This document shows positions 1-64,000 of a DNA stretch of 64,000 nt, in pieces. The notes under the pieces are model-generated. The model was given only the letters and a program-made list of their open reading frames with translations, was not told the DNA's origin and ran no database searches. The stretch is from Eledone cirrhosa (Eukaryota): positions 27,094,001 through 27,158,000 of the forward strand of contig OZ024748.1 in assembly GCA_964016885.1 (NCBI GenBank), given 5' to 3'. The stretch's first letter is position 1. Every line of letters begins with the position of its first letter. Position numbers and translations under genes: made by a program.

Positions 1-2924
1 TGTCTGTGTGTCCATCTCTTCATATTTGTGTCGATGTGTTGGTATGTATGCATGTGTATTGGCATGTTTGTGTGGGTGTATTTGTGTGTTTGTGTTTGTA
101 TGTGACACAGCATTTTTATGCATTTGTTTGTATGTGTGCGTGTGTTTGCGTGTGTGTATGTTTGCGTGTGTATGTATGATGTGTATATATATATATGTAG
201 GCTTCCTAGTAGGTCAGTGTACCTCTCCAGTATATTTTACTTGTTACATCTGTATATCATGACAGGTGTAGCAAGTAAAAGGACTCCATATGAAACACGT
301 GACGAGCCCTGCACTGCTAACCCTTGTTTTAGCTGGGTAAATGGCACATTGTTGTATAGTGTTGATGATGATGATGATGATGATAATCATAATGATCATG
401 ATGATCATGTTGGTATTGATGTTGCTGCTGATCATGGTGATGATGATGATTATAATCATTGGTGATGCTGATGTTACTGCTGATGATTAGGATCATGGTG
501 ATGATGATGATGGTTGTTTTTCTTTCACTATTGTGTACATAATTTACAGTATTGCTATGAGTGAACACATAGTCTTAGGTAAACAGTGCAGGAATACCAC
601 TACATACCCTTCTACCTCCTATGCCTTTCTCCCTCATACACTCACACATACATATATACACATAGACACGTCATATCTATATACACATACACGTCATATC
701 TATACAGCATCAATCGCCGTTACATTCCAAACTCTGCTCTGCTGTAAATTCAAGAAAATGAACAATATGAAAATTATTTGAAATTTCGGCCATGTTCTGG
801 TGCATTATTCTTACCATTCCTCTGTTGCTGTTTAACCCTAGGTCAGCCCCGATCCAGTTGACCTATGATGAAAGACACTCTAGCCGTAACCATCATATCT
901 ATTTTTTTTTAATACCAGAGACAATTTTATTGTTCAATGTGGCAATCTTTATTTAAGACTGTGATTTGAAGGAGATTTGGCTGCTATTTTTAGCAGGTTC
1001 AGAAAACACATAGAAGCTCCTTCGGCTCATATGAACCTAGGCAGGATTTGACTTCATAATATAAAGGGAAGTAACTAAATACCACAAGTTTTGACTAATG
1101 CCCTACTGATTTTGCCATTCACTTGTCTCTTTCTCTCTCTTTCTATATATATACATACATACATACACTCCTTGTTGTTGCAGTTGTTTAGCCCCAAGTC
1201 AACTTTGCTCAAGCAGACCCTTGGTAATCAGACATTCCAGCTGTGATCATCCCATCATTTTACATATACATGATGTGCGTTTATATTTACACTGCTTAAC
1301 AACCTGTGTTGTTTGTTTATTGTCTTGTAACTGCTTAACAACCTGTGTTGTTTGTTTATTGTCTTGTAACTTTGGTTTCTTTTCCTTAAGACCCTTTCCA
1401 TCACCATGAAACCCATTTTATTCACTTCAAATCTTCCTTCACCCCACCAAATCTTTCACTTTTGCTCCCTTTATACTTCCTTTTATTCATACCAAATATC
1501 AACCCTTCTCTCACTTCACTTCATTCCTCAAACTTCTCTCACATATTCATTTGAGTATTGCCATCCTTTATCTCAAAGCTATTTCACCCTCACCTTAAAA
1601 TTCCTTCTCTTACTACCATTTATTCAAGTCACCCCAAAAATCAACTCTATCCTCCATATCTCACTTGACTACTTTACACATGTCCCTGTGATATATCATC
1701 TCTTTATAGGCCACATCACTGGCCTTTTGGCTAAATCTCTCCTGGTGTTTTTATTAAAAATATGAAATTCTCTCATCCCCGAGCAAATTTTATAACTACA
1801 GTCTTATATTGTTGATTAATTGTAAATATTTTCTGTTACAAATTATGAAAATATAAATTCTATCACAAAATTAAAATTATCAGTAAAGAAATTTTGTTTC
1901 TGTCATTGATTTTTTGTTGTCTTTATTGTTAATGTTATACTATGTGATGCTGTTTTAGAGTAGATAAACTGTATCCCTGCATGTTGTAAGAGATGGCTAT
2001 CCCAGTCAAAATACAGTTCTGTCTGAGTAAGGTACAGCGCAACCAGTTGGCCAGATTTCTCTCATGACATGGGCGACCCGTCTAACCCATGCAAGCATGG
2101 AAAAATAGACGTTAAAAAGTTATGATGATGATATATATCTATCTATATATGTATGTGTGCATGTTGAACAATGAAAACAAAATAATAATAATGAAACATT
2201 GTGTACTAAAAAGAACAGTCAAGTTTACTCGACATTTAAAGTAGCTCTACAAATTCAAGAAGCCAAATTTATCAAAGGTATATATTGAGTTAGAAACTCA
2301 AAATAGTCTCTTACAATTAAATAGCTGAAGGAAAAAAGTTTTTCCGGGCTGTGTAATATAATTGAATATAAAAGAGAGATAAACACAGATATATACATAT
2401 ATGTGTTCAAATCGTAAGGAACCAGATTCGCTAGGGTGAAAAAAGTAGTAACTATAAATATATATAAATTCATATGTGGGAAAAGCAAGCAAGATAAAAT
2501 GTTACCTACTTCAAATATCACAACTGTACTTTCGCTGTGTAAGATTGACATCAGATATTTTAATAAGTTAGGATATCAAAGATTTAGAGAATAATGGCTC
2601 CTCAGAGGACCTTTTCACATCAAAAGATATCAAGTGACTGCTACATCATCATCATCACCACTTAATGTCTATTTTCAGTGTATGAGATAGACGGGTTGTC
2701 ATGTTATGAGGTTAGGCAGTGACCACGATCATGTGATCTATTCTTGGTTTGATTTTTTTCACCTGGAAGGCCTTTGCATTGCTAACCTCATTTCAGCACG
2801 TGTTGGGAAATTTTTTATGGCACCAGCATTAACCACCTTACAAGGTGAACTGGCTACTTTTTTTATGATAGTAATAAAATATACATACAAATATATCGTA
2901 TTTTATAAAGGATTGAGCAAATTA

Positions 2925-3092
2925 TGAATTTTGAATGCATGTTAGCTTAAAGTTAACTGCTTCAATGCAGGTGTTTGACCATGAAAAATAGTCAAACAAG
3001 TTGGGCACATAAGCCCAACTTGTTCAATTATTTTTCAGTCAAAAACTTGTGTTGAAGCAGTTAACTTTAAGCTAATATACATTCAAAATTCA
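2925..3092. repeat. Long imperfect palindrome (MITE-like foldback)
   Basis: ~80-bp arms TGAATTTTGAATG...AACAAGTTGGGC / GCCCAACTTGTT...CATTCAAAATTCA around a 6-nt loop. Confidence 0.85.
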
Positions 3093-3208
3093 CAGAGTTG
3101 AGATAATACCTTCTTATCCACATAGAACCTTTCACTCTTTTTTTTATAAAATCCTTGAACCTACTCGCTGCTGGAACTCAATATAGGCGAAAACATATAG
3201 TTTAAACA

Positions 3209-3341
3209 TGGGGTATGGTGCATTGGCTTGATAATGACCAGAGGGGTATGGTGCATTGGCTTGATAATGACCAGAGGGGTATGGTGCATTGGCTTGATAA
3301 TGACCAGAGGGGTATGGTGCATTGGCTTGATAATGACCAGA
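3209..3341. repeat. 33-bp tandem repeat x4
   Basis: GGGGTATGGTGCATTGGCTTGATAATGACCAGA repeated. Confidence 0.95.
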
Positions 3342-3519
3342 GTCAGAAACAATGACGGCATTGTTGTCAGTTAACTGTCCCTAGTATCTGCTGGAATCTG
3401 TTAGATGGCACTGCGCCATTAGTTTCCCAATTCATAGCTGAAGGCTTTCAAAATGATTATTTATAAACATACCATATATCGCTAGATATAGAAATTCACA
3501 TACTTCTTATATACATATG

Positions 3520-4075
3520 TATGACCAAATTAGCAGCAGAGGAGAGTGTTCTGAAAGTAAAGTAGCCAGAGTAAGAATGGGATGGAAGAAGTTCAGAGAG
3601 CTACTACCACTGCTAGCTACAAAAGGCTTTTTCCTCAAAATGAAAGGCAGACTGTATGATGCGTGCATACAAACAGCAATGTTGCATGGTAGTGAGACCT
3701 GGGCGTTGTGTGCAGAAGACTTATGAAGATTAGAAAGGAATGAAGCTTGCATGCTCTGATGGATGTGTAATAGTAATATACGTGAACAGAAAAGCATAAA
3801 CATATTGAAAGAGCAGCTAGGCATAAGAGGAATCAGATGCAGTGGGGAGGTGAGGAGATTGAGTTGGTATGGACATGTGATGCATATGAAGGATAGCAGC
3901 TGTATAAAAGAGTGTAGAGAAATCAAAATTGATGGAAACTATGGAATGAATAGACCAAGAAAAACCTGGGACGAGGTGATAAAAACTGACCTTGCTCACT
4001 TACACCTCTCTGAGACAATGTCACTGCATCGAGATTTTTGACGCTAGGCAGTTATACAGAAGACCGGCCTTTCCT
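3520..4075 (+). mobile_element. RTE-clade LINE 3' fragment (degenerate)
   Basis: ARVRMGWKKFRELLPLL...LYDACIQTAMLHGSETW...RRLSWYGHVM...RPRKTW with stops. Confidence 0.88.
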
Positions 4076-4614
4076 TGCATACAAACTTAAACCTACAGTC
4101 AGTAGGCACCTCTTAATCCAATATACACCCCACCTCACATAATCTACTCTATCCTCCTAGACAATATGCCCTCACCCCCTCCCACTGTAAAGTGGTTGTG
4201 TAGATGACACGACAAAAAGCACCCAGTCCACACTGTAAAGTGGTCATGTAGGAGACATGGTAAAAAGGCTCCCAGTCCACACTAAATGTGGTTGGTGTTA
4301 GGAAGGGCATCCAGCCGTAGAAGACCTGCCAGAGACAGTTCTGTATGAGTGAAACACGGTCTCCCGACCAATCTCACCTCAACTGGGACAAAACCATCCT
4401 ACCCATGCTAACGTAGATGATGATCCAGCTGTAGAAACCAAGCAAGAATCAGTCTTGTATGAGCAAAACATGGTCACCTGACCTAGCATTGCCCACAACA
4501 GGACAACCAGTCTAACCCATGCTAGCGTGGAAAATAGACGTAAAATGGAGGTGATGATGATATATGTATATACACAGAAATATATATATATACCATTATC
4601 ATAATATATCATCA

Positions 4615-5075
4615 TCATCATCATTTTACATCCATTTTTCCCTGCTTACAAGGGTGGGATAGGTCTTATTCAGCACAGCATCTCTCCATTCGTCACAGTC
4701 CTTCGTCATCTCCTCCGTGAACTTCAGCGATCTGAGGTCTACTCTCACCACCTCCGCCCATGTTTTTTGTTGTCTTCCTCGACTGCGTCTTCCTTCTACT
4801 GGGATTTCTTGGCACTTCTTTACCCAGCAGTCATCCTCCATGCACATCACATGTCCATACCAATGCAGTCTTCTCTCCCGCACACTACAGCCTATCCCTC
4901 TTATACACAGTTTCTCTCTCAACTCGTCTATGCTTGGTCGTTCACGCACATTGACATTGCACATCCATTGGACCATGATTGCTTCATTTCTCTCCAGCCA
5001 TCGCATATCCTCTGCAGTTGCTGCCCATGTCTCACTACCATACAGCATTGCGCATCTCACACAGGCATGTATGTT
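4615..5075 (-). mobile_element. RTE-clade LINE 3' fragment with (GAT)n tail
   Basis: AMLYGSETW...RRLHWYGHVM...RGRQQKTW. Confidence 0.88.
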
Positions 5076-6979
5076 AAGTTGGTACCACAAAACATCCAGC
5101 CCACACTGTAAAGTGGTTGTGTAGGTGTCATGACAAAAAGCCCTGTAAAACACTGTAAATGTGGTTGGCACCAAGAAGGGCATCCAGTCATACAAAACCA
5201 ACCAGAAACAGTCCTATATGAACGAGACATGGTCACCCGACCCAACTTGCCTATAAATGGGACAAACCCGTCTGACCCATGCTAGCGTGGAAGATTGATG
5301 TTAAACAATGATGATGAGGATAATGATATATATCATCATCATCACCATTTTACATCCATTCTTCCACGCTAGCATGGGTTAGACGGGTTGTCCTCTTGTG
5401 GGCAGTGTGCGGTCGGCTGACCATGTCTTGCTCATACAGGAATTTATTTTGGCTTGATTTCCACAGCTGGATGCTCTTCCTAACACCAACCTAATTTACA
5501 GTGAGTGCTGGGTACTTTTTTTCCGTGTCGCTTACACGACCACTTTACAGTGTGGGCTGGATGCTTTTTTGCCGTGGCACCTCCACGACCACTTTGCAGT
5601 GGGAGGGGGTGAGGGCATATTGTCTATATGCTTCAGCTTCTGCTTGTACCCGTGGGAAGTCGGGTCTTCTGTATTACTGTGTGACATCTGAGGTCATATA
5701 TATATATATATGTAAAAGGTAAACAGAAATAACAACTATATGGAAGGAATATAAATATACATATAAATATATATGTATATATACATATATATATATACAC
5801 ACACATACATATATATACATATATATACACATACATATATATATATATATACACACACATATACATATATATATATATATACACATACATATGAAAGAAC
5901 AATAAATAAACACATATGAGGCAATGTGGAATTTTATTTATGAGAATAATTGTTAAATATTTCCTAATGGTTTCTAATTTAGGCACAAAGTTAGCAATTT
6001 AAACAATTAAAACAAAATTTAATACAAAAATAATTCAAATGACATAATTATTATCATTACAAATACAGGTAAAACCACCAATTATTACAAATATATGTAA
6101 TCCACCAATTATTATAAATACAGGTAAACCACCAATTATTATAAATACAGGTAAACCACCAATTTTATGGCCCCTTATTGAATCATCCGTTTGGCCAGAG
6201 TATATAATAATTCTCTAGAAACATTATGAAGCCAGAAACACTTTTTTTACCTCTTCAACTACAATAATATTAAAATTAAATCTCACACTATGTAATTGAT
6301 TGACAAGATCTCAGACCTCACTTGCTTACCAAGTGGGGTGGAACTTGTCAAATCAGGTCAAGGAAACAATGTTTCTATTGGTCTTTCCATTCTTGGACCG
6401 GGCAATATGTTATATTCTTGAGCAAGACACTTTATTTCATGTTGCTCTTTCTGCTAGGAGTTACGGCCGGTAGATAGTATCAGCAATGGAACCACTAAGC
6501 CACGTGCATTCATCTCATAACTAATCTGGGAAGGTCACAGAAAATCCAGGTGTCTATCCATAATTACATCTGGATTAAATGTGGTGCTGGATTGTGAATT
6601 GTCAGAAAATTGGTGGTGTACCTGTATTAATTTATTTCTTCTTCTTTGCGTAAGAAAAATTCTCATTTATATCCTTACAAGTATTAACTTTTACAACACC
6701 GGTTGCAAGCCTAATATTTCAGTAGGTGTATGTGGGGTTACAGTCAACTAGATGTGGGGTTACAGTCAACTAGATGTGGGGTTACAGTCAACTTATTTTA
6801 TCTACCACAGAAGGGTAAATGGTTAAATTGACCATGATTCAATTTGAACTCAGAATGTAATCAAGAGTTGTAGCTAAAGTGTGGTGAGGGAGTTTTACCA
6901 ATGCTCTAACGATTCTGCCAACTCCTGAGGCTTTCATAACAAAAAATAGTATCTTGTTTAAAAAAAAACATATATATAA

Positions 6980-7140
6980 ATGTGGTTAGTGTTAGGAAGG
7001 GCATCCAGCCGTAGAAAACCTGCCAGATAGTCCTATATGAGCGAGACACGGTCACCCGACCAAGCTTGCCTCAAGTGGGACAACTCCCGTCTAACCCATG
7101 CTAGCGTGGAAAGTGGACGTTAAACGAGGATGATGATGAT
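6980..7140 (+). mobile_element. Short retroposon with RTE-type 3' tail (related copies ~2030-2130, 4280-4560, 5150-5320, 5340-5500 minus, 7950-8110)
   Basis: Recurrent GGTGTTAGGAAGGGCATCCAGCCGTAG...CCCATGCTAGCGTGGAAA..GGACGTTAAACGATGATGAT; tail shared with the RTE end at 14550-14610. Confidence 0.75.
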
Positions 7141-7471
7141 ATATATATATCATCATCATCATCATTTCATTTTACATCCACTTTTTCCCTGCTTGCAAGG
7201 GTGGGGCAGGAACTGATTCTGGCTTGATTTCTACAGCTGGATGCCCTTCCTAACACCAACCTCATTTGGGTGCTTTTTTGCCGTGGCACCTCCACGACCA
7301 CTTTGCAATGGAATGATAGGGACCCTAGTCCTATCATCTCATTTCTGCAGCTGAGTAAACTGGAGCAATGTGAAATAAAGTGTCTTGCTCAAGGAAACAA
7401 CACATCACCCGGTTGAACTCACAACCTTTTGATTGCAAGGCCAATGTTCTAACCACTAAGCCATGTGCCTC

Positions 7472-7518
<47 letters not shown>

Positions 7519-7573
7519 TTCCGGTTGGTTGGTTGGTTAGTTGGCTCCACAACCAGATGATTGTTTATATATT

Positions 7574-7616
7574 GTCAAAGTTCTTTCGTCACACATTCTG
7601 TGACCTCTTCAGTGAC
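7574..7616 (-). ncRNA. Minimal hammerhead ribozyme motif
   Basis: GTCA-CTGAAGA-G-GTCACA-gaatg-TGTGAC-GAAA-GAAC-TT-TGAC: stem I GTCA/TGAC, stem II GTCACA/TGTGAC. Confidence 0.55.
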
Positions 7617-8461
7617 TGGGGATTCTTTTCTTTGTTTTTGTGCCTCTCCTTTGTTCTGTCCAAGACAATGTCACTGGACCGAGATCTTTGGCGCTACACA
7701 GTAATAGAGAAGACCCGCCTTACCTAAGTACAAAGTGAAATCTACTACAGTCAGTAGGCACCTCTAACAAAATACACCCCCGTCCCACTACCCCCACCCC
7801 ATCCGCACCACCCCTTTCAATGTAAAGTTATGTTGGTACCACAACATCCAGCCCGAAACAAATGAGGTCGTGTAGGTGTCACGACAAAAAACACACAGTC
7901 CACGCTGTAATGTGGCCGTGTAGGTAACACGGTAAAAACCTCCCAGACCCACACTGTAAATGTGGTTGGTGTTAGGAAGGGCATCCAGCCGTAGAAAACC
8001 CGCCAGACAGTCCTATACGAGCAAGACAACCACTCTTGCCTCAAGTGGGAAAACTCCCGTCCAAACCCATGCAAGCATGGAATATGGACGTTAAACGATG
8101 ATGATGATGATGATATACACATATATATACATATATATATATATATACACACAGGTGCAGACATGGCTGTGTGGTTAAAGAGTTCACTTTGCATCCACGT
8201 GGTTTTGGGTTCCCACCATGACTTGTGAGTGAAAATTGGTAGACAGAAATTGCTGAAGCCTGTCATATAACCTCCATGCTTCCTGAAAGTCGCCAACACT
8301 ATACCTGATATCCCCCCTCCATACACATGCACACATGTATATCATGACTCATACACTGTTCATTCATTTTCCTGACATTTGTACATTATTCTATGTACTA
8401 TACATGCACCTTTGATGAGCTGTAGTGCACCTGAGCACTGTACACAATAATTTCATCATTA

Positions 8462-8528
<67 letters not shown>

Positions 8529-8635
8529 CACACACATACATATATATATATATGTATGGAATATGGAATATGGACGTTAAACGATGATGATGATGATGAT
8601 GATGATGATGTGTGTGTGCATGTGTGTATATATAT

Positions 8636-9098
8636 ATATCAGTATATACAGAGAAGTACACATAGAGGTATGTGTTTAATCATAGGGGATAAAAAAAACA
8701 CAAGAGTGATGAACATATTGTATATGTAAGTAGAGCTTCTTAAGTTGGTCCATCACACCACCATGGGCTATATAACACGCATGTTTTCTTCTCTCTACAC
8801 CATGTGCATTTTTTTAGTTATCTGATATATATTTAGAAGTGTGGACCATATTGTAGTCCACCTGTTGACGAGCCCTCTACAATATGTAATCTTCACTTTG
8901 TGTGGTGAAACACACTCTAATTTGAGCATGCCCGTGTGCTATAGTTATTACTAGATGGTTAGTACACTTTAATTTATTCTTTTAATTGATCTGTATTCAC
9001 CTTTCTTTTCGTAGGCAATATGTTTAGCACTAGTGTTTTTTTTTATCCCCAATGATTGAACACATAGCTCTTTGTGTACTTCTCTCTATATACTGATT
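8636..9098. mobile_element. Element with ~85-bp terminal inverted repeats (MITE or Penelope pseudo-LTR remnant)
   Basis: ATCAGTATATACAGAGAAGTACACA...AACATATTG is inverted relative to CAATATGTT...TGTGTACTTCTCTCTATATACTGAT. Confidence 0.7.
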
Positions 9099-9603
9099 TA
9101 TAAAGAGCCCAGAATCTATTCCTTGAGCTCATTAAATTATAGGGGATTAACGTGAGTCTTTAACTCCATTTTTTAATTTGATATATATATATACATACAC
9201 ACACAGCCACACGTGTGAAATATGAGAAATATTGAAAACAATATTTAAACATATTAATACAGAAAAACAAAAAAATAACAATTTGAACATTATTATAAAC
9301 ATGTTATATAAAGTACCAGTAATGTACTGGGTAGTTGCTGGCCTTGTGCCTAAAATAGAAACAATTATTATAAACATGTTATAAATTGGAAATTTTGAAT
9401 AATATAATTGTGTAATATGTCAAAAATAATAGATTTGTGAATAGAAAAAGTAAAAAAATAATTCAGATTTCATAACAAATATTTTCTATATCAATCAAGA
9501 AAAATAGAATTTAATATTTCATATGTGATTGAAAATGCCAACATAGTTCAGAAGAGTGTATATGATATGTTTTATTTCATAGTTCATGTGTGTGTATGCC
9601 TAA

Positions 9604-9634
<31 letters not shown>

Positions 9635-9805
9635 CACACTTACATATATAATTACCTTCATGCATCTATATATATTTTTTAAAATCTAAGAATTTGTGAA
9701 ACTGGTTGGGATAATGTAAATAAAAGAATTCAAATGAATTTTCAACTTCATTTTTTTCTATTATATATATATATATATATGGAGAGAGAGTGAAAGAGAG
9801 AGAGT

Positions 9806-9836
<31 letters not shown>

Positions 9837-10492
9837 CAGTTGGATGCTATTCCTGGCACCTCTTACGACATACAGAGATCCAGTCTACTTATTCTAAACA
9901 CACTGGGAAACACATGTATTCTCAGATATCATACACCTAGGACTCTATTAGTTATAAGGGTTTTAAGTTTAATTTCTTTGGTAAAGCAGGAGTTCGTCTG
10001 GCAGACTCCATGATTCATATTTACCATAGGGTCATTTTTGAAACAATGATTTACCTCCAGACACCTTTCTTGGAGTAAAATATTTTATTCAGTAGATTGA
10101 GATTTGAGGGTGATTTATAGCTACTATTTCTAAACCAGGATACACTCTCAGATATCATATATCTAGAACTATAGTATCAAACAATCTCCTTTATTTAATA
10201 CAATAGATTCAGATTTAAAGGAGATTTAGCTACTAATTCTAGCAGATCAAACGCCACTTAAAGGTTCCCTCATCCTGTAGTTTAATTGTTGTGGCTGAAT
10301 GAGTCTAAATTGATAATCATGTCTTCATTTATTTTCCAGAGGGTGTGGTCTTTGATATCTCACATAGGATGATATTGATTCTATATTGGTTATTATAAAA
10401 TCAATAATTTTCTGTTTACTTCAGTATTATGAGGGAAGTTAGTCTGATTAAATAAAACATGTCCTTGGTAGTCTAGTTTTGAACACATTGTA

Positions 10493-10839
10493 CAGTGTGT
10501 ATGAAAAAGAATCATCTGATTTTAAACAAATGACCATATAACCATGTGGCTACTTGTACAATACATATCTGAATATAAAGTTTTATTCTTTTTTTATAAC
10601 TTTTATAAATTTTTATAAAGTTATTTACAATTGACACAGCAACAAAAAATGTACTGCGTTCTCTGCTTCAACAAGTGTGAGACAGTTATAATTATGCAGC
10701 ATGATTTTTGTAAACAATACAATATTGCACCTCCTTTATATTCAGACATGTATTGTACAATTTACCGCATGATTATATGTTCATTTGATTAAAAAATATA
10801 GCCTTTTGGAATCGGATAATTTCTTTTTGATACACCCTG
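10493..10839. mobile_element. Tc1/mariner-type MITE
   Basis: TA|CAGTGTGTATGAAAAAGAA ... TTCTTTTTGATACACCCTG|TA, TA target duplication, ~90-bp inverted arms. Confidence 0.8.
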
Positions 10840-11762
10840 TATTATATATATATATGTATATATGTATGTATGCACAAAACTAGGCGGGAATTCCAGTTTT
10901 TGAATTTACCCATCATACTGTTTTTCTCACACAGTCGGCTTCCTCTATTTTAGAGGTCACATGTCATGACAACATAGAGCTGCTAGATTTGGGAATCTGG
11001 CAGCCTATGCAACTGTGCTCACTTTAAGACCAAAGTGTTGAGTTTGTGCCACCTGCTGATGAAATGCAATAGCCCGATTGCCTAATATCTGGTGATAATA
11101 CACAATTCTCTGCATATTGCAGTTTTAATAACTGTTGTAGGCAGAATATTGATTAGAAACGGAATCCATCCAGGAGATGGATATAAACGTATCTTTACCA
11201 AAAACACTGCTATAGTACGTACTGACAAACTATGTGTGCACTCTGAACTTTAAGATGCAGTTTCACAACCACAAGCTTATTATCTCATTGAGTGAGTGGG
11301 TCATGGCCAGAAATCGCTGAATTATATATATATATATATGTATGCATATCATCATCATCATCGTTTAACGTCCACTTTCCATGCTAGCATATATATAAAT
11401 GCATTTAAGATATGTATACAAAATTAGGCTTAAACATTGTAAAATTGCAATATTTCCTTTTTATCCTGAGCAATGCTGGGTTGCAGTCTAGCATATATAT
11501 ATATGACTTAAAAATGAATACTCAATGCTACAGTAGGGATTAATATTTTCCTTATCATGGTCAAGTTTGAGTCATGTTACTTTGGAGTTCTGCCTGTGTA
11601 CTCGCTCAAACAAATCTCTCATTTGGCGTTAATAAAGAAAAATATATATATACATATACACACACATACATATAAAACTGGCAAAAACCGAAGTGCTTCC
11701 CTCCTTCATATATATATACATACACACACACACACATATATATATATATATGATTGATTGTA

Positions 11763-11962
11763 CCAGGGTCAGCTTAAATGTTCATAGAGGCTGACCATGA
11801 AGGATTGATGCTAGAGCTGTGAAATCTTTATGCATTAATTTCAACTCTTTTTATTAATAACTACATTTTTTTCTTTCTACATACTATGTTGAAAAATAAA
11901 CCACATTTGGTCATTCCATGAAAATATCTTGGTCAGCCTATGAACTTTTCAGCCAACCCTCA
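11763..11962. mobile_element. mariner-type MITE in the FAIM 3' region
   Basis: TA|CCAGGGTCAGCTTAAATGTTCATAG(AG)GCTGACCA ... TGGTCAGCCTATGAACTTTTCAGCCAACCCTCA|TA. Confidence 0.7.
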
Positions 11963-12073
11963 TATGTATGTATATGTATAGCACTTTTGGAGATTGGAAA
12001 TTGGTGTTACAGAATAAAATACAAACAGACAAAACACGCAATAAAGAATATAAGAAACTAAGTCAGGATAAAT

Positions 12074-12232
12074 TTACGGGTCGTCAAGGTTCACTGGGGG
12101 TATTTCTTGTCCATCGACAAACAGAGAATAAACTATACCAGACCGACGATTGCCGCTACTTGATGCTTGGATGTATGCAGATTGGTCACAGATTTCAAAG
12201 TGGGTCTCAGTACCATTGTCCACAAATTCTGC
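12074..12232 (-). CDS. FAIM: FAIM coding exon 4 (terminal; not in ORF track)
   Basis: tttcag|GCA GAA TTT GTG GAC AAT GGT ACT GAG ACC CAC TTT ... CCG TAA. Confidence 0.94.
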   Translation of the reverse strand, partial: AEFVDNGTETHFEICDQSAYIQASSSGNRRSGIVYSLFVDGQEIPPVNLDDP

Positions 12233-15200
12233 CTGAAATAGACAAAAGATATTTTAAATTATTCATTCTTTTAATCTTTTACTGGTGTCAGGTACAAAAG
12301 CTTGGCCGTGCCGGAGCACCACCTTAAAAGGATTTAGTAGTTGAGAAATGGATAAATAAGGTGATAGAAGTAGTTAAATTAAGTGACAGAATTATCAAGC
12401 TTAGATTAACAGTAGGAAATAGAATGGTGACAATTACATCTACCTATGCTCCACATGCAGGACTGGGTAAAGAACAACAAGGTAGGTTCTATGAGGAACT
12501 TTTACAAGCAACTTCCATTACAGATAAAGATGACCTCATCATCCAGCCAGGTGACTTCAATGGATATGTGGAGCAATACCAGGATGGATTGAGTGGAGTT
12601 CACTGCAGCTATGGTTATAGCTCAAGAAATAAAGAGGGACTGAGGCTCCTGGATTTCTGTGATGCAAATGAATTACCCATTTGGAACACAAATTCCAGGA
12701 AACCAGCCAGCCATCTGATTTCATATCAATCAGGTGAATACAAAAGCCAAATTGATTATTTATTTGTAAGACAACAAGAACTGTAATAAATACTAAGGCC
12801 TTCCCTGGGAAAGAATGCACTGCCCAGCACAAGTTAGTTATTAGGGACATCAAAATAAACAAAAGACAGACCAAGACATGCAGGAAAATATAGGTTTAGA
12901 AAGGCCCTATGGGATGCATTTGATAGAACAGACCACTGGCCTGACAGATGGTGACCTGTCATAGAAAGGCTGGAAAAATGGGGGAAGGAGAGAACGGTGC
13001 CAGGTAGAAACTAGACGACAGGCATACTCAGCTCGGAGAGAGGCTGAGGAAAGAAAGTTTGCCAATGTCCTGAGATGTGAAGTGTTCTGCATTGCAAGGC
13101 AGTGTGTTAGTGTGAATCATGATGTTGTTGAGTAAAAGTGTGTTAGAAATGACACTGGTGCATTTAGCAACACTGATGCTCAAAAGAAAGACACCTGGAA
13201 ATGTTTCTTTGAGAGACTGATAAATGTAGAGAATAAACGGGAGGAAGAGAAACTACCCCCAACCTTCCCAATAGATGGGCCAGTTATTGAAGTTGACAGT
13301 TAAAGGGACAATGAAGCAATCAAAGAGATGAAAAATGTTAAAAATGCAGTACCATCAGAGGTAGTTGCTGAGATGCTAAAAGTATAGGGAGAAGTAGGAG
13401 TCGAACTAGTAAACTACATAGCCAATCAGGTAATACAAGATGGAGTCATACCCAATGACTGACACAGCAGTACAATCAAGTGAGAGTAGGAAATCAGTTT
13501 AGTGAGAGATTCAAGGTACAAGTAGTTCATCAGGGTTTGGTCCTTAGCCAACTATTATTCATTATAGTTCTTGAGGCCATAACAGAGGAGTTTAAGACCG
13601 GCTGCCCATGGGAACTTCTCTATGCAGATGAACTGGTTCTTATAGCCGAATCCATTAAAGAACTAGAAAATAAGTTCCAACTATGGAAACAGAATTTGGA
13701 ATCAAAAGGCCTCAGAGTAAACTTAGCCAAAACTAAAGTGCTAATGAGTAGGAGAGAAGATAGGACCCTGATTCCTTCAGGGAAGTGGCCCTGCTCAATA
13801 TGTAGAAAGGGAGATACACTACATACAATGTACACAATATAAATCTTGGGTACACAAGAGATGTAGTGGGATAACGGGTAGACTAACAGGAAGGGAAGAC
13901 TTTGTATGTAGAAGATGCACAAGGGTAACCAAGGGGAAGAGAACCAGTGATGTAAACCCATTCCAGTCACAGGAAGGACCCATAGAAATTAACAGCTTCT
14001 GCTACCTAGGCAACATAATTAGCAACGGAAGAGGGTGCTCTGAGAGCATAATAGCTAGAATAAGGATGGGATGGAAAAAGTTTAGAGAGCTACTCCGACT
14101 GTTGACCACAAAAGGTTTCTCCCTACATACAAAAGAACGACTGTATGACGCCTGTGTGTGAAGTGTGATGCTGCATGGTAGTGAAACATGGGAAAAGGAC
14201 ATGCAGAGATAGAAGAGAAATGAAGTAACCATGCTTCATTGGATGAGCAACGAAATTTGAGAGAAAGGCAGAACTTGAAAGAACTGAAGGAGAAGCTGGG
14301 TTTCAGAAGAATCTGAGGTGGTATGGAGGAGAGAAGACTGTGTTGGTTTGGACATGTGATGTGCATTGACAATGATAGTTGGGTGAAGAAGTGCCATGAA
14401 ATGCCAGTGGAAGGAAACTGCAGTAGAGGAAGACCAAGAAATACCTGGGCAGAGGTGGTGATAGCTGATCTCAAATCATTGAGACTCCCAGAGGAGATGA
14501 CAAAGGAATGCGACGAGTGGAGAGATGCTGTGCTGAGAAGGATCCTTTCAATCCATGCAAGTGTGGAAAAACAGACGTAAAAATGATGATAATGATGATG
14601 ATGATGATATAGACAACAAATTTCCACACAATTTTTATCAACCAAATATTTGTCACAAGACATGGGTTGCCCCAAAGCTATAGTAGCAGACATTTACTCA
14701 AGTTGTCACACAGAGTAACTGAACTAAAAAGTATGTGGTTGTGAAGCAAATTCCTTAACCATAAAGCCTATAAAAAATAAAAAAAATTTTCATATATTCT
14801 TTTACTAGTTATAGTTGTTTGGCTGTGGCCATAGTGGAGCAATACTGCCTTTCATGGTTTTAGTTAATGATATTGAAGTCTTAATTCGCACAAGAAACTT
14901 TAGAAACAACAATACTAACTGCTGTGTTGGCTTTTTCTCCATTGATCCAAATATCAAGGGTGTCCTTTTCTGGAAAAAAAAACAAAAAACGGATAAAAGA
15001 TAGTATTAATGTGATTTGGCTGAACATTGCATTGACATGTGTATCTTTAATGTAATTCTCAGAGAAATTCAGCATGACTGTGTAACAAGGCTGGTCCTTT
15101 GAATAACAAATATAATTTCCAAACAGTTTCCATCTACCCAATTTAATTTGTGTCAACCCAAGGCTATGATAAATGATACTTGCACAAGATACTATGTAGT

Positions 15201-17111
15201 TGGATTGAACTTGGGACCTAATGATTATGAAGCAAACTCCTTTACCATTTGGCCATGCTGCATTCACACATGCATATATATAAATATGTATACTTACTTA
15301 CATATGTAAGAAATTATACTATACACAAGTCATGTAAAATATCTTCTTCATCACCCAGTTATTCTGAGAGGGTCATAGAGACAGAGTCCTCAGACACACT
15401 TTACTACTGGTTGACTTTGTCCATAAAATCTATCCAGCAATTCTTTCCTTAGACATTGTAATCACATGCCAGAGGTGTGATCTCTCAACGTGGAAAGATA
15501 TTAATTATTTAAATTTTAATAAGTTTCTCACTCACCTAGAGTGATTCTTATGGGATTCTCTGCAACATGGACAATCCATGATTTCATGATTTTGCGCTGG
15601 TTTTCCACAAAATTTTCATAGTTTTGTCCATTCACTTGTAAGGTGTACTGGTAGGAGAATCCATTGGATGCATCAATGTTGATAACACATTTCGTCTTAC
15701 CAATACTGAACTGGACTCCACCGACCAGCTTAAACAACCAGTCCGCACGGTAGATCTCCTGGAGAAGGATAATTTGAGAGAAATTTAATTTTGAAGTTGT
15801 ATGACATCGCGTGCTGAATGAAACTATAACAATTACATCAAGGAAAGAGTCATTTTAACCATTTAAATCACACAAAAATTGTCATATCTTTTTTTCATGT
15901 ATTTTGTGGTGTTTTCTTGGCACCCTCTGTAATCTGGTCACTGAGACAATTCCACTGGAGTTGTGGACAGTGACCAGGTCGCAAATATAGACAACACAAA
16001 GAAAATAAAGTATTCAAAAGAAAAGTATTAAATAAAATATGAATACATTATTTTTGTTAAATCAAGTAATAATATAGAATCTCTATTACAAATAGTATAG
16101 GAGGGCAGTGGATTGGCAGCATTGGTAGAAAGATGGACACCATGCTTTGCAGCATTGAGTAACGACTCTTTAGGTTTTGATTTCAAATATCACTGAGGTT
16201 AGATTGCCTTTCATTTTTACGGGGTCAATAAAATAAAGTACCTGTAATGTACTGGGATCGATTTAATTAACTTTCCTCTCCCCCAAAATGTTTGACTTTG
16301 TGCCTGAATCAGAAATCATTATTATGAGGGCGGTGGTTTGGCAGTATCGGTAGAGGTGTCGGACGCTATGCTTTGTAGCAAAGAGTTACGCCCCTTTATA
16401 GTCTGAGTTCAAATCCCGCCGAGGTTAACTTTGTCTTTCATCCTTACGGGGTCGATAAAATAAAGTACCAGTAATACACTGAGATAATTGTTGGCCTTGT
16501 GTCAAAAGTAGAAACAATTATTATAAATAGTCTAAATGTTTAGATTATTTTTTTTCTATCTCTGATAAAAATGCAAGGATTTCTGGAAGTTATTCATAAT
16601 GCTGTCATCCATGACCATCACATCAATTTATCTATCTAGAACTACCTTGTTCAATGTGTCCGTCCTTCCTTCATTTTTAAGATAGTGGGTGTGATTTAAA
16701 AATGATGTGGCTGCTATTTCTAGCAGGTCAACTGACTATACAGAGATTCACTTCTCTTAGTAGCATTGCGAGGTCAAGGGTTTCTGGAAGGTTTTTATAT
16801 TGCTCAACTTAAATGTTCTCTGGAAAAGCTTGCACAATGTGTCATTGTCGACATGTGTGTGTGCATATGTATGCGTGTGAATGTTTGTGCATGTGTATGT
16901 ATGTGTGAGAGTTTGTGTGTATGTGCATGTGTGAGTATGTATGTGTATGTATATGTGTGTATAGAATGATAAAGGAGTGATGGAAGTGTTATCTTACCTT
17001 TCCATCAACACGAACCACTCTTTTACCCGATGTTGTTCCATGTTCAAATTCCAAGTGATGTACTCCATCAGCTAAAGACACGGTCCATTTACCAACCAGA
17101 TCGGAGGGCAT
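12074..17111 (-). CDS. FAIM: Fas apoptotic inhibitory molecule (FAIM1 family), 4 coding exons: 17111-16998, 15758-15536, 14969-14920, 12232-12074; 181 aa
   Basis: Spliced translation MPSDLVGKWTVSLADGVHHLEFEHGTTSGKRVVRVDGK/EIYRADWLFKLVGG...IRITL/EKDTLDIWINGEKANTA/AEFVDNGTETHFEI...IVYSLFVDGQEIPPVNLDDP*. It matches the recalled FAIM signature (W-x-V-x-L-x-DGVH-x-x-EFEHGTTSGKR; EFVDxGTETHF). All introns are GT-AG with consistent phases (0,1,0). Confidence 0.96.
12335..14610 (+). mobile_element. RTE-clade LINE, degenerate and internally deleted, in FAIM intron 3 (antisense to FAIM)
   Basis: APE motifs (TYAPH, GDFNG, SQIDY), RT motifs (HQGLVLSQLLF, ELLYADEL), 3' RRLCWFGHV/RGRPRNTW, (GAT)n tail; many stops and frameshifts. 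Confidence 0.93.
14920..14969 (-). CDS. FAIM: FAIM coding exon 3
   Basis: ttttccag|AA AAG GAC ... GCA|gttagt; EKDTLDIWING. Confidence 0.93.
15536..15758 (-). CDS. FAIM: FAIM coding exon 2
   Basis: cag|GAG ... CTA G|gtgag; WLFKLVG and YQYTLQVNG motifs. Confidence 0.95.
16326..16522 (+). mobile_element. tRNA-derived SINE family A (other copies ~16102-16320, 19165-19250, 19430-19600, 19845-20050, 24505-24660, 32260-32355, 35265-35452, 35482-35570, 55155-55530, 56160-56250, 59100-59260)
   Basis: A-box TGGCAGTATCGG and B-box GAGTTCAAATCC, shared body CTTTCATCCTTACGGGGTCGATAAAATAAAGTACCAG, (TTA)n tail. Confidence 0.85.
16998..17111 (-). CDS. FAIM: FAIM coding exon 1 (acceptor at 17136, so an upstream exon exists)
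   Basis: ATG at 17111; EFEHGTTSGKR motif; donor AAG|gtaaga; upstream tttcag acceptor. Confidence 0.95.
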
Positions 17112-17575
17112 TGTACTCAGTAACCTACCCTCTTGCTGAAATAGAAGAAATAAATAGAAGTACCATTTATAGATGAATAAAGTTATTGTATATAGAATTA
17201 CCACCTCACTGGAATAGAAGAATAAAATTATTTAGAAATGGCTAATCAGCAACAACATCCCCCACCACCACCACCACCACCACCACTACCACTATCACCA
17301 TGTCAGAGTGTACAGTATCTGGGAATATAGAAATAGACTGGGCATTGGTAAGGGTACATTATGTTCACACTGTCTTACAGAAATAGACTGGACAGTGGAG
17401 AGAGAGAGGGTACAATCCACACTGTCTTACTATACCCTATACTGTAGTTGAATATATCCACAGTCACACTACATCCTATACTGTATGTTATCATTTGTTG
17501 TATGGTCTTCAGTTAGATGGTGACAAGTATGGCTGGGAAGATAGATATGCAGCTCACATCTTGTTGTCCAGCTGA

Positions 17576-18392
17576 CTCCCTGTGTGATATAGGACTGACT
17601 ACAGCTACATAATAACAGCTCCCTGTGTGATATAGGATTGCTGGATCAGGGCTGACTACAGCTACACAATAACAGCTCCCTGTGATATAGGATTGTTGAA
17701 TCAGGGCTGACTACAGCTACACAATAACAGCTCCCTGTGATATAGGATTGCTGGATCAGGACTGACTACAGCTACACAATAACAGCTCCCTGTGATATAG
17801 GATTGTTGAATCAGGGCTGACTACAGCTACACAATAACAGCTCCCTGTGATATAGGATTGCTGGATCAGGGCTGACCACAGCTACACAATAACAGCTCCC
17901 TGTGATACAGGATTGTTGAATCAGGGCTGACTACAGCTACACAATAACAGCTCCCTGTGATATAGGATTGCTGGATCAGGGCTGACTACAGCTACACAAT
18001 AACAGCTCCTTGTGATATAGGATTGCTGGATCAGGGCTGGCCACAGCTACACAATAACAGCTCCCTGTGATACAGGATTGCTGGATCAGGACTGACTACA
18101 GCTACACAATAACAGCTCCCTGTGATATAGGATTGTTGAATCAGGGCTGACCACAGCTACACAATAACAGCTCCCTGTGATATAGGATTGTTGAATCAGG
18201 GCTGACTACAGCTACACAATAACAGCTCCCTGTGATATAGGATTGCTGGATCAGGGCTGACTACAGCTACACAATAACAGCTCCCTGTGATATAGGATTG
18301 TTGAATCAGGGCTGACCACAGCTACATAATAACAGCTCCCTGTGTGATATAGGACAGTTGGATCAGGGCTAAACTAGGGTTACACAATAACT
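17576..18392. repeat. 55-bp minisatellite, ~14 copies, upstream of FAIM coding exon 1
   Basis: CTCCCTGTGATATAGGATTG(C/T)TG(G/A)ATCAGGGCTGACTACAGCTACACAATAACAG at 55-bp spacing (17731, 17786, 17841...). Confidence 0.97.
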
Positions 18393-18741
18393 ACTATACG
18401 GGATGATCTTACCATAACTGAACATGATGATATGGTGGTGGTGGTGACGGCGATGATGATGAAAATGATGATGAGGATGGTGGTGATAGTGATCATGATG
18501 ACGATGGTGGTGATAGTGATCATGATGACGATGGTGGTGGTGGTGGTGATTAAAATGATGATGGTTGTGGTGGTTATGATGATGGTGTTAATGATGACGA
18601 CGGTGGTGGTGGTGATGGCGAATTAAGAAGAAAACTAACACGAAATTGTATATCACCTGTTGTGTTCTTTCTCCCGTGACAATTGTATTATTGTTAATAA
18701 TAATGACGATGACTATGGCGATGACGATAGCAATTACAAGT

Positions 18742-18754
18742 GTTGCTAAGCAAC
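18742..18754. promoter_or_regulatory. RFX X-box-like palindrome upstream of FAIM
   Basis: GTTGCT-A-AGCAAC (perfect inverted repeat TGTTGCT/AGCAACA) fits a relaxed GTNRCY-N-RGYAAC consensus; a minus-strand donor CAG|gtgata at 18657 suggests a 5' UTR exon just downstream. Confidence 0.55.
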
Positions 18755-20289
18755 AAGTAGTGTTTTATTAATATTATTATTAGTAGTAGTACTTCTAATA
18801 TATGTGTTATATCAGTTAGTAAGTAAAGTTAGTTTATTGTTTGTCCCGCTCGCGATGTATTAGATACTTTTGTAGAGAGATTGCGAGAACTAACATAAAA
18901 TTTAGTTTTAAAGTTTCGAACAGAACTGTCGCATAACAATGACACGTGACCTTTGACAGGAAATGACATTAGTAATTGGATGGCAGGCAGTTAAGAGATT
19001 CAAAAATATTATTCGATAATATAGTACTCACAGAAACGCACACACACACAGATACAGACACACGCAAACACACACACGGACACAGAGGGAGATACTGACA
19101 CACACACATACAGACAGATATACATACACAGGCCCAGACAGACACACACACGACAATAACTTATAATTGTTTCTACTTTAGGCACAAGGCCAGCAATTAT
19201 CAGTACATTACTGGTACTTTATTTTATCGACCCCGTAAGGATGAAAGGCAACAATAATTTATAATGATTTCTTTATTCGTCACAATAAAGACCTGCATGT
19301 TTGATTTTAGATAGTATAACTTTATAACAAGAACATTCTTTGCACAACTGGCAAACACTAATCCCCCAAATTAATGTTCATGATTTGTAAGTATGGAAAA
19401 ATATCAGATATATAATCAGGATAGTAAATAATTGTTTCTACTTTTGGCACAAGGCCAGCAATTACCCAGTACTGGTACTTTATTTTATCGACCCCCTAAG
19501 GATGAAAGGCAAAGTTAATCTCGGGATTTGAACTCAGAATGGAAAGGGCCGTAGCTCTATGCGTCCGACCCTCTACCGACACTGCCACTCCACCGCCCTT
19601 ATATATAATATACATATGTATTATTTTAATATATAGTAAATAATGTTATGGAAATGTAAAATTAAAAAAAAAACGACAAAAAACAAGCATTTCACCAACA
19701 GTTCCACCAAATAATTAACACCTCATAAGCTTATGGAAATTCACTATCTTGATTATATTTCTTATATCTTTCCATATCTATGATTCCCGAAAGTCAATTC
19801 TTGGGACCAGCGTTCGCCATTCGTTCCAATATGTAGGTGCAAGGGTGCTGGATTGCCAGAATTAGTAGTGTCAGATAAAATGCTATTTGCAGTATGTTCT
19901 GGCTCTTTACATTCTAAGTTTAAATCGCGTCGAGGTCAACTTTGCCGTACATCCTTTCAGGGTTGGTAAAATAACTAGTCAAATACTGAGGTTGATTTAC
20001 CCCCGCCTCCCCCCTCAAATTTGCTGGCTTTGTGTCTAAATTAGAAATTAGACATCATAATATATTAATGGTTAGCTTGCCTCAAAGTGTTTAGTTAACG
20101 CCAAAGATGTGAGCTGCGTCCGATTGGCGTACTTGTTGGTGAATCACCCCACTTTTTTTTTCCTTTATTATTGTTCAATGAGTGATATAAATGCTATTTT
20201 CATAATATTAATGGTTGAAAATCAAACTATTTCGAAGTTTTTAATAATTGTATTGTTGATGCCCATGTCACCTCTGTACTGAAAAAAGA

Positions 20290-20720
20290 GAATAAGAAAG
20301 AAAAAAAACGGGAAGGGGAGGGAATGGCAAGGACTCTAGTGTCACAGAAGAATGGGAAGGGGGAGGATGATTGGGCTCTGGGCCTAGGGCGCGGCGCCCC
20401 CCGGACAAGACCGCAAAAGCATTCTCGCGGACAATGGCCAGCGACACCCGCTGCAAAAGCCACACCATATCGCGGGCCGCCCTCCCCAGATGGGCCGCCG
20501 ACCTTCCGATCTTTCGGAGGAGCTCGACTGTACGGGGTCCAAGTACGCCCGAGGTCTCGACGGTGACTGGTGCGAAGAGTAAGCGACCGGACAGTCCCCG
20601 GTATTTTCTTATTTTCTGTTCCTCTGCGAGGCGGTCCGCGGCACTGGGGTTTGTGGTCGAAGCGACTAAGTTGAAGGTGGAGAACGTGTCGCAACATGTG
20701 GTGACCCAGATGATGGATCT
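20290..20720 (-). mobile_element. CRE-like non-LTR retrotransposon 3' fragment (restriction-like endonuclease region)
   Basis: IWVTTCCDTF...AEEQKIRKY...FAPVTVETSGVLG...LLQRVSLAIVRENA resembles the CRE-clade C-terminal pattern (W-D-x-T..DT, AE..K..KY, P...ET.G, QR.S.AI.R.NA); GC-rich island. Confidence 0.78.
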
Positions 20721-20773
20721 ACTTCTTGTCTGAACTTTTGATCCGTACAAATTTATTTATTTTATTTTATTCA

Positions 20774-20801
20774 GTTGTCTTAGCAACTCTTGGGGGCGGA
20801 G
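20774..20801 (+). promoter_or_regulatory. X-box-like site plus GC box, candidate CEP70 promoter
   Basis: GTTGTC-TT-AGCAAC followed by GGGGGCGGAG, in CpG-containing sequence. Confidence 0.4.
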
Positions 20802-21119
20802 TGTGTGATGGACATCTTAACGTTGATACCAAGGACGATGATAACGCCGCCATGACCACGAACTCCTGTTTGTTTATTTAATGGTGTAGACGGAGAATCG
20901 AATGTTGTGGCATGACCTTTTTCATGGCCTCTAAGTCACCTGACTCAGGCCATAAAAAAGAGGGATTCCACTAAAGACACCTAAGAATATAATTTTAATT
21001 TTCAAATTGAATTTTATTTTATCAAAACCATCTTAGACTGTATTCTTACAACAGAGTGGATTCCGATAAATAAAAGAATAAAAATAACATAAAAAAAATT
21101 GAATATTTTCTCCTTCACT

Positions 21120-21470
21120 CACTTATTCCCGAGAGGGTCGTGGGGACAGAGTCCTCAAACATTTCTTCCAGCAGGTCCTGTCAGAAGCAACCGTCTCCAA
21201 CTGATTTGGCTGGATCCCTAGGAATGACCAGCCAAGCTCATGGATGTTATCCAACCATCTTGCTCGGGGTCTACCCCTGGGTCTCTTGCCGGTTGATTTT
21301 GTCCGTAAAAACTGTCCAGCGATTCTTTCCTGAGACATTCTAACCACATGCTCGTAGTATTGGAGCTGTGATCTCTCGATCCCGAGAAGTAACGGCTCTA
21401 CCTGGAATGACTCTAAAGACCCTTCGGAGGAATCCCTTTTCGGCCACTTGTATTCGAGATCGTATTCTTG
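21120..21470 (-). mobile_element. RTE-like LINE 3' end (second family; related copy at 54190-55020 plus)
   Basis: HVVRMSQER...RPRGRPRARWLDNI. Confidence 0.75.
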
Positions 21471-23353
21471 AACATTAAGTTATTAAAACCACCTTTGCTC
21501 GTATTTGTGAGTTGTTAACGGATATCTCGTCTCTTAGTTTCTTGTGTTTTTCTCCAAACTACAAAAAAACAACAAAAAAACTTGAATCATATCATTGGAG
21601 GGTTGTTAGAGTTATTTCCCTTAGTTCAACTTTTTATTAGCTAGTATCTGTTGCATCGTGCGGTGAAGCGAAGCCATGCCAACAGCAGAAATATATTCTC
21701 GACATTTGATTCGTCAATAAACATCGATATGACAGGAAAAATTGCAATTTTATTACGAATAATATATAATTTAGTTACAAAAAGTAAAAAATAAAGAAAA
21801 TACCAAAAATATCTAAAGTAAATGATATAATAAAAAATATGTTATATATATATTTTCTGTCACAAAGAAATTCCAATGGAATTTAAACAGGGAATGAGTT
21901 TATTATGTTTACTATAGTGGCAAAAGTTCATCATTCTTGGATATAACACAACCCGGAATATTAACTGGAACAACAACAACGACAAATATATTAATACTAA
22001 TACTAATTTTTTTAAAGTTTTGATATTTATTAAGTTCTAAAAGAACCAAAAAAAAAAGCACCAACAACAAAAAGAAATCCAGTCATTCGTTCGATTATGG
22101 TAATTATAAAGTATTTTCTTTAATTTGTTTCACTTAAACTAGAGATATAATAAATCTGCGATAGACGTTCGATCCCCGGTCGAAGCTACATTTGTTGACC
22201 ACTCATTAGACAATGCATGAACTTCACTTCATTCTTGGATCTTCCGAATAAAAGCTAAAGTTGACACTTGTCTTTAACCTGTTACTTTGACAACTTTTCT
22301 GGCTTGGAGTTATGGTTATTTTGACCCAGCAGCTCCCAACCTGGGGAGGTAGGATGGGTCTGCAGCTCCCAATCTGTGTGTGTGTGGAAGGGGGGAATCC
22401 ACGGTACTGGGTGGTGGCTGTGGTTGTAGCCTCAGGAGTCTGCAGAGGTAGAATGGGGGGGATATGCAGTGATAGTGAAGCGAAGTGTTTTGGTTGTTGT
22501 GGAGGATGATAAACACGACAAATACCAATAATTCTAGTTGGATATATAACTACTTCACTTCAGCAAAAAGGAAAAAGAATATTATTACTTCGGATCATAA
22601 ATATGAAGTTTGATGGTAGTATTCACAAATGAATATAGTGTTAAAACACCTTCTGTGATGTGCTGGAGGATCTTTGTTTAATATACTACGTTCGATTAAA
22701 ACGTGACAAGTTGTAGTCAAACAGTATTTATAGGAGAGGTAGTAGTAACCTCACAGTGGCAAGGAAGTTGTGTTGTCTATATGAAGAGGCAGATGACTGT
22801 GTGGTTGAAGTGCCGATGAAAGAATTGCTTTCGGGCCCTTGTCGAGAGGGCTGCAGCATTTTGCTAAGCACTACATCTCGCTATTTGCTTGAGCAGGTCA
22901 AAGTGATGCTTCTCTTTTCGAGGAACTATAATCTTTATCTATAAATATTTCTCTTTTTTTAAAATTACATTTTATATAAGAACTACATATTTCGTTATGT
23001 AGTTCTTAAATAAAATTATCAACATTTTACATCTGCTGTTCCACGCTTGTATGTGTTGAATGGGTCCATCTCAGTATAGTATCTCTCCACTTGTTACATT
23101 CCTTTGTCATCTCTTCCATGAGCTTCCTTGATCTGAGATCGGCTCTCAATACTTCCATCCAGGTCTTCCTCTATTGCAGCTTACATCCAGTGGTATTACT
23201 TGGCATTTCTCCACCAAATAATCATCATCCATGCACATGACAATTATGTCAGAAGATTTTAATTTAAAGAACCCTTTAAGATGTTTGGTTTTGTTTCCAG
23301 GCTGGTAAAAGAAAATTTTAATGTGTAAATCTTTTTTTGATGTTTAAAACCAG

Positions 23354-23668
23354 GAACTAAATGATGAATGTTCTACTGAGAATCTTAGCCATCCAGATGC
23401 CAGTGGTGATAGAATTGGTATTGGAAATAGACCCAGGTATCACCAAGTGTTGAAAGAAGGAGATGCCAGCGTTGATGGAGTCTGTATCAGAAATAAACCT
23501 GCCAACAATGAGATAATCACTGTTAAAAATGGCTCCCAGGTTTCACATCTGTTGAGAATAGGAGATGACAGTCGTTATCGAGCTGCTATGAAAAATAGAA
23601 ACAAGATTCCTTTAAATGTAATAGAAGATGATTTTTGGACCGTGAAACTTGAAGACTCTTCATCAAAG
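23354..23668 (+). CDS. CEP70: CEP70-like exon (divergent N-terminal region)
   Basis: cag|GAA CTA AAT...TCA AAG|gtaatg, 105 open codons, phase 0-0 compatible with the next exon; no recognisable homology. Confidence 0.6.
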
Positions 23669-26600
23669 GTAATGAACATTTATACATTTATAACTTTGCT
23701 CTGGACCAGTGGTAAGTGTGTTGGACTTATGATCATAATGTTGTGGGTTCGATTCCTGGACTGGGGTGTGTGTGTTGTGTTCTTGAGCAAAACACTTCAT
23801 TTTATATTGCTCCAGTACACTCAGCTGAAAATAAGTACCAGCAACAGCTGGGGTTTAACCCTGTGATCGACAGGCGTCCTGTTCAAGGGAGAGTCTTGTA
23901 CATTCATTTGCTTCATGCCATGGAAACCAGGATAAGCACCAGCCTGTTGAGCCGCTAGGCTCTAGACTTTCTTCACTTAACCCTTTCATTACCGTATTTC
24001 TAATGAAATGTTGTTGGACCTTTGTTGTTTGCAACAACAAGTGCTCCAGTTGATTCAATTAATGGAACTGCCTGCTCCTGGAATTAATGTGTAAGTGGCT
24101 GAATATTCCATAGAAACGTGCATTCTTAACAGAGTTCTCAGGGAAATTCAGCATGACACAATATGTGACAAGGCTGGCCCCTTGAATTACAGGTACATCT
24201 AACTTTTGCCAGCTGATTGGACTGGAGCAATGTGAAATAAAGTGTCTTGCTCAAAAACATAACATGCTGTCTGGTTTGGGAATCAAACTCATGACCTTAC
24301 AATCATCAGCCCAGCATTCTTACCACACTGCCAAATGCATTCACATACAGACTATGATTTTCAAAAGAATTTGGAAATATTTGATAATATAATTGACTTT
24401 AATGTTATTTAGCTTGTGTGTTTGGAGAGCATATCTTAACATAAGATCTTGTATAAAATTATGATGGCAGGTTTTTAGATAAATATAAAAATATAAAAGC
24501 AGCAAATTGGCAGAGTTGTTAAAACGTCAGATAGAATGCTTTGTGGTATTCGTTCTGGCTCTATCTGCTCTCTACGTTCAAATCCTGCCAAAGCCAACTT
24601 TGTCTTTCATCCTTTCAAAGTTGCTAAAAAAAAGTGCCAGTCCATGCAGGGATCAATTCTTCTGTTATATCTCTTTCTCACTTCCTCTTTTTAACTCGCT
24701 CTCTCTTCTTTACTAGAAAAAATTGGCTATAGACGGGATGGTCTCCGGCATGTTTAAAGTGCTCCAGGTATTGTATGTCATTACGGTATCCCTCCCCTTC
24801 AGTTTGTTAGTTTGTTTTAAAGTGTTTGTATGGATGTATGGACAAAACATAACCGCACTACAACTATTGCAGTAGATCAAAACTGCCGTTCCCCCCCCCC
24901 CCCCCCCCCAAAGGTCTTCTTATGGTCAACTACCACTGTCGTATCCCCCCTCCCCTCTTGCTGTACAAAACAGTTCAAATTTGAGCTTAAGATCTTTACT
25001 GAGATAAATCAGTGATTTAATGTGTTGGTAGGTGTTGATCAATGCTTTGTCCTTAGTTCTCATATTTTTAACAATCACCTTTTCATTCAAACTGCAGGAT
25101 CAAAAACCCCATCCAAAAAGACCTGATATTATTTCTGAATTCCAACGTCATACAGATAATATTCAATCTATTATGAATGAGAAGTAAGTTGTTACATTAT
25201 ATTTTTCACTGTATTTGAAATTATTTCATTACAACCTTCATTTTCGACTTCTTGCCAAGTCAACAGTTTTATGTTCATATTTCCAGTCATTGTGGTCCTT
25301 TATTATCTCCTTTGTGAGGCTTGACATCTTCAGATCAATTCTTACTACTTCTGTCCATCTTGTTCCACAGGCTTCATATATTTCTATAGTTTCATACTTT
25401 TCCCCTTAACACTTATTCTTCATACACATTACATATCCATACACTCCATCCAACCATTGGTGATGTTGATGGTAGTGATGGTGGTGGTGATAGTGATGAT
25501 GTTGATAGTGGTGGTAGTGTTGGGGATGATGGTGGTGTTGGTGCTGGTGGTGGTGATGATGATAATGATGATGATGGTAGTAGTGGTGATGTTGATGAGG
25601 TTGTAGTGAATACAGGGTCACGTCCATGTAACTGTTAAGATGTATTCTTCGCAGGATGAATGATAAAAAGAATGATGAAGAATTGTGATGTTGTTGACAA
25701 CGTTTATTTTGTAATAATAAAATTCACTTGTTGGTACATCGAAGATTGAGTAATAAAATCATGACACAATTATCACTACATTAGTTGTTTTACTAGCTAC
25801 TTCGAGCTAGCGTAAATGCACACCAATAATGTGCATGTGTTGTTAAGTTAATACTATTAGTAATGGCATTTCTATCAAAAATCTCATTATGCTGACATCT
25901 TAATGGCATTTCTATCAAAAATCCCATTATGCTGACATCTTAATGGCATTTCTATCAAAAATCTCATTATGCCGACATTTTAATGGTATCTCTATCAAAA
26001 CAACCTTATTGTGTTGACATTTTAATGGCATCTCTATAAAAAAAATCTCATTGTGTTGACATTTTAATGGCATCTCTATCAAAAATCTCATTGTGTTGAC
26101 ATTTTAATGACCCTTCTATCAAAAATCTCATTGTGTTGACATTTTAATGACCCTTCTATCAAAAATCTCATTGTGTTGACATTTTAATGACCCTTCTATC
26201 AAAAATCTCATTGTATGTATCAAAGAAAACGATACAATAGAAGTTGTGTGTTGTGCTTTACAGTAGTAGAGAATGACAGGAAGTCAAAAGGATAGACAAA
26301 GTGTATAAGGGACAATAGAAGGAAACCTACTGTGTGTGTGTGTAATCCCTAGCAAATGTGGTTTCTGTAGTAGTGGTCAGTACCTCTCTCTAATTCACTG
26401 CCAGTCTGGTGAGCGAGTAAGAAATGTGACAGAATAGTAACTAGAAGACTGTATTCATGAAGAGAATCCATAGTGTTAGTAGAATAGTTCTTCTTTCGTC
26501 TGTGTTAACCACTATCTCTGATTTGTCTCTTGAAGCGCTTGTATTTATAAGAATACTATAGCTAGAAGAACCTGTATATGGTTTTTGAGACAATAGTGGC

Positions 26601-29320
26601 CATCTGCCTGTTGTCTGTCAAGTGTCTGGGGTCACAGGTCAAGTGGTATATAACATTTATCATAGTTGCCTTTTGACAGGACAATGGTAAGAACGCCTAA
26701 CAATAGGTGACTTTAGAGGCGAGAATTTTTAGATTCGATTTCAAATCTCTACCAGGCAAAACATAGAAGAATTCAGTTACAAGGTGATGATGGTAGGAAT
26801 GATGATGATAATGCCATCATATTCCTCTTTACACTTGATACTTCTAATGCCCAGTTTTTTCCCTTAGCTCCCTTGTGTGCTCTGTTGTTTGTGCATGCTG
26901 GCATTGCACATCCAGTGGATTCATGTTCTTGCTGCCTCATTTCTTTCCAATTTATCCATATCCTCCACATTCAGCAACCATGTCTTATCACCATACTACA
27001 TTGCACTTCTTACACAAGTGCCATACAATTTACTGTCTATTCAAAGGGTCGGGAGGACTCTTCAGCTGTGCTATTGACATGACAACTTTCCTAGAGATGG
27101 TGCTCCACACGTTAAACAATAACCCAGTACACTCTGGAAAGTGGTAAAGTGGTTGGTGGTAGGCAGAACATTCAACCATAGAACACATGCCAAATAAAGG
27201 GTTAGGTGGAGTCTTCAGCTGTGCCATTGATGTGACAACCTCCCTTAGTGTTTGTGATCGGAATGTTAAATGATCATCCAGTACACTCCTATATAGTGGT
27301 TGCTAATAGGAAGAGCATCCTCAAAACTTGTCAAGAAGACTCTTCCAAAGACAACAAAATCAAATGGTATCCAGTTGTAGAAAACTTGCCAGATAAAGAG
27401 TTGGGGAAGGGGAGGAGAGTCTCTTCAGCTATGTCAAGGACATGATAGCTTCCATAGTGTTGGTGGTCTGTGACGACATGTCCAACCTTTGCTAGCAGGG
27501 AAACTGAACATGTTGGTGATGATGATGATCATCTATTACATATAATATTGTTTTTCTCTGTCAGCCTGTCCTATATTTCCTAACATCATTTGAATACCCA
27601 ACCTCCATTGTTTGTATGATTTAAGCACAATATATACAGGTCCATGTGAGCAAGACTCGGTCTTCTGACCTGAAATGGACTTTAAATGGTGATGATGATG
27701 ATGATGATGATGATGATGTTTCTACCTACCCCATTACTACATATCAAATATGGTCCACTTCTCTGTTGTTAAATTGATCATCATCATCATTGTCATCATT
27801 ACCCTTCTATCATCACTGTCATCACCCTCATCAACCCATTCTCCTCATCATCAACCTCCTCTCTCTCCTTACCTCACTCTGTCTCTCACTCTCTCACTCC
27901 CTCTCTTTCACCCACCACTCATTCATACCAGTTACTATTCTACACTAATATTTTATTCTGCAGAATAATTGACATTGTGAAAGTTTATGAGAAGAGGATT
28001 GAAGAGTTGGAGAAAGACCTAGAATACTATCAGTAAGTTTTGTCTGTTATCATCATCATCGCCATTTAATGTCTATTTTTCATGCTAGCATAGATTAGTT
28101 GTCCAGATAAGTTGTGAGACAAGTCAGATCAGGTGACTGTGTCCTGCTCATATAGAACTGTGGTTAGTAAATAGATTTCAAGACTTTATAGTCTCCTTTT
28201 TAGATTCATGCATAGCCCTTCATATCTGCTGCCAATCTAACAATTCTGCCAATCTATCAATTTCTGCCAATCTGTCAATTCTGTCATTCTAACAAGTCTG
28301 CCAATATAACAGTTCTGCCAATCTAACAATTCTACCAATCTAACAAGTCTACCAATCTAACAATTCTGCTAATCTAACAATTCTGCCAATCTAACAAGTC
28401 TACCAATCTAATAATTTTACCAATCTAACAATTCTGCCAATTTAACAATTCTACTATGCTACCAATCTAACAAGTCTACCAATCTAACAATTCTGCCAAT
28501 CTAACAATTCTACTATGCTACCAATCTAACAATTCTACCAATCTAACAATTCTGCTAATCTAACAATTCTGCCAATCTAACAATTCTACTATGCTACCAA
28601 TCTAACAAGTCTACTAATCTAACAAGTCTACCAATCTAACAATTCTACCAATCTAATAAGTCTGCCAATCTAACAAGTCTGTCAGTTTATCAATTCTGTC
28701 AATTTAACAATTCTGCTAATCCACTGCACTATTATACAATATTACTAGATGTTGATATAGTATGATCAGGGCTGGATTAAAGCAACCAAGTGCCATGGGC
28801 TTTAGAAAATGTGCCGACATTCCCTCCCAGCACTTGCTTGCAAGAAACTTAATGAAAATTTATAATACTTAGAGCTATGCTGATATTCCAAGTGGATCTG
28901 AAAATGTTGAACCTGTCAGAGGAGATGATGAAGTATGGCAGTAGGTTGAGGGAAAAGACCCATCCAACTCATGCAATGGAGGGAAACTGTGCTGGAAAAG
29001 TGACATAAAAGGATGTTGACAATGAGACAATGATGACGTTAGTTAGTTGGGTTTTTGTGTTAAGAGGTTAGACAAGTTAGGTGACCACATCTTGCTCATA
29101 TGATCGGTTTTTTACTTGGTTTTCTATGGCTAGATGCCTTTCCTAATGCCAACCACAATATAGGGTGGACTTTTGCTTTTTGTCATGCCACCAGCATGAT
29201 CACCTTACAGAGTGGACTGGGTGCTTTTCATTGTAATACTAACACCATCACTGTACAGGGTAGATGACATGCTTTTTGTCATGTCACCAGCACTGACAGA
29301 GAGCAAGAAATTTGTCAGGA

Positions 29321-29395
<75 letters not shown>

Positions 29396-32300
29396 TATTA
29401 GATATGTCTCATTTGAAATAATACAGCCAATTTTCCACGCAATACTTTTAGTTAGCACCCCAAACACAATTGGGAATATAATCACTTATTTCCTAATGTT
29501 TGTTGAGTGAGTTGGAATTTGGCCGGAGTATCGCTAAAAAGCTTTCTCCGATATTGTATTTATATATATATATATATATCATCATTACCATTTAACATCT
29601 ATATCGTTATTTATATTTAAAAAGGGACAGGGCTCCTTAGATTATGAAACTCTGGACTTATAGCTCATGTGTAAAACTGGTACTGACTATGATATAAACT
29701 ATTCTTTATAAGATATGTTGTTTCATTTACCTTTATGACTGTTGTTATCTTTACAGAAAGAAACATCAAAAAGGTGCAGAAAATGAAGGATTTCTGAGTG
29801 AAAGATCTTCACTACATAGGGTAACTGTTGTCTTTTGTTTATTTATGGCCTGTTGACCCTATCTTGTGAGCCTAGCGTGTACATACATACACACACATAC
29901 ATACTGTGTGTGTGTGTTTTTTATTAGGTCAGCTCTCGCAACCTCTGCCCAGGTCTTTCTTGGTCGTCCTCATCACATGTCCAAACCAACTCAGTCTTCT
30001 CTCCTGTACACTACCTCGAATTTCACTTAAACCCAGCTTCTCCCTCAACTTGTCCAAGCTCTGCTCCTCTCTCACATTTACATTACACATCCAACGAAAC
30101 AGAAATCCCTGGCCTAGCAGTGCTACCGGGGAGCATTGCCAGTTCGGGATAAGCTCTACAGGCATGGAGATGCTGTCAGCCGAGCCTGTTCGAGATGCGC
30201 GCAGGGAGATGAAGCCGTCCTGCACGCATTCATTCAGTGCCTGAGGATTGCTGACTTGTGGAGCTATGTCAAACAGTTGCTGTCGCATGTAGGACGGATC
30301 CGGTTATCAACGGAGTCCATTGTGCAGATAGAATTTTTGTTGTTTGAATTTTTTTTATATTTCTATCTTCTTGTTATAACCTTTTTTACACGGCCAAAAC
30401 CCACATTGTATCGTTCTGTGCTGCCTGTAATATTTTTCTTCATGTTAGCCCTTGTGGCCAATAAAGAAACCATTATTAGGAAGAGAGTATTAACGTTTCG
30501 GATACTAGTCCTTCATCAGAAGAAACAATGAGAAATTAGAAAGATTGAAGGGATGGGCTGGGCGGATCGGAAAAAATGTTTTTAGAGAAAAATAACAGGT
30601 TCATGTTGCCATCTCTTGGAAAACTGTTATGCCCAGTTAAATAACCAAAACCTTGGTTATTTATTTATTCAATTCATATATGCCCTGTGATGTTGTAAAA
30701 CTACTATGACTGGAAATTTACAAATTGGATTAAACACTGAACTGTCTTTTGCCAATGTTACTATGGATGATAAAATCACATTCGAGCTTTGAATATCTGT
30801 CTGCCTTATACAGTTGTATTATCTACTCATCTGATCTACCTTATATATATACTCAAATTCTACTGCCTTTGTTTATTGACTCAGTTGGACTAAAACCTTT
30901 TTCATCATGTCCTCATGATTCAGGTTTATCAATCTACTTTATCTTCTGGTGCCCTATTATCAAGTTATTTCAAGCTGTCATTTCTAAGCTCTCTTGTTGA
31001 TGAGTGTATCCAGTTTAGAATAGATACACCATATCACTGTATGTTGTAAGCTGCAACTAAAAAGTGTTGCATTAAAAAGATACTCTCCACCACTGTTTCT
31101 AGATTGTTCTTTTCTTTTGCCACCTTCACTACTGTAAAATTATTTACTTTCAGAATCAGGAAAAAATCCTGAAAGAATATGTTAAGAAAGTCAACTTGCT
31201 GGAGACAAAACTGAAATTGTTAGAGTTGGAAAAACAGTCACGGTATATGCCTTCTTATTCTTTCCTGTCCAAATTCCTCCTTCACTCAACTTTCCTTTCA
31301 CCACCCCACACACCCTGCCTCACCCAACAATTCCAATCTCTCTAACCATTACAGCTCTGTCATCTCCTACTGTTGCCATGACAAAAAAAAAAACACCCAG
31401 TCCACCCTATAAGGTGGTAGTGCTGGTTCCATGAAAAAAGTACCTAGTCCACCCTCTATGATGGTAGTGCAGGTGTCATTACAAAAATTACCCAGTTCAC
31501 CTTGTAAGGTGGTCATACTGGTGCTATGACAAAAAAACACCCAGTTCACCCTGTAAGGTGGTTATTCAGGTGCTACCACAAAAAAGCACCCAGCCCATCC
31601 TGTAAGGTGGTTATACTGGTGCTATAACAAAAAGCACCCAGTCTACGCTGTAAAATGGTAGTGCTGGTGTCACGACAAAAAGTACCCTACCCACCCTGTA
31701 TGGTGTTAGTGCTGATGCCATGACAAAAAATGCACACAGCACACCCTGTAAGGGTGCCACCACAAAAAGCACCCAGTCCACTTTGTAAAATGGTAGTGCT
31801 GATGCCACAACAAAAAGTATCCATAATGACTTTTATGTGTATGTCTATCTCTTTCAGAGTGGGTGCTGCCAAGGATTCAAAGGTGTCACCTATTACATCA
31901 CATCATAAACTTGTTGATATAGACGATTGTAGAAAGAGACAATATTCACACAACGACAGATTAAATCTACAGGTAAGTTAACGAGAAATCTCAGTGTAGT
32001 CTTTTTTTTCTATTTTCTTTACTAATTTTTTGGAGGTGGAGAAAGAGGGAGAGAGTGAGGGGGAGATTGAGAGAGATAGAAGAGAGAGAGCTGGGGTGAT
32101 GGATAGAAAGACAGAGGGACATAGATAGAAAGGGGGACAGAAAAGTAGGGAGATATTGCCAGGAACCTTTGTCTCACCTCAGATATTTTGTCTTTCATTC
32201 TTTGAAGGTCAATAAAAATAAGTACCTGTCCAATAATAAATTGTTTCTACTTTTGGCACAAGGCCAGCAATTATCCCAGTGTATTACTGGTACTTTATTT

Positions 32301-35300
32301 TATCAACGCCGTAAGGATGAAAGGCAAAGTTAACCTTGACGAGATTTGAACTCCAATTTAATGGACTATATGTCACTCCCCCTGCCCTCAATTGTGCCTC
32401 TGTTTGAAGTCACTTATTATCTCCATCCTATGGATACTATATAATGGTGATGGATCCTCTGTCAGTTTTGCTGATGAGCATGCAGTTGTTTGATCCACTG
32501 GATATCTTGCTTGAGATTTAGCTTGTAAGTGGTTGAGTCTTCCACAGATGCCAGGCAGAATCAGTGTATGGTCTATCTTGAATTAAAATGTAAATGGCTG
32601 AGTATTCCACAGACACATATATTTCAGGCATGTGTACCCTTAACATAATTCTTATGTGCAATCACTGACACAACATGTAACAAGGCTGTATAGTCCATCT
32701 TGTACTATAGTGTAAGTGGCTGAGTATTACATGTGGACCTTTAATGTAATTCGCAGGTAGAATCAGTGTGATGTAATATGTGACAAGGCTGGACCTTTGA
32801 ATTACAGTTACGATCCATCAGATGGGCTTCCAAACAATTTCTGTCTACCCAGTTTCATTCACATTGCTTGGGTCAATCTGAAGCTATGGTTAAGACCCTT
32901 ATCCTAGATGCCATGTAGTGGGATCGAATCCCCAGACATCTCGATTGAAAAGCAAACCTCTTAACCAATCAACTATACTTATGTATACAAGTTTAAACCA
33001 ATGTCTTTTATAAACAGGAACTGTATGAAGCCTTAGATGTAGAGGACCCTGACCAACTTCTTCCAGCTGTTCAAAAGATGAAACATGACTTAAATAGTAT
33101 GACCAAGTACAAGCAGGTAAAATCGTCAACATCATCACCATCATCATTTTTGTCCTGTTTTCCACACTTACATGGGTTGGACGGGTCTTTTTCAACACAG
33201 CATCTCTCCATTCATAGCATTTCTTTGTTATCTCCTCTGTGAGTTTCAGCGATTTGAGGTCATCTCTCACCACCTCCTCCTCCCAGGTCTTCCTGTGGCT
33301 TCCTGGAGATGTATTACAGTGTTAGCTGTTCACTACCAGCCCTTATTTTTCGAGTACCCTCCAGAGTATTTGAGCTATTACAAGCAATGTTGTTTTTTTG
33401 TAAGTGTTCCATCTGTATTGCAATCCCTATTTATTTAATGTACTTCTCAAGTTCTTTACTCACTGTGCTAAGACAACCAATTATTATTGGTATTACCACC
33501 ACCTTTTTCGGTGATCACAACTGCTTAACCTCCCAAGCTAACCTGTCACATCTATCAATTATTTTTCCTTCTTTATCACATACCTTGTTATCAGCTGGAC
33601 AGGCTATATCTATGATCCAACACTTTGCTTTCTTTCTCAATTAATACAATATCTGGTCTCCTATGCTCAATCTCATTGTTACACTATCACAAAGTCCCAC
33701 AGGATCTTTGCATCATCATTTTCAATAATGCCCTCAGGGTTATGGTTGTACCACTTTTTTGCTCTCTCAAGTGCATATTTGCCACAAAGTGCCCAATGAA
33801 CTATCCTTGTTATGTTGTCGTGAAGTCTATTATATTCTTTCTGAGCTAGTGGTGTGCATTGACTGGTAATAAGCCATACAATTTCTCCATTCATGCCACA
33901 AATTCTACACTTATCACTTTCTTCTGTGTGGTCTACTCTATGCTTGATGTAGTTAGTTCTTAGTGTTTGTTCTTGAGCAGCACAGATTATTATGTTTCCA
34001 GTTTTAGATCACTTTTAGCCATCCATAATCACCTTTTTTCTCTATCTGTCCTATCTTCAACATCTCTATGAAATTGTCCATACATTCTTTTTTCTGTCCA
34101 TCTACTTTCAGTTTCATCCATCTTCAAATGCTTGTACTATGTTTTTTTCTTTGTAATCTTCTATTTCGCACATCTCTGATCTTCTTACTTCCAGCAACAG
34201 TGGTTCTGTGGAATTGTTTATGTACCACGGCATGTTATTTTCTTCTGTTCTAATGCTGCGCTCAGTCCCTATCAGTCCTCTTCCTCCTCTTTTTCTTGGT
34301 ACATTTAATCTGCCTGTGTTGGTACATATAATCTGTCAGTATCTAGTCAATATCTTTCGTTTTTTGGTCTAAACTGTTTAGCTCGTCCACTGTCCACGTG
34401 ATCACCCCCGCCCCATATCTAAGGAGTGATACCACTGTAGAAAGAGGTGTGGTGGAGTAGTTTCCTTTCCCTCAGTAAAACCTTCATTTTCACCATTTCT
34501 TTCACTGCTATTTTCTGATATCCATCTTTTGATAGCTTCGAATTCCACTTCTGTTAACCAGCAATTTTTTCTTATTGCTCTGGCTTAGTCACATAACCTC
34601 TGCTCTGTGAGTTCAAACAAGCCCCTTTCTCTCCATTTTTTTTCATTAGTTGTTGATATCCTTTGATAGGGACCCCATTTTTATCTACAGGATTGCTGAA
34701 GTAGTAACATTCCATGACCACAACATTTACTTGTTTACTCCATTTCCATCGTGGTTGCTGGTCCATTACTGAATAACGACCTGCTGGAGCTGGACCAGGT
34801 ACTCCAGGTCTGCCAACCACGATATGTTTGCCATCGAGGGTTCCATTCCCGTTAATGCCATTGTTCTCAAAATATTTTAAATTTAACATAATCATTCATA
34901 TGATGTAGAAAAAAGTTGATTTAACATATGAGGTAGCAATTATTAGGTTGCGTACCTACCAGTGTTTTTATCGTGACACCATCACTATTTTTATTATTAT
35001 AAAGAAATCATTATCTCCATCATCACTATCGAACTCCTCATCACCACCACCATCACCATCATCACTATCAAACTAATCATCAACATCACCACCATTATTG
35101 TAAACAACTTTTTCTTGGAGAAAATATATGAGAATATATCTGCTACTTTGGGGAAAGTATTTATGTTACTTTTTACCTACTTTGATTGGCCAGTAGTGAA
35201 ATTATTATAATATAGTTGTGGTCATTGCTGTTTTTGGTTGTGGGTTATGTTGGCGTGTTATAATAATTGTTTCTACGTTTGGCACAAGGCCAGCAATTAT

Positions 35301-38300
35301 ACAGTGCATTACTGGTACTCTATTTTATCGACTCCGTAAGAATGAAAGGCAAAGTTAACCTCGGTGGGATTTGAACTCAGAATGGCAAGGGTCGTAACTC
35401 TATACGTCAAAGCATGGCGTCCGACCCTCTACCGATACTGCCAATCCACCATGTGTTATAATAATAATTATTATTATTATTCTTTGCCTTTCATCCTTAC
35501 GGGGTCGATAAAATAAAGTACCAGTAATGCACTGGGTAATTGCTGGCCTTGTGCCAAAAGTAGAAACAATTGTTGGTGTTGTTGTTGTTGTCATTCTTGT
35601 TGTTAGCAGCAGCAGCTGGTATGGGACAATGTTGTTGTTTGTGGGAAAACTGTTGTTACCGACTGTCAAAACTTTGGCTGCGTTGTTGTGCCTTTGAAAT
35701 TTGTTGTTTGTATCAAATGTATTGTTGTGAAATTTTATGTTGTATCTGTTGGTCTTGTCGGGTGGCGGACGTTTAATATTTATTTCAAATATTTTTTCGG
35801 TGTAGATGTAGCGGAGAAACAGATAGAGAGGAAGAATCGACCCCAGTACTTGACTGGTACTTTTTTTTATCGACTTTGAATGGATGAAAAGCAAAGTTGA
35901 CCTTGCCAAAACTGGAATATATGTGAGACATGCCCCCCCCCCCCCCCTCCTGCTTGTCTGGGATGACAGTATCTCCAATTAAGTACTGACTTGGTCTGTG
36001 ACAACATTTTCAACCCATGCCAGTATGGAAAAACTAATGTAAAATGATGATGATGATTGACATTGTATTTTCTTCTTACTTTTTTTTTTTTCAGTTTTGC
36101 TCTAGAATGTGTAGCATGGTTCAACAGACACATTACAATAAGACAAAAGACCATGAAATATCATCAAGGTGTGAACTGTCTGAAGACACATTAAAATATG
36201 TCTTGGAGATGTTGTCCTCATTCAATGAGGACATCCAGAAACGGCAGGTAAAATATGTCATTAAAATATGTCCTAGAAATGTCCTCGGTCAATGAGGACA
36301 TCCAAAAATGTTAGGTAATATACATCATCTTTTATAACTTGAAAATACGGTTAAGAACAAAATTAGGGTTTAGTTTCTTGTTGTTGTTGTTTAACTGAAA
36401 CTTTCAAATATTTTTTTACAAAATTTAATCAAATGAGTCAAGGGCGTGTCCTTGACACTTCTTTAGCGCCTCCGAGACATGTCAAGGGGAGAGGCAGAGC
36501 TTCTGAAACTGGTAGTGGTATGGGGTCAGGGCTTCCAGGAACCAATAGGGGAAACAGCAGAGTCTCGTGTGGAAGAGGCAAGGCTTCAGAAACTGGTGGT
36601 GGTGGGGGAAGGGCCTCCAGAACTGGTAGAGGGAAGGGCAGAGCCTCTTGAGACTGGTTGGAGGAGAGGGGGGCTTCAGAAACTGGTGGAGGTGATGGGG
36701 GGGGGGGGGGGGGGGGCAGAACTTTTTTTGGGAAGTGGGATATATATCACTGTTTTGTTTTTTAATCTCCATTTTTTATAAATGTTTTCATTGTTTTTCA
36801 GGATCTCATTACCTGTGTCAATAAAATGATCAACACTTTTATACCATGGGCCAGTGTAAAGTTTCACTCCACCGATTCCTTACAAGAAATAGTTCCAAGG
36901 TTACAGAAGATCTGCCAGTCATTGGTTCACATTACAACCATGGTTGGTGAATAAAGTCCTTCATTGTTGAAACTCCTTCATAATCCTCCCCCACACCCAT
37001 CAAGTCAACATTACAATCAGTAAATTCCCTTCACATATCAACGTAAGTCTTCTCCCTCCCACTGTCACGTGTGTCACTGCTACACGTCACATGACTCACT
37101 GCCATGTCACATGACTCGCTACCATGCCATATTTGATATACAATTTTCAAAGGCCTCAAACTCCCGTTCTTTTATTTTGTCCTGTTACTTGTAAGTACAT
37201 CATGTATACTGCTCTCTCTCTCTCACACATATATATATGTATATCAAGGAAACAAGAAACGAACAGTGACATGGCTGAAAATTGTGAGGTGAATCGTGGA
37301 GTATTGGGTGGAGCAGAAGTGTTGGACGATGGGAAATGGGTTGCCCAGTTGGATGTCTCGGAGGTGCTCAGCAAATCTGTCTGTCAAACGACAGCCAGTT
37401 TTGCCTATATAGATGGCCTCACATAGTATGCACTGGATCCTGTGAACGAGACTCGTGGAAGTGCAGCAGAGGAAGTCCCTAAATGTGGAAAGTTTGGCCA
37501 GTGAGAGTGGTAGTGTCAGTGAGGAAAGAACACGTGTGGCAGTGGAATTGGGAGCAGGGGTGGGATCCGGGAGATAAGTGGGAGGAGGGGGGGCGGGAAG
37601 TGAACTGCAGATGAGGAGATTGTGGAGGTTGCATGCACACTTGAAGGAGGGGTCCGACTGGAGGTTGCAGAAGAGACAGGATCATCTTCTGGAGAGGTAA
37701 GATGAAGGAGTGGTAGGTAAGGAGGAAGGGTAGCCAGTTGGTGTGGTGGGTGGGGTGGGGGTCGACCTGGACCAGGGCTGGGGGGTACCCTCACCAAGTA
37801 AACAGTCTAGCCATATTGAAGCTTGGGCTTTAAAGTCATGGGTTTAGTTGCACAGACGGTGAAGTAATTGGGAGTAGGGGATGGATTGTTTGGTGTGGGT
37901 GGAGTGCAAAGATGTGAAATCAAGGTAGGAGTGAGAGTCAGTGAGTTTAAAAAAGGCTTAGGTGATGAGGGAATGATGGGAGTGGTCAATTGAAAGAGAG
38001 ATGTCGAGGAAGTGGACGGAAGTGGTGGTGATGGAGGTGGTGAAGTCAAGGGCAGGGGGGAAAGGAGTTGAGCTGTTCTTGAGTGAGTGAGGTGGTGCTG
38101 ATACAGTCGTTGATATGCTGACTGTATAGCTCTGGGGTGGAACCCATGTATTTGGCAAAGATTTGGGCCTCAGCGTAGTCGACAAATAAGTTGGTGTAGT
38201 TGGGGCCCATTCTTGTGTCCATGACAACTCCAGTCACCTGTTGGTAAACCTCTATGTATTATATATATATATATATACTAGCAGTGGTACCTGGTGTTTC

Positions 38301-41300
38301 ACGGGATGAGGTATTTTAGAACGCGGGCCGCCAACAGACCTAATTGTGGAAAAACTGCATGCCTGGACAATATGTAAAGAAAATAAACTGAATACTCTGA
38401 TGGCTGGATAGTCTTTAAGATTTTCCTCGATGAAGCAGGAAAAATGCAGGTTTTTAGCTAATGCGGGCCCTAGGGGATAAAGAAAATGAATTTTTTTTAT
38501 GTGCATAATATGCCTTGAAATTTCGAGAAAATTGGCTCCTAAAAAAAGCCATAAAAAGCTGAAAAAATGAAGTTTTTCACCTAATGCGGGCCCTAGGCCA
38601 TAAAAAAGTTGGATTTTCTTTGCTCACGGTATGAAGGAGACTGACTAATACATAGTTACAATTTCAAGGAAATCGGTCTGACGTAATGCCTCAAAAAACC
38701 CCTAAAAAGCTGAAAAAACGCAGTTTTTCACCTAATGCGGGATCTAGGGATCAAAAAGTTGAAGCATAAGTAATACACATGTAAAGCATAAGTAATACAC
38801 ATGTAAAGTTTGAAAAAAATCGGTTGGGTACTTCTTGAGTTTTAGGGATTCAAACTCACAGACACACACACACACAGACAGACATCCTCAGTTTTATATA
38901 TATAGATTATCAACATGTTGGGACATCAGACCTGGGCCTATTACCAACTTTGCCCAAACTTAATCATTGCCAAATTACATCACACATCACATAGAGTTTG
39001 TTTCTTGTCAGTCACAATGAGTCAACACCTTCCTCCTGCTTTTTTTCCTTCAGAAACCCTATTTCCTCTCATTTCCCCTCTTCTACATTAAAAACATGAA
39101 CTTATTTCCACTATTTTCTTCCTAGGATGAAACTACATCCAGACAAGCATTAGAACACCTCATCCATCATTTCCAGGTTTTATTTGAGGTATCCTCAATA
39201 GAAGGGATTTATCCAGCCATGAATCAAGTCTATACAAAGGTTGGGGAACTGCAGAACATCATGAAAATACTGAAGAATTTGTTAGGCTTAGGTAAATAAA
39301 GATATTCCTTTCATATTTCCATCTATTTCTTTCTTCCTACTCTCCTTCAAACACTATTTGCATGTTTTTCTTTTTTTTTTGCTTCATCATGTCATCATGG
39401 GTTGTGTGTATCTAGTTAAGAATAGGTACACCATATCCCTACATATCATAAGAGGCTACTAAAAGGGTTTCTTTTTTACTTTCATAATGTCATGGGTTGT
39501 GGATCCAGTTCAGAATAGGTACAAGGTATACCGTGTCGCTGCATGTCATAAGAGGCGACAAAAGGGGTTTGGTGTCAGCATTCAGCTGTAAAACATTGCC
39601 TCAAGAAAGGATCCTATGACGGGTATGAAACCTGTTATGGGGTCTGCAATGCTTATCATTGCTTCAGAAAGCAAAATGATCTTAAGACACATGTAAGGGC
39701 AAAATAGCCTTATTACTCTTGTTATTATTATTGTCATTGTTAGGTGTAGAGGCAAAATAGTTTTAATACTCTTGTTGATGCTGTTGAGTGTAGGGGCAAA
39801 ATAGCCTTAGTACTCTTGTTGTTGTTGGGTGTTTGGGCAAAATAGCCTTAGTACTCTTGTTGTTGTTGGGTGTTAGGGCAAAATAGCCTTAGTACTCTTG
39901 TTGTTGTTGGGTGTTAGGGCAAAATAGCATTAATACTCTTGTTGTTGGGTGTTAGGGCAAAATAGCCTTAATACTCTTGTTGAGTGTAGGGGCAAAATAG
40001 CCTTAATACTCTTGTTGTTATCATTGTTGGGTATAGCTAAGTAAATAAGGTATTGAACAACCTATAACTGCAGGTAGGTTGGTCTTTTAGTTCTAATCTT
40101 CATTTTGTTTCTAGGCAGTCTATTTTATTCTGCATTGCCTCAGTTCATCATGTTGCCAGGAAATATTCACAAATTTCACTGACAAGGCAGTCAATCAGTA
40201 GCTATTGTAGGTGATGCTCAAAGATACTCCATAGTGGGGACAAAGCTGAAACTATGTAGTCTCAAAGTGAATTCCTTAACCACACAGCTGTGCCTTGCCT
40301 GTACATAGTTAATTTCTGTAAGCAGAACAGATTAAATATTATCAATAGTTGTTAGATACAATTTACAAGATCTCAGACTTTATTCACATACTAAGTGAGG
40401 TGGAGCTCATCAAATTGAACCGAAGAAATAATGTTTTGATTGGTCTTTCCAATTGTTGATACTATCTACTAGTTACAACTCCTGGCAGAAGTAGCAATGT
40501 TAAATAAACTTTCTTGCTCAAGGACATAATGTATTGCCTGGTCTGGGAATCAAACTCACAATTGCGGATCCAATTTTTAACCATTAAGCTATGTGCTTTC
40601 ACTTTATTATCAATAATATGTAATATCTAAGACAGACACACCCAAAATATTGATCCATTGACTGTTATCATAAATAGGACAGCCATCAATCAATAAAAAA
40701 CATATTAAATCTTTAGTATAGACATAGGCATGGCTGTGTGGTTAAAGAGTTCATTTCACAACCATGTGGCTTTGACAGATATGTATTATATTAATGTGGA
40801 TTTTTAAATACCATAGAAAATCTCACAGGTACTTTTTGTTTGTTCTAGATCCATCTTCAAAACCTTCAACTGTGGTGGATGCTGTCAATGAAATTTGTCA
40901 AATGCATAATGCCACAACATCAACACAACTGAAACATCTCCTCCAGACAGAAGATTTGGAAAGGTTTGACTTATGACCCACTTGAAACATTTATTTATTT
41001 ATATGTAATTTTATGACCCTATTGTTATTTATGAAATTTGAATAAGATTTATCATCATTTTAAATCAGCAGCGGGCTGCATAGGATGTGGCTCATCATTA
41101 GGTGGGACACACTCCTAAAAAGTTCAATACAATTTTGAAATTAGGTGAGCCAAACAGTCTGCAGTTTACCAATGTTTTAAAACAATACAGTTGAATGGTT
41201 CCCCTAAACTGGAACCCAAATTGACACCAAACTGCCTGAAATCACCCCTGGTTACAAAACAACGGTTTCTTTTTAAATGTTTATATTTATCTAAAACGTT

Positions 41301-41979
41301 CTATGTGTATCCAGTTTAAAATAGGTAGACCATCTCCCTGCATGTCATGTGAGGCGAGTAAAAAGGTTGGTACCAAGAAGGGCATCTTGCCATATAACAT
41401 TACCTCAAAACCTGTTATAGGGTCCACAAAGCTAACTAAATCCTGCTGAGGTCATTAAATGTAGTACTATTCCAGCACTGGGTACATTCTTCCTCTATAT
41501 GCACTCTCTCCTCTCTGTTTCTCTCTCTCTCCAACAACTACATATATTTTAACTACAATGTTTCCTTCTAATTTCAGTATTATCAAGAAACTGGAGGAGT
41601 ATGATGCTTTCTTCCCAACATTCCATGCAGTGATGTCAGAAGTTCTTCAGATACTCAGTAAGTCACTTTTCATTTCTCCCCCTTCTCTCTGTTCTACTCT
41701 CTTTCTGTTCCCCTCTCTATTTCTGTCCCCCTCTCTCATCTCTCTCTCTCTCTCTCTTCTCTTTAGTCTGCCCCTCACCTTCACCAATGTTCATCAACAC
41801 AGCCATTCCTTTTTTTGCCACTAAAAGTCCCTATTCATTAACCCACCCTCTCAACAGATGAGCCAATTGCCAGTTTAAACCTTTCTGTTCTTACAGCCAT
41901 CTTTTCGTTCTTTCCAGATGTCAAAAGCCTCAGTGATGTAATACCAGTTGTGAAGACACTCGTCCTTATGACTTTCTAA
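23354..41979 (+). CDS. CEP70: Centrosomal protein of 70 kDa-like; 13 exons recovered (517 aa, start exon unresolved)
   Basis: Exons 23354-23668, 25098-25183, 27964-28032, 29757-29820, 31154-31242, 31858-31972, 33018-33116, 36095-36247, 36802-36942, 39126-39291, 40849-40963, 41578-41657, 41918-41979 are all GT-AG and join in one frame (1554 nt incl. TAA). The C-terminus HHFQVLFEVSSIEGIYPAMNQVYTKVGELQN...EDLESIIKKLEEYDAFFPTF...DVIPVVKTL matches the recalled CEP70 C-terminus ([22 protein letters not shown]...[20 protein letters not shown]...AIVPAVKKL). Confidence 0.88.
23700..23960 (+). mobile_element. tRNA-derived SINE family B (other copies ~7335-7470 minus, 24190-24340 minus, 40500-40600 minus, 58400-58530 minus, 58715-58830 plus)
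   Basis: AGTGGT A-box, GGTTCGATTCC B-box, core TTCTTGAGCAAAACACTT...TTGCTCCAGT..ACTCAGCTG. Confidence 0.75.
25098..25183 (+). CDS. CEP70: CEP70-like exon
   Basis: tgcag|GAT CAA...GAG AA|gtaagt; DQKPHPKRPDIISEFQRHTDNIQSIMNE. Confidence 0.75.
25861..26215. repeat. ~40-bp minisatellite, ~9 copies
   Basis: TAATGGCATTTCTATCAAAAATCTCATTATGCTGACATCT variants. Confidence 0.95.
27964..28032 (+). CDS. CEP70: CEP70-like exon (coiled coil)
   Basis: tgcag|A ATA ATT GAC...TAT CA|gtaagt; IIDIVKVYEKRIEELEKDLEYY. Confidence 0.82.
28228..28722. repeat. 17-bp minisatellite, ~28 copies
   Basis: (G/A)CCAATCTAACAA(T/G)TCT. Confidence 0.95.
29757..29820 (+). CDS. CEP70: CEP70-like exon
   Basis: ttacag|A AAG AAA...CAT AGG|gtaact, phase 2-0. 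Confidence 0.75.
30096..30330 (+). mobile_element. L1/Tx1-like LINE fragment (zf-RVT zinc-binding region), fused to an RTE fragment at 29960-30095 minus
   Basis: LPVRDKLYRHG...CSRC...E..LHAFIQC (CxxC...H...C). Confidence 0.65.
30488..30523 (-). ncRNA. Minimal hammerhead ribozyme motif (same family as 57750)
   Basis: TCTT-CTGATGA-AGGACTAGTATCC-GAAA-CGTT-AATA; the flank also resembles 57700-57750. Confidence 0.55.
31154..31242 (+). CDS. CEP70: CEP70-like exon (coiled coil)
   Basis: tttcag|AAT CAG GAA...TCA CG|gtatat; EKILKEYVKKVNLLETKLKLLELEKQSR. Confidence 0.8.
31370..31820. repeat. Degenerate ~50-bp tandem repeat, ~9 copies, related to a motif in the RTE-tailed retroposons
   Basis: CACCCTGTAAGGTGGTAGTGCTGGTGCCATGACAAAAAAGCACCCAGTC; same motif at 4180-4290, 7850-7960, 29160-29290. 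Confidence 0.85.
31858..31972 (+). CDS. CEP70: CEP70-like exon
   Basis: tttcag|A GTG GGT...CTA CAG|gtaagt. Confidence 0.78.
33018..33116 (+). CDS. CEP70: CEP70-like exon
   Basis: acag|GAA CTG TAT...AAG CAG|gtaaaa; ELYEALDVEDPDQLLPAVQKM. Confidence 0.8.
33310..34860 (-). mobile_element. R4/Dong-like (RLE) non-LTR retrotransposon, internally deleted
   Basis: N-terminal RWKWSKQVNVVVMECYYFSNP...GYQ; C-terminal CRIC..., LAQKEYNRLHDN...HWALC, ILWDF, PDIVLIEK...WIIDIACP (PD..D nuclease). Confidence 0.82.
36095..36247 (+). CDS. CEP70: CEP70-like exon
   Basis: poly-T tcag|TTT TGC...CGG CAG|gtaaaa. Confidence 0.8.
36802..36942 (+). CDS. CEP70: CEP70-like exon
   Basis: tttcag|GAT CTC...ACC ATG|gttggt; FIPW resembles CEP70 LVPW. 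Confidence 0.8.
37255..38250 (-). mobile_element. Penelope-like element remnant (RT plus GIY-YIG endonuclease)
   Basis: YQQVTGVVMDTRMGPNYTNLFVDY (cf. G.AMG..MGP.YANLF) and downstream YIGKTGCRLTDRFAEHLRD. Confidence 0.85.
38278..38906 (-). mobile_element. Non-autonomous Helitron
   Basis: Minus strand A|TCTATATATATAAAA ... GC-rich subterminal hairpin (CCCGTGAAACACCAGG) ... CTAG|T; internal repeats CTAATGCGGG at ~38459, 38581, 38732. Confidence 0.78.
39126..39291 (+). CDS. CEP70: CEP70-like exon (conserved C-terminal domain)
   Basis: ctag|GAT GAA...TTA G|gtaaat; HHFQVLFEVSSIEGIYPAMNQVY. Confidence 0.92.
39690..40030. repeat. ~41-bp minisatellite, ~8 copies
   Basis: AGGGCAAAATAGCCTTAGTACTCTTGTTGTTGTTGGGTGTT. 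Confidence 0.92.
40849..40963 (+). CDS. CEP70: CEP70-like exon
   Basis: ctag|AT CCA TCT...GAA AG|gtttga; VVDAVNEIC...LLQTEDLE. Confidence 0.9.
41578..41657 (+). CDS. CEP70: CEP70-like exon
   Basis: tttcag|T ATT ATC AAG...CTC A|gtaagt; IIKKLEEYDAFFPTF. Confidence 0.92.
41918..41979 (+). CDS. CEP70: CEP70-like terminal coding exon
   Basis: ttccag|AT GTC AAA...ACT TTC TAA; VKSLSDVIPVVKTL. Confidence 0.88.
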
Positions 41980-41985
41980 CCTGGA

Positions 41986-44900
41986 AGACACTCACTCTAC
42001 TGACACAGTGTCACAGTGACAGCCAGTAGGGCAGACACTCAGCTTACTGACACAGTGACAGACAGTAGCACAGACACTCACCCTACTGACACAGTGACAG
42101 ACAGTAGGACAGACACTCACTCTACTGACATAGTGACAACCAGTAGGGCAGACACTCACCCTACTGACACAGTGACAACCAGTAGCACAGACACTCACCC
42201 TACTGACACAGTGACAACCAGTAGCACAGACACTCACCCTACTGACACAGTGACAGCCAGTAGGACAGACACTCAGCTTACTGACACAGTGACAGCCAGT
42301 AGCACAGACACTCACCCTACTGACACAGTGACAGCCAGTAGGGCAGACACTCACCCTATTGACACAGTGACAGCCAGTAGGACAGACACTCACCCTACTG
42401 ACACAGTGACAGCCAGTAGCACAGACACTCACCCTACTGACACAGTGACAGACAGTAGGGCAGACACTCACCCTACTGACACAGTGACAGCCAGTAGGAC
42501 AGACACTCATCCTACACACACAGTGACAGCCAGTAGGGCAGACACTCACCCTATTGACACAGTGACAGACAGTAGGGCAGACACTCACCCTACTGACACA
42601 GTGACAACCAGTAGGACAGACACTCACTCTACTGACACAGTGACAGACAGTAGGGCAGACACTCACCCTACTGACACAGTGACAACCAGTAGGACAGACA
42701 CTCACTCTACTGACACAGTGACAGACAGTAGGGCAGACACTCACCCTACTGACACAGTGACAACCAGTAGGACAGACACTCACCCTACTGACACAGTGAC
42801 AGACAGTAGGGCAGACACTCACCCTACTGACACAGTGACAACCAGTAGGACAGACACTCACCCTACTGACACAGTGACAGACAGTAGGGCAGACACTCAC
42901 CCTACTGACACAGTGACAGCCAGTAGGACAGACACTCATCCTACTCACACAGTGACAGCCAGTAGGGCAGACACTCACCCTATTGACACAGTGACAGACA
43001 GTAGGGCAGACACTCACCCTACTGACACAGTGACAACCAGTAGGACAGACACTCACTCTACTGACACAGTGACAGACAGTAGGGCAGACACTCACCCTAC
43101 TGACACAGTGACAACCAGTAGGACAGACACTCACTCTACTGACACAGTGACAGACAGTAGGGCAGACACTCACCCTACTGACACAGTGACAACCAGTAGG
43201 ACAGACACTCACTCTACTGACACAGTGACAGACAGTAGGGCAGACACTCACCCTACTGACACAGTGACAACCAGTAGGACAGACACTCACTCTACTGACA
43301 CAGTGACAGCCAGTAGGGCAGACACTCACCCTATTGACACAGTGACAGCCAGTAGGGCAGACACTCACCCTACTGACACAGTGACAGCCAGTAGGGCAGA
43401 CACTCACCCTACTGACACAGTGACAGACAGTAGGGCAGACACTCACCCTACTGACACAGTGACAGCCAGTAGGACAGACACTCATCCTACTCACACAGTG
43501 ACAGCCAGTAGGGCAGACACTCACCCTATTGACACAGTGACAGACAGTAGGGCAGACACTCACCCTACTGACACAGTGACAGCCAGTAGGGCAGACACTC
43601 ACCCTACTGACACAGTGACAGCCAGTAGCACAGACACTCACCCTACTGACACAGTGACAGCCAGTAGGGCAGACACTCAGCTTACTGACACAGTGACAGC
43701 CAGTAGGACAGACACTCATCCTACTCACACAGTGACAGCCAGTAGGGCAGACACTCACCCTATTGACACAGTGACAGACAGTAGGGCAGACACTCACCCT
43801 ACTGACACAGTGACAGCCAGTAGGGCAGACACTCACCCTACTGACACAGTGACAGCCAGTAGGACAGACACTCACCCTACTGACACAGTGACAACCAGTA
43901 GCACAGACACTCACCCTACTGACACAGTGACAGACAGTAGGGCAGACACTCACCCTATTGACACAGTGACAGACAGTAGGGCAGACACTCACTCTACTGA
44001 CACAGTGACAGCCAGTAGGGCAGACACTCACCCTACTGACACAGTGACAGCCAGTAGGGCAGACACTCAGCTTACTGACACAGTGACAGCCAGTAAAACA
44101 GACACTCATCCTACTCACACAGTGACAGCCAGTAGGGCAGACACTCACCCTATTGACACAGTGACAGACAGTAGGGCAGACACTCACCCTACTGACACAG
44201 TGACAGCCAGTAGGGCAGAAACTCACCCTACTGACACAGTGACAGACAGTAGGACAGACACTCACCCTACTGACACAGTGACAGACAGTAGGGCAGAAAC
44301 TCACCCTACTGACACAGTGACAGCCAGTAGGACAGACACTCACCCTACTGACACAGTGACAGCCAGTAGGACAGACACTCACCCTATTGACACAGTGACA
44401 GACAGTAGGGCAGACACTCACCCTATTGACACAGTGACAGACAGTAGGGCAGACACTCACCCTACTGACACAGTGACAGACAGTAGGGCAGACACTCACC
44501 CTATTGACACAGTGACAGACAGTAGGGCAGACACTCACCCTACTGACACAGTGACAGACAGTAGGGCAGACACTCACCCTATTGACACAGTGACAGACAG
44601 TAGGGCAGACACTCACCCTATTGACACAGTGACAGACAGTAGGGCAGACACTCACCCTACTGACACAGTGACAGACAGTAGGGCAGACACTCACCCTATT
44701 GACACAGTGACAGACAGTAGGGCAGACACTCACCCTATTGACACAGTGACAGACAGTAGGGCAGACACTCACCCTACTGACACAGTGACAGACAGTAGGG
44801 CAGACACTCACCCTATTGACACAGTGACAGACAGTAGGGCAGAAACTCACCCTACTGACACAGTGACAGACAGTAGGGCAGACACTCACCCTACTGACAC

Positions 44901-47900
44901 AGTGACAACCAGTAGGACAGACACTCACCCTACTGACACAGTGACAACCAGTAGGACAGACACTCACCCTACTGACACAGTGACAGCCAGTAGGGCAGAC
45001 ACTCACCCTACTGACACAGTGACAGCCAGTAGGGCAGACACTCACCCTACTGACACAGTGACAGACAGTAGGGCAGAAACTCACCCTACTGACACAGTGA
45101 CAACCAGTAGGAGAGACACTCACCCTACTGACACAGTGACAACCAGTAGGAGAGACACTCACCCTACTGACACAGTGACAGCCAGTAGGGCAGACACTCA
45201 CCCTACTGACACAGTGACAGCCAGTAGGACAGACACTCACTCTACTGACACAGTGACAACCAGTAGGACAGACACTCACCCTACTGACACAGTGACAGCC
45301 AGTAGGGCAGACACTCACCCTACTGACACAGTGACAACCAGTAGGACAGACACTCACCCTACTGACACAGTGACAGACAGTAGGGCAGACACTCACCCTA
45401 TTGACACAGTGACAGACAGTAGGGCAGACACTCACCCTACTGACACAGTGACAACCAGTAGGACAGACACTCACTCTACTGACACAGTGACAGACAGTAG
45501 GGCAGACACTCACCCTATTGACACAGTGACAGACAGTAGGACAGACACTCACCCTACTGACACAGTGACAGACAGTACGGCAGACACTCACCCTACTGAC
45601 ACAGTGACAGACAGTAGGGCAGACACTCACCCTACTGACACAGTGACAACCAGTAGGACAGACACTCACCCTACTGACACAGTGACAACCAGTACGGCAG
45701 ACACTCACCCTACTGACACAGTGACAGACAGTAGGACAGACACTCACCCTACTGACACAGTGACAGACAGTAGGGCAGACACTCACTCTACTGACACAGT
45801 GACAGACAGTAGGGCAGACACTCACCCTACTGACACAGTGACAACCAGTAGGACAGACACTCACCCTATTGACACAGTGACAACCAGTAGGACAGACACT
45901 CACCCTACTGACACAGTGACAGACAGTAGGACAGACACTCACCCTACTGACACAGTGACAGACAGTAGGACAGACACTCACCCTACTGACACAGTGACAG
46001 ACAGTACGGCAGACACTCACCCTACTGACACAGTGACAGACAGTAGGACAGACACTCACCCTACTGACACAGTGACAGACAGTAGGGCAGACACTCACTC
46101 TACTGACACAGTGACAGACAGTAGGGCAGACACTCACCCTACTGACACAGTGACAACCAGTAGGACAGACACTCACCCTATTGACACAGTGACAACTAGT
46201 AGGACAGACACTCACCCTACTGACACAGTGACAGACAGTACGACAGACACTCACCCTACTGACACAGTGACAGACAGTAGGACAGACACTCACCCTACTG
46301 ACACAGTGACAGACAGTAGGGCAGACACTCACTCTACTGACACAGTGACAGACAGTAGGGCAGACACTCACCCTACTGACACAGTGACAACCAGTAGGAC
46401 AGACACTCACCCTATTGACACAGTGACAACCAGTAGGACAGACACTCACCCTACTGACACAGTGACAGACAGTAGGACAGACACTCACCCTACTGACACA
46501 GTGACAGACAGTAGGACAGACACTCACCCTACTGACACAGTGACAGACAGTACGGCAGACACTCACCCTACTGACACAGTGACAGACAGTAGGACAGACA
46601 CTCACCCTACTGACACAGTGACAGACAGTAGGGCAGACACTCACTCTACTGACACAGTGACAGACAGTAGGGCAGACACTCACCCTACTGACACAGTGAC
46701 AACCAGTAGGACAGACACTCACCCTATTGACACAGTGACAACCAGTAGGACAGACACTCACCCTACTGACACAGTGACAGACAGTAGGACAGACACTCAC
46801 CCTACTGACACAGTGACAGACAGTAGGACAGACACTCACCCTACTGACACAGTGACAAACAGTAGGGCAGACACTCACCCTACTGACACAGTGACAGACA
46901 GTAGGACAGACACTCACCCTACTGACACAGTGACAGACAGTAGGACAGACACTCACCCTATTGACACAGTGACAGACAGTAGGGCAGACACTCACCCTAC
47001 TGACACAGTGACAGCCAGTAGGGCAGACACTCACCCTACTGACACAGTGACAGCCAGTAGGGCAGACACTCACCCTACTGACACAGTGACAGCCAGTAGG
47101 AGAGACACTCACCCTACTGACACAGTGACAGACAGTAGGGCAGACACTCACCCTATTGACACAGTGACAGACAGTAGGACAGACACTCACCCTACTGACA
47201 CAGTGACAGACAGTAGGACAGACACTCACCCTACTGACACAGTGACAGACAGTACGGCAGACACTCACCCTACTGACACAGTGACAGACAGTAGGGCAGA
47301 CACTCACCCTACTGACACAGTGACAACCAGTAGGACAGACACTCACTCTACTGACACAGTGACAGACAGTAGGGCAGACACTCACCCTATTGACACAGTG
47401 ACAGACAGTAGGACAGACACTCACCCTACTGACACAGTGACAGACAGTAGGGCAGACACTCACCCTACTGACACAGTGACAGCCAGTAGGACAGACACTC
47501 ACCCTACTGACACAGTGACAGACAGTAGGAGAGACACTCACCCTACTGACATAGTGACAACCAGTAGGGCAGACACTCACCCTACTGACACAGTGACAGC
47601 CAGTAGGACAGACACTCACCCTACTGACACAGTGACAGCCAGTAGGACAGACACTCACCCTACTGACACAGTGACAGCCAGTAGGACAGACACTCACCCT
47701 ACTGACACAGTGACAGACAGTAGGGCAGACACTCACCCTACTGACACAGTGACAGCCAGTAGGACAGACACTCACCCTACTGACATAGTGACAACCAGTA
47801 GGGCAGACACTCACCCTACTGACACAGTGACAGACAGTAGGACAGACACTCACCCTACTGACACAGTGACAGCCAGTAGGGCAGACACTCACCCTACTGA

Positions 47901-50900
47901 CACAGTGACAACCAGTAGGAGAGACACTCACCCTACTGACACAGTGACAGCCAGTAGGACAGACACTCACCCTATTGACACAGTGACAGCCAGTAGGACA
48001 GACACTCACCCTACTGACACAGTGACAGCCAGTAGGACAGACACTCACCCTATTGACACAGTGACAGCCAGTAGGACAGACACTCACCCTACTGACACAG
48101 TGACAACCAGTAGGAGAGACACTCACCCTACTGACACAGTGACAGCCAGTAGGGCAGACACTCACCCTATTGACACAGTGACAACCAGTAGGACAGACAC
48201 TCACTCTACTGACACAGTGACAGACAGTAGGGCAGACACTCACCCTACTGACACAGTGACAACCAGTAGGAGAGACACTCACCCTATTGACACAGTGACA
48301 GCCAGTAGCACAGACACTCACCCTACTGACACAGTGACACACAGTACGGCAGACACTCACCCTATTGACACAGTGACAGACAGTAGGGCAGACACTCACC
48401 CTATTGACATAGTGACAACCAGTAGGGCAGACACTCACCCTACTGACACAGTGACAGACAGTAGCACAGACACTCACCCTACTGACACAGTGACAGCCAG
48501 TAGCACAGACACTCACCCTACTGACACAGTGACAACCAGTAGGGCAGACACTCACCCTACTGACACAGTGACAGACAGTAGGGCAGACACTCACCCTATT
48601 GACACAGTGACAGACAGTAGGGCAGACACTCACTCTACTGACACAGTGACAGACAGTAGCACAGACACTCACCCTACTGACACAGTGACAACCAGTAGGG
48701 CAGACACTCACCCTACTGACACAGTGACAGACAGTAGGGCAGACACTCACCCTATTGACACAGTGACAGACAGTAGGGCAGACACTCACCCTACTGACAC
48801 AGTGACAGACAGTAGCACAGACACTCACCCTACTGACACAGTGACAACCAGTAGGGCAGACACTCACCCTACTGACACAGTGACAGACAGTAGGGCAGAC
48901 ACTCACCCTATTGACACAGTGACAGACAGTAGGGCAGACACTCACCCTACTGACACAGTGACCGACAGTAGGGCAGACACTCACCCTATTGACACAGTGA
49001 CAGACAGTAGGGCAGACACTCACCCTACTGACACAGTGACAGCCAGTAGCACAGACACTCACCCTACTGACACAGTGACAACCAGTAGGGCAGACACTCA
49101 CTCTACTGACACAGTGACAGACAGTAGGGCAGACACTCACCCTACTGACACAGTGACAGACACTCACCCTACTGACACAGTGACAGACAGTAGGACAGAC
49201 ACTCACCCTACTGACACAGTGACAGACAGTAGGGCAGACACTCACCCTACTGACACAGTGACAGACAGTAGGGCAGACACTCACCCTACTGGCACAGTGA
49301 CAGCCAGTAGGACAGACACTCACCCTACTGACACAGTGACAGCCAGTAAGACAGACACTCAACCTACTGACACAGTGACAGCCAGTAGCACAGACACTCA
49401 CCCTACTGACACAGTGACAGACAGTAGGGCAGACACTCACCCTATTGACACAGTGACAGACAGTAAGACAGACACTCAACCTACTGACACAGTGACAGCC
49501 AGTAGGGCAGACACTCACTCTACTGACACAGTGACAGCCAGTAGGACAGACACTCACCCTACTGACACAGTGACAGACAGTAGGGCAGACACTCACCCTA
49601 TTGACACAGTGACAGACAGTAGGACAGACACTCACCCTATTGACACAGTGACAGACAGTAGGACAGACACTCACCCTATTGACACAGTGACAGACAGTAG
49701 CACAGACACTCACTCTACTGACACAGTGACAGACAGTAGGACAGACACTCACTCTACTGACACAGTGACAGACAGTAGGGCAGACACTCACCCTATTGAC
49801 ACAGTGACAGACAGTAGGACAGACACTCACCCTATTGACACAGTGACAGACAGTAGGACAGACACTCACCCTATTGACACAGTGACAGACAGTAGCACAG
49901 ACACTCACCCTACTGACACAGTGACAGCCAGTAGGGCAGACACTCACTCTACTGACACAGTGACAGACAGTAGGGCAGACACTCACCCTATTGACACAGT
50001 GACAGACAATAGGACAGACACTCACCCTATTGACACAGTGACAGACAGTATGACAGACACTCACCCTATTGACACAGTGACAGACAGTAGCACAGACACT
50101 CACCCTACTGACACAGTGACAGCCAGTAGGGCAGACACTCACTCTACTGACACAGTGACAGACAGTAGGGCAGACACTCACCCTATTGACACAGTGACAG
50201 ACAGTAGGACAGACACTCACCCTATTGACACAGTGACAGACAGTAGGACAGACACTCACCCTATTGACACAGTGACAGACAGTAGCACAGACACTCACTC
50301 TACTGACACAGTGACAGACAGTAGCACAGACACTCACTCTACTGACACAGTGACAGCCAGTAGGGCAGACACTCACCCTACTGACACAGTGACAGACAGT
50401 AGGACAGACACTCACCCTATTGACACAGTGACAGACAGTAGGGCAGACACTCACCCTACTGACACAGTGACAGACAGTAGGAGAGACACTCACCCTACTG
50501 ACACAGTGACAGCCAGTAGGACAGACACTCACCCTATTGACACAGTGACAGACAGTAGGAGAGACACTCACCCTACTGACACAGTGACAGCCAGTAGGGC
50601 AGACACTCACCCTACTGACACAGTGACAGACAGTAGGGCAGACACTCACCCTATTGACACAGTGACAGACAGTAGGACAGACACTCACCCTACTGACACA
50701 GTGACAGCCAGTAGGACAGACACTCACCCTACTGACACAGTGACAACCAGTAGGACAGACACTCACCCTACTGACACAGTGACAGCCAGTAGGACAGACA
50801 CTCACCCTACTGACACAGTGACAGACAGTAGGGCAGACACTCACCCTATTGACACAGTGACAGACAGTAGGAGAGACACTCACCCTATTGACACAGTGAC

Positions 50901-53492
50901 AGCCAGTAGGACAGACACTCACCCTACTGACACAGTGACAGCCAGTAGGGCAGACACTCACCCTACTGACACAGTGACAGACAGTAGGACAGACACTCAC
51001 CCTACTGACACAGTGACAGACAGTAGGACAGACACTCACCCTATTGACACAGTGACAGACAGTAGGAGAGACACTCACCCTACTGACACAGTGACAGCCA
51101 GTAGGGCAGACACTCACCCTACTGACACAGTGACAGACAGTAGGGCAGACACTCACTCTACTGACACAGTGACAGACAGTAGGGCAGACACTCACCCTAT
51201 TGACACAGTGACAGCCAGTAGGACAGACACTCACCCCACTGACACAGTGACAGACAGTAGGGCAGACACTCACCTTATTGACACAGTGACAGACAGTAGG
51301 ACAGACACTCACCCCACTGACACAGTGACAGACAGTAGGGCAGACACTCACCCTATTGACACAGTGACAGACAGTAGGGCAGACACTCACTCTACTGACA
51401 CAGTGACAGACAGTAGGGCAGACACTCACCCTATTGACACAGTGACAGACAGTAGGAGAGACACTCACCCTACTGACACAGTGACAGCCAGTAGGACAGA
51501 CACTCACCCTACTGACACAGTGACAGACAGTAGGACAGACACTCACCCCACTGACACAGTGACAGACAGTAGGGCAGACACTCACCCTATTGACACAGTG
51601 ACAGACAGTAGCACAGACACTCACTCTACTGACACAGTGACAGACAGTAGCACAGACACTCACCCTACTGACACAGTGACAGACAGTAGGACAGACACTC
51701 ACCCTATTGACACAGTGACAACCAGTAGGACAGACACTCACCCCACTGACACAGTGACAGGCAGTAGGGCAGACACTCACCCTATTGACACAGTGACAGA
51801 CAGTAGGACAGACACTCACCCTACTGACACAGTGACAGACAGTAGGGCAGACACTCACCCTATTGACACAGTGACAGACAGTAGGACAGACACTCACCCT
51901 ATTGACACAGTGACAGACAGTAGGACAGACACTCACCCTATTGACACAGTGACAGACAGTAGCACAGACACTCACCCTACTGACACAGTGACAGCCAGTA
52001 GGGCAGACACTCACTCTACTGACACAGTGACAGCCAGTAGGGCAGACACTCACCCTACTGACACAGTGACAACCAGTAGGACAGACACTCACCCTACTGA
52101 CACAGTGACAGACAGTAGGGCAGACACTCACCCTATTGACACAGTGACAGACAGTAGGGCAGACACTCACCCTATTGACACAGTGACAGCCAGTAGGACA
52201 GACACTCACCCTATTGACACAGTGACAGACAGTAGGACAGACACTCACCCTATTGACACAGTGACAACCAGTAGGAGAGACACTCACCCTACTGACACAG
52301 TGACAGCCAGTAGGGCAGACACTCACCCTATTGACACAGTGACAGACAGTAGGACAGACACTCACCCTATTGACACAGTGACAGACAGTAGGACAGACAC
52401 TCACCCTACTGACACAGTGACAGACAGTAGGGCAGACACTCAGCTTACTGACACAGTGACAGCCAGTAGGGCAGACACTCACTCTACTGACACAGTGACA
52501 GCCAGTAGGACAGACACTCAACCTACTGACACAGTGACAGACAGTAGGACAGACACTCACCCTACTGACACAGTGACAGCCAGTAGGACAGACACTCACC
52601 CTATTGACACAGTGACAGCCAGTAGGACAGATACTCACCCTATTGACACAGTGACACAGTGACAGCCAGTAGCACAGACACTCACCCTACTGACAGTGAC
52701 AGACAGTAGGACAGACACTCACCCTATTGACACAGTGACATAGTGACAGCCAGTAGGGCAGACACTCACCCTATTGACACAGTGACAGCCAGTAGGACAG
52801 ACACTCACCCTATTGACACAGTGACATAGTGACAGCCAGTAGGGCAGACACTCACCCTACTGACACAGTGACACAGTGACAGACAGTAGGACAGGCACTC
52901 ACCCTACTGACACAGTGACAGCCAGTAGCACAGACACTCACCCTATTGACACAGTGACATAGTGACAGCCAGTAGGGCAGACACTCACCCTACTGACACA
53001 GTGACAGCCAGTAGGGCAGACACTCACCCTATTGACACAGTGACAACCAGTAGGACAGACACTCACCCTATTGACACAGTGACAGACAGTAGGGCAGACA
53101 CTCACCCTACTGGCACAGTGACAGCCAGTAGGACAGACACTCACCCTACTGACACAGTGACAACCAGTAGGGCAGACACTCACCCTATTGACACAGTGAC
53201 AGACAGTAGGACAGACACTCACTCTACTGACACAGTGACAGCCAGTAGGACAGACACTCACCCTACTGACACAGTGACAACCAGTAGGAGAGACACTCAC
53301 CCTACTGACACAGTGACAGCCAGTAGGGCAGACACTCACCCTACTGACACAGTGACAGACAGTAGGGCAGACACTCACCCTACTGACACAGTGACAACCA
53401 GTAGGGCAGACACTCACCCTACTGGCACAGTGACAACCAGTAGGACAGACACTCACCCTACTGACACAGTGACACAGTGACAACCAGTAGGG
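41986..53492. repeat. Giant 39-bp minisatellite (~295 units), consensus GACACAGTGACAG(A/C)CAGTAGG(G/A)CAGACACTCACCCTA(C/T)T
   Basis: Direct periodicity (13-aa repeat in both long ORFs); interspersed variant units; 7-bp insertions only at the edges. Confidence 0.99.
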
Positions 53493-53880
53493 AACATTCC
53501 AGATGTCTTAGAGAGAAGAGAAAAGAAGAATTACATACATCACCTACCATTGTCATCACTATCATCATCATCATCATCGCTACCCCCCTCCACCAACCCC
53601 AGCATCATCATCATGCGCATGTGTCTTTCTCATTTGATGATGTGTATTGCTGAAGGGTGTAGACCATTAATCTGGTCCTCTTTTAGGTATGTTCTGCACC
53701 AATTTACAGATGCTCCCTTGCCATCACTATCATCATCACTATCATCAAGATCATCATCACCATTATCATCATCATCTTCATCTAAATCGTTTCTATTAAA
53801 CAATTTAACAAAGCTTGATTTTAAAACCATAAATATATTTTGTATTTCTTTAATCAGTTTACTTTTTATTTGAAATATTT

Positions 53881-53886
53881 AATAAA
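53881..53886 (+). terminator. Candidate poly(A) signal for CEP70 (first AATAAA after the stop; ATTAAA also at 53795)
   Basis: AATAAA followed by a GT/T-rich tract; no AATAAA or ATTAAA inside the array. Confidence 0.45.
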
Positions 53887-54189
53887 TTGTTTTAAAATGG
53901 AGTCTTTTGGAGTTTTTCTGTTAGTTAAGCCTGAATATGGTCAACCCAGTCCATAAAACTTGTAAACTAATGATGAAATGTGCAAATTAATAACAAATTT
54001 TGAGGGTGTTACTAAAATTATTCATTATTTCATTACTAAAATAGTAACTTTATATACAATTATGTTGGAAGATTTAATTTAAATAGGAGCCCTAGGAAAT
54101 AGTTGGCTTTGTTTCATAGGACCGGAGCCAGTTTTGGTCAGGTTGATAACAAAAGAGCTGAAATTAAATATTTTATTTAATACCTTCAT

Positions 54190-55020
54190 GATTGTCATGT
54201 GCAGCCGGATTGGAAGTGGTATCACGACTGGTGGGTGTAAAATCAGTCGACTGGAATTTGCAGACAACATGGTGTTACTTAACTCAACAGAAGGTGATCT
54301 CTGACTTGCACTTGATAGGTTTGATGCTGGGTGCTGCATTGCTGGGATGAAAATCATTGCTGCGAAAACTGAGACACTCGACCTCAAGGAAGCCTGCACA
54401 GTGCACTCTACATGTGAATGGAGTTCCACTGAAGCAGGTGAATAAGTTCAAGTATCTCGGGCTGTGTTCATGAGTGATGGAAAGCAGGAAGATGAATTAA
54501 GTGTAAGAATTGCTTGCACTGTTAATGTTCCAGCTTCAGCATTCGGTAATCAGAAGGGAGTTAGGTGTAAAAGCCAAACTCGCTATCTTTAATTTGGTAT
54601 TCATGCCAACCCTTAACTATGGTCATGAATCTTGGGTAATGACCGAAAAAATACAATCACGAATAAAATTGGCCGAAATGAAATTCCTCCAAAGGGTCCT
54701 TGGAGTAATGTTACTCGATGGTGCATAGCTTGGAGATCAAAGAGTCACTCCAGGTAGAGCTGCTACTTCTCCGAATTAAGAGATCACAGCTCCGATACTA
54801 TGGGCATGTGGTTAGAATGTCTCAGGAAAGAATTGTTGGACAGATTTTACAGGCAAAACCAACAGGTAGTAGACCCTGAGCAAAATGGCTGGATAATATC
54901 CTTGAGCTTGGCTGGTCTCACTTGGGGACCCAACCAGATCAGTTGGAGATGGTTACATCTGGTAGGACCCACTGGAAGGAGTGTTTGAGGACACTGCCCT
55001 CCACCCCTCCTCAGGAATAA
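54190..55020 (+). mobile_element. RTE-like LINE RT and 3' fragment
   Basis: LEFADNMVL, FKYLG, PTLNYGHESWVMTEK; 3' end similar to 21120-21470. Confidence 0.8.
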
Positions 55021-57229
55021 GTGGACGAAGAAGAAGCTTTCAATATGAAACCACCTGAGATCACTCCTCATTCTATCATACAAAACTGTTTATTTGAAAG
55101 TGTCTATATTTATTTAAGAGCCTTGGTTAAGTTATCTTCTAAACATCAGCTTAATAATTGTTTCTACTTTAGGCACAAGGCCAGCAATTACCCAGTGCAT
55201 TACTGGTACTTTATTTTATCGACCTCGTAAGGATGAAAGGCTAAGTCAACCTTGGCGGGATTTGAACTCAGATCGTAAAGGGACGTAACTATGATGGAAA
55301 GCATGGCGTCCGACTCTCTACCGATACTGCCAAATGGTTTAAGATTTAGGCATAAGACCAACAATTTGGGGGGAAGGGGGAGTGCTACTGGTACTTTATC
55401 TTATCGACCCCCGTAAGGATGAAAGGCAAAGTTAACCTTGGCGGGATTTGAACTTAGACCATAAAGGGCCGTAACTCTATGCTTCAAAGCATGGTGTCCA
55501 ACTCTCTACCGATACTGCCAATCCACCATAATGAGAATGATACATGCATTGGTAATTCTCTCGGAATTCTTGAAAATCATAGACTGTGTTTATTAGAAAT
55601 ATTGTAAAAATGGGGCTTAAAAGATGGATTGATGAACAGAATTGCTTATTGATTTCTGTTTATTGGCATACTTTTGTCAAAACTGTTATTGAGTACTACT
55701 ACTACTACTACTATAGATGTGAGCAGTATCAGCAGTAATCACACCACACCTGTGGAAAAAAAGGTAGTGTTGGAGAAGTGGAAGGTACCAGTGACAGTCA
55801 CATATGTTGACTCACTTCAACAAAAATCCATTCAATGATTATATTTATTTTTATTTTTAAAATTTAATTTTTGTATTGTTTAGTGACAGGAGGGCAGAAT
55901 GACTTGACAAGAGATGTCAATGTCCTCTACAAATTGAAACAAAGGAGAGGAGTGTGTTTCAGTGCAGAATTAGTGAAGCAAGACATCAGCATAGTAGAGG
56001 TGGAGCGAAGGTTACAGTGTGTGGGTTTGAGGGGGAGAAAGTGGACTTGAAGAGGAGGTGTGAACTTGTTAAATTCAATGGAAGAGAAGTCACAGTAGAA
56101 GAGACAAAGAAAAAGAAAACAGCATGTTTGTAGAAATGTTTTAGTGACTAGAAGTATACAGTAATTGTTTCTACAGCAACTATCAGTACATTACTGGTAC
56201 TTTATTTTATTGACCCCGTAGGGATAAAAAGGCAAAGTTAACCTCCACGAAGCATAAGATAGATAATAAACAGGCTTTACATCAGAAAATGTTTTTTTCT
56301 TTTGGGTGTCAGAGACAACATTCCCCTGTTTAACACCACCATCTGGCCCTGGGTGTCTTTAGTAGAGTATACCCTTTCCCAATGCACTAGGGGTGGATAT
56401 ATTGTCTTTAATGCGTTGAAATAACCGAGATCCCAGCAGACAACTGGATTTCCAAACAGAACTTGAACCGCAAAAAGCAGAAAAGGAAAAAGAAAAAGAA
56501 AAATTTAGCTCCACACATGTCAACAAGCACACAAAACACATGCACAGCAAACTCAGGCACACCTACAACAACACCAACACCACAACCGCCAACAACACGA
56601 ACACAACCATAAACCATGCCCAACAAAAGAAAACACATCTAGACACCAACAACAACAGACACATCCAACTTCATGTTACTAAGAAAGGCCAACAAAAAAC
56701 TCATGCCCCTTGTAACATGAAGTCATGATATTGAGAAAGAAGGAGAGATTTTTGGCACCTGCACCTTCAAAGTGCCCCAAACACTGCTGATGGTCTTGGT
56801 GATGGTGGTGTGTGGTAGTGTTAGTGGTGGTGGTGGTGGTGTGCTGGTGTTGGTGATGGTGGTGTTAGTGGTGGTGGTGGTGTGGTGGTGTTAGTGGTAG
56901 TGGTGTTAGTGGTGGTGGTGTGTGGTAGTGTTAGTGGTGGTGGTGGGGAACGGTAAGTGTAGATTGTGGTAGGGGAATGGTAAGTGTAGATTGTGGTAAG
57001 GGAATGGTAAGTGTAGATTGTGGTAGTTAATTGACAATATCTACCCAATATTTTTTCATTAGAATTTGAGTGTAAAGTAAATATATTCTTACTGAATTTA
57101 TTTAATAAATTCAATACAATACATTTTAAAATACGAAAATATTGCTGAAAACTGACATTTAGGGCTGTCTTATACGCCTAGTCGCTTTGTACTCCAGCAT
57201 ATATGGTATATATATATATCTCTATATAT

Positions 57230-57345
57230 ATAGGAAAATGTTTGACCCCGATGGTAGAGCTCAAGCCGTTTCAAAGGCTATTTCTGGACATAAATAGCCG
57301 TCGAAACGGCTTGAACTCTGCTGTCGGGGTCAAACATTTTCCTAT
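57230..57345. repeat. Near-perfect 54-bp-arm palindrome (collapsed TIR element); a third arm copy at 61010-61067
   Basis: ATAGGAAAATGTTTGACCCCGA...GGCTATTT ctggacat AAATAGCC...TCGGGGTCAAACATTTTCCTAT, 6 mismatches. Confidence 0.9.
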
Positions 57346-57564
57346 TACCCACTCTACTACCCTAAGTATTGAGTACTCTGGTGCATTATGGTCCATCTGG
57401 TTCCTTACCACACCTCCTTCGTTATATATATATATCAGGGATGACCTGCCATTACAATAACACAGAATCAGTGGGCCATCCCCAAATCAAAATCAGTCCC
57501 CTACTTTCTATTTTTTATTCTATGTGTTCGCGAAAAATCTGTATTTAACACTAATTCTGCAATT

Positions 57565-57638
57565 AACACCTGATGAAATTGCCTGGGTCTTGCATCATAT
57601 TCAGATGAAGCTGGGCCATTGAAATATGTAGAGTGTTT
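57565..57638 (+). ncRNA. Hammerhead-like motif with long stem II
   Basis: AACAC-CTGATGA-AATTGCCTGG...CTGGGCCATT-GAAA-TATGTA-GAGTGTT. Confidence 0.45.
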
Positions 57639-57749
57639 TCACAGGATTAAAATTATAAAGTTTCCAGTCCAGCTTTCTGTTGTTATTTTTCCATTTCCGC
57701 CTTGCTCGTCTCCTCAATCTTTCTATTTCTTCTTTAATTTCTCATTTTA

Positions 57750-57785
57750 TCTTCTGATGAAGGACTGGCGTCCGAAACGTTAAGA
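57750..57785 (+). ncRNA. Minimal hammerhead ribozyme motif (Penelope type)
   Basis: TCTT-CTGATGA-A-GGAC-tggc-GTCC-GAAA-CGTT-AAGA. Confidence 0.65.
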
Positions 57786-57857
57786 CTCTTTTCCTACTAT
57801 ATATTTCTTCTTTGCACTGTGCAATTTGCTTTGCTATTTCTGTTTGCCTTTTGACAC

Positions 57858-57915
<58 letters not shown>

Positions 57916-59539
57916 TTTTAATACTTTAGTGTTAAAGAATAAAGACTATTGATAAAATAAAAATATATTTTAAAACCTGAGGCCCCTGAGGGTGTGAGGC
58001 CTTGAGCTATAAGTAAATCTGACATTTCTGGAGTGAATTAGGGTTTGCTGATAATTCATGCTGGCAGTTTTGTTCACCACACAAACTATTGATTGATATA
58101 CATTGAACCTCCATCAGTTCCAACAAGTGTTCCAGTTGTTTGATCAATTGTTCAACCTGTTCATGAAATTAATGTGCATGTGGTTGAGTATTCCACAGAC
58201 ATGTGTACCCTTTACATAGTTCTAAGTGAAATTTAATTTGACATACTTTATGACAAAATGGCCCTTTCCTTTTGAATTACAAGCGCACAGTCCAACTTGT
58301 ATTATAGTACAAATGACTGAGTATTCCAAGGACAAGTGTATCTTTAATGTGATTCTCAGGGAAATTGTGACATAAGTGTATAACAAGGCTAGCCCAATGA
58401 ATTTAATTTTTCCAGTTGTGCAGACTGGAGCAACATGAAATAAAGTAGCTTGTTGAAGGACACAACACTGGAAATCAAGCTCATGATTTAATGATCATGA
58501 GCCAAACACTTTAACCTCTAAGCCATGTAACTTCATGTTGACTGATAACCTCAGTCAAAGTTTGTTGAATGTTAAACATAGCTTTTATCTTCTTAATTAA
58601 AAGATGTATTAAATTCTTTTAAACACACCTGAAATTTAATTAGCTGATATGATTAAATTACTAACGTTAACTTTGTAGTGTATATTTACAAGATTTTTAT
58701 GAACACATGTTGTAGGTATGTGGCTTAGTAGTTAGGGTGTTCAACTCATGATTGTAAGGTTGTGGGTTTGATTCTCAGCAGTATAGTGTCTTTGAGCTAG
58801 ACACTTTATTTTTAATGTTGATCTAGTACACTCAATTAGAAAAAAATAGTTGTATCTGTAATTCAAAAGGCCTACCTTGTCACACAGCGTGTTAAAGAGT
58901 AGAGACGGTTCTCCAGTGGAATGTTCAGCCTCATGCATGTTAATTTCACAAGCAAGTTGTTCAGTTAATCAAACAACTAGAACACTCATTAACAGAACCA
59001 AGAGAAGTCCAACAACAACAACAACAGCAACAACAACAACATCTACAATGTCATCAATATTGTAAATACACTCCTAAAAGATGGGGTTAGTAGTCTAGAG
59101 AGGCGGCAAATTAGTAGAGTCATTAGAACATTAGATAGAATGCTTGGTGGTATTCATTCTGGTTCTCTTCCGGTTTGATTTCAAATCCTGCTGAGGTCAA
59201 TTTTGCCTTTCATTCTTTTGAGGTAGATAAAGAAAGTGTCAGTCCAGCAATGGGGTTGATTCTTTTCCTCTATATCTCTCTATTTCTCTGGAAGAAATTA
59301 GCTGTGTTCAGGAGATGGGGGTACATACATACATAATTGTATTAATATATATATATAAACATATATATAAAAAATGTGGGTAATATTAAATAATAAATAT
59401 TTGATGATGATATCCAATTACAAGTATGAGAGTAGCTCAATGTAAAATAACAAATATAAATACATACATAATAAAATTATAACTGTCAAGACTATTTTAT
59501 GTTTGTATTTATATTTGTTATACCTCCCCTCTACAGCAA

Positions 59540-60850
59540 AATGGACTGTATGCAAGGAAGAAATGAAATTAAAAGCCAGCGAAACTGGTCAAAGATAGAA
59601 CTAGAGGTTTTGATCAAGGGGTGGAACCTGGCTGATGGGTCACCACCAAGCAAAAAGGTTGCAGAGACTCTGAAGATCCATGGCTTTCTGAGGACTTTGG
59701 CGCAGATAGACAGAAAAAAAAGGAAGAGAAATTGAGAGGGCCTATGTTCTCATAGGGCCACACATGGCCATGCTAAGCTGTGCCCTCAAGGAAGAGAAAA
59801 ACGGCGAGAAAGAAAAAGAAGAGGAAGAAAGCACAAGCACGAACATGAAAGAAAATGAGATACTCGCCGCCACAGTCAGGGAAGGCAGGCCGGGCAAACA
59901 ACAGGTAAAGGTGAGAAGCGAAATCACCTTCCGAAAGATAACCAAGCAAAGAGGGACCAGTGGACAACTGTCCAAAGGAAGAACAGAAGGCGCCGAGACA
60001 CTGGGAGCAAGCAAACCCAGGTAACGTGCAAGTTCTTCAGAAATGGGACCTGTTAGCATGGAGAAACAGGGACAGGCTGTAGAATCGCTCACTCCAGGCC
60101 CCAAGCGAACTATGCCCAACCTATTCACACAACATGCCTCAGCCAAAACCAGAACCGATGCAAGCTGCCCCAGAAGTATGCTGATGTTTTCAGAAGTATG
60201 CATCGTTTTCAGAGCCAGGGTCACTCACACCAGCACTCGAAACCACCACAATTAAGGGACCTAGGGTGGCCGCCACTGACACCAGGCCAGGTGTCACACC
60301 GACACCAGGCCAGGTGTCACACCGACAGCCATTGCTGACACCTCAAATGTCACACCAGTGCTGCTGCTGAATGTCAGAGACCTGGTGAAACTCACTAACA
60401 TAAGTAAAATTTCCTACCTGGGAGACTTAGCCATAAGCAATCAAGCACTATGCATGGCACTAACCGAAACGCACCTGACAAGCAGTATAGCAGATGCGGA
60501 AATACATATACCAAAATATACTGTATTTCATTTGGACAGGAAGGAGAGAACTCATGGTGGGGTTGCTCTGTATATCCGTGAAGATGTCACACCAATTGTA
60601 CTGTTGACACATTGATAGTACATATGAAACAATTAAAGACAGTAATGCCCCCAGTCATGAGGGTAAATTTGAGGATAGCCTCAGTAGGATAGAAGAGGTC
60701 CTTGACAAACTGGACCAGGGTCGCAACATTCTACTGCTGGGAGACATCGACCTGCCAAAGGTCAAATGGCCTGAGGGCCACCTCCTCCCTGGAATGACAT
60801 CACTAGAACAGAGACAGACGGAGTCCCCGCTAGCCCTCACACACAGGCTA
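59540..60850 (+). mobile_element. CR1/L2-like LINE 5' portion (ORF1 remnants plus APE endonuclease), 3'-truncated
   Basis: CCCH-like CKFFRNGTC*HGETGTGCRIAH; APE motifs LLNVR, LTETHL, DRKERTHGGVALYI, LLGDIDLPKVKW. Confidence 0.8.
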
Positions 60851-61149
60851 GCTAGAAAGCAGGCGAAAAAAAAAAAAGAATTCTGGAGGAATCTGAGAGT
60901 GGGAAGTTATAAATTTAAAAACTTAAAAAGTTAGTAAATTAAAATAAAAAAATAAAAAAATAATAAAGAAAAGTTCGACTATTTATTACCACGCTAAAAA
61001 TCTAATTTAGTCCAGAAATAGCCGTCGAAACGGCTTGAGCTCTCCCGTCAGGGTCTTGAACATTTTTCTGTGTCGGCCATCACAAAGTCATAGCCGGCAT
61101 GGGCTGGGGTTTGGATTCTGTCGATAGATTGGTTATTTATTAGGCGATA

Positions 61150-61260
61150 CCCGGTGATGAAGCCACATGCGCTGATTATGCATTGTTGCATAATATATGC
61201 AGACAGAGGGTGCAGTGCACCCTATTGCTGCATTAAGTGTGGTCGAAACTCGAGTCCGGG
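61150..61260 (+). ncRNA. Hammerhead-like motif with palindromic stem III
   Basis: CCCG-GTGATGA-AGCCACAT...GTGTGGTC-GAAA-CTCGAG-TC-CGGG; core position C3 is G. Confidence 0.5.
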
Positions 61261-61488
61261 AACTACTATAGGCACCCGTTTTGCGTGTGTTGTATTGAAG
61301 CGAATAACTATGTGTATACTGTGGGAATGTATCCTACATTACCTATTGAGTACGCTGAGATACAACCGGTCCTGGCATTGATAAATATGCTGGGTCCGTC
61401 AACTCCTTATTATATATATATAATAAGGAACTTGAACCGTTAAGGTCTGATTCCTGGGTATGTCACTATTTATAAAACAAACTTTGTA

Positions 61489-61546
61489 TTTTATCTGATG
61501 AGAGCGTACCAAAGTTTTGGTATCCTTGAAATATATATAATAGAAT
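61489..61546 (+). ncRNA. Minimal hammerhead ribozyme motif with palindromic stem III
   Basis: TTTTAT-CTGATGA-GAGCGTACCAAA-gt-TTTGGTATCCTT-GAAA-TATATA-TA-ATAGAA. Confidence 0.6.
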
Positions 61547-61588
61547 AAATATGGTTTTATAAATATAGTTTCCGTTTATTATTATCAT

Positions 61589-61692
<104 letters not shown>

Positions 61693-61845
61693 TGAACCTA
61701 ATAAACTTTTATTTGTACTGCCTCTCTGTTTTTGTTCCCGTCCAAATTTTCACTATATATATATATATCAAGGGCGGTGCCCCAGCATGGCCTCAGCCGG
61801 ATGGCTGAAACAGGTAAAAGAGTATATATGCAAATATATACATAC

Positions 61846-64000
61846 ATGAACATAGGCACATTGAAAGGTCGCTCAAATGAGGTTGTAGAGATGCTTGAAC
61901 GTAAAGAAGTTGATGTTTGTTGTATTCAAGAGACTAGGTGGGGAGATGGGTCTGCCAGATTCATCGTGGGTAAAAAACGATACTATAAACTTTTCTGGGT
62001 GGGAAATGACAACGGACAGGGTGGTGTAGGAATTATGTTAGCTGAAAAATGGGTAGATAAGGTAATTGACGTAAATAGAGTGAATGACAGAATAATTGAA
62101 TTAAGACTAGTTCTAAATAGAACTACTGTGACATTAATATCTGCTTATGCACCCCAATCTGGTCTACCTGATGTTATAAAGGACAGGTTCTATGAGATGC
62201 TAATGCACACTACCTCCCAAATAACCGACAGTGACTACTTAATTATTGCTGGCGATCTAAACGGTCACGTTGGACAACATAGTGATGGCTATGATGGAAT
62301 CCATGGAGGCTATGGGGTTGGAAATAGAAATGAGGAGGGCTTCATAACCCTGGAATTCTGTGACGCAAATAGCCTAACTATCTGTAACACAAACTTCAAA
62401 AAACGTGAAAACCACTTGATCACCTATAGATCAGGGGAACACGCCAGCCAGATAGATTATATCCTTACTAGAAGACGGGACAAAATGTCTGTTGTAAAAA
62501 CTAAATCCCTCCCCCCGTGAAGAATGCACCCCCCAACATAGCCTAGTAGTTAATGACCCCATAGTCAGGAATAGACGTACTCGACGACAGAGGAGGCCTA
62601 CCTTGAGGAGAAGAACATGGAAGTTGAAGGACCTCATAGCCAGTGACAAATTTAAAAGCTTATTACTTGATGCCTTTGACAATAAGGAAGAGCAATTAGA
62701 GACGTGCAATATAGAGGAACAGTGGCAATTCTTGAAAGTGAACCTGCTGAAAGCAACGGATGAAATCTGTGGCTGGAGCAGACCTATTGGCAGGAGGAGA
62801 ATAACTTGGTGGTGGAACAGTAAGGTGGAAGAGACAATCAAGGCAAAAAAGCAGGCTTGGAAAGTATGGCAGGATGGGGGAAGTAGAGAGCACTATCAAG
62901 TGGCCAGGAGAGAAGCTAGGAGACAAGTGTTCCTTGCAAAGGTAGCAGAGAATAGAAAGTTCAAGCATGTTCTACGTGAGGTGTTCAGGATTGCTAGACA
63001 ATGTGTCAAGGAAAACCATGATATTGTCGGGGAGAAGTGTGTCCATAATGATAATGGTGTACTTGCCCTCACTGATACAGATAAGAAGATAGCCTGGAAG
63101 TGTCACTACGAGAGACTATTAAATGAGGAGAATAAATGGGAAAAAGATAGTCTGCCCCAAATCGATCCAATAGAAGGACCAGCGGTGCAAGTTAAAGGTA
63201 GTATAATAAGTAAGGCAATCAAAGATATGAAGACAGGCAAGGCAGCTGGGCGTTCGGAGATAGTTGCTGAGATGTTGAAGGCATCTGGTATGGTGGACAC
63301 ATTATGGTCACCCGTATAGTTAACCAAGTAATACAGAATGGGGTCATACCGAAAGAGTGGCGTAGCAGCATCATCATTAACTGCTTCAAGGGTAAAGGGG
63401 ATGCCCTAGATAGGGGAAACTATAGAGGCATTAAGTTAGTTGACCAGGTTATGAAGGTCACAGAAAGAGTTATAGCGCAACTAATCAGAGCAAATTGATC
63501 TAGATGAAATGCAGTTTGGGTTTGTGTCAGGTAAAAGTACCACAGACGCTCTTTTCCTTGTTCGACAACTACAAGAGAAGTACCTAGCTAAAAGTAAACC
63601 CCTCTACTTAGCTTTTGTAGACCTGGAGAAAGCTTTTGACAGAGTACCCCGCTCCATTATCTGGTGGGCTCTTAGAAAACTAGGTGTAGATGAATGACTT
63701 GTGAGAGCTATACAAGCTATGTATAATGAAACAGTCATGAATATTGTGAAGAATTTAGTGTAAAAATTGGCATTCATCAAGGCTCTGTCCTTAGCCCTCT
63801 CTTATTTATTATTGCCCTTCAGGCTATAACAGAGGAGTTCAAGACCGGCTGCCCATGGGAACTCCTATACGCAGATGATCTAATGCTCATAGCTGAATCA
63901 ATGGCTGAACTAGAGAAGAAATTCGAAACATGGAAGCATGGCCTAGAATCAAAAGGCCTTAAAGTTAACTTGTCTAAGACTAAAGTTCTAGTTTGTAGAA
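61846..64000 (+). mobile_element. RTE-clade LINE (APE plus RT), frameshifted, runs off the window end
   Basis: MNIGTL...CIQETRW...SAYAPQ...GDLNGHVG...SQIDY; NYRGIKL, QFGF..GKSTTDA, FVDLEKAFDRV, HQGSVLSPLLF, LLYADDL. Confidence 0.95.

Follow-up and report, generated by a model that had tools for sequence, protein, structure and literature searches.

The window, a stretch of 64,000 nucleotides from the octopod Eledone cirrhosa, contains the gene CEP70 on the plus strand and, downstream of the CEP70 stop codon, a minisatellite array of 11.5 kb (Table 1). The edges of the CEP70 exons are approximate, except at the last two introns; the exon at 39126-39290 has one match in the genome. Pfam returned no match for the O. 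sinensis CEP70 query, nor for three of the four window frames searched, and nothing relevant was found in the literature on octopus CEP70. The TAA that the initial annotation had assigned to CEP70 was confirmed as the orthologous stop. The limits of the array were likewise confirmed, with its start 7 bp past this stop.

Table 1. Features of the CEP70 gene end and the adjoining array, in window positions.
Feature	Position	Strand	Evidence or remark
CEP70 coding region	23354..41979	+	tblastn with O. sinensis CEP70, 13 exon-sized matches
Penultimate coding exon	41578..41657	+	GT..AG joints in run X4; tblastn
Last exon, coding part	41918..41979	+	ends PVVKTLVLMTF-TAA (stop at 41977-41979); joint 41657>41918 in X4; translation
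Codons P-V-V-K-T-L	41944..41961	+	aligned in register to unit bases 1-18, 15/18 identical
Two GAAGACACTC copies	41952 and 41984 (span 41952..41993)	+	32 bp apart
Minisatellite array	41986..53492	+	unit anchoring; TRF
Degenerate first copy	41984..42022	+	translates as K-T-L-T-L-L-T-Q, resembling the orthologous C-terminus; contains an 8-bp duplication
Distal edge	52619..53483	+	47-bp units (with an 8-bp duplication like that of the first copy) plus one 37-bp unit
Incomplete last unit CCAGTAGGG	53484..53492	+	sequence
3552-codon open frame (SRADTHPTDTVTA repeats)	42004..52662	+	CEP70 frame, behind two stops
3564-codon open frame	41992..52686	-	frame list
AGTAAA, variant poly(A) hexamer	44092..44097	+	one unit; flanks not U-rich
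ATTAAA, candidate poly(A) signal	53795..53800	+	sequence
AATAAA, best candidate poly(A) signal	53881..53886	+	upstream TGTA, U-rich flanks on both sides

We anchored 294 units, against the approximately 295 claimed previously, and TRF gave 293.3 copies with 92% match. The units are arranged head to tail with a period of 39 bp, within the 10-100 bp range of minisatellite units; 285 of them are 39 bp long, five are 47 bp, one is 27 bp and one 37 bp, in addition to the degenerate first and a longer last unit. In the 3.0-Gb genome, all pattern matches fell inside the array (231 of 231 for the core pattern, and 34 of 34 in a second count), and this confinement to one locus is that of a single-locus minisatellite (VNTR). 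The array contains 72 unit types and has grown by the copying of blocks of units: an identical block of 12 units is repeated within it, as compared with at most five units in 200 shuffles of the unit order. Variant units are interspersed, as is usual together with block duplication in a VNTR.

Translation of the unit gives (P/T)VGQTLTLLTQ-stop, and the cephalopod CEP70 C-terminus is PAVKTLTLLAQ-stop. Each unit corresponds to 11 codons, TGA and 3 bases of the CEP70 end, with up to 8 of 12 positions identical to the orthologous C-termini when the stop is counted. When shuffled units were compared on both strands and in all registers, the score was reached by none of 4000 against O. bimaculoides CEP70, none of 4000 against cuttlefish CEP70 and one of 4000 against O. 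sinensis CEP70. The unit is thus homologous to the last codons and the stop, in register with them and adjacent to them, and likely arose through amplification of the final 11 codons of the gene together with its stop. We consider, with a probability of about 0.7, that the array is a single-locus minisatellite that arose by tandem copying of the CEP70 end and is likely a passenger lengthening the 3' UTR. This origin in the gene's own end had been overlooked in the initial annotation. In the literature searched, where subscription journals were thinly covered, we found neither this locus nor any array of such size derived from a stop codon.

The present end of CEP70 differs from the unit. Since the protein now ends VLMTF-stop, the non-coding copies keep an older tail. 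The 22 bases between the two GAAGACACTC copies encode the current last five codons and the stop, and their pattern occurs once in the genome; comparison of this filler gave 9 of 18 positions ungapped (231 of 20,000 shuffles) and, with gaps, a result found in 706 of 5000 shuffles. We infer the ancestral nucleotide end, the age of the array and its species range from proteins alone.

One might suppose instead that an unrelated satellite or mobile-element repeat was inserted past the stop. Many minisatellites are derived from transposons (PMC3389668), and a stretch of 13 bases, AGACACTCGTCCT, is common to the coding end and to loose ends of a high-copy LINE-like family. However, the unit is without a copy elsewhere in the genome, the three weak BLAST matches lie in simple-repeat tracts, and the match to the orthologous C-terminus is both in register and adjacent, so that a foreign source is hardly credible. 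It is also very improbable that the array is present but owes its length to an assembly error. The short-read contigs are too short to span the array, leaving its length without an independent check, but the 72 unit types stand in a non-random order with edge-specific 47-bp units, and the 5' junction is confirmed by three DNA runs, whose contigs break at the very point predicted from the assembled array. These runs are not counted as independent support because they may come from the same sample as the assembly. In all, the analysis drew on one assembly and on short-read contigs from no more than two samples.

According to the initial annotation, each unit carries an inverted repeat whose variants point to RNA structure. 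The unit does contain an inverted repeat, CAGTAGGG-10 nt-CCCTACTG, with arms of 8 bp. It is real and above chance for one shuffled unit, as a two-arm repeat of at least 8 bp appeared in 7 of 3000 shuffled units. A perfect stem is found in 70 of 285 units only; if G-U is allowed, 8 pairs are kept in 129 of 285 units on the plus strand and in 141 of 285 on the minus strand. The variants CCCTATTG and CTCTACTG proved to be the commonest of the 3' arm, and the description of these C-to-T changes as keeping G-U pairing holds true, but the pattern carries no strand information. Whichever base of a G-C pair undergoes a transition, one of the two strands is left with G-U. The commonest arm variant of all, G/A in the 5' arm, breaks the pair on the plus strand and keeps it on the minus strand. 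Cells with tolerated G-U number 151 on the minus strand versus 113 on the plus strand, and of the 319 stem cells that are altered, 270 retain pairing on the plus or the minus strand, as transitions alone would yield. The lesson is that G-U-preserving variants in repeats do not evidence RNA structure.

A conserved structured RNA would show compensatory changes and fewer variants in its stem. We found that the arms, 16 of the 39 positions, hold 20 of the 30 variant types (p = 0.004, without G+C correction), that variation is independent between the arms (Fisher p = 0.19), and that 6 of 2344 cells, among paralogous units, are compensatory; five of these concern the inner pair, and in all five the outer pair is broken. 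The perfect hairpin has a predicted fold of -11.0 kcal/mol, and a 273-nt piece of the plus strand gave z = -3.07 against dinucleotide shuffles. The minus strand gave z = -4.20 and folds better in absolute terms. Plus-strand blocks folded somewhat better than column-permuted controls that preserve the tandem arrangement, of which 1, 1, 2, 4 and 7 of 60 were equally stable. No described RNA family, satellite ribozymes included, was recognised with Rfam, which had no match at gathering score in the whole window and one match, at E = 0.69, in 41940-43000.

Long inverted repeats in 3' UTRs form ADAR substrates, and ADAR hyper-editing acts on a long, nearly perfect duplex of tens of bp or more. Unlike these, the array consists of direct repeats whose stems are 8 bp, and no long duplex is predicted: the longest predicted helix was 8 bp on the plus strand and 11 bp on the minus strand in three of three pieces of 600 nt. 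The plus strand is therefore a poor ADAR substrate. On 41986-42030, C>T is the sole difference listed between RNA and DNA. The locus does resemble ADAR-substrate 3' UTRs as a repeat-rich 3' UTR in a heavily editing animal group (PMC9699675), and octopus A-to-I editing lies mostly in introns and 3' UTRs according to the same source. The proposal that approximately 290 stem-loops in a 12-kb 3' UTR form a selected platform for protein binding, localisation, decay or ADAR could draw on these parallels, on the above-chance inverted repeat and the stability of its fold, and on the transcription of at least part of the array. It was not supported by the variant-rich arms, the near lack of compensation, the broken outer pairs or the short plus-strand helices, and it runs counter to the better folding and more frequent stem retention of the minus strand; moreover, inverted repeats of at least 8 bp also occur in 3 of 27 other minisatellite units sampled from the same genome. 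We consider such a platform improbable.

Two long open frames run through the array, and we judged both to be a chance property of the unit, since shuffling leaves both strands with an open frame in 96% of 20,000 units and none of the 117 single-base unit changes can close the plus frame. That the array encodes a Thr-rich, mucin-like CEP70 tail via stop read-through, or a separate protein, is suggested by the 3552-codon frame, which lies in the CEP70 frame and of whose residues about half are Thr, Ser or Pro. This is extremely improbable, as two stops stand ahead of the frame (TAA 41977 and TGA 42001), the whole array has one ATG, and synonymous changes are 6 of 30 variant types versus 8.0 expected. 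In the CEP70-like frame they are 6 of 27 versus 9.2 expected, indicating no coding constraint. Selection for synonymous common variants in the latter frame was considered and rejected (3 of 6 common types versus 2.0 expected, and the overall count just given).

Run X4, identified as RNA by its splice joints, contains a spliced contig that passes the stop into the array, and further X4 contigs stem from internal units. These data bear out the earlier suggestion that the array begins within the CEP70 3' UTR. X4 carries C41997T. Its junction contig reaches approximately 42061. From a graph of the complete array a break would be expected at 42041, and it is there that the three DNA runs break; for the assembled allele a break at 42061 is predicted only with RNA ending near 42300-42360. 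Unless the allele is a different one, the end of the contig thus speaks against a full-length UTR. Conversely, X4 contigs of depth 45 on 41986-42014 could arise, in the assembly, only from units at 42618 or beyond. Contig depth was also considered as a copy count and dropped because it is uncalibrated in the DNA runs, which show 13-63 on array contigs where far more is expected. Beyond the array, X4 contains 0.55 of 58 sampled words from 53493-54120, a region for which no run is recorded as RNA, and this share exceeds what the parts with depth or skipped repeats explain (225 of 598 words, P = 0.003). X4 depth is absent from two intervals, 53589-53719 and 53792-53973, in which a single contig is present in the three DNA runs, and 53470-53588 and 53720-53791 were skipped as repeats; as the records are filtered, the gap was not counted as evidence.

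The statement that the array has no poly(A) hexamer is correct for AATAAA and ATTAAA, but overlooks the variant AGTAAA. The T content is 15% on both sides of AGTAAA, as compared with 46-60% around AATAAA. The positions given previously for ATTAAA and AATAAA were verified. The AATAAA, 11,902 bp past the stop, is the first strong poly(A) context. Its distance of 389 bp from the end of the array is near the octopus median 3' UTR of approximately 380 nt (PMC9699675). We slightly favour the view that the CEP70 mRNA runs on to this displaced signal. It is tenable, at somewhat less than even odds, that the array has the same origin and the mRNA includes part of it only, through early cleavage (e.g., at AGTAAA or a non-canonical site) or removal of most of the array by splicing to a pyrimidine-rich, acceptor-like TAG at 53686; donor-like GTAAGA sites lie at 49346 and 49463. 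Short isoforms would also be favoured by UPF1 decay, which very long 3' UTRs tend to trigger. The end of the junction contig fits such a short transcript, whereas the depth-45 contigs, the share of distal words and the T-poor flanks of AGTAAA argue against it. This alternative bears on the last step of the history below and is compatible with the others.

For the gene-end origin we propose the following course. Slippage or unequal exchange may have doubled approximately 39-47 bp that extended from the final codons through the stop and a few bases into the UTR. The imperfect (6-of-8) inverted repeat of the coding copy, whose 5' arm lies in the codons P-V-V-K-T-L, would then have become the perfect 8-bp repeat; the coding 18-mer differs from the unit at three positions, and two of these changes convert 6-of-8 into 8-of-8. 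Template switching perfects imperfect inverted repeats (PMC8794818, PMC8604942), and the pattern here resembles the arm homogenisation of those cases, which needs no selection. A 5' arm taken from the old UTR explains the perfected repeat equally well. The array grew block-wise, spreading point variants regardless of stem or reading frame. The last five codons of the coding copy may have been replaced or worn, with the older TLL(T/A)Q-stop persisting in array copies. The spliced mRNA now enters the array and probably runs on to 53881; any effect on CEP70 would be that generic to a very long 3' UTR.

Single-locus minisatellites arise between direct repeats of 5-10 bp (Haber and Louis 1998, via PMC4232551 and PMC3389668), and minisatellites with an incomplete last unit have been described (Taylor and Breden 2000, via PMC3389668). 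As far as these secondary accounts go, the present array is similar in its head-to-tail local 39-bp copies, incomplete last unit, imperfect 11-bp repeat at both ends and block-copied, interspersed variants. It is unlike them in that the copied sequence was the coding end, with the stop, of a conserved single-copy gene, in its approximately 294 copies, and in a source copy altered more than its copies. As a test of birth between direct repeats, in this genome only, CCAGTAGGG with the next two bases matches the coding copy at 9 of 11 positions, yet also matches the unit at 10 of 11.

Mucin PTS repeats are coding, with a unit divisible by three and rich in Thr, Ser and Pro. The array shares with the CEL last-exon VNTR a unit divisible by three and a long Thr/Ser/Pro-rich open frame in the last exon; in contrast to both coding VNTRs, it lies behind the stop, has the old stop in each unit and shows no coding constraint in either frame. 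The human SLC6A3 (DAT1) 3' UTR VNTR has a unit of 40 bp. It too is a minisatellite in the untranslated part of a last exon with predicted hairpins, for which an effect on mRNA stability has been proposed (PMC2883569). Commonly it has 9 or 10 repeats per allele, within a UTR of approximately 2 kb (PMC2883569), unlike the approximately 294 in a possible 11.9-kb UTR here, and we found no mention of a coding origin for its unit.

Taken together, the array is probably an unusually large, neutral gene-end minisatellite in a 3' UTR. Neutrality is judged from one assembled allele, and a length-dependent effect is conceivable. We regard as unlikely the stronger reading, in which an 11.9-kb CEP70 3' UTR, approximately 30 times the octopus median and made of approximately 290 copies of the former stop region, varies in copy number between individuals and sets dosage while preserving a lost C-terminus. 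Dosage could in that case be affected via long-UTR decay, hairpin-binding proteins or repeated microRNA sites, and the array would be a natural dial on a centrosome gene. The gene-end origin itself represents the birth of a minisatellite with an identified source, its unit traceable codon by codon to a conserved gene end and its copies recording a protein tail that CEP70 has stopped encoding. If the full 11.9-kb UTR is real, its length alleles would allow one to see, in nature, how long a repeat a 3' UTR can bear before decay pathways set in. The heptamer CACAGTG, present in each unit, resembles a V(D)J signal; by eye no nonamer lies 12 or 23 bases on, and this reading was rejected. Kilobase minisatellites are common in the E. 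cirrhosa genome, with 12 of 48 in 800 kb being at least 1 kb and two at least 5 kb; the present array is large for its kind, is located within the mRNA of a single-copy gene and, as a marker, would be expected to vary strongly.

A tblastn comparison of Octopus sinensis CEP70 with the window gave exon-sized matches on the plus strand, the largest late exon showing 73% identity, and a test exon had a single match in the 3.0-Gb genome. The stop ending the last coding exon occupies the same position as in O. sinensis, O. vulgaris, O. bimaculoides and cuttlefish, confirming the initial annotation, which had placed the array right behind it. TRF reported one array (period 39, 293.3 copies, 92% match), and anchored segmentation gave 294 units of 72 types (39 bp in 285 units, 47 bp in five, 27 bp in one and 37 bp in one), the first being degenerate and the last longer. 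A and C strongly dominate the plus strand of the array (34% A, 31% C, 14% T), and a block of 12 units reappears unchanged 14 units further on, as compared with at most 5 units in 200 unit-order shuffles. All 231 genome-wide matches of a 27-base core pattern fall in the window, and all 34 of a 29-base pattern with two mismatches allowed fall in the array. BLAST found three weak matches elsewhere (72-79%), in simple-repeat tracts; two of these loci were scanned, the third overlapping the second. Four 200-kb genome blocks contained 48 minisatellites (period 15-100, at least 5 copies, 85% match), of which 12 are at least 1 kb and two at least 5 kb, namely 7.7 and 42.6 kb, the latter (G000:C3:40116009-40158561, L042-L046) having 627 copies of period 68 at 92% match. 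Since kilobase arrays occur in these blocks, a long array is ordinary in the Eledone cirrhosa genome; position, rather than length, makes the CEP70-end array stand out.

Features of the CEP70 region, in window coordinates
Feature	Position	Detail
Minisatellite	17591-18391	period 55 bp; smaller than the CEP70-end array
CEP70 matches	23354-41970	13 exon-sized
Smaller intronic minisatellite	25861-26214	40 bp
Smaller intronic minisatellite	28229-28721	17 bp
Smaller intronic minisatellite	39737-40019	41 bp
Tandem duplication in CEP70	36189-36322	67 bp
Second tblastn match of the duplicated exon	36231-36305	
TTCCAGATGTC, last-exon acceptor	41912-41922	
Coding bases in register with unit	41944-41961	15/18 identical
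GAAGACACTC	41952 and 41984	two copies
CEP70 stop	41977-41979	TAA
Array	41986-53492	
Poly(A) signal variant	44092	AGTAAA; flanks 15% T
TTCCAGATGTC, just after array	53497-53507	
Candidate poly(A) signal	53881	AATAAA; TGTA upstream, flanks 46-60% T
High-copy repeats	53974-55030	very high summed depth
Open frame	61705-62520	PF03372, E = 1.8e-11

Translated from the base preceding the 5' arm (the arms being the two 8-bp halves of an inverted repeat inside the unit), 208 of 285 units give TVGQTLTLLTQ-stop-Q or PVGQTLTLLTQ-stop-Q. The orthologous C-termini are PAVKTLTLLAQ-stop in O. bimaculoides and PTVKTLTLLAQ-stop in cuttlefish, and the P-type unit is identical to the orthologous end at 8 of 12 positions. 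When the best score over both strands and all 39 registers was taken, the commonest unit was matched by 0/4000 shuffles against O. bimaculoides, 0/4000 against cuttlefish and 1/4000 against O. sinensis. The degenerate first copy translates to KTLTLLTQ. These matches, together with that to the coding end, indicate at the sequence level that the unit copies the final 11 codons of CEP70, the stop and three more bases; the copying would have taken place by tandem duplication of the gene's end. CEP70 now ends KTL-VLMTF-stop, its last five residues agreeing with the orthologues at one position as compared with four for TLLTQ of the first non-coding copy; the array copies keep a C-terminus that the gene has lost. 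The old end may have been displaced when a short insertion brought in a 10-bp duplication, or the coding copy (CEP70's own last codons) may be a worn unit. The 22 bases between the two copies of GAAGACACTC are unique in the genome, and they show a weak likeness to the unit (9/18 ungapped, 231/20000 shuffles; gapped, 706/5000). The tandem duplication within CEP70, a second gene-derived one, copies the 3' part of an internal exon together with its donor site and may provide an alternative donor.

Two long open frames run through the array: that on the plus strand (3552 codons) is in frame with CEP70 but preceded by two stops, and that on the minus strand has 3564 codons. Shuffled units were open on both strands in 96% of 20000 cases, none of 117 single-base changes can close the plus frame, and unit variants were not enriched for synonymous changes in any plus frame. 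The long frames are due to chance, and the array fails as a coding VNTR. The inverted repeat reported for each unit is real, as only 7/3000 shuffled units reach 8 bp in two arms (323/3000 when self-complementary sites pairing between neighbouring units are counted), but no more than 70 of the 285 have it in perfect form; among 27 other minisatellite units sampled from the genome (period 25-60), 3 carry such a repeat. With G-U allowed, the number of the 285 units that keep eight pairs is 129 for plus and 141 for minus. The 2344 stem cells (one pair position in one unit) of 293 units show no change in 2025 cases, G-U on plus in 113 and on minus in 151, a mismatch on both strands in 49 and a compensatory change in 6, five of these six accompanying a broken outer pair; these, like the unit-variant counts, are counts of copies and not independent events. 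The commonest arm variant, a nearly evenly split G/A site in the 5' arm, breaks the plus-strand pair, and G-U cells are more numerous on minus; the preserved G-U pairing pointed out in the initial annotation is correct for the variants it describes but does not tell the strands apart. The arms (16 of 39 positions) hold 20 of 30 variant types (p = 0.004 without G+C correction).

Five plus-strand six-unit blocks were matched in stability by 7, 2, 1, 1 and 4 of 60 column-permuted controls, and minus-strand blocks by 20, 20, 18, 5 and 10 of 60. Plus-strand blocks thus outperform their controls, a point in favour of the initial annotation. The longest helix in three 600-nt array pieces is 8 bp on plus (11 bp on minus). 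Because ADAR favours long duplexes, the array is predicted to be a poor ADAR substrate, contrary to the platform envisaged in the initial annotation. Octopus editing, according to excerpts of PMC9699675, lies mostly in introns and 3' UTRs. In Rfam nothing reached the gathering score, and a single match had E = 0.69; the array does not pass as a structured RNA element or as an ADAR duplex. The coding copy is complementary to the 3' arm at 6/8 positions, and two of the three coding-copy/unit differences make the stem perfect. Template switching, which perfects inverted repeats without selection (excerpts of PMC8794818, PMC8604942), may have produced this stem with no selection needed. Alternatively, the arm may come from the UTR, as when minisatellites arise between short direct repeats (Haber and Louis, cited in excerpts of PMC4232551 and PMC3389668); the distal array end resembles the coding copy at 9/11 bases, but also the unit at 10/11. 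CACAGTG in each unit sits in a second imperfect palindrome (CTG-A-CAC-A-GTG-A-CAG), with 3-bp helices between units.

The stretch after the array is present in four runs of one study, three of them DNA. The fourth, X4, shows GT..AG joints at both last CEP70 introns and no depth over unique intron parts, and is therefore RNA. A 186-nt X4 contig of depth 6.5 joins 41616-41657 to 41918-42030, followed by 31 further letters; therefore, spliced CEP70 RNA extends past the stop into the first array unit. Other X4 contigs on 41986-42014 have a calculated summed depth of 45 (X4 contigs are unstranded), and their sequence comes, in the assembly, only from units at 42618 or beyond. Thus, for the suggested array-filled 3' UTR, RNA entry and internal units in RNA are borne out, but hints from the far end conflict. 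X4 contains 0.55 of the 58 words sampled from 53493-54120, and only 225/598 words of this stretch lie in X4 parts that have depth or were set aside as repeats (P = 0.003 under even sampling), so a post-array contig may have been filtered out, hinting at RNA past the array. This conflicts with the graph breaks: the whole array predicts a break at 42041, where all three DNA runs break, and a break at about 42061, the point that the X4 junction contig reaches, is expected for the assembled array only from RNA that stops near 42300-42360, a hint against a full-length UTR. X4 differs from the assembly at 41997, so its allele may differ; this C>T is absent from the DNA runs, and allele, error and editing are all candidates. 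The array, said to contain no poly(A) hexamer, does hold the AGTAAA variant. AATAAA lies 389 bp beyond the array, near the octopus median 3' UTR of ~380 nt (excerpt of the PMC9699675 supplement), as it would be had the array expanded between the stop and an ordinary UTR. We consider the existence of a full-length UTR isoform slightly favoured (probability about 0.55).

The array behaves like a single-locus last-exon VNTR such as the DAT1 3' UTR repeat (excerpt of PMC2883569), and it shows all three minisatellite features tested. The literature searched held no report of this CEP70-end locus, which is an unusually large example of an already known kind of repeat. Two details are odd, namely that the copies preserve a lost C-terminus and that the CEP70 mRNA may carry all of them.

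The two copies of TTCCAGATGTC, found nowhere else in the window, are probably a chance occurrence; a 130-codon frame with no pyrimidine tract and no Pfam match follows the second. The high-copy repeats after the poly(A) signal include a decayed LINE-like fragment (labelled by eye), and the open frame with an endonuclease/exonuclease/phosphatase domain is probably a LINE fragment.
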